A stretch of DNA of 21,392 nucleotides from Candidatus Auribacterota bacterium (GTDB taxonomy: Bacteria > Auribacterota > UBA6266): contig JAGLRQ010000078.1 in NCBI GenBank assembly GCA_023136205.1, positions 1 to 21,392 on the forward strand, in the 5' to 3' direction. The notes under the pieces are model-generated. The model was not told the DNA's origin. It made no database searches and saw nothing but the letters and a program-made list of their open reading frames with translations. The position numbers and the translations under genes are program-made. This document shows, one piece after another, positions 1 to 21,392 of this stretch (positions are counted from its first letter, which is position 1; the number at the start of each line of letters is the position of its first letter).

Positions 1-56
1 TCTAACAACAAAATGCACCGGACGGGAAAACACCGCCGGTGATTAAGACGTTGAAG
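1..56 (+). other. attC-like recombination site (short type, at window edge). Its R' box is occupied by the 168-bp repeat.
   Basis: R'' is TCTAAC (1-6), spacer AACAA, L'' AATGCACCGG (12-21). L'' pairs with L' CCGGTGATT (36-44), leaving one unpaired G15. The spacer AAGAC follows, then G50|TT. The present R' is GTTGAAG (50-56). Joining G50 to TTAGCA at 212 would give GTTAGCA, which complements R''. Confidence 0.6.
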
Positions 57-215
57 CTGTAGGATAAGTCAAAAGAAGAAAAATGGGCAAATTGTTCTTA
101 AAAAAGCTTTGCATAATTAGGGCTATAACCAACGATCTAAGGCCGTAACAGCATTTTACATGGGTTAAATTTTACAGATTTTTGAGGTGAGGGACTTTTC
201 CTACAGCCTCGTTAG
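48..215 (+). repeat. 168-bp repeat with inverted-repeat ends, copy 1 (mini-cassette or MITE-like element at the attC crossover point)
   Basis: Aligns over its full length with 1751-1918. By hand alignment there are 10 substitutions and two 1-nt indels. The ends CGTTGAAGCTGTAGGATAAGTC and GACTTTTCCTACAGCCTCGTTA are inverted repeats. Confidence 0.95.
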
Positions 216-230
216 CAATAAGGAAGAGAT

Positions 231-1043
231 ATGAAAGGGAAATACATTATTATTGGATGGGTTTTTCTATTTCTTGCTGGTGTAAATATATTGTTTTCTA
301 TACAGTTTCCAAGCAAACGTGATCCATCTATCGATATGCTGTTTGATTTTCCATCAATGTTAACTGTATTTTCAGCAATCGGATGGATCGTTGGTTATAA
401 TATATTCTCGATTGTTGCATTGATTATTGGTGTTATTCATTATTTCAAACACAAAAATTCTCTTGGTAGATTGGTTGTGATTTTATCTATTATGTTTATA
501 TTTTTAACATCTATAATTGGATTCTTTTATAATCCCGACAATAGATTAGACGTTGAACCATATGGCTTTACTTTCATAAGCCATGATAGTTCCGAATACA
601 AAATTGTTTTTTACAAAAAACCACAAGTGAGAAAAGCCACTACTCTTGGGGTACAATCGTATATATATGAAACAGGTACTTCTGGAGTTCTTCCATCTCT
701 TAAACGAGCAGAATTTATACCATTATCAGACACTGCAGCTTTTAGCTCTAATTTAGAAGAAACAATAAAAATATTTTCAAATATATCTGGATTAAAAACC
801 CCAAAAATAAAAATTGAAACGTCTCCTTTGGGGCAAAAGGGAAGTTATTCAGGAACAAAAATAATTAATAATCAAGAATTTTCTGTTAGGGGTGTTGTTT
901 ATGTTGGACAAGTATCAGCAATTCATGCATTGGAGATATACCCCAGTTCTGTCATTAGGGAGTTAGAAAGTATATCCCCAGGAGCAAGCGACTCGTCGTT
1001 TTTAAGTAGTATTAGATTTAAAAACAAGTTCGAAGGAAAATAG
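231..1043 (+). CDS. Hypothetical membrane protein: hydrophobic N-terminal half with several TM helices, soluble C-terminal half
   Basis: 270-aa ORF with AAGGAAGAG upstream of the ATG. Hydrophobic segments in about the first 100 residues. No family recognised. Confidence 0.65.
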   Translation: MKGKYIIIGWVFLFLAGVNILFSIQFPSKRDPSIDMLFDFPSMLTVFSAIGWIVGYNIFSIVALIIGVIHYFKHKNSLGRLVVILSIMFIFLTSIIGFFYNPDNRLDVEPYGFTFISHDSSEYKIVFYKKPQVRKATTLGVQSYIYETGTSGVLPSLKRAEFIPLSDTAAFSSNLEETIKIFSNISGLKTPKIKIETSPLGQKGSYSGTKIINNQEFSVRGVVYVGQVSAIHALEIYPSSVIRELESISPGASDSSFLSSIRFKNKFEGK

Positions 1044-1046
1044 AAA

Positions 1047-1661
1047 ATGAATCTAGGGGAAATTATCATAACTAGTTTAGGTGGCTCTGCTGTTTTATTG
1101 ATGAGTATTGGATTTTTGGTTAGGTCAATTATTAATCATTTTTTATCTAAGGATGTCGAAAAATTTAAAACTGATTTAAAATTATCTTCGGTGGAGCATG
1201 AAATAAGATTTTCAAAATTACAAGAAAAACGGGTAGAAAAAATCGAAGAAATATATCTAAGCCTACGATTTACTTTAGGAAAGGTTAAAGATTTTATTAA
1301 TCGTACGGAGAGAGATGTTGATCCATCAGAAAATTCAGACGAAAGGAAAGACAAAAAACAATATTTAGCTGTAGATGCTATAGAAAAAGTTTATAAAATA
1401 TTTGGAGACAATAAAATTTGGTTAGCAGGGGATGTTGTTGACAAGATAGAAAAATTAATGAATGTAGCCTATCTCCCTGCAATTGAGCTTGCAGATATTC
1501 GCAAGTATAGGAAAGATGAATCTATGCAAACGGAAATAATGAAAACTTGGAAGAATGCATGTGTAAAATTTGAAGAAGAAGCTCCTGTAATCCTGTGTTC
1601 CGTCGAAGAAGAGTTCCGACATATATTGGGTGTTATAGATATGAATAAAAAAAATTGCTAA
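1047..1661 (+). CDS. Hypothetical protein: one N-terminal TM helix followed by a charged, helical or coiled-coil-like region
   Basis: 204-aa ORF starting 3 nt after the stop of 231-1043, so both lie in the same cassette. GAAGGAAAA is upstream. The TAA stop overlaps the R'' box GCTAAC of the following attC. Confidence 0.65.
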   Translation: MNLGEIIITSLGGSAVLLMSIGFLVRSIINHFLSKDVEKFKTDLKLSSVEHEIRFSKLQEKRVEKIEEIYLSLRFTLGKVKDFINRTERDVDPSENSDERKDKKQYLAVDAIEKVYKIFGDNKIWLAGDVVDKIEKLMNVAYLPAIELADIRKYRKDESMQTEIMKTWKNACVKFEEEAPVILCSVEEEFRHILGVIDMNKKNC

Positions 1662-1759
1662 CAAAACGCTTAACTTGACCTTGAATTAGCGTTTGCGCAA
1701 AAATATAAATATTTTTGATTTCTGCATGTATGCAAGGCAAGTTAGCTTGAACGTTGAAG
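1656..1759 (+). other. attC-like recombination site (104 bp, conserved family). Its R' box is occupied by the 168-bp repeat.
   Basis: R'' TGCTAAC (1656-1662), spacer AAAAC, L'' GCTTAACTTGACCTTG. L'' pairs with L' CAAGGCAAGTTAGC (1733-1746), with two extra bases on the 5' arm. The spacer TTGAAC follows, then R' GTTGAAG (1753-1759). Joining G1753 to TTAGAT at 1915 gives a canonical GTTAGAT. Confidence 0.7.
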
Positions 1760-1918
1760 CTGTAGGATAAGTCAAAAGAAGAAAAATGAGCAAATTGTTC
1801 TTAAAAAAGTTTTGCATAATTAGGGCTATAACCAACGATCTTAGACAGTAGCAGCATTTTACATAGCCTGAATTTTACAGATTTTGAGGTTGAGGGACTT
1901 TTCCTACAGCCTCGTTAG
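1751..1918 (+). repeat. 168-bp repeat with inverted-repeat ends, copy 2
   Basis: Full-length match to 48-215. Its first 39 bp and last 50 bp are identical to the half-copies at 5603-5641 and 3972-4021. Confidence 0.95.
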
Positions 1919-1954
1919 ATTTGAAAATTTAAATATAACTTATGAGGCAATTAA

Positions 1955-2575
1955 ATGAAATACAATTGTTTAAAAGAAGTAACAAGATATTGGGATGATC
2001 TTCCTATAAGGCTTAAATTACAGGAAAAAACCCCTGAGCAAGGGAAAAAATATTGGGCAATAAGCATAAGAACAACCTATTTAAATTCTACTAGAAAGAA
2101 CCGTCGGTTTTACTATTCGAAGAAAATAGGTTTTTGGACCATCCCCACAAAAATTATAGTTGAATTATTAAAAGAAGCAGAAGAAAAAGAACTTTTTGAC
2201 AAAATATATAACGATAAGTATGAGCGTTTTGAGGGAGGAACAGCATCATTTATTTATTCAGATAAAACTCCAGATTATCAAAAACATCTTAATAAAATTA
2301 CTTGTTTTAGCAAAAATGAACCTGAATGGATATTTAAAAAACCATTTTTTGTAATTAGCCAAGAGCCTGGAAATACTTGGAGAAAGATAATGATTGTGAA
2401 GCAAGATTTTTCCTTAATAACCTTTCGTTCATGTACTACAGAAAAAACATATAGGCCAAAAATTTATATGGAGGATGATTCTCTTTGGTTCGTGGATAAT
2501 GCGATGATGGATGTTAGTGTGCAAGTAATGAAGATATTTAAAGAGCGTTTATTTGCATTAACCCAGTCGATTTGA
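1955..2575 (+). CDS. Hypothetical cytoplasmic protein (cassette ORF)
   Basis: 206-aa ORF with GAGG 7 nt upstream of the ATG. No TM segment or signal peptide. No family recognised. Confidence 0.6.
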   Translation: MKYNCLKEVTRYWDDLPIRLKLQEKTPEQGKKYWAISIRTTYLNSTRKNRRFYYSKKIGFWTIPTKIIVELLKEAEEKELFDKIYNDKYERFEGGTASFIYSDKTPDYQKHLNKITCFSKNEPEWIFKKPFFVISQEPGNTWRKIMIVKQDFSLITFRSCTTEKTYRPKIYMEDDSLWFVDNAMMDVSVQVMKIFKERLFALTQSI

Positions 2576-2590
2576 AAAGGTTTACGAAAA

Positions 2591-2694
2591 ATCTAACAAG
2601 ACGTTTTGGTGGATGTTGAATAAGCGTTGACGCAAAAAAACAAGTTTTTTTGATTTCTACGTAGTCGCAACACCACTGAACTCAACAGTTAGAG
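2591..2694 (+). other. attC-like recombination site (104 bp, conserved family)
   Basis: R'' ATCTAAC (2591-2597) is a perfect RYYYAAC. Spacer AAGAC, then L'' GTTTTGGTGGATGTTG. L'' pairs with L' CAACACCACTGAAC, with extra bases on the 5' arm. Spacer TCAACA, then R' GTTAGAG (2688-2694), the exact complement of TCTAAC. Confidence 0.75.
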
Positions 2695-2705
2695 TGAGAT
2701 AATAA

Positions 2706-3563
2706 ATGAAAAGAATGGCGGTGATAATTCTAATAGTTGTATGTATATCTTCTGCGTTCATAAGTGTTGCGGATTCTTATGAGGATCAATTTTCTGAAGC
2801 TGTGCTGATGGACGCTTTTGAAAAAGGCCGTTCTTTGGTCATAGCTAATATCCTCTCAGTTCAAAAGAAGAAAGCACAGCATGGTGCTTTTTATTACTAC
2901 AAGGTTAACGTTGTCCATCCTGTGATTCTTGGTGATTTGTTAAATGAAGATCTTCAGGAACCAGTAGAACTGTTTGCAGGAGCCTCTTATGGTGACACAT
3001 TGGGAAAAGGAGAAACCTATGCTTTATTTATTACAAAAGACGCGCCATTCTTTTTTTGTTGGGCTCACAGGGATAACATGCAAAGAATTAATCTAAAAAA
3101 TAAGCAAGAGGTTAGCACGTTCATATCTAAGGCCGAACAAGTGTATGCAAAAACCTCTATTCGAAAGTTTCGGGATACTGAAGCTGGGGATACACCTACA
3201 CTGCCAAACATTCCTGTAGAGCTGAGAAAGATATGCGATACGTTCAGAAAGAAAGAGGAGAACCGAGCCAAATTGGCAAAAACTATTTACCAATCAGAAA
3301 TGGGCTCACGTCCTGATGAATCAAAAAGGTGGTCATCGGATAGAATATATCTCCCTCCCAAGATACTTTTTTCACGAAGTCAAGTTTTACATCTTTTAGG
3401 TAAGCCGACTCTAAAAATAGGCAGGACATATTGTTGGTTCTGCGGTATAGATGATACCAGTTCTCCTAAATATGTAGGAATGCTCACAGGTACATTTGAC
3501 CAAGATGAAAATCTAATTAGATTGATATACAATAGAGACAAAATATTAAAATGGCAGAAATAA
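2706..3563 (+). CDS. Hypothetical secreted protein (cassette ORF)
   Basis: 285-aa ORF with a signal-peptide-like N-terminus (MKRMAVIILIVVCISSAFISVADS). No family recognised. Confidence 0.6.
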   Translation: MKRMAVIILIVVCISSAFISVADSYEDQFSEAVLMDAFEKGRSLVIANILSVQKKKAQHGAFYYYKVNVVHPVILGDLLNEDLQEPVELFAGASYGDTLGKGETYALFITKDAPFFFCWAHRDNMQRINLKNKQEVSTFISKAEQVYAKTSIRKFRDTEAGDTPTLPNIPVELRKICDTFRKKEENRAKLAKTIYQSEMGSRPDESKRWSSDRIYLPPKILFSRSQVLHLLGKPTLKIGRTYCWFCGIDDTSSPKYVGMLTGTFDQDENLIRLIYNRDKILKWQK

Positions 3564-3627
3564 GAAACACTCCAAAATAGAAAACAGGGTCAAATCTTTA
3601 ATCTTGACAAATAAAAATGATAAAAAT

Positions 3628-3720
3628 TTCTAACAATTGCTTCCGACATTGAATAAGCGCTTGCGGCAATAAAATATTGATGTTATGCTTGCGCAACGCG
3701 GATGAAGCAGGCAATTAGTC
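3628..3720 (+). other. attC-like recombination site (93 bp, same family) with a variant R' box
   Basis: R'' TTCTAAC (3628-3634), spacer AATTG, L'' CTTCCGAC, L' GCGGATGAAG, spacer CAGGCA, R' ATTAGTC (3714-3720), which has A where the crossover G is expected. It shares the central module TTGAATAAGCG...TTGCG with the sites at 1656 and 2591. Confidence 0.55.
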
Positions 3721-3745
3721 CAATAAAACCGAAAGAAGATACATC

Positions 3746-3991
3746 ATGAAAAAAATATTATTTACACTATTAATTTTTTTGGCATTATCAAACATCACTT
3801 TCGCCAAAGAGTATCAAAGCTCCTATGGTTTTTCCATCGATGTGCCTGAACATTGGCTTGTATTAACACCTAATGAATTAAAAAATAATCCAGACTTATT
3901 TGATTTTGAAAACGCTGATTTCGGAGGAATAGATAAAACTCTATTGAAACAGGTTATAAACAAAATATGGTCTGAATTTTACAGATTTTGA
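3746..3991 (+). CDS. Signal-peptide protein, probably truncated or chimeric: its last 7 codons (the final one shared with the junction) and the stop come from the right half of the 168-bp repeat
   Basis: 81-aa ORF with signal peptide MKKILFTLLIFLALSNITFA. From 3972 the reading frame runs into sequence that is non-coding in the two full repeat copies, and it stops at a TGA inside that sequence. Confidence 0.5.
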   Translation: MKKILFTLLIFLALSNITFAKEYQSSYGFSIDVPEHWLVLTPNELKNNPDLFDFENADFGGIDKTLLKQVINKIWSEFYRF

Positions 3992-4021
3992 GGTTGAGGG
4001 ACTTTTCCTACAGCCTCGTTA
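3972..4021 (+). repeat. Right-end half-copy (50 bp) of the 168-bp repeat
   Basis: 50/50 identical to 1868-1917. Ends ...CCTACAGCCTCG|TTACGT. Confidence 0.95.
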
Positions 4022-4083
4022 CGTTATATGAAAAATAAAATTCTACCAGCGAACCCAATGATGAAACAAGAAAGGAATATATT

Positions 4084-4470
4084 ATGATAAAAATACCTGA
4101 AGAAGTTAAAATCGCAATCGATAAAACAAATCCTATATGCGTAGCAACTGTTAATAGCGAATATATACCGAATATAATATATGTTACGTTTTTAAAATAC
4201 ATAAATGACACAACTGTGGTTATAGCAGACAATAAACTTGTAAAAACAAAAAACAACGTATTATCTAATGCCAATCTCTCTTTTGTTGTACTTGATCCTG
4301 AAACAAAAAAATCATATCAATTAAAAGGGAAAACGGAATATATAAACGAAGGTGAAAAATATCAGGACGTTTTTAATTGGGTGCAGGAAAAAAGACCGGA
4401 TCTTCATCCTAAAGGTGCTTTATATGTAACCATTGACGAAATCTTTTCCGGAGACAAGAAAATAATATGA
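4084..4470 (+). CDS. Pyridoxamine 5'-phosphate oxidase-like (FMN-binding split-barrel) family protein
   Basis: 128 aa with the typical small PNPOx-like pattern: IPEEVK..I......CVATV......P....V.......D..VVIADN...KT..N......LSFVV.D......YQLKGK.EY...GE. AAAGGA lies upstream of the ATG. The gene is AT-rich like its neighbours. Confidence 0.7.
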   Translation: MIKIPEEVKIAIDKTNPICVATVNSEYIPNIIYVTFLKYINDTTVVIADNKLVKTKNNVLSNANLSFVVLDPETKKSYQLKGKTEYINEGEKYQDVFNWVQEKRPDLHPKGALYVTIDEIFSGDKKII

Positions 4471-4479
4471 GAATTAGCT
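4424..4479 (+). other. Possible degenerate attC site overlapping the 3' end of the PNPOx-like gene
   Basis: ATGTAAC (4424-4430) ... imperfect stem AATCTTTTC/GAAAATAAT ... 6-nt spacer ATGAGA ... ATTAGCT (4473-4479). The pairing is weak, and the crossover position has A instead of G, as at 3714. Confidence 0.3.
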
Positions 4480-4532
4480 TAAAGTCTTGAAATATGAACG
4501 GGGCACAAAAACAAACAGAAAGGGAATAGAGA

Positions 4533-5537
4533 ATGCATATTGGCGAGCTAATAAAGAAATCGCGAGGGGGCGAGGTGCTCTTACGTGAAGAACTTGTCTA
4601 CCTGCTTGGCCACGAGCCGAATTCGGCTGAAAACTACATGGTTATGGCTGAGGCAACCCGTATCTCGAAAGAGCTCTCAGATGGCAAGGCTGAAGTCCAT
4701 GCTCAATTCGCGATCAATCTCGCACCGTGTCCTTGCGACTGTCTCTTCTGCTCTTTCGCAAAAATTAACGGTGTATTCACCGAGGCGACAGAGTTGACCC
4801 CGGAGCAAGCCGTGGCCTACGCCCTCCAATTTGAGAATGACGGCGCGAATGCTGTTTTCATGATGTCAACGGCCAAGTATCCATTTGAAGGCTTCATAGA
4901 GATGTCGCAGGAGGTTAGGAACAATCTGATGCCCGAAACAACATTGATCGCTAACGTCGGTGACCAGTCGCTCAAGAATGCAGCCAAACTTAAGGAGGCT
5001 GGCTTTTCCGGTGTGTATCACGCCGTTCGCCTGCGGGAGGGAATAGACACCAGCCTTTCAGTGAAAAAGAGAAAAGAGAGTATCAGCAACTTTAAAGAAG
5101 TCGGTCTTGAGGTGGGCACATGCGTCGAACCCGTGGGCCCGGAACATACAAACGAAGAATTAGCTGAGATGATAGAATTCACGGCTTCCTTTAATCCCTC
5201 ATACAGCGGCGCAGCCAGGCGCATCCCCATTCATGGAACCGCAATAGCCAAACGCGGGGTGATCAACGAACTGCGTATGGCCCAAATAGTCGCGGTCACC
5301 CGATTGGGAATGCCACGGACTGTAATGGGTAACTGTACACATGAGCCTTGTACTCTGGGTGCGATCGCCGGAGCAAATCTCTTCTGGGCGGAAGTCGGTG
5401 CCAATCCCAGAGATACTGAGGAGAAGACAGAGGAAGGCAGAGGGGAAACCGTTAGTGACTGCAGTTCTATTTTTCAGGAAAGCAATTGGGACGTCTGGAG
5501 CGGTCCATCACGCTATTACAATGGAAGTTCATCATAG
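4533..5537 (+). CDS. Radical SAM enzyme, biotin synthase (BioB)/HydE/ThiH-like family
   Basis: 334 aa. CxxxCxxC cluster motif C-PCD-C-LF-C within AINLAPCPCDCLFCSF. BioB-like C-terminal region (CTHEP...GAN.F). GC is about 53% by eye against about 27% for neighbouring cassettes. Confidence 0.8.
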   Translation: MHIGELIKKSRGGEVLLREELVYLLGHEPNSAENYMVMAEATRISKELSDGKAEVHAQFAINLAPCPCDCLFCSFAKINGVFTEATELTPEQAVAYALQFENDGANAVFMMSTAKYPFEGFIEMSQEVRNNLMPETTLIANVGDQSLKNAAKLKEAGFSGVYHAVRLREGIDTSLSVKKRKESISNFKEVGLEVGTCVEPVGPEHTNEELAEMIEFTASFNPSYSGAARRIPIHGTAIAKRGVINELRMAQIVAVTRLGMPRTVMGNCTHEPCTLGAIAGANLFWAEVGANPRDTEEKTEEGRGETVSDCSSIFQESNWDVWSGPSRYYNGSSS

Positions 5538-5538
5538 C

Positions 5539-5610
5539 ATCGAACAAGGCGCTACACCTGACCGCTATTCCGCTGCGCTCCATTACGGCAGGCGAGCTTG
5601 GTCGTTGAAG
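5539..5610 (+). other. attC-like recombination site (72 bp, GC-rich, belongs to the radical SAM cassette)
   Basis: R'' ATCGAAC (5539-5545) lies directly after the TAG stop. Spacer AAGGC, then L'' GCTACACCTGACCG. L'' pairs with L' CGGCAGGCGAGC, with extra bases on the 5' arm. Spacer TTGGTC, then R' GTTGAAG (5604-5610), whose TTGAAG is the first 6 nt of the repeat's left end. Confidence 0.6.
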
Positions 5611-5641
5611 CTGTAGGATAAGTCAAAAGAAGAAAAATGAG
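5603..5641 (+). repeat. Left-end half-copy (39 bp) of the 168-bp repeat, supplying the 5' leader and ATG of the next ORF
   Basis: 39/39 identical to 1752-1790. Identity ends 2 nt after the ATG at 5637. Confidence 0.95.
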
Positions 5642-6371
5642 AATATTTTATAAACTTGTAAAAATATCTTTAATAGCTAGTTTGTTAAGCTATGTACTCT
5701 TTGTTCTTATATTTGCGGCGGCGGCGTTGCTTGTTGAATCACTATTCTTGCAAATAATTGCCGGAATAGTTTTAATAACGGCTCCTATATCTATGTCTTT
5801 CTTTTGGGGGTCTATGATCTATGATTGTGTAGTTACAATAGAAAACAGGAAAAAGATGGCATTATGGTTGTTATTAATAATATTCACAAATTTTACCGGT
5901 TCATTAATATATTACTTTGTTAAGAAAAGATATAGGTATGTCCCTGCGGGGGAGGTAACGGTAGAGGAAAAACAAGATATAAATTGGTGGGATAAAAATT
6001 GGAAGTGGATTGTCCCTGCCGGTTGCTTAACAATAGTATTGATATTTTTTATTTTCATAGGAGCTTTGTTTGTTGGAATAAGTTCTATAATGAAAGGAAT
6101 GGCTGTTTATAAATATCCTATGAAACTTGTGAATCAAAATGAAGGAATAACAGAACTTCTTGGGAGTCCTATAGAGTCCACTTTTATGATGCAAGGGGAT
6201 GTTTCGACAAAGGGAGATTCCGGAATAGCTGATTTATTAATTCCTGTAAAAGGCCCTAAAGGCACGGGGACAATATATGTTAGTGCTGAAAAGAACTTGG
6301 GGCAGTGGGAATATATCACTTTAGAGATAAAAATAAAATCAACTTCTGAAAGAATTAATTTAATTGAATAA
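5637..6371 (+). CDS. Membrane protein with a PLDc_N-like short TM motif and a C-terminal Coa1-like (cytochrome oxidase assembly factor 1 family) domain
   Basis: 244 aa with multiple N-terminal TM helices. LLLIIFTNFTGSLIYYFVKKR resembles the PLD-nuclease N-terminal motif. The C-terminus (V..N..I.ELLGSPI......GD.S..G..G.A.L.IPVKGPKG.GTIYV.A.K..G.WEY..L) resembles Coa1-family domains. No attC is recognisable downstream. Confidence 0.55.
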   Translation: MRIFYKLVKISLIASLLSYVLFVLIFAAAALLVESLFLQIIAGIVLITAPISMSFFWGSMIYDCVVTIENRKKMALWLLLIIFTNFTGSLIYYFVKKRYRYVPAGEVTVEEKQDINWWDKNWKWIVPAGCLTIVLIFFIFIGALFVGISSIMKGMAVYKYPMKLVNQNEGITELLGSPIESTFMMQGDVSTKGDSGIADLLIPVKGPKGTGTIYVSAEKNLGQWEYITLEIKIKSTSERINLIE

Positions 6372-6429
6372 ATTGAGCAAACGGAAACATAGATAACACT
6401 TTCTTCCGGGTACATGGGTAACACTAATT

Positions 6430-7605
6430 TTAATCTTCAAAGATTTTATCAAAGTTACCGGTTTCCCGCATTAGTTTCCGCCATTTACAAACAAAATCAT
6501 TGTACCTTTCAAACACCTTTTCTTCTTTTTCGTAGGCAGACTCAAGCGTCGAAACAAGTTTCTCCGTTTTCTCCGCAAGATCACTTTTTGCGGTTTTATT
6601 ATATTGTAATGTTAAAAGTTTGCCTGCCGCCCTCACGTTCGGGATTAAGGTGCTTTCAAGAAATTTAGCCGGATAGGGCTGCAGCGAAGATATAGGGACA
6701 GGGACAAAACCTTCTTTCGCTTCAGGTTGAGTTTTTAGCTTTTTCCTTATATGCATGAACCCCATCGCGTCCCTTTTAAAACACTCCCATTCTTCCGGCT
6801 TCTCAGGAACAGAACAGCTCTTTACACAAAATTTCTCATCTAAAATAAATTCAAACCCATACATTCTTGAAGATATCAGATAATCAATATCTTCCTTTCC
6901 CAGAATAAAGGGGTCATAAGGAATTTTCTCAAATAATTTTCTATGAACTACCGTGTTTCCTTCTAAAAACATGTTTCCCCTGTTGTCATTAAACAACTCC
7001 TCAACAACAGAAGATTCATCCCATGATTTCTCCTTCCACTCCGGAAGTTTTTCCTTCACGCCCTCAACACATGAACAACCCATTGCTCCATATACCGCGC
7101 TTTCACCCTTAAGAGCCCGTCCAATATTTTTAGTGGCCAGCTCCAGCCAATCAGGCAATTCAATAAGCGAGTTATCTTTAAGTATTATCGCAATTTCGGC
7201 TCCCAAAACATGGGCCGCAAGCAAACCTAAATTTTTTATCTGGCCGGGATTTCCGTATTCAATATGCTCCGTAAGCTCTCCAAACCCCTTAATCGTAAGC
7301 AGGTCTCTCACCCTTGTCATCTGCCGGAGAGCAAAAAGTTTCACATCCAGAAATTCTTTATATGGATCAATAAGTACCTGAAGCTTCTTCTGCATCTGTA
7401 TATCATAACCCTTGTGATTAGACACTCCAAGGAGGACAACCGCAAAATCTTTATCATTCAGCTTTTTTAAACTATCCAATAGATTGATTACAGGGCACTG
7501 GCCGTCCAGAGGTGTAAAATGCTCCAATACAAAATCTTTCCTGGCAGACTTAACATGTTCGAGGGGCGGCCCCCAGTAAGTTGGTATCACAAACACTTTT
7601 TTCAA
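6430..7605 (-). CDS. Hypothetical protein, possibly a glycosyltransferase-like fold. Last gene of the polX-nth operon.
   Basis: 391-aa ORF with a TTG start, preceded by GAAGGAGA 6 nt upstream. It begins 28 nt after the nth stop. The N-terminal VFVIPTYW resembles GT-A starts, but I cannot see a clear DxD motif. Confidence 0.6.
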   Translation of the reverse strand: MKKVFVIPTYWGPPLEHVKSARKDFVLEHFTPLDGQCPVINLLDSLKKLNDKDFAVVLLGVSNHKGYDIQMQKKLQVLIDPYKEFLDVKLFALRQMTRVRDLLTIKGFGELTEHIEYGNPGQIKNLGLLAAHVLGAEIAIILKDNSLIELPDWLELATKNIGRALKGESAVYGAMGCSCVEGVKEKLPEWKEKSWDESSVVEELFNDNRGNMFLEGNTVVHRKLFEKIPYDPFILGKEDIDYLISSRMYGFEFILDEKFCVKSCSVPEKPEEWECFKRDAMGFMHIRKKLKTQPEAKEGFVPVPISSLQPYPAKFLESTLIPNVRAAGKLLTLQYNKTAKSDLAEKTEKLVSTLESAYEKEEKVFERYNDFVCKWRKLMRETGNFDKIFED

Positions 7606-7633
7606 AATAATCTCCTTCTGCTGCCTGATTCTT

Positions 7634-8272
7634 TTATCCCGTCTTTCCCTTATAACTGCAAAGTTTTTCTATTATACACTTATCGCATAGCGGCTTTCGA
7701 GCTTTACAGATATTTCTTCCATGAGAAATTAAAAAATGTGACATCATTGTCCATTTGTTCTTGTCTATTATCTTCATTATATCAAATTCTATTTTTACAG
7801 GGTTTTTATTTTTTGATAAACCGATACGATTAGTCAGGCGTAAAACATGTGTATCCACCGCTATCCCGGGAATCGCGAAAGCATTTCCCAGCACAACATT
7901 AGCAGTTTTCCTGCCTATCCCGGGAAGGCCTTTAAGTTCTTCCATCGTTGAGGGAACCTCCGCTTGAAAATTTTCAACTATCTCCTTACAGCAGGCAATT
8001 ACATTTTTAGCTTTATTCCTGAAAAACCCGGTACTCCTTATCTCCTGCTCAAGTTCAGGCTGCTTTGCCCCGGCAAAAGCGGCAATACTTGGATATTTCT
8101 TAAAAAGGGCCGGTGTTACTTTATTAACTCTCACATCGGTACATTGCGCGGATAAAATCGTAGCTATCAAAAGCTGGAATGGTTTTTTGAAATTCAAAGC
8201 AGTTTTTGCATCGGGATATTCCTTTAAAAGCAATTTGTAAACTTTATCAGCCTTATGCTGTAAATTCATCAA
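7634..8272 (-). CDS. nth: Endonuclease III (DNA-(apurinic or apyrimidinic site) lyase)
   Basis: 212 aa. HhH-GPD motif LPGIGRKTANVVL and a C-terminal 4Fe-4S cluster loop C-x6-C-x2-C-x5-C (CKARKPLCDKCIIEKLC). GGAGA Shine-Dalgarno sequence. Confidence 0.92.
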   Translation of the reverse strand: MMNLQHKADKVYKLLLKEYPDAKTALNFKKPFQLLIATILSAQCTDVRVNKVTPALFKKYPSIAAFAGAKQPELEQEIRSTGFFRNKAKNVIACCKEIVENFQAEVPSTMEELKGLPGIGRKTANVVLGNAFAIPGIAVDTHVLRLTNRIGLSKNKNPVKIEFDIMKIIDKNKWTMMSHFLISHGRNICKARKPLCDKCIIEKLCSYKGKTG

Positions 8273-8316
8273 ATATCTCCGTGTTTAGTATCTCGCATTT
8301 CGTAGATAGTTTTTTC

Positions 8317-8351
8317 GATTCACGATTCACTATTCACCATTCACCATTCAC
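8317..8351 (-). repeat. Five tandem heptamers, (GTGAATN)5 on the coding strand, between the polX stop and the nth start
   Basis: Plus strand reads GATTCAC GATTCAC TATTCAC CATTCAC CATTCAC. It overlaps the polX TGA stop at 8348-8350. Confidence 0.85.
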
Positions 8352-10084
8352 TGCCTTTTAATATTATCAAAAAACTTTTTAATCTCACCGGCGGATTTCA
8401 CATTCAATATGTCTTTTTTCTCAAGCCATCCTTTCCTTGCAATTCCTACTCCATACTTTATGTCTTTTACGCCCTCCATATCATGGGCATCGGGGTTGAT
8501 TGAAACCGGGACACCAAGTTCTTTAGCCATTTTGCAGTACCGCCAGTCAAGATCTAACCTGTGAGGATTGGCATTTAATTCGATAGCCTTGTTTTCCCCT
8601 GCCAGGGCTTTAAGAATTTTTTCAACGTCTACTTCATAACCGGTGCGGCTCAGGAGCAGTCTTCCTGTAAGATGGCCGATCATTGTCGTGTAAGGATTTT
8701 TCACTGCTTTAATAATTCTTTTTGTCATTTCATCTTTTGACATTTTAAATTTGCTATGAATTGCCGCCACTATAAAATCAAAATCTCTTAAAATATTTTC
8801 ATCGTAATCAAGAGACCCGTCAGGAAGTATGTCCGACTCTATCCCCTTAAATACAACAAACCCTGTTAATTTCTTGTTAAGCGCGTCTATTTGTTCCCAC
8901 TGCTCTTTAACCCTCTTTTCTTCAAGGCCCCCGGCATAATGAGCGCTCTTTGAGTGGTCGCCTATTCCCAGGTATGAATACCCCTTTCTCTTTGCAAACG
9001 CAGCCATATCATCAAGAGATGCTTTTCCATCAGACGCAATTGTGTGAACATGAATTACGCCCTTAATATCTTTTTCCTCAATCAGAGCAGGGATTTTACC
9101 GGCGGCGGCAAGCTCTATCTCCCCGCGATCTTCTCTCAGCTCAGGCGGGATAAAAGACAACCCCAGCTTCGAAAAAATCTCCTTTTCATCTTTACAGGAG
9201 ATATTTTTGTCCCCCTTAAAAAGGCCGTATTCGTTCATTTTGAGGCCCTTACTTTTTGAGAGAGCTCTCATTGCCGTGTTGTGCTCTTTGCTTCCGGTAA
9301 AGTGATGAAGGGCATAAGGATATTTTTGATCCGGGACTATCCTTATGTCAGCATTGATGCCTGACTTAAGTTTTACACTGGTTTTCGTCGGGCCTTTTGC
9401 TATTACCTCATCAACCTGGGAAAGAGAACTAAACGCGTCCATTACCGGTTCGGATTGCGAAGACCCGGCCACAAAGTCTATATCCCCGACAATTTCTTTC
9501 CGCCTCCGCAAACTTCCGGCAATTTCCATCCTGTTTATTTTTTTACCGGCTTTTTTCTTAAGCTCTGCCATCAGTTTCTCCGCTTCTTCCAAAGCTGTTG
9601 ATACATGAAAGCGATCACTGTAAGACATATGGTATTTTATTCCTTTGAGAATATTTTCCTGCGTCTTTTCTCCAAACCCTTCGATTGAAACCAGGCGGTT
9701 TTCCCTGCAGGCATGTTCCAGCTCTCCGAGTGTTTTAATCCTTAGCTTTTCATAAAGCACATGAATTTTTTTAGGGCCAAGCCCTTCAATGGCAAGCATC
9801 TCAAAAACACCGGGAGGGATCGAGTCCTTAAGCTCATCATAGTACTTTATATGGCCGGATGAAAAAAATTCTTCTATTTTTTCCGCTATGCCTTTCCCAA
9901 TATCTTTTATGGACAACAGCTCTTTGTTTTTTACCGCGTCATCCAGAGAGCCCTGGAACTGCTCAAGAGACCTGACCGCGTTAAGATACGCCCTGATTTT
10001 AAAAGGGTTTTCCTTTTTAAGCTCCATGAGGGCCCCGATATTTTCCAGAACCTCTAACAATTTACTTTTATCAAGCTTGCTCAT
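8348..10084 (-). CDS. polX: PolX-family DNA polymerase / 3'-5' exonuclease with a C-terminal PHP domain
   Basis: 578 aa. The N-terminal pol-beta-like core has HhH motifs (GIGKGIAEKI, GLGPKK, GFGEKT) and the nucleotidyltransferase motif GSLRRRKEIVGDIDF. The C-terminal PHP domain has HVHT..SDG ... GDHS. Confidence 0.9.
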   Translation of the reverse strand: MSKLDKSKLLEVLENIGALMELKKENPFKIRAYLNAVRSLEQFQGSLDDAVKNKELLSIKDIGKGIAEKIEEFFSSGHIKYYDELKDSIPPGVFEMLAIEGLGPKKIHVLYEKLRIKTLGELEHACRENRLVSIEGFGEKTQENILKGIKYHMSYSDRFHVSTALEEAEKLMAELKKKAGKKINRMEIAGSLRRRKEIVGDIDFVAGSSQSEPVMDAFSSLSQVDEVIAKGPTKTSVKLKSGINADIRIVPDQKYPYALHHFTGSKEHNTAMRALSKSKGLKMNEYGLFKGDKNISCKDEKEIFSKLGLSFIPPELREDRGEIELAAAGKIPALIEEKDIKGVIHVHTIASDGKASLDDMAAFAKRKGYSYLGIGDHSKSAHYAGGLEEKRVKEQWEQIDALNKKLTGFVVFKGIESDILPDGSLDYDENILRDFDFIVAAIHSKFKMSKDEMTKRIIKAVKNPYTTMIGHLTGRLLLSRTGYEVDVEKILKALAGENKAIELNANPHRLDLDWRYCKMAKELGVPVSINPDAHDMEGVKDIKYGVGIARKGWLEKKDILNVKSAGEIKKFFDNIKRQ

Positions 10085-10209
10085 AATTTAATTTAAAAGA
10101 TAAGGGAATTTATGTATAATACCGTTTATTGAGATTATAGGCTTTTTTAGTTATTTTTGAAAAACAAAAAAGAAAAGAGTGTAAAACACAGGACATAAGT
10201 GAATTAATA

Positions 10210-10764
10210 ATGGAAAAACTTATCAGGCAACTTTTAAAAGAAATAGGGGAAAACCCAAACAGGGAAGGGCTGATTAAAACTCCCCAAAGGGTAGAGCAGT
10301 CATTAAAATTCCTCACAAAAGGATATAAAGAAGACCCTGTAAAACTACTGCAGGATTCTGTGTTCGAAGAAAAATATGATGAAATGGTCATTCTGAAAGA
10401 TATTGAACTCTTCAGCCTTTGTGAACACCATCTTATGCCTTTTTACGGGAAATGTCATGTAGCCTACATACCCGACAATAAAGTTATAGGCCTTTCAAAA
10501 ATCCCCCGTCTCGTTGAAATCTACAGCAGAAGGCTTCAAATTCAGGAAAGGCTCACAACTCAAATAGCACATACTTTCCAAAAAGTTGTAAAACCTCTCG
10601 GGGTTGCAGTTGTCGTCGAAGCATTCCATCTCTGTATGGCAATGAGAGGGGTAGAAAAGAAAAATGCTTACTGCACAACCAGCGCAATGCTTGGAGCTTT
10701 CCGTAAAAACAGCAAAACGCGGATGGAATTCATAAACCTCATAAGCAGCAAAAGGCCTTTTTAA
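10210..10764 (+). CDS. folE: GTP cyclohydrolase I
   Basis: 184 aa. Conserved REGL..TP.R, CEHHL.PF.G...V.Y.P...V.GLSK..R and RLQ.QERLT motifs. Confidence 0.92.
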
Positions 10765-10767
10765 AAA

Positions 10768-11484
10768 GTGACTCCGGAAACAACAAATATTTCTTATTTA
10801 CTTGCCTTTATATACGGATTTCTTTCTTTTATGTCCCCCTGTGTTTTTCCTTTGATACCATTTTATATTTCTTTTATAACCGGAATATCATTTAACGAAT
10901 TATCCGATTCAAAAGCCCGAAGAAAAATTTTCTTACATACCTTTTTCAGTTCAATACTGTTTGTTCTGGGTTTTTCAGCTGTATTTATAAGCCTGGGAGC
11001 ATCAGCTTCGGTGATAGCAAAAGCTTTCGAAGGGGCAAAAAGGGCAATAGAACTTACGGGGGGAATATTACTTGTCATTTTCGGGCTTCACCTGTGCAAT
11101 ATAATAAAAATTCCTTTCCTGAATTTTGAAAAAAAAATACACTTTAAAAAAAGGCCTTTAGGGGCGCTTGCGCCTTTTCTCTTCGGCCTTATTTTTGCTG
11201 CCGGCTGGACACCCTGCATAGGGCCCCTTGCTGCCGCCGTCATCACTTCTTCCAGCCAGGTAAACAATATTTATCATGCTATGGGATTAATGTTTGTCTT
11301 TTCGCTTGGGATAGGGCTCCCCTTTATTATAATCGCAATGGCATTTAACATATTTCTAAATTTCAGTTCCATAATCCGCAAGCATTTAAACAAGATTCAA
11401 TTAGTTTCCGGGATCTTGATCATAATCACGGGCATTCTCTTTATTTTTAATAAATTCGAAGTTATAATTAGTATAATGTATTAG
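10768..11484 (+). CDS. ccdA: Cytochrome c biogenesis / thiol:disulfide electron-transfer membrane protein, CcdA (DsbD transmembrane domain) family
   Basis: 238 aa. GTG start 3 nt after the folE stop. Polytopic, with both conserved Cys motifs (SFMSPCVFPLIP and GWTPCIGP). Confidence 0.85.
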   Translation: MTPETTNISYLLAFIYGFLSFMSPCVFPLIPFYISFITGISFNELSDSKARRKIFLHTFFSSILFVLGFSAVFISLGASASVIAKAFEGAKRAIELTGGILLVIFGLHLCNIIKIPFLNFEKKIHFKKRPLGALAPFLFGLIFAAGWTPCIGPLAAAVITSSSQVNNIYHAMGLMFVFSLGIGLPFIIIAMAFNIFLNFSSIIRKHLNKIQLVSGILIIITGILFIFNKFEVIISIMY

Positions 11485-11510
11485 AGAATAATTATCTATG
11501 GAGGTGAAAA

Positions 11511-11813
11511 ATGAAACTTCTCAAGCTCGTGTTAATCTTCGTTATAGTTTTCTCAGCTGTTTCCCTGTCTTATGGGGCGGAAAGAGTTATCAGAAGAACT
11601 TACTATTCCGAAAGCCCGTCTTATGAAGAAGTCATTATACCCGAACCTTATTATCAACCTACCACAATAATTACCAGGCCGGGTGAAATAAACAGGGTAA
11701 TTGTGTATCCTTCGAGAAGAATTATTATCAATCCAAACAGGGGATATATTTACAGTACCGGCACTTATTCAACAACGACAATTTCGGAAGAAACCGTGGA
11801 AATAGTTGAGTAG
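11511..11813 (+). CDS. Small exported hypothetical protein
   Basis: 100 aa. GGAGGTGA Shine-Dalgarno sequence. Signal peptide MKLLKLVLIFVIVFSAVSLSYGA. Confidence 0.55.
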   Translation: MKLLKLVLIFVIVFSAVSLSYGAERVIRRTYYSESPSYEEVIIPEPYYQPTTIITRPGEINRVIVYPSRRIIINPNRGYIYSTGTYSTTTISEETVEIVE

Positions 11814-11856
11814 CGAATAGAAACAATTTATTTGCTAGATACGAGATACTGCTTCT

Positions 11857-12111
11857 CTAATGGATACGATTATTTAAGGGGATATGTAATGTTTTTCCTT
11901 TGAGTGATTCGGATATTTCTTCTAACGCATAGCCCGGTTCAGCAAAGTCACCCCCGAACCCAACTGTATTGGAAACGAAGAAAGAGACCAAGTGCTTCAT
12001 TTTATCAAAAACTTCTTCCAAATCTACTCCTCGAGTTGAAACCCCTAACTCAGAGCATTTTGCTTCGAACCCACCATCATCTTTCTCTATTATCTCTATA
12101 GAAAAACGCAT
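11857..12111 (-). CDS. HicB-like / UPF0150-fold small protein (possible orphan antitoxin-like protein)
   Basis: 84 aa with an AAGGAG Shine-Dalgarno sequence. The N-terminal pattern MRFSIEIIEKDDGGFEAKCSELGVSTRGVDLEEVFDKMKHLV matches the HicB N-terminal domain pattern (f.v.ie....GGy.a...el.....G.tleEa). Confidence 0.5.
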   Translation of the reverse strand: MRFSIEIIEKDDGGFEAKCSELGVSTRGVDLEEVFDKMKHLVSFFVSNTVGFGGDFAEPGYALEEISESLKGKTLHIPLNNRIH

Positions 12112-12134
12112 TTTCTTACTCCTTAACCTATTAA

Positions 12135-13061
12135 TTAAGTAGCTTCACAGATTTTTAACATTCTCTGCCATTCCTGGTCAACATCTTTTTGAATCTCTTC
12201 CAGCAAGGGCTTGTTTTCTTCTTTAAACAAGTGTTTAAAACGGCTTTGAGGCTTTAAAAACTCGGTTATGGGTTTTTTCCTGTCTTTGGGATTATAGTTA
12301 AGTTTATAAACCCCGTTTTCAACTTCAAAAACAGGCCAGAAACAAGTCTCTTTTGCCAGCCGCCCCATTTCAATCGTCCTGCTGGGTTCATAACCCCATC
12401 CAAGCCTGCACGGCTGAAAAACATTTATAAATGTAGGCCCTTTTATTGACAGGGCTTTCTCCACTTTTCTTGTCAGATCTGCCCAATCTCCCACCACTGC
12501 CTGTGCTACATAAGGAATATGATGCGCGACAAGAATTGCCGTAAAGTCTTTTCTTTTTTGAGTTTTCCCCTGTTCTACTTTCCCGGCAGGCGCGGTTGTA
12601 GTATTCGCTCCCTTAGGTGTAGCGCTTGACCTTTGAATACCCGTATTCATATAAGCACCGTTATCATAACAGACATAAAGCATATCATGGCCGCGCTCCA
12701 TTGCTCCGGAAAGTGCCTGGAGTCCTATATCATAGGTCCCACCGTCTCCGCCAAAAGCAATAAACTTAACCTCCTTATCATATCTTTTTTGCGCCTTTAA
12801 AGATTGATAACAGGCTTCTACTCCGCTTATTGTTGCCGCGGCATTTTCAAAAGCATTGTGTATAAAAGGTACATTCCATGCCGTAAAAGGAAATATCGTT
12901 GAAAAAACTTCAAGACACCCTGTGGCATTTGCTACCACGACATTTCCGTCAGTCGCCATCAGAACATGGCGCGCGACAATAGCGGCACCGCAACCGGCAC
13001 ATCCGCGGTGGCCGTTAGTAAAATATTCCGGTTTTTTTGCAAGCTCTTTTAACGTTGCCAT
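12135..13061 (-). CDS. porB: Pyruvate:ferredoxin (2-oxoacid:ferredoxin) oxidoreductase, beta subunit (TPP-binding)
   Basis: 308 aa. GCAGCG near the N-terminus, GGDGGTYDIG TPP-binding motif, AGGAGA Shine-Dalgarno sequence. Follows porA in porGDAB order. Confidence 0.9.
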   Translation of the reverse strand: MATLKELAKKPEYFTNGHRGCAGCGAAIVARHVLMATDGNVVVANATGCLEVFSTIFPFTAWNVPFIHNAFENAAATISGVEACYQSLKAQKRYDKEVKFIAFGGDGGTYDIGLQALSGAMERGHDMLYVCYDNGAYMNTGIQRSSATPKGANTTTAPAGKVEQGKTQKRKDFTAILVAHHIPYVAQAVVGDWADLTRKVEKALSIKGPTFINVFQPCRLGWGYEPSRTIEMGRLAKETCFWPVFEVENGVYKLNYNPKDRKKPITEFLKPQSRFKHLFKEENKPLLEEIQKDVDQEWQRMLKICEAT

Positions 13062-13070
13062 ATTTATCTC

Positions 13071-14258
13071 CTATTCCCTTACACCTAAATAGGTAACTTT
13101 TCTATCAAAATTTTTCTCAGGCTGAGTAAAATCCAGCATCTCTTTATATACGTCTTCAATTTCTTCTACCTTTATATCTCTTCCGCCAAGCCCAAAAACG
13201 TAATTGTGCGTTTTCGGTTGTTTCTTCCGGCCATAAAGAGCAGCCTTTGTTTCAATGGCAAGAGGCGCTTCTCCGGCGCTCATGGCATCCGATCTGTCCA
13301 TAATCGCAAGTGTTTTAAGATTTGACAGAGTTTTGGCCAATTCTTCCGCGGGGAAAGGCCTGAAAACTCTCATCCTTACAAGCCCGACTTTTTTACCATC
13401 CTTTCTCAGGTTGTCAACAGCAACTTTAGCCGTTCCGCAGACAGAACCCATTGCCAGAATAGCTGTTTCGGCATCATCCATCTCATAAGATTCGAAGAAG
13501 TCATAGTTCCTTCCAAACTTCCCGGCAAATTCTTCACAGCACTCTTTGATAATAGCTTTTGATTTATACATTGCGTCAATAGCCACCATTTTATGTTCAA
13601 AATAGTAGTCCTGCAGATCTAGGCCACCCAGTGTTATCTTCTTGTCGGGGTTCAAAAGCCATGTCTCGGGTTTATACTGGCCAAGGTATTTTGTAACATC
13701 TTCATCCGGTATAAGATCAACTCTGGCCATGCAATGAGAAATAATAAATCCATCTGTTGAAACCATCATCGGGAGCATTGCCTTCTCAGCAATTTTAATT
13801 CCCATAAGAACACTGTCATAAGCTTCCTGGGCATCTTCACAATAAACCTGCATCCAGCCTGAATCCCTTACAAACATGGTATCAGAATGGTCACAATGAA
13901 TATTTATAGGGCCCGCGATTGTCCTGTTGACCTCAGGCATCACAATAGGCAGCCTTAAGGCGCTTGCTATAGGGAGAATTTCCGACATAAGCATTAATCC
14001 CTGGCTTGATGTCGCGGTCATACACCGGCCGCCCGCGGCGGCAGCACCCACCGCGGCACTCATCGCTGAATGCTCGCTTTCAACCCTGACAAACTCGGTA
14101 TGAACAAGGCCATCAGCAACAAAACCCGCGAAAATCTGGGCTATTTCAGTTGCCGGGGTTATGGGATACGCGGCCACCACATCAGGATTTATCTGGCGCA
14201 TGGCTTCCGCCATGGCTTCATTTCCCGTTTTGGCAACCGTTAAATTTTTATCAACCAT
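13071..14258 (-). CDS. porA: Pyruvate:ferredoxin oxidoreductase, alpha subunit
   Basis: 395 aa with the typical N-terminus (GNEA.AEA......DVVAAYPITP.TEI) and an AAGGAG Shine-Dalgarno sequence. Confidence 0.9.
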   Translation of the reverse strand: MVDKNLTVAKTGNEAMAEAMRQINPDVVAAYPITPATEIAQIFAGFVADGLVHTEFVRVESEHSAMSAAVGAAAAGGRCMTATSSQGLMLMSEILPIASALRLPIVMPEVNRTIAGPINIHCDHSDTMFVRDSGWMQVYCEDAQEAYDSVLMGIKIAEKAMLPMMVSTDGFIISHCMARVDLIPDEDVTKYLGQYKPETWLLNPDKKITLGGLDLQDYYFEHKMVAIDAMYKSKAIIKECCEEFAGKFGRNYDFFESYEMDDAETAILAMGSVCGTAKVAVDNLRKDGKKVGLVRMRVFRPFPAEELAKTLSNLKTLAIMDRSDAMSAGEAPLAIETKAALYGRKKQPKTHNYVFGLGGRDIKVEEIEDVYKEMLDFTQPEKNFDRKVTYLGVRE

Positions 14259-14328
14259 TTTAAACTCCTTATTGCGTGAAACTGTAATTTATAGAACAAA
14301 GTAAATATAAATTACTAAGATGAACGTA

Positions 14329-14349
14329 ATCCCGAACTTGTTTCGGGAT
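14329..14349 (-). other. Perfect 8-bp hairpin in the 105-nt porD-porA spacer
   Basis: ATCCCGAA cttgt TTCGGGAT. No U-tract follows on the coding strand, so it is not a canonical intrinsic terminator. Confidence 0.4.
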
Positions 14350-14363
14350 CTCTTTCTGAAAAT

Positions 14364-14687
14364 CTATTTCTGGAATTCTTTTTCATCCGCCATGGTTATG
14401 GCACATTTATCTTTTTCAAATTCAACCTTTTTATTGATAGGGCATTCGCTCGCGCAAATACCGCATCCTTTACAGTGGTCGTAATCGTAGCCCATAACTT
14501 TTCCATCTTTAACTATAATAGAAACATCCGGACACATAACCCAGCATCTCAGGCAGTGAATACAATTCTCTTTATGGAAAACAGGCCTCTGGCTTCTCCA
14601 ATCCCCTGTTTTAAATTCAGTGGAGGTCCCTGCTGACATTGAATCAGCATCCGGGAGTTCTTTCCACCCCATTTTTTTATTTTCCAT
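14364..14687 (-). CDS. porD: Pyruvate:ferredoxin oxidoreductase, delta subunit (2x[4Fe-4S] ferredoxin-like)
   Basis: 107 aa with two cluster motifs (CIHCLRCWVMCP and CKGCGICASECP). Its start overlaps the porG stop by 1 nt (TGATG). Confidence 0.9.
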   Translation of the reverse strand: MENKKMGWKELPDADSMSAGTSTEFKTGDWRSQRPVFHKENCIHCLRCWVMCPDVSIIVKDGKVMGYDYDHCKGCGICASECPINKKVEFEKDKCAITMADEKEFQK

Positions 14688-15268
14688 CAGCTTTTTACCT
14701 CCCCATAAGCTCTTTTAATAGCTTTAAGGTTACCTTCTATAACTTCAGGTTTATGCCTGAATTTCTTCTCAAGTTTGCTCTTCATATCCACAAGAACATG
14801 TTCAACATCAAGCTTACCGTAAATTTTTACAAGAGCCCCGAGCATCGGAGTGTTTGGAATATCCCTGCCGATTTCTTCCTTCGATATACCGGACGCGTTA
14901 ACAGTGTAAACATTAATACCCTTATCTTTAATGTTCAGCTCCTCCGAGATAGCAGCAGATGTTTTTTCAGTGTTAATAATTATACTGTCCCCCTCGTTCA
15001 AACCCTGAAAAACATCTACAGTCGCGATTAAGGTAGGGTCAAGAACAACAACAATATCCGGGCTCGTAACCCCGCAGTGAAGAGTTATTGGTTCAGGGCT
15101 TATCCTGTTAAAAGACTGCACGGGAGCACCCATTCTCTCGGGCCCATATTCAGGAAAAGCCTGAATATACTGGCCAAGGCTCATTGCGGCTTCTCCAAAA
15201 AGCAAGGCCGCTGTTTTAGCCCCCTGGCCGCCTCTTCCATGCCATCTAATCTCCGCCAAATTATCCAT
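14687..15268 (-). CDS. porG: Pyruvate:ferredoxin oxidoreductase, gamma subunit
   Basis: 193 aa. The N-terminal EIRWHGRGGQGAKTAA is typical of POR/KOR gamma subunits. AAGGAGA Shine-Dalgarno sequence. Confidence 0.9.
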   Translation of the reverse strand: MDNLAEIRWHGRGGQGAKTAALLFGEAAMSLGQYIQAFPEYGPERMGAPVQSFNRISPEPITLHCGVTSPDIVVVLDPTLIATVDVFQGLNEGDSIIINTEKTSAAISEELNIKDKGINVYTVNASGISKEEIGRDIPNTPMLGALVKIYGKLDVEHVLVDMKSKLEKKFRHKPEVIEGNLKAIKRAYGEVKS

Positions 15269-15375
15269 GATAATTCTCCTTAAACCTTACTTTATACATA
15301 ACTACAATTATTACCAGTAAAAATATTCCGTAACGCTATCACGATTAAAATATCAAGTCAAGTGCTATATAAATC

Positions 15376-15975
15376 CTACATTTCCTTCCTGCATTCCAGC
15401 GCTTTTGAAATAGTATCCCTATCAACATAATCAAGAGAACCTCCAACAGGAAGTCCAAAAGCAATCCTGCTCACCTTTACCCCATAAGGTTTTATCTCTT
15501 CGGCAAGATATATCGAGGTAGCTTCACCATCCACATCAGAATTCGTGGCAATTATCACTTCTTCAAACTTCTTTTCCTTTATTCTTTCAAGAAGATATTT
15601 TATGGTGAGCTGTTCCGGACCAATGCCATCCAGAGGAGAGATTTTCCCCTTAAGAACATGGTAAACTCCTTTATAACCCGCCGTATCCTCTATAGAATAA
15701 ACTTCTTTGGCTTCTTCAACAATACATAAAATTTTTGTATCCCTGGCAGGAGAGGAGCAGATATCACAGAAATCGCCTTCTGAAAAAGAGTGGCACACTT
15801 TACATTCTTTTACGGAAGATACAATGTTTTTTACCGCCTCTGAAAGCGCCAGCGCGTCGTTATTGTCCCTTTTGAGAAGTTCAAGGGCTATCCGTTCGGC
15901 ACTCCTTCTGCCTATACCCGGAAGCTTTTTAAATTCGGATATAACATTCTTTATCGATTTGGGATAGCCGGACAT
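15376..15975 (-). CDS. recR: Recombination protein RecR
   Basis: 199 aa. HhH LPGIGRRSAERIA, C4 zinc finger CKVCHSFSEGDFCDIC, and a Toprim region. Confidence 0.93.
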   Translation of the reverse strand: MSGYPKSIKNVISEFKKLPGIGRRSAERIALELLKRDNNDALALSEAVKNIVSSVKECKVCHSFSEGDFCDICSSPARDTKILCIVEEAKEVYSIEDTAGYKGVYHVLKGKISPLDGIGPEQLTIKYLLERIKEKKFEEVIIATNSDVDGEATSIYLAEEIKPYGVKVSRIAFGLPVGGSLDYVDRDTISKALECRKEM

Positions 15976-16101
15976 TATAAAAACCGTATCTCGGATTTAG
16001 TATATAGTATTTAGTCCCCTTCGGGGAGGCTACATTGCACTTCGCACTATTTTGTGAATCATGAATTGTAAAAAACTCACTTTCCACTATTCACTGCTTT
16101 T

Positions 16102-16413
16102 CTACATAAGTCCCGGAATACTCATTCCTCCGGAAACTTTTCCCATCACTTCAGCAGACGCTTTTTTCGCTTTCTCCTGTGCTTCCCTGATTGCCGCAAG
16201 AACCATATCCTGAAGCATTTCGGAGTCACCATCTTTTAATACTTCGGGATCAATTTTAATGTTTTGAATTTTAAGCTCGCCGTCACATATTGCTGTAACC
16301 GCGCCGCCTCCGGCAGTCCCTTCTACCACCGTCCCGGCAAGCTTCTTTTGAGCTGCAAGCATATCTTCCTGCAGTTTTTTTGCCTGCTTCATAAGTTTCA
16401 CCATTGAAGCCAT
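16102..16413 (-). CDS. ybaB: YbaB/EbfC-family nucleoid-associated DNA-binding protein
   Basis: 103 aa. The ATG immediately follows the dnaX TAG. Typical M..MMKQA..LQ..M...Q..L ... G.GG.V.... start, and the conserved dnaX-ybaB-recR synteny. Confidence 0.9.
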   Translation of the reverse strand: MASMVKLMKQAKKLQEDMLAAQKKLAGTVVEGTAGGGAVTAICDGELKIQNIKIDPEVLKDGDSEMLQDMVLAAIREAQEKAKKASAEVMGKVSGGMSIPGLM

Positions 16414-18072
16414 CTAACCCCTCCCTCCTAAATTCACATCCGTTATTTTCGCGTTAAAAAGATCGAGAACCTGGTTAACATGAGGATTTTTCGTTACATC
16501 ATCTGAAAGAATGCTTTCTTCTTCTGTACTTTCAATTTTAACATTTTTTTGCCCGCCGCAAAAACCAAAAGATACCTTTACGGAACATCCAAGCCTCATA
16601 CTGAACTGGCGTTCAATAATTTTTACATTTTCAGGAGTTCTAAGGGCATCAATATGCATATTCTGAAAACTTTCGTCAAAACCTATCACCAAAACATCAT
16701 CGCTAAAGCTTACCGGACGGCTCTCAACAAGATACGCTTTTAAAATAGGCTTCATCCTGCTTATCCCGGCCATGGCTTCATGCCATATCTTTTTTACACC
16801 ATCAAGCTCAACCTCCGCGGAAGAAGAATTGTCTTTTTTTGCATAACGGGTAACCGGCTCTGATACCAGGCTCTGCCTGGCTGCCGGCCTTTCCCCTGAA
16901 TTGTTATCCTCTCTGTTGGGAGAAGCTTCAATCTTTTCCTTCAATTTTTCAAGCCTGTTTATTACATTATCAATTGAAACCCGGTCTTTTAACTTTATAA
17001 GCTCAAGAACCGCTATCTCCAAAAAAGTTCTAACCGAAAGCGCACTGCCTATTCTGGCCTCCACATCAACAAGTGAAGAGATAATATCCTTTAAAACAGA
17101 AGTTTCCAGGCGGGAAGCAAATCCGCAGGCTTTCTTCTCATCTTCGGGCGATAATTCTAACGCGGGCATGTTTTTCCCGAGCACGCTAAAAAGCAAAAGG
17201 TTTCTGAAATATTCTATAAGGCCGCTTATAAACGTCCCGGGATCCTTGCCCATATCAAATACCTTTTCTATCACTTTTAATACGGCAACAGCGTCTCCCT
17301 CGATAACAGATTTCACGATATCCTGAATCATCTCTTTATCAACTATTCCCAGCATTGAAACAACATCTTTTTCTCTTATGTTCTCGCCCGCGAATGAAAT
17401 CATCTGGTCAAGCATGGACTGGGCATCTCTCATACTGCCGTCCGCAAATTTCGCTATAAGAATCAGGGCGGGTTTCTCTGCTTTGATCTTTTCTTTCTTA
17501 ACAATCTCTTCCAGTTTTTCAACAATCAAATGAACCGGGATTTTTCGGAAATCAAGCCTCTGGCATCTGGAGCGTATCGTGATTGGAACTTTTAACGGCG
17601 CGGTGGTCGCGAAGAAAAACTTAACATGCCCGGGAGGTTCCTCAAGTGTCTTTAGAAGAGCATTAAACCCCTGTGTTGTTACCATGTGAACTTCATCAAT
17701 AATGTATATTTTAAACTTTCCCTTTGCGGGCATATACTGAACTGTTTCACGGATATCTCTTATATCATCTACTTTATTGTTTGATGCCCCATCAATCTCT
17801 ATAATATCAATGCTGCTGCCGGAAGAAACCTCAACACAGCTCTGGCATTTGCCGCACGGTTCCTGGTTATGGGGCTTCTGGCAGTTAAGAACTCTGGCAA
17901 ATATTCTGGCGGTACTTGTCTTTCCTATACCGCGGGATCCCGCGAAAAGATATGCATGAGCTACACGGCCTGTCTTTATGCTGTTTTTAAGGGTTTTTGC
18001 AATATGTTCCTGCCCTATAAGCTCATCAAATTTCTGGGGCCTCCACTTTCTCGCTAAAACTAAATAACTCAT
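16414..18072 (-). CDS. dnaX: DNA polymerase III subunits tau/gamma
   Basis: 552 aa. LARKWRP..F..L.GQ, Walker A GSRGIGKTS, zinc module C-x8-C-x2-C-x2-C (CQKPHNQEPCGKCQSC), Walker B IIDEVHM, SRC motif (RSRCQ). Confidence 0.93.
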   Translation of the reverse strand: MSYLVLARKWRPQKFDELIGQEHIAKTLKNSIKTGRVAHAYLFAGSRGIGKTSTARIFARVLNCQKPHNQEPCGKCQSCVEVSSGSSIDIIEIDGASNNKVDDIRDIRETVQYMPAKGKFKIYIIDEVHMVTTQGFNALLKTLEEPPGHVKFFFATTAPLKVPITIRSRCQRLDFRKIPVHLIVEKLEEIVKKEKIKAEKPALILIAKFADGSMRDAQSMLDQMISFAGENIREKDVVSMLGIVDKEMIQDIVKSVIEGDAVAVLKVIEKVFDMGKDPGTFISGLIEYFRNLLLFSVLGKNMPALELSPEDEKKACGFASRLETSVLKDIISSLVDVEARIGSALSVRTFLEIAVLELIKLKDRVSIDNVINRLEKLKEKIEASPNREDNNSGERPAARQSLVSEPVTRYAKKDNSSSAEVELDGVKKIWHEAMAGISRMKPILKAYLVESRPVSFSDDVLVIGFDESFQNMHIDALRTPENVKIIERQFSMRLGCSVKVSFGFCGGQKNVKIESTEEESILSDDVTKNPHVNQVLDLFNAKITDVNLGGRG

Positions 18073-18101
18073 TTCAATACCTTTAATTCTTAATTAGATT
18101 A

Positions 18102-18373
18102 GACCGTGCACCCGGCCTCGAGGCTCCCCAAAAATTCATCCACCAGCTCCATCGCTCCAGCCAGGCACTCCCACAGCACAAGCAAATTTTTGTTTACCGC
18201 TGCTTTCTTCCAAATCTGACGGGGTTCACAAACATGCCTTCCATGAGACCCAGCCTTCACAGCTAAAGAAAACCGCTTCAGAAAATCCGGGTACCCTCTT
18301 AACAAGGGAATTAAATCCTGCTAGAGCGGATTGCAGGTTACAGGGCACCGCTACCTCCCCATCTAGCACGGTC
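18102..18373 (-). ncRNA. ffs: Signal recognition particle RNA, long (Bacillus-type, Alu-domain-containing) form, about 272 nt
   Basis: The minus strand reads CCGTGCTAGATGGGGAGGTAGCGGTGCCCTGTAACCTGCAATCCGCTCTAGCAGG..., nearly identical to my recollection of the B. subtilis scRNA 5' domain. It contains the domain IV motif GTCAGATTTGGAAGAAAGCAGC and ends GGGTGCACGGTC, which pairs with the 5' end. It sits upstream of dnaX as in Bacillus. The ends are approximate. Confidence 0.85.
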
Positions 18374-18446
18374 AATTTTTGTTATACCAAATTTAGCAAT
18401 TTTAAGCACTATTCTTTTTAAAATAAAAAGCTTTTTTGTGTTAAGG

Positions 18447-18523
18447 TGGCACGCCCGAGAGGACTTGAACCTCCAACCTTCTGGTCCGTAGCCAGACACT
18501 CTATCCAATTGAGCTACGGGCGC
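18447..18523 (-). tRNA. tRNA-Arg (anticodon ACG), CCA encoded
   Basis: The minus strand GCGCCCGTAGCTCAATTGGATAGAGTGTCTGGCTACGGACCAGAAGGTTGGAGGTTCAAGTCCTCTCGGGCGTGCCA folds as a cloverleaf. Anticodon stem TCTGG/CCAGA, loop CTACGGA. Confidence 0.9.
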
Positions 18524-18699
18524 ATCAAATTTACCAATACAATTAACCAAAAAAGGCTTTTAAAGCGAGTAACGTTAGCACAAACCTGATATTAAATCAA
18601 GAGCACATTAAAAGCAATCATGAATTAAAAATTTTATAAATTACAACTAAAATAAACTACTAAACAAGGCTGAGCATAACAATTAATTATTTAGTTTTT

Positions 18700-18708
18700 T
18701 GGTATAAT
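18700..18708 (+). promoter_or_regulatory. Candidate extended -10 promoter element (TGGTATAAT) upstream of tadA
   Basis: A perfect TGnTATAAT match lies 40 nt upstream of the tadA ATG, in an AT-rich divergent intergenic region. No good -35 is visible. Confidence 0.35.
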
Positions 18709-18748
18709 ATTTACGAAAACGGCCCGGTACTGTATAATTTAACTTCTT

Positions 18749-19213
18749 ATGAAACAATTAAAATTAAATTATTTAGCGGAAGCGTTGAAAGAGGCCGGAA
18801 AAGCTTTTGACAAGGGAGAAGTGCCTGTCGGGGCTGTCATCGTTGACAAAAGCGAGCGTATTATCGCGCGCGCTTATAATCAATCACAAATGTTAAACGA
18901 CGCCACGGCACACGCTGAAATGATAGCTATAACCCAGGCTTCCAATCACATTGGCGACTGGCGGCTTGGAGACTGTACGATGTTCGTCACAAAAGAACCG
19001 TGTACAATGTGCGCGGGAGCAATTTTTCTCTCAAGGATTAAAAAGGTTGTATATGGCTGCCCCGAGAAAGGATGCGGGGGCCTCATGAAACTTCTTGAAA
19101 CAGGAAAATTCCCTGAAATAGAAACTTCTCTTGAAATAGAGTTCGCGAACAGCAAAGAGTGTTCGGCATTGCTTGAGGAATTTTTCAAAAAGGTAAGAAC
19201 TGCGAAGAAATAA
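18749..19213 (+). CDS. tadA: tRNA-specific adenosine deaminase (A34 of tRNA-Arg-ACG)
   Basis: 154 aa. CDA-fold zinc motifs HAEMIAI and PCTMCAGA, with a typical GEVPVGAVIV N-terminal region. Confidence 0.9.
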   Translation: MKQLKLNYLAEALKEAGKAFDKGEVPVGAVIVDKSERIIARAYNQSQMLNDATAHAEMIAITQASNHIGDWRLGDCTMFVTKEPCTMCAGAIFLSRIKKVVYGCPEKGCGGLMKLLETGKFPEIETSLEIEFANSKECSALLEEFFKKVRTAKK

Positions 19214-19329
19214 AACCGGGAAAAAAGATTATTACCCCTTGCTGTTTTACTTCGTAAAACAAAGCGCCGGGGATACGTTCAACTTGGCAACTTATGTTCA
19301 CTACGTTCCATAAGTTACAGTTTCGCGTA

Positions 19330-19418
19330 GGAGAGGTGGCAGAGCGGCTGAATGCGGCGGTCTCGAAAACCGTTATCCCTTCTAGGGATCGGGGGTTCAA
19401 ATCCCTCCCTCTCCGCCA
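19330..19418 (+). tRNA. tRNA-Ser (anticodon CGA), long variable arm, CCA encoded
   Basis: GGAGAGGTGGCAGAGCGGCTGAATGCGGCGGTCTCGAAAACCGTTATCCCTTCTAGGGATCGGGGGTTCAAATCCCTCCCTCTCCGCCA. Anticodon loop CTCGAAA, a long extra arm, and T-loop GGTTCAAATCC. Confidence 0.9.
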
Positions 19419-19544
19419 TTTAAAAAAACCTGGGATACAGAAGGATCTAATTTTTTCTGCCAGAGAAACTCTTATGCCTGTGCTAAAGAAAAAGCCATAA
19501 GCAACCGGCAGACAAAAACGATTATAGCGAAGTTTAAAGAAATC

Positions 19545-21392
19545 TTACTTATAACCTGTTGCCATCTCCCAGAGTGAATATCCCCAGCCGGTACCGCACT
19601 CGGTTCCATACATTCTTAAATACCGGGCATTAACTGCCGGGACTCTAATTTCATCTATACCGCCATCACCAGTGGTAGTAGAATAAATATCCTGCCAATG
19701 AGTTGCGTCATTTGATATTTGAAGTTGATATGACTTGCCATAAGCAATTTCCCATTCTAATATAACGGTGTTAAAACTTTTCGGTGTGCCAAAATCAATA
19801 TATATCCATTCATTATCGCTCCAATCAGATGCCCATCTGGTATTTAAATCGCCGTCAGAAGCTTTTTCAGCTTCCAGGCCTGCTCCTTCAACTGATGAGG
19901 CCATTACATTCGCATAATGAATATCATAATACACCTCAAATTCCCACAATGAATATCCCCCCCAAACGGTGGCGCGCTCAGTTCCGTAGAAACGTATATA
20001 TCTGGCACTGACAGTATCAAACTCAATTTCATCTATACCACCATCGCTGACAGTGGTTGAATAAACTATCTGCCAGCCTAGAGAATCGTTAGACACTTCA
20101 ATTGCATAGGATTTGCCGTAAGCAGCTTCCCAATTAAGAATAACTTTATTAACTGGCTTTTCTTCTCCTAAATCTATTTGATACCACTGCGGGTCTGAGA
20201 ACTGAGATGACCATCTGGTATATGGATTACCATCTGCAGCATTTGAAGGTGGAAAATATTGATTTTCTTCGCTTGAGGCTGAGGCAGGCTTGTTCTTTGC
20301 CAAGTTAACAGCTAAAGAAAAGTAATCACCACATTTATCTTCGTCCTGCAAGCCTTCCAGATCGGTGGCAGTTAATTTGACAAGATATCTGTCTGCCCTT
20401 GGCAAGGTGGATATATCCCAGGTATAGGCGCAATCGTTGGCCTCACCCAAGGCTATATCCTGCCACCTCATAAATCTTATTTCATCCACATAGATAGTGC
20501 CCGCTCCTGAGCCAATGGAATTAGTAAAGCCGATAGAGAGATTCTCTAAGAAAGCGGTATCTATATCGCTAAAGTCAGTTAAGGGGATAGTTACCATCTG
20601 CCACTCAGCAGTTACTCCGTCTGGTAAGTAATTAGTAATTAAGAGCTTGGTTTCAGCAGAAGTCAAATCCTTTAAGCCAATCTCGAAAACCTCTTGTCCT
20701 ATGGCACCTTTGACCAAAAAGCTTAGCTGTTCATAAGCGCTCATATCCAACTGGGTGGAAAGGCCCGTCCAGAAGCCGCTCTGGCTGCTTATTTGATAGG
20801 TGACGTCGTAGTTTAATTGTAGAGACAGGCCAGTATCACCATAGATAAGAGTTGGGTCATTATTGAATATGGTTTCTATGGCAGCTCCTTCGTAGTTCCA
20901 GGATTCTGACCAAGCATCTAAACTATTAAAGTAATCTTCATCGTTAAAGTTATCTACCAGGATCTGATTTAGGGCATTAGTGTACTGAATATCTATAGCT
21001 AAGGTGTCATCCGGGTCAGGGTCAACTGCCTGCCAGAGGATTTCATAAGTATCTGAGCCTATTTGTTCGCTTCCCCAGGGTTGGGAAATAACGATAAGAG
21101 GATGCTCATTAATGGCATCCGGAATTACCTCAACAGGTGTTGATTCAGATGATAAGTTACCGGCAGTGTCTTCAATAACCGCGTTTACCTCACTGCCTAT
21201 CTGGACATTAACAGGTTCTAAATCTGGACGTAATGTGTTGTGGGCGGTATTAATCAAATTATAAATCGCAGTATTTAGAGTCTCTTGGTCGGCAGAAATG
21301 GTGTTATTGATATAATTTGTAACAACTGAAGGATAAGTGGCAGTAGCGCCTGCTTCCATGTCAACTGCCAAAACTGCTGAGGAGTTTAGGAT
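19545..21392 (-). CDS. Large secreted or surface carbohydrate-binding protein (5' end outside the window) with a CBM11/CIA30-like region and two tandem F5/8 type C (discoidin, CBM32-like) domains
   Basis: The frame stays open to the window edge; the track's TTG at 21371 is probably internal. Two about 140-aa repeats each contain ...A.DG...TRW.S......W..IDLG......V.L.WE.AYGKSY.....ND...W...YSTT..DGG.DEI.......ARY.R.YG.......GYSLWE. Confidence 0.8.
   Translation of the reverse strand: MLNSSAVLAVDMEAGATATYPSVVTNYINNTISADQETLNTAIYNLINTAHNTLRPDLEPVNVQIGSEVNAVIEDTAGNLSSESTPVEVIPDAINEHPLIVISQPWGSEQIGSDTYEILWQAVDPDPDDTLAIDIQYTNALNQILVDNFNDEDYFNSLDAWSESWNYEGAAIETIFNNDPTLIYGDTGLSLQLNYDVTYQISSQSGFWTGLSTQLDMSAYEQLSFLVKGAIGQEVFEIGLKDLTSAETKLLITNYLPDGVTAEWQMVTIPLTDFSDIDTAFLENLSIGFTNSIGSGAGTIYVDEIRFMRWQDIALGEANDCAYTWDISTLPRADRYLVKLTATDLEGLQDEDKCGDYFSLAVNLAKNKPASASSEENQYFPPSNAADGNPYTRWSSQFSDPQWYQIDLGEEKPVNKVILNWEAAYGKSYAIEVSNDSLGWQIVYSTTVSDGGIDEIEFDTVSARYIRFYGTERATVWGGYSLWEFEVYYDIHYANVMASSVEGAGLEAEKASDGDLNTRWASDWSDNEWIYIDFGTPKSFNTVILEWEIAYGKSYQLQISNDATHWQDIYSTTTGDGGIDEIRVPAVNARYLRMYGTECGTGWGYSLWEMATGYK

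What the first reader, a model, noticed from the sequence alone, without database searches (positions are those of the whole stretch)
1..6371. Integron-type cassette array with no integrase in view
Seen in sequence:
- Five intergenic imperfect palindromes (1-56, 1656-1759, 2591-2694, 3628-3720, 5539-5610) start with xCTAAC/xCGAAC at or just after a stop codon. They end with GTTxxxx or ATTAGTC.
- Each can be parsed as R'', 5-nt unpaired spacer, L'' ... L', 5-6-nt spacer, R'.
- In four of the five, the unpaired extra bases lie on the R''/L'' arm. That asymmetry is what dictates bottom-strand recombination of attC sites.
- All ORFs share the + orientation and are far more AT-rich than the neighbouring core genes.

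Established knowledge: this is the architecture of integron attC sites and cassette arrays.

Inference:
- The integrase and attI, if present, lie left of position 1.
- The array ends at 6371, facing the convergent polX-nth-orf391 operon.
- Most cassette ORFs have no family I recognise, so this is a pool of uncharacterised adaptive genes.
Basis: partly seen in the sequence, partly recalled or inferred. Interest (0 to 1): 0.6.

Follow-up and report, generated by a model that had tools for sequence, protein, structure and literature searches.

The report
Integron cassette array colonised by attC-targeting transposons
This is a genuine integron-type gene-cassette array with no integrase nearby, in an uncultured Auribacterota bacterium; the array itself is ordinary, but its recombination sites are occupied by a transposon family that inserts exactly at the cassette crossover point, which I did not find described.

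Summary
The five palindromes are real, lie at the stated coordinates and are attC sites. A covariance model I built only from 17 class 1 plasmid attCs places all five among its six best window hits. All five are on the + strand. It finds none in 42 kb of core DNA from relatives.

- The recognisable array ends at 5606-5641, not 6371. ORF 5637-6371 is conserved in a sister strain that has no array.
- Contigs from the same lineage show more cassettes to the left. These run up to a core transporter gene, with no integrase at that border. What can be seen is therefore a CALIN-type array; an assembly gap remains.
There are two full copies and two fragments. Wherever the junction survives, it sits exactly at the GTT of R'.

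The parent element is an IS1182-family transposon. In 64 complete environmental copies it is flanked by GTT on both sides. In 45 loci an attC model hit ends at, or within 1 nt of, the expected position at its left end, always in one orientation. The papers I could search describe only IS1111-attC elements and group IIC-attC introns as attC-targeting.

The parts
1..56 (+). attC1 (R'' TCTAAC ... R' GTT at 50-52), short and GC-rich
   Evidence: R1 17.6 bits, E 0.016. R2 36.2 bits. Fold z-score -3.2. Contigs L001, L002 and L004 all start 3-9 nt upstream of it.
53..210 (+). MITE copy 1, 158 bp. Terminal inverted repeats are GAAGCTGTAGGATAAGTC and GACTTTTCCTACAGCCTC. Flanked by GTT at 50-52 and 211-213.
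   Evidence: Repeat families D1 and I6. The repeat pattern occurs 6 times against 0.05 expected.
231..1661 (+). Two-ORF cassette body (ORFs 231-1043 and 1047-1661). No family match. GC 31-32%.
1656..1759 (+). attC2, textbook architecture. The stop codon of the preceding ORF lies inside R''. R' GTT at 1753-1755.
   Evidence: R1 25.8 bits, E 1e-4, with alignment. R2 36.9 bits. Constrained fold.
1756..1913 (+). MITE copy 2, 158 bp, 92% identical to copy 1. Flanked by GTT at 1753-1755 and 1914-1916.
1955..2575 (+). Cassette ORF, 206 aa, no family match
2591..2694 (+). attC3, with no transposon inserted (single GTTAGAG at 2688-2694). Same sequence type as attC2 and attC4.
   Evidence: R1 10.9 bits over the full coordinates. 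Shared core TTGAATAAGCGYT, repeat family D4. Fold pairs TCTAAC with GTTAGA.
2706..3563 (+). Cassette ORF, 285 aa, no family match
3577..3720 (+). Conserved pre-attC module (3577-3627) plus attC4 (3628-3720). R' is degenerate: ATTAGTC.
   Evidence: 97% identical over 140 bp to L029 13610-13749. There the same attC ends in GTT followed by the IS. R1 gives only 9.3 bits, with an alternative 3' end.
3746..3991 (+). Cassette ORF, 81 aa, running into the MITE fragment. Probably truncated by a deletion.
3967..4017 (+). MITE right-end fragment, followed by GTT at 4018-4020
   Evidence: Repeat family D3, 96% identity. Repeat pattern match.
4084..5537 (+). Two ORFs with no attC between them. ORF 4084-4470 is PNPOx-like (GC 30%). 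ORF 4533-5537 is a BioB/HydE-like radical SAM protein (GC 51%).
   Evidence: Pfam PF01243 and PF04055. NCBIfam. GC values.
5539..5610 (+). attC5, GC-rich. R' GTT at 5604-5606. Last recognisable attC.
   Evidence: R1 16.8 bits, E 0.026. R2 38.1 bits.
5607..5641 (+). MITE left-end fragment. It is joined to the start of the Coa1-like gene through about 7 bp of microhomology (AAATGAG). This is a deletion junction and the right edge of the island.
   Evidence: Repeat family D2. Similarity to the sister strain begins at 5635. Sequences compared.
5637..6371 (+). Coa1/PLDc_N-like membrane protein gene. This is conserved flank, not a demonstrable cassette.
   Evidence: Present without the array in sister-strain loci L005, L026 and L027. 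Absent from more distant relatives. No attC hit downstream.

Best explanation
Window 1-5641 is the distal part of a chromosomal integron cassette array in a Candidatus Auribacterota (Aureabacteria) genome. The array occupies the interval between an AEC-family transporter gene and a Coa1-like gene. A sister strain that is 91-95% identical has nothing in that interval.

**Shown**
- Five attC sites, all in the same orientation, delimit four cassette intervals that carry + strand ORFs, mostly of unknown function.
- Contigs of the same lineage carry at least three more cassettes at the left end of the island. One of them is a PDC-M43 candidate phage-defence gene pair.
- No integron integrase is present in the window. 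None lies at the left border, and none lies in 10 kb of flanking core DNA.
- On what is visible, the array therefore meets the definition of a CALIN (cluster of attC sites lacking an integrase).

**Inferred from established integron biology**
- The bottom strands of these attC sites fold into the R-box, spacer and L-box hairpin with extrahelical bases.
- An IntI supplied in trans, from elsewhere in the genome, would excise and reshuffle the cassettes.

**Second layer: transposon colonisation (shown)**
- An attC-specific lineage of IS1182-family DDE transposons, and a 158-bp MITE derived from it, have colonised the array.
- These elements insert immediately after the GTT triplet of R', which is the IntI crossover triplet. 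They duplicate GTT and always sit in one orientation.
- The attC therefore keeps a GTT followed by purines from the transposon end.

**Second layer (inferred)**
- The transposon becomes the 5' end of the downstream cassette.
- Deletions starting from MITE copies truncated ORF 3746-3991 and created the right edge of the island.
For: **attC identity**
- An independent model trained on class 1 attCs finds all five sites on the + strand.
- It also finds the L029 site, at 30.6 bits, and nothing in 42 kb of related core DNA.
- A second model, built from 47 environmental attCs, gives 36-38 bits for three window sites.
- Model alignments and constrained folds show the canonical bulge position.

**Genomic context**
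- Similarity to the sister strain stops at window 5635 and at L029 10739.
- In the sister strain the transporter and Coa1-like genes are adjacent.
- The left end of the island carries cassettes with attCs and no intI.
- tblastn with IntI1 found nothing.
- L029 shares a 140-bp attC module with the window at 97% identity.
- Organism names come from cluster members.

**Transposon layer**
- MITE terminal repeats and GTT flanks in the window.
- The L029 element has matching terminal repeats. Its protein matches the N- and C-terminal parts of the IS1182 transposase profile.
- Among 64 complete copies from JGI metagenomes, GTT lies on the left in 61 and on the right in 60. One copy is flanked by TTT on both sides, which shows that the triplet is a target duplication. 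Right flanks read GTTAGGC and similar.
- The class 1 attC model has a hit ending exactly 3 nt into the element's left end in 30 loci. With filters off it adds 15 more, three of them within 1 nt.
- All 62 hits are on the transposase strand.
- One locus carries an IntI that is 56% identical to IntI1 beside the element.
- A relative with 45% identical transposase in a Pseudoalteromonas piscicida chromid sits in a cassette array at an attC with GTT on both sides.
Against: - Two of the five attCs score weakly: 10.9 and 9.3 bits. attC4 has ATT instead of GTT, so it may be inactive.
- Fold energies of sites 4 and 5 are no better than shuffles.
- IntegronFinder's own model could not be run.
- About half of the training set for the second model has the transposon end as its R' distal bases. 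This favours the three window sites that abut MITEs.
- The DNA between the end of L029 and window position 1 is unassembled, so an integrase there is not excluded.
- That L029 and the window belong to one island is inferred. The grounds are synteny, matching divergence from the sister strain, and shared repeats.
- No evidence of recombination activity was obtained. Contig breaks at attC borders could simply reflect repeats.
- Whether the attC-targeting IS1182 lineage is already recorded in ISfinder could not be checked.
Confidence: 0.8

Rival explanations
1. It is a complete sedentary chromosomal integron. Its integrase and attI lie in the unassembled stretch between the left-end cassettes (L029) and window position 1, or the window array belongs to a different locus that has its own integrase.
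For: All contigs carrying the first window ORF stop at attC1, so the DNA upstream of position 1 has not been seen. Cassettes are co-oriented as in complete integrons. Contigs from several samples end exactly at attC borders, which would fit ongoing cassette shuffling.
Against: - In integrons the integrase sits at the promoter-proximal end of the array. That end is visible in L029/L030, and it abuts a core transporter gene about 230 bp from the first cassette ORF.
- tblastn with IntI1 finds nothing in any contig of this lineage.
- An integrase in the middle of a co-oriented array would be unusual.
Confidence: 0.12
2. The palindromes are target hairpins or by-products of the IS1182/MITE family, or generic terminator or REP-like repeats. 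They are not integrase substrates.
For: - Three of the five sites abut a MITE.
- IS1272, an IS1182-family member, is reported to target inverted repeats.
- No integrase has been found.
- Fold energies are modest.
Against: - A model trained only on class 1 plasmid attCs recognises the sites with the right polarity and bulge position.
- Sites 3 and 4 have no transposon inserted.
- The sites sit at ORF ends.
- They are absent from 15 kb of window core DNA and from 42 kb of related core DNA.
- The same transposon lineage is found beside a bona fide IntI, and inside arrays of strong attC hits, in other organisms.
Confidence: 0.05
3. The 158-bp repeat is an ORF-less integron cassette moved by the integrase. 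It is not a transposon derivative.
For: It starts right after G|TT and ends with ...CTCG|TT, so its borders coincide with cassette borders. ORF-less cassettes and duplicated cassettes are common in chromosomal arrays.
Against: - It has no internal R''/L'' structure. Its ends pair with each other as 18-bp terminal inverted repeats.
- No attC model hit lies inside it.
- Its terminal repeats match those of an IS1182-family element inserted at the same position.
- That element shows a 3-bp target duplication in 60 of 64 copies, including one TTT/TTT case.
Confidence: 0.03

Closest known systems
CALIN (cluster of attC sites lacking an integron integrase) and cassette arrays of sedentary chromosomal integrons, as defined by IntegronFinder (Cury et al. 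2016, PMC4889954)
   Same: Co-oriented attC sites less than 4 kb apart, each after a + strand ORF. Cassettes are mostly of unknown function and AT-rich relative to the host. One cassette is a candidate phage-defence pair. No intI within reach. IS elements lie inside the array; the paper reports this for 12% of CALINs.
   Different: - The host is an uncultured Auribacterota lineage.
- The attCs are of at least three unrelated sequence types, unlike the uniform repeats of large Vibrio-type arrays.
- The array is absent from a sister strain that is 91-95% identical.
- CALIN status rests on an incomplete assembly.
IS1111-attC group (ISPa21, ISPst6, ISKpn4; Tetu & Holmes 2008; Post & Hall 2009; seekRNA work, PMC11187229)
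   Same: Insertion sequences that insert site-specifically and orientation-specifically at one end of integron attC sites.
   Different: - Per PMC11187229, those elements use a DEDD transposase guided by a seekRNA and have subterminal repeats. That they make no target duplication is my own recollection.
- The elements here encode an IS1182-family DDE transposase and have terminal 18-bp inverted repeats.
- They duplicate GTT at the crossover triplet.
- They have given rise to a MITE.
Group IIC-attC introns (PMC3001079)
   Same: Mobile elements that home into attC sites in one orientation and travel inside cassette arrays.
   Different: Those are retroelements with a ribozyme and a reverse transcriptase. 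Nothing of that kind is present here: there are no Rfam hits in 1-6400 and no RT ORF.
IS1272 and other IS1182-family elements (PMC5678879)
   Same: Same transposase family. IS1272 is reported to choose inverted-repeat (hairpin) targets.
   Different: - IS1272 is reported to leave no target duplication and to replace the inverted repeat.
- The present lineage inserts at the base of the attC hairpin and makes a 3-bp GTT duplication.
- Annotated IS1182-family transposases on plasmids are only about 26% identical to it.

Membership tests
Integron attC site | Inverse core sites R'' (RYYYAAC) and R' (GTTRRRY) at the two ends | tested here: met
   xCTAAC or xCGAAC at all five 5' ends. GTT at four 3' ends. 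attC4 has ATT, while its 97% identical twin in L029 has GTT.
Integron attC site | Second inverted pair L''/L', separated from the R boxes by unpaired spacers of about 5-6 nt, with extrahelical bases on the '' arm | tested here: met
   Model alignments place an unpaired base at the canonical L'' position in sites 1, 2, 3 and 5. Constrained DNA folds show bulges on the '' arm in sites 1-4. Site 5 is less clear.
Integron attC site | Detected by an attC covariance model | tested here: met
   - Home-made model from 17 class 1 attCs: E 1e-4, 0.016 and 0.026 for three sites; E 0.8 and 2.1 for the other two.
- Model from 47 environmental attCs: E 4.5e-6, 8.2e-6 and 1.1e-5 for three sites.
- IntegronFinder's own model was not available.
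Integron attC site | Recombined by an integron integrase as a folded bottom strand | not testable with these tools
   Needs a recombination assay.
CALIN / cassette array | At least two co-oriented attC sites less than 4 kb apart, with no intI within 4 kb | tested here: met
   Start-to-start spacings are 1655, 935, 1037 and 1911 bp, all on the + strand. No IntI-like sequence occurs in the 21-kb window or in contigs of the same lineage. The left side is limited by the contig end.
Complete integron | intI (a tyrosine recombinase with the IntI-specific insertion) next to attI and a cassette promoter | tested here: not met
   tblastn with IntI1 is negative. The left border of the island abuts a core transporter gene. 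The unassembled gap was not tested.
IS1182-family insertion sequence and derived MITE | IS1182-type DDE transposase; terminal inverted repeats; target duplication; for a MITE, a short non-coding multi-copy element with the same repeats | tested here: met
   - The L029 element matches NF033551 at positions 2-128 and 426-487, and also PF05598 and PF13751.
- 64 full copies of about 1.8 kb carry 18-bp terminal repeats and GTT/GTT flanks.
- The window MITE has matching repeats, is 158 bp long, and has four copies or fragments.
IS1111-attC group | DEDD (IS110/IS1111) transposase with subterminal repeats | tested here: not met
   The transposase is IS1182-type and the inverted repeats are terminal.
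REP/BIME-like genome-wide palindromes | Dispersed through intergenic regions of the whole genome | tested here: not met
   There are no comparable hits in window 6400-21392; the best there score 7-8 bits, at E above 4. There are none at E<=10 in 42 kb of related core loci.

The most novel reading that the evidence does not exclude
A widespread and apparently undescribed clade of IS1182-family DDE transposons, together with MITEs derived from it, is specialised for integron attC sites.

- It inserts in one orientation exactly at the IntI crossover triplet and duplicates GTT.
- Its own purine-rich end recreates an R'-like box.
- The attC may therefore stay usable, and the transposon could then ride as the 5' end of the next cassette.
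- Tandem copies that share a GTT (L064, L092, L118) suggest that the occupied attC can be targeted again.

This would be a second class of attC-targeting insertion sequence, mechanistically unrelated to IS1111-attC. It is also a likely source of the deletions and rearrangements that turn integrons into CALINs.
Probability: 0.5. Interest if true: 0.65.

Novelty: new member of a known kind. Interest (0 to 1): 0.5.

Why it matters
- **The array.** It adds an integrase-less cassette array in a little-known candidate phylum. It is present in one strain and absent from a 91-95% identical sister, so it is a recent and variable gene pool. One cassette in the same island is a candidate phage-defence pair.
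- **The transposon layer.** This is more interesting. It shows that a DDE transposon family has converged on the same target as the RNA-guided IS1111-attC elements and the group IIC-attC introns.
- **Consequences if confirmed.** It would explain part of the IS load and the decay of cassette arrays. It would offer a natural system for asking how a DDE transposase recognises a folded or sequence-defined attC. It would also provide a marker, the terminal repeat plus GTT, for finding attC sites in metagenomes.

Tried and rejected
- **Exact-match scans.** A 21-nt piece of the MITE end found nothing in GTDB genomes or JGI metagenomes.
- **Extending leftward.** Every contig carrying ORF 231-1043 starts at attC1. 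The gap between L029 and the window could not be bridged.
- **Rfam.** Only SRP RNA and two tRNAs were found, all in the core part.
- **Promoter and terminator scan of 1-6500.** Counts were at the shuffle level and nothing lay inside the MITE. An outward-promoter role for the MITE is therefore not supported.
- **Unconstrained ssDNA folding.** It does not separate top from bottom strands, and it is not significant for sites 4 and 5.
- **MAFFT alignment of the seven local attCs (A3).** It misaligned the 3' arms, so I did not use it for pair counting.
- **The 158-bp repeat as an ORF-less cassette.** Considered and rejected: it has no internal attC, and its ends pair with each other.
- **The ~165-bp left junction region in L029 as an attI.** It has no GTT crossover at the point where L025 and L029 diverge, so this is left open.
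- **L031.** It diverges from L029 inside the second cassette, at about 12690, into GC-rich sequence. This may be a chimeric assembly; I did not pursue it.
- **Protein search for an Auribacterota IntI.** I ran no further search on this, because hits cannot be filtered by organism.

Full report
**Observation.** Their 5' ends read TCTAAC, GCTAAC, TCTAAC, TCTAAC and TCGAAC. Four 3' ends carry GTT (50-52, 1753-1755, 2688-2690, 5604-5606). The fifth carries ATT (3714-3716). The stop codon of ORF 1047-1661 lies inside R'' of site 2, and the stop of ORF 4533-5537 lies 1 nt before site 5. Sites 2, 3 and 4 share an internal core (TTGAATAAGCGYT..., repeat family D4). Sites 1 and 5 are short, GC-rich and unrelated to the others. 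ORFs in 1-6371 are all on the + strand with GC 29-38%, against 41% for the core. The exception is radical SAM ORF 4533-5537 at 51%.

**Test against an independent attC model.** IntegronFinder was not available, so I built a substitute.
- I took 17 attC sites from class 1 integron arrays on enterobacterial, Pseudomonas and Serratia plasmids.
- I aligned them (A1) and imposed the canonical structure: R box, 5-nt spacer, L box with one unpaired base. From this I built model R1. No sequence from the window went into it.
The last hit is shifted because R' is ATT.
- The one intruder is 2903-2945 on the - strand, at 12.4 bits.
- The same model finds the L029 attC at 30.6 bits. It finds nothing at E<=10 in the 42 kb of core DNA in L026 and L035. 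This rules out a genome-wide REP-like family.
- A second model, R2, was built from 47 attCs that R1 found in unrelated metagenome loci. It gives 36-38 bits (E 4.5e-6 to 1.1e-5) for three window sites. About half of its training set has a transposon end as the distal R' bases, which favours exactly those three sites.
- Unconstrained fold energies are unremarkable for sites 4 and 5.

**Where the array sits.**
- The exact protein of ORF 231-1043 occurs only on short contigs from one sample series. All of them start at attC1 or inside the first MITE.
- A MAG with about 94% identical PolX (L005, L024) is colinear with the window from 5635 rightwards.
- In that sister strain the Coa1-like gene (window ORF 5637-6371) directly follows an AEC-family transporter gene, with no array.
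- More distant relatives lack even the Coa1-like gene.
- Cluster members name the organism Candidatus Aureabacteria/Auribacterota.
- A variant of the transporter protein found in the same sample series as the window leads to L029/L030. These two are 99.96% identical to each other and 93-95% identical to the sister strain.
- In L029/L030, similarity to the sister stops 24 bp after the transporter stop codon. What follows is:
  - a 269-aa ORF with a strong attC;
  - a two-gene cassette matching PADLOC PDC-M43A/B, ending in an attC that is 97% identical over 140 bp to window attC4;
  - an insertion sequence;
  - the start of another cassette.
- I infer that L029 is the left end and the window the right end of one island, with an unassembled gap between them.
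- tblastn with IntI1 finds nothing in any of these contigs.
- On what is visible, the array is a CALIN in the sense of Cury et al. 2016.

- A 158-bp element with 18-bp terminal inverted repeats (GAAGCTGTAGGATAAGTC / GACTTTTCCTACAGCCTC) occurs at 53-210 and 1756-1913.
- There is also a right-end fragment at 3967-4017 and a left-end fragment at 5607-5641.
- Every surviving left end abuts the GTT of an attC R'. Every surviving right end is followed by GTT and then AGCA, AGAT or ACGT, which looks like the rest of a GTTRRRY box.
- The fragment at 3967 cuts ORF 3746-3991.
- The fragment at 5607 is fused to the Coa1-like start codon region through about 7 bp of microhomology. The right edge of the island is therefore a deletion junction.

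**Its parent.**
- In L029 a 916-bp element has near-identical terminal repeats (GAAGCTGTAGAAAAAGTCC ... GGGTTTTTCTACAACCTC). It sits at the same place: attC...GTT | element | GTTAGAT.
- Its two ORF pieces match the N-terminal (2-128) and C-terminal (426-487) parts of the NCBIfam IS1182 transposase model, and also Pfam DUF772 and DDE_Tnp_1_6. It is an internally deleted IS1182-family element.

**How general this is.**
- Using its N-terminal 133 aa, I fetched 80 loci from JGI metagenomes, at 65-74% identity.
- In 71 of the 75 loci where a left end could be located, it is preceded by GTT, usually CGTT.
- 64 complete copies of about 1.8 kb are flanked by GTT on the left in 61 cases and on the right in 60.
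- One copy has TTT on both sides, and two copies have AGTT or TGTT on the left. The duplicated target is therefore the 3-bp GTT. Right flanks read GTTAGGC, GTTAGAA and similar.
- The class 1-trained model R1 has a hit ending exactly 3 nt into the left repeat in 30 loci. With filters off it adds 15 more, three of them within 1 nt.
- All 62 hits are on the transposase strand, and several loci are multi-attC arrays.
- L123 encodes an IntI that is 56% identical to IntI1 next to the element.
- A relative with 45% identical transposase in the 1.3-Mb chromid of Pseudoalteromonas piscicida 2515 lies in an array of attC hits (up to 42.9 bits). It sits at an attC with GTT on both sides.
- Other IS1182-family transposases on plasmids are only about 26% identical.
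- Three loci (L064, L092, L118) show two copies in tandem sharing a GTT.

**Mechanism.**
- *Shown:* the anatomy of the attCs, their restriction to the island, the absence of a nearby integrase, and the position, orientation and target duplication of the transposon.
- *Inferred from established integron biology:* the bottom strands fold and would be recombined by an IntI supplied in trans.
- *Inferred from the anatomy:* the transposon cuts at the crossover triplet. This leaves the attC with GTT plus a purine-rich transposon end, and makes the element part of the downstream cassette.
- *Unknown:* whether the transposase reads the hairpin or the sequence. IS1272, of the same family, is reported to target inverted repeats.

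**Comparison with what is known.**
- The papers I could search describe attC-targeting only for the IS1111-attC group and for group IIC-attC introns. Searches combining IS1182 with attC or integron returned nothing relevant.
- ISfinder and the original IS1111-attC papers could not be consulted. The claim that the lineage is undescribed is therefore provisional.

**Verdict.**
- The array itself is a new member of a known kind.
- The attC-specific IS1182 lineage and its MITE are the part worth following up.

Noticed in passing
window 53-210, 1756-1913, 3967-4017, 5607-5641; L029 13749-14664; L047-L127: A 158-bp MITE and its IS1182-family parent insert exactly at the GTT of attC R' and duplicate GTT, in one orientation. 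The same holds for 64 complete copies in unrelated metagenomes and for a Pseudoalteromonas piscicida chromid. I did not find this described in the papers I could search.
   Followed up: yes
L064 1-40; L092 1-20; L118 2937-2950: Two IS copies lie in tandem, separated only by a shared GTT. This suggests that an attC already carrying the element can be hit again.
   Followed up: no
window 3577-3720 and L029 13610-13749: A 140-bp module made of about 50 bp upstream sequence plus attC4 is 97% identical between two cassettes with unrelated genes. The upstream part carries the motif TAGAAAACRGGGTC, once in the window and three times in L029.
   Followed up: partly
L029 11943-13536: The two-gene cassette at the left end of the island matches the PADLOC candidate defence system PDC-M43 (M43A E 3e-34, M43B E 3e-31).
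   Followed up: partly
window 4084-5537: A PNPOx-like ORF (GC 30%) and a BioB/HydE-like radical SAM ORF (GC 51%) share one cassette interval with no attC between them. The composition jump suggests two fused cassettes or a lost attC.
   Followed up: no
L029 10742-10905 versus L025: About 165 bp at the left edge of the island is shared by contigs that then diverge into different first genes. The divergence point has no GTT, so it does not look like a standard attI junction. It is unexplained.
   Followed up: partly
window 6395-6420: About 25 bp just downstream of the Coa1-like gene is absent from the sister strain. It looks like a local duplication around GATAACACT/GGTAACACT.
   Followed up: no
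window 18104-18523 and 19330-19415: A large bacterial SRP RNA (147 bits) lies next to a tRNA and upstream of what look like dnaX, ybaB and recR (names inferred from gene order; relatives' orthologues carry YbaB and RecR Pfam domains). A second tRNA lies at 19330-19415. This is ordinary core context.
   Followed up: no
L031 12690-12926: One contig diverges from L029 inside the second cassette into GC-rich sequence ending in a terminator-like hairpin. It may be an assembly chimera or a real rearrangement.
   Followed up: no
L045 10400-11653: In a class 1 array fetched as training material, a group II intron ORF sits immediately after dfrA14, where its attC would be. This is a known phenomenon and a useful contrast to the transposon found here.
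   Followed up: no

Follow-up and report, generated by a model that had tools for sequence, protein, structure and literature searches.

The integrase is generally regarded as the main force that shapes integron arrays, and to our knowledge the attC-specific invaders on record comprise only IS1111-attC elements and group IIC-attC introns. The lineage described here would represent a third kind, a mechanistically distinct DDE lineage with abundant miniature derivatives, located at the crossover triplet itself. IS1111-attC elements (ISPa21, ISPst6, ISKpn4) target integron attC sites in a specific and directional manner (PMC11187229; PMC3001079). They encode a DEDD transposase guided by a seekRNA, carry subterminal repeats and lie near the attC 5' end, antisense to the array. 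Group IIC-attC introns are also attC- and orientation-specific, and their outward promoters can affect downstream cassettes (PMC3001079); these are retroelements with a ribozyme and a reverse transcriptase. Their insertions are into the bottom strand, and they greatly exceed the present element in size. Within the IS1182 family, IS1272 and other members are reported to use palindromic or hairpin targets (PMC5678879), and IS1272 is described as replacing target hairpins of varied sequence without target duplication. Finally, ORF-less cassettes are short non-coding units between cassette boundaries, some of which reportedly have promoter activity (PMC6557892; 10.1101/2023.11.21.568050), and they end in an attC of their own.

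The full-length relatives of the elements at this locus pass the NCBIfam IS1182 equivalog model and have terminal inverted repeats (TIRs) and a single transposase gene, as do members of the IS1182 family; the elements themselves share with the MITEs derived from DDE insertion sequences a short, gene-less body, IS ends and the presence of several copies. Unlike IS1272, this lineage has a target with a sequence consensus (RRC GTT AGGC), removes nothing from the attC, is flanked by GTT on both sides and keeps a fixed orientation. It differs from IS1111-attC elements in its DDE transposase, its terminal repeats, its abundant MITEs and its position at the 3' R' core, which contains the integrase crossover triplet. 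The element of 158 bp is too short for a group IIC-attC intron and has no Rfam intron match, and it carries transposon ends where an ORF-less cassette has its attC. In the literature searched, no paper connects IS1182 with attC or gives the sequence of the terminal repeats, nor was a published description found of such an integron-array parasite.

The window, that is, the whole stretch of 21,392 nt analysed here, is contig JAGLRQ010000078.1 of a Candidatus Auribacterota bacterium, and its own MITE copies and attC sites described below all lie on the plus strand. The repeat it contains is, with high probability, a MITE that depends for its movement on an IS1182-family transposase acting in trans and targeting attC. 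Alignment of the two copies of the 168-bp repeat (48-215 and 1751-1918) shows 10 substitutions and two 1-nt indels, exactly the count given in the initial annotation. The element proper measures 158 bp and occupies 53-210 (copy A; nhmmer 104 bits) and 1756-1913 (copy B; nhmmer 107 bits), with a mutual identity of 92%. Its inverted-repeat termini, noticed earlier in a shorter form, extend to 18 nt: GAAGCTGTAGGATAAGTC on the left (53-70 and 1756-1773) and GACTTTTCCTACAGCCTC on the right (193-210 and 1896-1913) are complementary at 16 of the 18 positions. The 15-mer core of these repeats occurs six times exactly in the window and eight times when up to three mismatches are allowed, against 0.9 expected from shuffles. 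The CGTT reported at the junctions corresponds to a C followed by GTT on the left (GTT at 50-52 for copy A and 1753-1755 for copy B) and to GTT on the right (211-213 and 1914-1916, respectively). Altogether, two full and two truncated MITE copies are present in the window, at four different attC sites. The 158-bp element has no transposase gene, its sole ORF being one of 21 codons that is not conserved in other copies.

Five attC sites of the array show R'' (RYYYAAC) to R' (GTTRRRY) complementarity around an L''/L' stem. They were assigned by inspection and folding, as elements of 55-140 nt at the 3' end of same-strand ORFs. Copy A occupies site 0 (1-52), which ends in GTT 50-52 and whose bottom-strand fold has a z-score of -3.6; its R'' box, ATCTAAC, begins 2 nt before the start of the window, as seen in locus L004. 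Copy B occupies site 1 (1656-1755), with R'' TGCTAAC at 1656-1662, L''/L' arms, a TTGAAC spacer and GTT 1753-1755 at its end. Site 2 (2591-2694) is an unoccupied paralogue of site 1, with R'' ATCTAAC at 2591-2597 and R' GTTAGAG at 2688-2694, and it has a single GTT where the occupied sites carry two. Site 3 (3628-3720; R'' TTCTAAC at 3628-3634, R' ATTAGTC at 3714-3720) is also unoccupied, and its crossover G is replaced by A. Site 4 (5539-5606; R'' ATCGAAC at 5539-5545), which ends in GTT 5604-5606, is occupied by a truncated copy. Position -1 is C in the three occupied sites and A in both empty ones, sites 2 and 3. When the element is taken out together with one GTT, the R' boxes that begin with the right-hand GTT of copies A and B, GTTAGCA and GTTAGAT, respectively, are restored after recognisable attC bodies. 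This, together with the single GTT of the empty site 2591-2694, upholds the earlier proposal that the element sits at the attC crossover between G and TT.

Ends of the consensus sequence GARGCTGTAGGAWAAGTC bound at least about 25 further short elements of 99-221 bp in MAGs and metagenomes, the named hosts being Gemmatimonadota, Nitrospirota, Syntrophaceae, and Beta- and Gammaproteobacteria. By locus, at least 24 short copies were counted in 17 unrelated loci. These copy numbers are lower bounds, obtained by searching the collection with the 15-mer GCTGTAGGAWAAGTC and then applying regular expressions, BLAST and nhmmer to the fetched loci. The same termini also bound insertion sequences of about 1.8 kb in eight loci (L033, L071, L198, L236, L243, L251, L252 and L256), and Pseudoalteromonas piscicida 2515 carries a 1.8-kb IS in its complete genome (NZ_CP074588.1, about 760,771-762,612). 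The attC-targeting lineage spans several phyla and has a cultured Pseudoalteromonas among its hosts. Transposases of the long elements score 275.5 and 276.9 bits against the NCBIfam model NF033551 (cutoff 270) and exceed the Pfam cutoffs for DDE_Tnp_1_6, DUF772 and DDE_Tnp_1. An IS1182-family DDE transposase is encoded by every full-length element recovered with these ends, and its homologues number more than 7,900, some of them named IS1182 family transposase in Gemmatimonadota. A gene bounded by the same termini, which the initial annotation had suggested looking for, exists on the 1.8-kb elements, but it does not belong to the IS110/IS1111 family. Locus L205 holds an internally deleted IS copy of 737 bp. 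Locus L243 has two 120-bp MITEs in tandem after an IS, and their right subterminal region is similar to that of this IS. The interior of the subfamily-1 MITEs has little in common with the IS copies besides the ends and a GGCTTATAAT-like motif. Neither the window nor the recovered contigs of this organism, each of at most 22 kb, contain a transposase gene. The plasmid collection gave no DNA match to the MITE and three distant matches only to the transposase, and the viral contigs gave no match in a 21-mer scan.

The further short copies sit at attC sites and not at random positions, an outcome that accords with the attC association proposed for the repeat at the outset. Their target consensus, RRC GTT AGGC with GTT on both sides of the element, corresponds to the R' (1R) core at the attC 3' end; of the 26 sites, 24 have C at position -1, 24 have A at position +1 and 21 have G at position +2. 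The upstream flanks of the foreign copies are recognisable attC sites in most loci. In 14 of 27 sites the restored R' has its exact 5-mer complement at a distance of 45-130 nt upstream, against about two expected and none of 27 for a control 5-mer, and R''/R' complementarity of 6-7 nt spans the element in L205, L214, L216, L182 and L238 (the last by inspection). Two IS copies in a Nitrospirota MAG lie in a small hairpin not readily recognised as an attC. GTT flanks nearly all copies on both sides and occurs once in paralogous empty attC sites; unequal triplets are seen in two copies, ATT/GTT in L238 and GTT/GTC in L210. Paired GTT flanks are also expected from IntI recombination between G and TT, or from a GTT borne by the element itself.

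Orientation relative to the attC is equally regular. In the attC orientation, all full-length subfamily-1 MITEs match the profile at 63-122 bits, with 98-122 for every copy other than L210, and their reverse-orientation matches, where reported, reach 19-31 bits. In the recovered loci the transposase gene runs antisense to the attC in all 10 cases from clade 1 and sense in all 4 from clade 2. DDE elements whose ends are almost symmetric do not usually show so strict an orientation; it counts against the preferred reading, which does not account for it. The system lends itself to studying how a DDE transposase can target a hairpin-forming recombination site with specificity for sequence, structure and orientation.

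Three other explanations, which follow those of the initial annotation, have been weighed. One takes the repeat as a minimal ORF-less cassette of 161 bp (TTGAAGC...CCTCG) that is moved by the integron integrase through an atypical site. The G and TT of the crossover do appear on both sides of the repeat, exactly at the cassette boundaries, the tandem units of L243 share a single GTT, and ORF-less cassettes exist and can reportedly carry promoters (PMC6557892). Nevertheless, folding of either strand, and of the last 100 nt at the 3' side, gave no attC of the element's own (R''-L''...L'-R', with RYYYAAC and GTTRRRY boxes), which bears out the earlier remark that a canonical attC is lacking. Only the long-range 18-bp terminal stem forms on either strand; the folds consist of this stem or of a weak local hairpin, with z-scores of -1.05 to +0.35, and the sequences outside the stem are direct repeats and not complementary. 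Moreover, identical termini bound the 1.8-kb elements that encode a DDE transposase, and partial copies break off inside the element, not at attC-like boundaries. Taken together, these observations make a cassette very unlikely. A derivative of the IS1111-attC or IS110 type, non-autonomous and dependent on a DEDD recombinase with a seekRNA or bridge RNA as its guide, would fit the classical attC-targeting insertion sequences, which have subterminal inverted repeats (PMC11187229; PMC3001079). Here the inverted repeats are terminal, the element lies at the 3' R' core and not near the attC 5' end, and the full-length elements with these ends encode an IS1182-family DDE enzyme instead of a DEDD one, which leaves this origin barely credible. 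The alternative that invoked a non-autonomous, MITE-like derivative of an attC-targeting element has thus held in its general form, but not in its attribution to IS110/IS1111 or to a conservative site-specific recombinase.

According to the third explanation, the element is retained for its effect on the downstream gene, as a structured RNA, regulatory module or conserved 5' leader. Such a role would agree with the constant position of the element upstream of the next cassette ORF and in the same direction, with the RBS-like run, ATG and 21-codon ORF of the window copies, and with a -10-like motif (TATAAT/TATAAG/TATAAC) that recurs in subfamily 1. Against it, RNAalifold detected no conserved internal pairing across 14 copies, only the terminal stem, and its covariation term was positive, that is, unfavourable; several stem positions have changed at one end without a compensating change at the other. 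No Rfam family matched the element, whether the gathering threshold or a limit of E<=1 was applied, the promoter scan returned no sigma-70-like promoter inside the copies, and the short ORF is missing from GC-rich copies. The genes downstream of the two window copies are unrelated, which also speaks against the possibility, named in the initial annotation, that the repeat is the conserved 5' UTR of one gene family duplicated along with it. A function of this kind as the reason for the element's existence is therefore highly improbable; a regulatory side-effect after insertion may nonetheless occur. The best-conserved internal motif across copies is CGAYGATC, within the CCAACGATCTAAGG block. 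This block, at 129-142, had been regarded as a third, weaker partner for the right end, and it is conserved but does not pair; an internal attC with CCAACGATCTAAGG as partner was rejected on the basis of folds and alignment.

In the preferred reading, that of a MITE mobilised by an IS1182-family transposase, the 18-bp TIRs would be putative binding sites of the DDE enzyme, presumably supplied in trans by a full-length IS outside this window. Staggered cleavage followed by repair would produce a 3-bp target duplication, the most likely origin of the paired GTT, with insertion occurring in a single orientation relative to the attC. Since GTT is regenerated beside an end rich in purines (GTTGARG is similar to GTTRRRY), the integrase can probably still use the upstream attC. 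In that case the MITE would serve the downstream cassette as its 5' leader and could move together with it. The search of related contigs for an orthologous empty site was negative, every contig with ORF 231-1043 or ORF 1955-2575 also carrying MITEs; for this reason we infer mobility in this host, and the duplication, only from the paralogous empty attC sites. For the Pseudoalteromonas IS, the reconstructed empty site matched its own record only, and a simple attC pattern failed in the surrounding 50-kb region, where the attC sites are too divergent for it.

A more far-reaching reading, which as a whole we consider rather unlikely, holds that this IS1182 clade and its MITEs are dedicated integron parasites that read attC much as the integrase does. 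The strict orientation would be accounted for if they recognise the folded hairpin, or the R' core of a single strand. In addition, the GTT beside a GTTRRR-like end would keep the upstream attC recombinogenic, each MITE would be carried by IntI from array to array and host to host as leader of the following cassette, to which it may bring a promoter, and deletions internal to the MITE would fuse cassettes. If all of this were true, at least four phyla would show a functional coupling between a DDE transposon and a tyrosine recombinase system.

Returning to the MITE reading and to the window, the array also contains two truncated copies (3967-4017 and 5607-~5645), which were absent from the initial annotation. 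In the proposed history, both derive from later deletions with one end inside a MITE. The right-end fragment at 3967-4017 comprises the last 51 nt of the element, with TIR-R at 4000-4017 and 96% identity to copy B, and is directly followed by GTT 4018-4020. It arose by deletion: it abuts a 5' gene fragment of 74 codons (3746-3966, plus strand) whose homologues measure 130 to about 200 aa and whose homology to them ends at 3966, and the final 7 codons of the resulting 81-aa ORF, with its stop, come from the MITE fragment. One such deletion would have removed an attC, so that two cassettes were fused at 3721-5606. For array evolution this is a route to cassette fusion and attC loss, and annotation tools for attC sites and cassettes will mis-split or mis-merge cassettes at these sites. 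The left-end fragment at 5607-~5645, preceded by the attC at 5539-5606, consists of TIR-L (5607-5624) and about 20 nt more. It is not followed by a matching right end; a candidate degenerate one after ORF 5637-6371 was discarded, with an alignment score of 15 against a shuffle mean of 15.3. The similarity of the left-end fragment to copies A and B fades past the ATG at 5637, the start of ORF 5637-6371, whose homologues cover residues ~110-244 only.

The cassette array occupies positions 1-6400 of the window. Its ORFs lie on the + strand, mostly without Pfam matches, and between them are five attC-like sites (1-52, 1656-1755, 2591-2694, 3628-3720 and 5539-5606). Two of these are interrupted by the repeat reported in the initial annotation, and both the copies and the 10 substitutions and two indels that distinguish them are real. 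Each copy comprises 158 bp between GTT triplets (copy A, 53-210; copy B, 1756-1913) and is bounded by inverted repeats, as described there, that reach 18 nt. When the element is taken out together with one GTT, the attC bodies are again followed by GTTAGCA and GTTAGAT, as claimed; the R'' boxes of the interrupted sites read ATCTAAC (copy A) and TGCTAAC (copy B), and in the paralogous attC at 2591-2694, which is uninterrupted, the equivalent position has one GTT only. Both copies further contain, at 85-150 and 1788-1853, a stretch resembling an RBS together with an ORF of 21 codons (MGKLFLKKLCIIRAITNDLRP in copy A), whose peptide is not kept in GC-rich copies.

Pattern scans of public collections lacked specificity, and further copies were identified by re-analysis of the fetched loci, at least about 35 of which carry the same ends, matching well past the search pattern. 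Short elements with both ends paired number at least 24 (99-221 bp), with named hosts in Nitrospirota, Gemmatimonadota, Syntrophaceae, Betaproteobacteria and Sulfuricaulis. Elements of about 1.8 kb also have these ends; they contain a single ORF each, of 510-540 aa, whose product scores above the cutoff of the NCBIfam IS1182 equivalog model and has DDE_Tnp_1_6, DUF772 and DDE_Tnp_1 domains. This transposase has thousands of homologues, and the loci fetched through them include two with matching ends and the same triplet on both sides (L251, L252) and one in which a single end was recovered, with the same flanking triplet (L253). The complete chromid sequence of Pseudoalteromonas piscicida 2515 also contains an IS copy with matching ends next to the same triplet, both ends and flanks being present. 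Intermediate arrangements include an IS with an internal deletion (L205) and a locus (L243, minus strand, 1674-3735) in which a full-length IS precedes two tandem miniature elements of 120 bp, with neighbouring units set apart by a single GTT; both small elements share the right subterminal sequence of the IS. Since the short elements and the IS have their ends in common, the window elements can be assigned, from sequence, to the MITEs of an IS1182-family lineage. The earlier proposal of a MITE-like derivative of an attC-targeting element is thus upheld in outline, but not in its guess of IS1111, as the gene found between the same termini encodes an IS1182-family DDE transposase and not an IS110/IS1111 recombinase.

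Insertion mediated by the integron integrase IntI would produce identical junctions, but two features argue against it: the ends are of the transposon type, common to transposase-bearing elements, and the element has no attC fold. On both strands the terminal repeats pair and nothing else does, in agreement with the reported lack of a canonical attC, and the sequences beyond this stem are direct repeats rather than complementary. The same two features led us to reject a minimal ORF-less cassette with its own atypical site. A structured RNA, the remaining suggestion, was likewise rejected: RNAalifold on 14 copies recovers the terminal stem only and assigns it a positive covariation term, some positions in the stem are altered at one end without a compensating change opposite, and the element has no Rfam match. 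Nor is it a 5' UTR duplicated with one gene family, as the genes downstream of copies A and B are unrelated.

The target of the MITEs and their IS relatives is well defined. The insertion-site consensus from 26 reconstructed sites is RRC|GTT|AGGC, and the upstream flanks contain a recognisable attC in nearly all cases, which is at odds with random insertion outside attC. Several loci retain 6-7 nt of R''/R' complementarity across the element. In 14 of 27 sites, a 5-mer exactly complementary to the restored R' occurs at a distance of 45-130 nt upstream; our estimate of the expected number is about 2, and a control 5-mer gave none of 27. In the window, the base just 5' of the core triplet is C in the occupied attC sites and A in both empty ones. 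The empty site at 3628-3720 has an R' box (3714-3720) reading ATTAGTC instead of GTTAGxx, the crossover G being changed to A; in two fetched loci (L238, L241), MITE copies have the same ATT variant next to their left ends. Among the exceptions are two IS insertions in a Nitrospirota MAG (L033 and L071, CAWKOO010000002.1), which have these ends and are situated in small-hairpin loops; the hairpin, GTGGGCTCGGC GTT ACTCGCCCAC, is repeated and is not obviously an attC, which points to hairpin-loop targeting in this branch. A further one or two flanks of the sites examined are also atypical. Orientation is also constrained. Every full-length MITE of subfamily 1 scores 63-122 bits against the profile when read in the attC orientation (98-122 if the copy in locus L210 is set aside), and reverse matches, where reported, score 19-31 bits. 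Transposases of clade 1 are antisense to the attC top strand (10/10) and those of clade 2, 43-46% identical to clade 1, are sense (4/4).

According to the mechanism that we propose, a DDE transposase supplied in trans would bind both MITE ends and place the element into the R' core, leaving GTT on either side, most simply via a 3-bp duplication. IS1182-family members reportedly prefer palindromic targets (PMC5678879), and the resemblance of the element end, GTT-GAGGC, to the target, GTT-AGGC, suggests recognition of end-like DNA. As the whole attC plus GTTGARG is retained at the left junction, the integrase may still use it, in which case the MITE would become the leader of the next cassette. 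The attC-specific invaders named in the literature consulted are IS1111-attC elements and group IIC-attC introns (PMC11187229, PMC3001079), both of which insert near the 5' end of attC, antisense to the array, whereas the present lineage occupies the R' core; the IS1111-attC enzyme, moreover, is a seekRNA-guided DEDD transposase rather than a DDE enzyme. The literature searched contains neither the terminal-repeat sequence nor a report of an IS1182-family member, other DDE element or MITE targeting attC, so the lineage is apparently undescribed there, although an unpublished entry is possible in ISfinder, which lay outside the search.

Two partial copies, absent from the initial annotation, complete the set in the window; one is a right end (3967-4017), the other a left end (5607-~5645). 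Similarity of the 81-aa ORF at 3746-3991 to a 130-aa homologue and a ~200-aa pseudogene stops at 3966, and MITE homology begins at the next base; therefore, a deletion took away the 3' portion of this gene, together with its attC and ~107 nt from the left side of a MITE, fusing the truncated-gene cassette to the next one. Within the resulting fused cassette (3721-5606), the truncated ORF and the MITE remnant are followed by a PNPOx-like gene (4084-4470) and then by a radical-SAM gene (4533-5537), and no attC separates any of the four. An independent parallel is found in a soil-metagenome contig (L182, 2905-3002), where an ORF leads without interruption into the right-hand ~100 nt of a MITE, neither an attC nor a MITE left end being present at the truncation site; recurrent loss of left halves may be typical of these MITEs. 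No matching right-end partner was found for the fragment at 5607, at which the ATG of the 21-codon MITE ORF is also the start of ORF 5637-6371. From the right end through cassette and attC to the left end, the order of the fragments is that of a circularly permuted MITE-plus-cassette unit, and could reflect either a cassette circle linearised within the MITE or two separate deletions.

Chromosomal core genes fill the remainder of the window (nth, PolX, folE, PFOR, recR, dnaX, SRP RNA and tRNAs), and neither an integrase nor a transposase gene is present in its 21,392 nt. Identical contigs occur in several metagenome samples and two NCBI MAGs, every one ending at the array. Directly 3' of the array lies a 391-aa ORF (6430-7605, minus strand) with no Pfam match. 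A 60-nt inverted repeat (14275-14334/19268-19327, 78% complementary) brackets ~5 kb that comprise the PFOR gamma subunit, recR, ybaB, dnaX, SRP RNA, tRNA and a deaminase gene. The SRP RNA (18104-18371, 147 bits), of the large, Bacillus-type bacterial form, adjoins two tRNA genes and may aid in placing this uncultured, low-GC host.

Follow-up and report, generated by a model that had tools for sequence, protein, structure and literature searches.

Two truncated copies of a 158-bp MITE as the probable origin of a split repeat at the end of an integron cassette array in Candidatus Auribacterota

The window (the whole stretch of DNA analysed, 21,392 nucleotides) contains at positions 1-5606 the distal part of an integron-type cassette array of Candidatus Auribacterota (Aureabacteria), and the array adjoins a conserved chromosomal gene at 5637-6371. 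Near this end, a PNPOx-family gene and a radical SAM gene are bracketed by two partial copies of a repeat, in right-end to left-end order. The repeat is a 158-bp MITE with 18-nt terminal inverted repeats (TIRs; GARGCTGTAGGAWAAGTC), and is neither a cassette nor a chimera of an attC site and a leader. The bracketing halves are probably (about 0.8) the remnants of two independently truncated MITE copies, brought about by ordinary deletions. On this reading, the arrangement is a scar left by array decay and does not define a novel type of mobile unit.

The MITE and the attC sites of the array

The complete MITE copies, the attC sites and the MITE ends of the window are as follows.

1..52, + strand: attC site A, truncated at the start of the window; ends CGTT, its last three bases (50-52) forming the left GTT duplicate of MITE copy 1
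53..210, + strand: MITE copy 1, 158 bp; TIRs 53-70 and 193-210; GTT at 50-52 and 211-213
1656..1755, + strand: attC site B, after ORF 1047-1661; R''-like GCTAAC/GCTTAAC; ends ...GAACGTT; occupied by MITE copy 2
1756..1913, + strand: MITE copy 2, 158 bp; TIRs 1756-1773 and 1896-1913; GTT at 1753-1755 and 1914-1916
2591..2694, + strand: attC site C, unoccupied; R'' ATCTAAC; R' GTTAGAG (preceded by A, not C)
3628..3720, + strand: attC site D, unoccupied; R'' TTCTAAC; degenerate R' ATTAGTC
5539..5606, + strand: attC site F, from R'' ATCGAAC to ...GGTCGTT; GTT 5604-5606 is the left duplication of the fourth MITE copy (MITE_b)
53, 1756 and 5607, + strand: left MITE ends
193-210, 1896-1913 and 4000-4017, - strand: right MITE ends

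Exactly six occurrences of the 18-nt end motif were found in the window (0.04 expected from shuffles), and the two TIRs (GAAGCTGTAGGATAAGTC vs. GAGGCTGTAGGAAAAGTC) match at 16 of 18 positions. Within 5.6 kb there are two full and two partial copies, copy 2 being 92.5% identical to copy 1, and GTT is found on either side of both full copies, as in a target duplication; conceivably, the GTT is instead a one-sided part of the element. The sequence-only reading had recognised the element at a length of 168 bp, a figure that took in the flanking GTT and neighbouring bases. The coding content of the MITE is one 21-codon ORF, the stop of which is conserved as TAG or TAA, and no transposase gene. A purine-rich AAGAAG lies 4 bases 5' of the MITE ATG and resembles the leaders of other cassette genes. 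No promoter-like site was returned by a promoter search within the MITE, no known RNA was matched in Rfam, and a consensus structure of 18 MITEs gave support for the TIR stem only.

Within attC sites, the MITE is positioned at the CGTT|RRRY core. The sites B, C, D and F are imperfect palindromes with cores of the R'' (..YAAC) and R' (GTTRRRY) type, each located directly after an ORF, and all genes are co-oriented. Minimum free energy folds of the attC bottom strands gave z = -1.8 to +0.8, weak evidence on their own; for site A, the bottom-strand hairpin had z = -2.8, and the sequence was a 78% match to an attC+TIR locus elsewhere (L119). Site F is a member of a very widespread attC family; it was 86% identical to a site of a Syntrophaceae MAG and 80% to one of a Spirochaetales MAG, and its 21-mer was recovered in at least 120 JGI metagenome contigs, with RYYYAAC...GTTRRRY ends. 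Across 126 metagenomic sites of the site F family, 125 are empty (RRRY followed by unrelated DNA) and one is occupied, continuing into the TIR of a full insertion sequence (IS). Paralogous attCs in Gemmatimonadota are likewise intact (GCGTTAGAC...) or broken directly after GCGTT, and no empty allele was found for the MITE-occupied sites of the window itself. R''/R' covariation over 82 sites of the site F family (2.17 vs. 1.97 matches of 4) is not a valid test, because in a linear array the 4 bases after GTT are those of the next cassette.

A tblastn search of the window gave no IntI1-like ORF. Because the window begins inside the array, what is seen may be the distal portion of a larger integron, or else a CALIN; the other side of the array was sought via the Mem_trans neighbour of the ortholog described below, and no ortholog from this species was recovered.

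Two candidates were tried and rejected as further attC or MITE sequence. The right 99 bp of the element, which begin with the R''-like GGGCTATAAC, were considered as an attC; the window MITEs align over their full length with MITEs of other phyla, the internal ..CGATC.. motif included, so the right part is MITE sequence, and a homologous cassette elsewhere bears a different attC. For the spacer between the PNPOx and radical SAM genes (4471-4532), local alignments to attC or MITE sequence were no better than for shuffles.

Truncated copies on both sides of the PNPOx and radical SAM genes

The features of the bracketed segment and its borders are as follows.

3746..3966, + strand: secreted-protein pseudogene, the 5' 221 nt of a 201-aa cassette gene; the ORF extends to 3991 in the MITE
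3967..4017, + strand: remnant of a third MITE copy (MITE_a), element positions 108-158; right TIR 4000-4017
4018..4020, + strand: GTT, right duplication of MITE_a and start of the PNPOx cassette (GTTACGT)
4084..4470, + strand: PNPOx-family gene (Pfam PF01243), 30% GC
4533..5537, + strand: radical SAM gene (Pfam PF04055), 50% GC, followed by its own attC
4467..4474 and 5637-5644, + strand: ATGAGAAT repeats, endpoints of a 1170-bp deletion in contig L008
5607..5641, + strand: remnant of the fourth copy (MITE_b), element positions 1-35; left TIR 5607-5624
5637..6371, + strand: 244-aa gene, PLDc_N and Coa1-like (Pfam); conserved, chromosomal and not a cassette; the array ends here

By alignment, 3972-4021 is identical to the right end of copy 2 (1868-1917, 50/50) and 5603-5641 to its left end (1752-1790, 39/39), as the sequence-only reading had it; the right half does not start at 3972, as homology is present from 3967 (55-nt alignment 3967-4021, 96% identical). 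The described effects on the ORFs were also borne out: ORF 3746-3991 consists of 74 native codons followed by the repeat-derived WSEFYRF*, and ORF 5637-6371 starts at an ATG inside the MITE left end.

For the right remnant, an intact version of the truncated ORF was recovered in contig L011, which holds the full 201-aa secreted-protein gene and 92 nt of a third, diverged MITE copy. Relative to the window, L011 has 436 extra bp at 3966|3967, which complete the 201-aa ORF, and secreted-protein homologues are all of ~200 aa. There is no microhomology at the ends of this 436-bp deletion; contig L013 carries a different, independent deletion at the same place, at an ACAG microhomology. The L011 remnant is 91% identical to copy 2 and 86% to copy 1, and with this divergence of 9-14% it is a separate copy. 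The earlier claim that perfect identity implies recent events is not supported by this longer remnant; the terminal stretch kept in the window is the best-conserved portion. In two other contigs (L133 and L134), the secreted-protein gene (91-95% amino acid identity) stands behind different attCs, and homology with these cassettes starts at the TTA of R', which places the 5' boundary of the secreted-protein cassette directly 3' of site D. After the stop codon, both continue with CAAACAAGGACTAAC (attC R''), whereas L011 reads CAAAACAAGG|GCTATAACC at the matching point, the latter beginning at MITE position 68. A 62%-identical homologue in a chromosomal context was uninformative.

For the left remnant, the heptamer AAATGAG (5635-5641) is common to the MITE and to the native start of the 244-aa gene, and forms the deletion junction. 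The native leader was inferred from the ortholog of a related species (84% protein identity) rather than from this species: there, the N-terminus is identical, downstream synteny is kept and no array is present, the leader differs (GGAAAAATGAAATGAGAAT), and the native start region itself contains GGAAAAATGAAATGAG. The MITE-derived leader is therefore not ancestral to the gene, a possibility that had been raised. In contig L008 the radical SAM segment is gone and the PNPOx stop codon is joined to the 244-aa gene across ATGAGAAT, and deletions at this array end are recurrent in the population.

In the proposed history, attC sites of the array would have received the MITE on at least four occasions, always directly after the GTT of the R' core. 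MITE_a would have entered the attC of the secreted-protein cassette. A first deletion would have removed this attC and the left ~67 bp of MITE_a, a state kept in L011, and the second, of 436 bp, would have taken the 3' 128 codons and 41 further MITE_a bases, leaving the state of the window. MITE_b would have entered the final attC of the array, which belongs to the radical SAM cassette, and a deletion between its internal AAATGAG and the identical heptamer at the gene start would have removed its right ~123 bp and the intervening DNA, with the 244-aa gene left intact. Two insertions in the same orientation, each duplicating GTT, thus give the right-end to left-end order and the G|TT inner edges. 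The earlier suggestion that two copies suffered outward deletions agrees with the variant contigs. Full MITE_a and MITE_b copies and the lost attC presumably existed, and the deletions would be replication-slippage or illegitimate-recombination events; among the alleles recovered none had an intact MITE_a, MITE_b or lost attC, and the ancestral states are reconstructions.

The fusion of the left end to the 244-aa gene had been taken as selection for a portable RBS and ATG, with the MITE providing better translation initiation and the fusion being more than a neutral deletion product. The AAGAAG of the MITE and the fixation of the fusion in all contigs of this species but L008 would be compatible with this, but we regard it as unlikely. 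The native start region already has its own GGAAAAATGAAATGAG, the 7-nt identity at the junction is as expected for slippage, and the MITE is without a promoter-like site. The 244-aa protein is unchanged, its N-terminus being that of the ortholog, and in L008 the MITE leader is swapped for PNPOx 3' sequence by the same type of event. A breakpoint at the start codon would not need positive selection, because only gene-sparing deletions would survive. ORF-11, to which the sequence-only reading had likened the left end, works by translational coupling at attI1 and is likewise a short upstream ORF or leader before an integron gene; the 244-aa gene, in contrast, retains its own start codon and N-terminus, and microhomology would explain the junction.

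A single split copy, in which a circular element with the PNPOx-radical SAM segment was opened within the element before integrating again, or the element received a cassette, would account for the order of the ends, the G|TT at both inner edges and the perfect match of each half to copy 2. It is nonetheless very improbable. The G|TT comes from the 3-bp GTT present on the flanks of all insertions in this transposon family, and an insertion into the element predicts left-insert-right, not right-insert-left. Even in L011, the least-deleted allele, the remnants are non-contiguous, positions 36-67 being absent, and the copy kept there shows the 9-14% divergence from both full copies given above. 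The outer edges are independent scars, one in the truncated 201-aa gene and one at a microhomology at the start of a chromosomal gene.

Equally hard to sustain is the proposal that the 168-bp unit represents a small gene cassette in its own right, consisting of an attC joined to a conserved 5' leader that carries an RBS and an ATG; the halves would then be native to the neighbouring cassettes, or a chimera between the attC end of one cassette and the leader of another. The unit is bounded by G|TT like a cassette, its 21-codon ORF has a conserved stop, and the right part in L011 comes immediately after a cassette ORF. Against this, the GTT forms a direct repeat around 18-nt inverted ends, the same ends bound 1.8-kb elements that encode a transposase, and the internal part is conserved with MITEs of other phyla. 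In addition, the homologous cassette elsewhere shares the 3' UTR, which there runs into another, ordinary attC, and in 125 of the 126 copies of the site F family the left end is missing, GTT being followed by ordinary cassette DNA.

Assembly mis-joins at short perfect repeats (3966-4021 and 5603-5641) can be practically dismissed: all variants are assembled contigs and contigs of several assemblies break at MITE copies (e.g. window position 1 and ~1724), but the junction at 3966/3967-4021 recurs in L001, L010 and L012 and that at 5603-5641 in L005, L007, L009, L011 and L012, and in L139 with the same gene order; the contigs involved show strain-level SNPs, stem from independent assemblies of separate samples by different assemblers and include two NCBI MAGs, and the alternative alleles, such as the intact 201-aa ORF, are biologically coherent.

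Full-length relatives and known integron parasites

The same ends with GTT flanks were found in at least 10 phyla, in two size classes: MITEs of 142-221 bp, most often 157-158 bp, and insertion sequences of 1.74-1.81 kb (1743-1813 bp) with an IS1182-family DDE transposase. The 18-mer genome scan yielded more than 119 loci with flanks of the form CGTT...GTTRRRY; 82 of 126 scan matches were directly preceded by GTT or, on the reverse strand, AAC, and the flank analysis set of 42 distinct paired-end elements carried GTT, or AAC on the reverse strand, at either flank. Transposase-coding elements with the same TIRs and GTT flanks came from Nitrospirota, Gemmatimonadota and one JGI contig, and the proteins of the long elements are of 510-528 aa. 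The Nitrospirota protein matched NCBIfam NF033551 (IS1182 family; 275.5 bits, cutoff 270), a family-model result that covers the full-length relatives and not the window copies. Pfam DDE_Tnp_1_6 and DUF772 were matched in the Nitrospirota and Gemmatimonadota proteins, and DDE_Tnp_1 was also among the matches of the full-length relatives' transposases.

Neither the window nor the contigs of this organism yielded a full-length IS with such ends or an integron integrase, and a JGI metagenome scan with the left end of this MITE subfamily gave zero matches. Between the MITE interior and the sampled full-length IS copies, similarity was confined to the TIRs and derivation was not detectable. In three loci (L105, L048 and L108), the same IS or MITE ends have an IntI homologue no more than 3 kb away. 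In one Nitrospirota MAG the same IS lies within short palindromes that are possibly not attC sites; what is recognised may therefore be CGTT within hairpins in general rather than attC as such.

A literature search returned no description of IS1182-type elements or MITEs specific to attC R' cores, nor of the TIR string. attC sites are already known as targets of IS1111-type elements and group IIC introns. The IS1111-attC group (ISPa21, ISPst6, ISKpn4; IS110/IS1111 family) likewise invades the attC sites of arrays, and reportedly leaves degenerate footprints at array termini. The IS1182 family comprises IS5-related DDE transposases; the full-length elements with the same ends share its DUF772 + DDE_Tnp_1_6 architecture, its length of 1.74-1.81 kb and its TIRs, whereas the window copies are 158-bp non-coding derivatives with an interior that is not recognisably IS-derived. 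In Acinetobacter, a pair of 439-bp MITEs (the 'integron mobilization unit') are also small non-autonomous TIR elements that can bracket integron DNA; they flank whole integrons, mobilise them as composite units and do not target attC cores. The bracketing copies here are truncated on their outer sides and therefore cannot act as a composite transposon.

IS1111-attC elements have a DEDD transposase guided by a seekRNA, make no target duplication, and insert near the attC 5' end, antisense to the cassettes (PMC3001079, PMC11187229). The relatives here differ in having an IS1182-family DDE transposase, 18-nt TIRs and a 3-bp GTT duplication, in inserting at the 3' R' crossover point and in having spawned MITEs; the DEDD transposase, subterminal repeats and lack of duplication of the IS1111-attC elements are not seen in them. 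Group IIC-attC introns are an attC-specialised mobile lineage, often in the last cassettes of arrays (PMC3001079). Unlike the MITE they are retroelements (ribozyme and reverse transcriptase), target the bottom strand near the attC 5' end, and have neither TIRs nor a target duplication.

Implications for array decay and cassette mobility

Two transposon insertions in the same orientation, followed by deletions, can yield partial repeats in 'circular' order around cassettes. The population variants show stepwise decay of an array end, by attC loss, the merging of cassettes into a block that can no longer move, pseudogenisation and cassette loss. This has relevance for cassette mobility, array stability and the automated annotation of attC sites and cassettes, and also for metagenome assembly, since contigs break at the MITE copies.

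The attC-specific IS1182-type lineage is more interesting than the array decay itself. Tentatively, the relatives could represent an apparently undescribed lineage of IS1182-family DDE elements, with a length-conserved MITE of ~158 bp, specialised on the integron crossover CGTT|RRRY in at least ten phyla. If so, with GTT duplicated and an element that starts with GARG, an invaded attC would retain a GTTGARG core; the element would become the 5' head of the downstream cassette and could be carried along when the integrase moves that cassette, besides favouring the fusion of cassettes and the decay of arrays. Such an attC-targeting lineage would be widespread in environmental phyla, and a DDE lineage and its MITEs that hit the integrase's own base triplet would be a third, mechanistically different integron parasite.

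The repeat and its IS1182-family relatives

The 18-nt motif GARGCTGTAGGAWAAGTC occurred exactly six times in the window, against 0.04 matches in shuffled sequences.

Occurrences of GARGCTGTAGGAWAAGTC from the 18-nt motif search
53, + strand, 18-nt motif
1756, + strand, 18-nt motif
5607, + strand, 18-nt motif
193-210, - strand, 18-nt motif
1896-1913, - strand, 18-nt motif
4000-4017, - strand, 18-nt motif

The two full repeat copies are 158 bp each (copy 1, 53-210; copy 2, 1756-1913) and 92.5% identical to each other, with 18-nt imperfect inverted ends and GTT on either side (...CGTT/GAAGC...GCCTC/GTTA...). An 18-mer scan of one genome per species returned at least 119 loci. Among the matches listed, GTT (or AAC, opposite strand) lay directly 5' of 82 of 126, C nearly always preceded the flanking GTT, the right flank was GTTRRRY, and paired ends fell into two spacing classes, 142-221 bp (mode 157-158 bp) and 1743-1813 bp. 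Hosts among these matches included Gemmatimonadota, Nitrospirota, KSB1, Desulfobacterota, Spirochaetota, Beta- and Gammaproteobacteria, Armatimonadota, Eisenbacteria, Fibrobacterota and Actinomycetota. The 1743-1813-bp elements code for 510-528-aa proteins; the Nitrospirota protein scored 275.5 bits with the NCBIfam IS1182-family model (cutoff 270), and Pfam DUF772 and DDE_Tnp_1_6 were found in it and in one Gemmatimonadota protein. The window copies were alignable end to end with AT-rich and GC-rich MITEs of host genomes, an internal motif ..ATCGACGATC.. being conserved in the alignment (ACCAACGATC in the window). Inverted ends, GTT flanks, IS1182-encoding long relatives and this alignment thus identify the repeat as a MITE, which has its ends, target and duplication in common with IS1182-family insertion sequences.

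The MITE interior had no recognisable derivation from the IS copies sampled, and none of the full-length IS copies examined contained the ..ATCGACGATC.. motif. MITE length was 157-159 bp across hosts, with GC contents of 36%-59% (window copies and 16 MITEs from other phyla); the fixed length and internal motif suggest constraint beyond the TIRs. A putative 21-codon ORF (MSKLFLKKFCIIRAITNDLRQ, then stop) lies within the MITE at 83-148 and 1786-1851, the copies differing by 3 amino-acid replacements, 2 synonymous changes and the stop (TAG to TAA). In a Deferrisomatales MAG (L084), a 158-bp MITE is flanked on the right by GTTGAAGC, GTT plus the apparent start of a second left end, which suggests tandem or nested insertions.

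attC sites as the insertion target

Window positions 1-5606 hold an array of co-oriented genes with an imperfect palindrome 3' of each gene or gene pair, the cores being of ..YAAC and GTTRRRY type. No integron integrase was found within the window or for its array; integrase homologues were located at most about 3 kb from IS/MITE ends at three loci elsewhere (L105, 50% identity over 323 aa; L048; L108). The secreted-protein gene (3746-3991) had 91-95% identical versions in other metagenomes, behind different attCs, and cassette homology starts at the TTA of R'. The attC 3' of the radical SAM gene (5539-5606) was 86% identical to a Syntrophaceae MAG site and 80% to a Spirochaetales MAG site, and at least 120 JGI metagenome contigs carried an exact copy of its 3' 21-mer, CGGCAGGYGAGCTTGGTCGTT. 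Among the matches listed, RRRY and then unrelated cassette DNA came after GTT at 125 of 126 CGGCAGGYGAGCTTGGTCGTT sites; at the remaining one (contig L181) GTT runs directly into an inverted end belonging to a full IS, with transposase start MARYKDYDYSQGKFIPIHF. In Gemmatimonadota arrays, paralogous attCs were intact (GCGTTAGAC...) or broken directly after GCGTT. Occupied attC sites in the window end CGTT, and two unoccupied sites end AGTT and AATT. Judged from these sequence comparisons, the insertion target of the MITE/IS family is the attC crossover point.

The 5539-5606 site is itself a member of a widespread attC family, about 68 nt long and extremely well conserved (RYYYAACAAGGCGCTSCACCTGACCGCTATTCCGCTG..CATAGCGGCAGGYGAGCTTGGTCGTT; contigs L141-L260). 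In one Nitrospirota MAG, MFD03726.bin.2.99, the IS lay within short palindromes, possibly not attC sites. This MAG held at least 15 near-identical IS ends, with 11 paired copies of 1811 bp each (loci L017, L024, L041, L055, L056, L071, L075, L086, L111, L113, L116, L117, L123, L128); flanks were mutually complementary and covaried between copies, e.g. GTGGGCTCGGCGTT / GTTACTCGCCCAC and GCGGGCTGGACGTT / GTTACCAGCCCA, and the target there is the centre of short palindromes.

In the literature searched, two kinds of element were found to target attC, namely the IS1111-attC group and introns of group IIC-attC (and group IIB); IS1111-attC elements differ in their DEDD, seekRNA-guided transposase, and they and group IIC-attC introns in inserting near the attC 5' end, antisense to cassettes (PMC3001079; PMC11187229; PMC7923331). 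IS5-type transposases were the commonest transposases in plant-associated cassette arrays, in a survey that gives no target (PMC11089894). Nothing in the papers searched, which did not extend to ISfinder or most of the subscription literature, describes insertion of IS1182-family elements or MITEs at the R' GTT, so an earlier description may exist.

The two truncated copies

The sequence-only reading described a split repeat copy bracketing the PNPOx (4084-4470) and radical SAM (4533-5537) genes. We consider four same-orientation MITE insertions at attC R' cores, two intact and two cut on their outer sides, the likely explanation (probability about 0.8). The junction observations of the sequence-only reading held: 3972-4021 is identical to 1868-1917 and 5603-5641 to 1752-1790, ORF 3746-3991 is cut by the repeat (74 native codons, after which the repeat supplies 7 codons and a stop), and the ATG of the 244-aa gene (5637-6371) sits within the left end. 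The weakest alternative, an assembly chimera, was dismissed since both junctions recur in contigs assembled independently, from other samples and with other assemblers, that were retrieved through exact-protein look-ups: 3966-4021 was spanned by L001, L010 and L012, and 5603-5641 by L005, L007 (NCBI MAG GCA_030639325.1), L009, L011 and L012, several with strain-level SNPs, and gene order around 5603-5641 in L139 (GCA_023139245.1) was as in the window.

For the right remnant (MITE_a, 3967-4017), contig L011 matched the window on either side of 3966/3967 and had 436 additional bp at that point, which complete a 201-aa ORF (30 of 30 homologues found were about 200 aa). Beginning 10 bases past the stop codon, a 92-nt stretch corresponds to MITE positions 68-158; it shares 91% identity with copy 2 and 86% with copy 1 and is thus a third copy that has diverged. 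Relative to L011, the window allele has lost more sequence, with codon 74 joined to MITE position 108, so true homology of the right half begins at 3967. Contig L013 had a different deletion at this locus, with an ACAG tetramer at either end and only CCTCGTTACG left. In homologous cassettes (L133, L134) the 3' UTR CAAACAAGG leads into ACTAAC, the R'' of an attC of the usual kind, and in L011 the same 3' UTR leads into GCTATAAC, MITE interior. By sequence, this join fits a first deletion, over a short imperfect identity, that would have started in the R'' of the attC now lost and reached MITE position ~67. One of the deletions was without microhomology.

The 244-aa gene that adjoins the left remnant (MITE_b, 5607-5641) is no cassette gene. 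Its ortholog in a related species is 84% identical and agrees with it in residues 1-21; downstream genes are common to both loci (391-aa ORF, endonuclease III, PolX, GTP cyclohydrolase I and others), and on its upstream side the ortholog is preceded by ordinary genes of the chromosome, an array being absent.

Junction sequences compared at the left remnant
Ortholog leader (other species): ...CATTGGAAAAATGAAATGAGAATATTTTAT
MITE: ...AAGAAGAAAAATGAGCAAATTG
Window: ...AAGAAGAAAAATGAGAATATTTTAT

From this comparison the left junction falls within a common AAATGAG. The proposed breakpoint exactly at the start codon is a microhomology junction, and start codon and protein are unaltered relative to the ortholog, the native leader being taken from another species. 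Only deletions sparing the conserved 244-aa gene would be expected to persist. In contig L008, PNPOx is fused to the 244-aa gene across ATGAGAAT (4467-4474; 5637-5644), inside a 17/19 imperfect identity, and the radical SAM gene is gone together with its attC and the remnant of the MITE; this is the same deletion process, further advanced.

Other features in the chromosomal part of the window
18104-18371, - strand, bacterial large SRP RNA (147 bits)
18450-18523, - strand, tRNA gene
19330-19415, + strand, tRNA gene

A 51-nt direct repeat (19647-19697 and 20025-20075; 75% identical, 378 bp apart) within a 608-aa ORF (19545-21371, - strand) is probably an internal protein repeat. Near the DsbD_TM gene, same-sample scaffold L005 (6317-6416) departs from the window (~11416-11470), the difference amounting to about 100 additional bases and an overlap of 55 nt, and L005 has no call for this gene; a scaffold gap or a local variant is the probable cause.

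Origin and meaning of the arrangement

Two outer-truncated insertions in the same orientation account for the right-end...left-end order and abrupt outer edges, and both inner edges read G/TT because each is one copy of the GTT duplication. The perfect identity to copy 2, taken as a sign of recent events, was confirmed but is explained by the element being best conserved in just the terminal parts that were retained. The MITE copies also account for the assembly breaks at these positions. Ancestral alleles (intact MITE_a, intact MITE_b, lost attC) were not among the contigs recovered. PNPOx (30% GC) and radical SAM (50% GC; together 4084-5537) lie 62 bp apart without an intervening attC, and their difference in GC suggests that cassettes of two origins were fused through attC loss; no attC remnant between them was statistically detectable.

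The 'split copy' is a product of ordinary processes, transposon insertion and deletion. With no attC between those at 3628-3720 and 5539-5606, the secreted-protein pseudogene, PNPOx and radical SAM make up a fused and probably immobile block as a result of the two insertions and outer truncations. The more interesting outcome than the 'split copy' is the attC-specific IS1182/MITE lineage.
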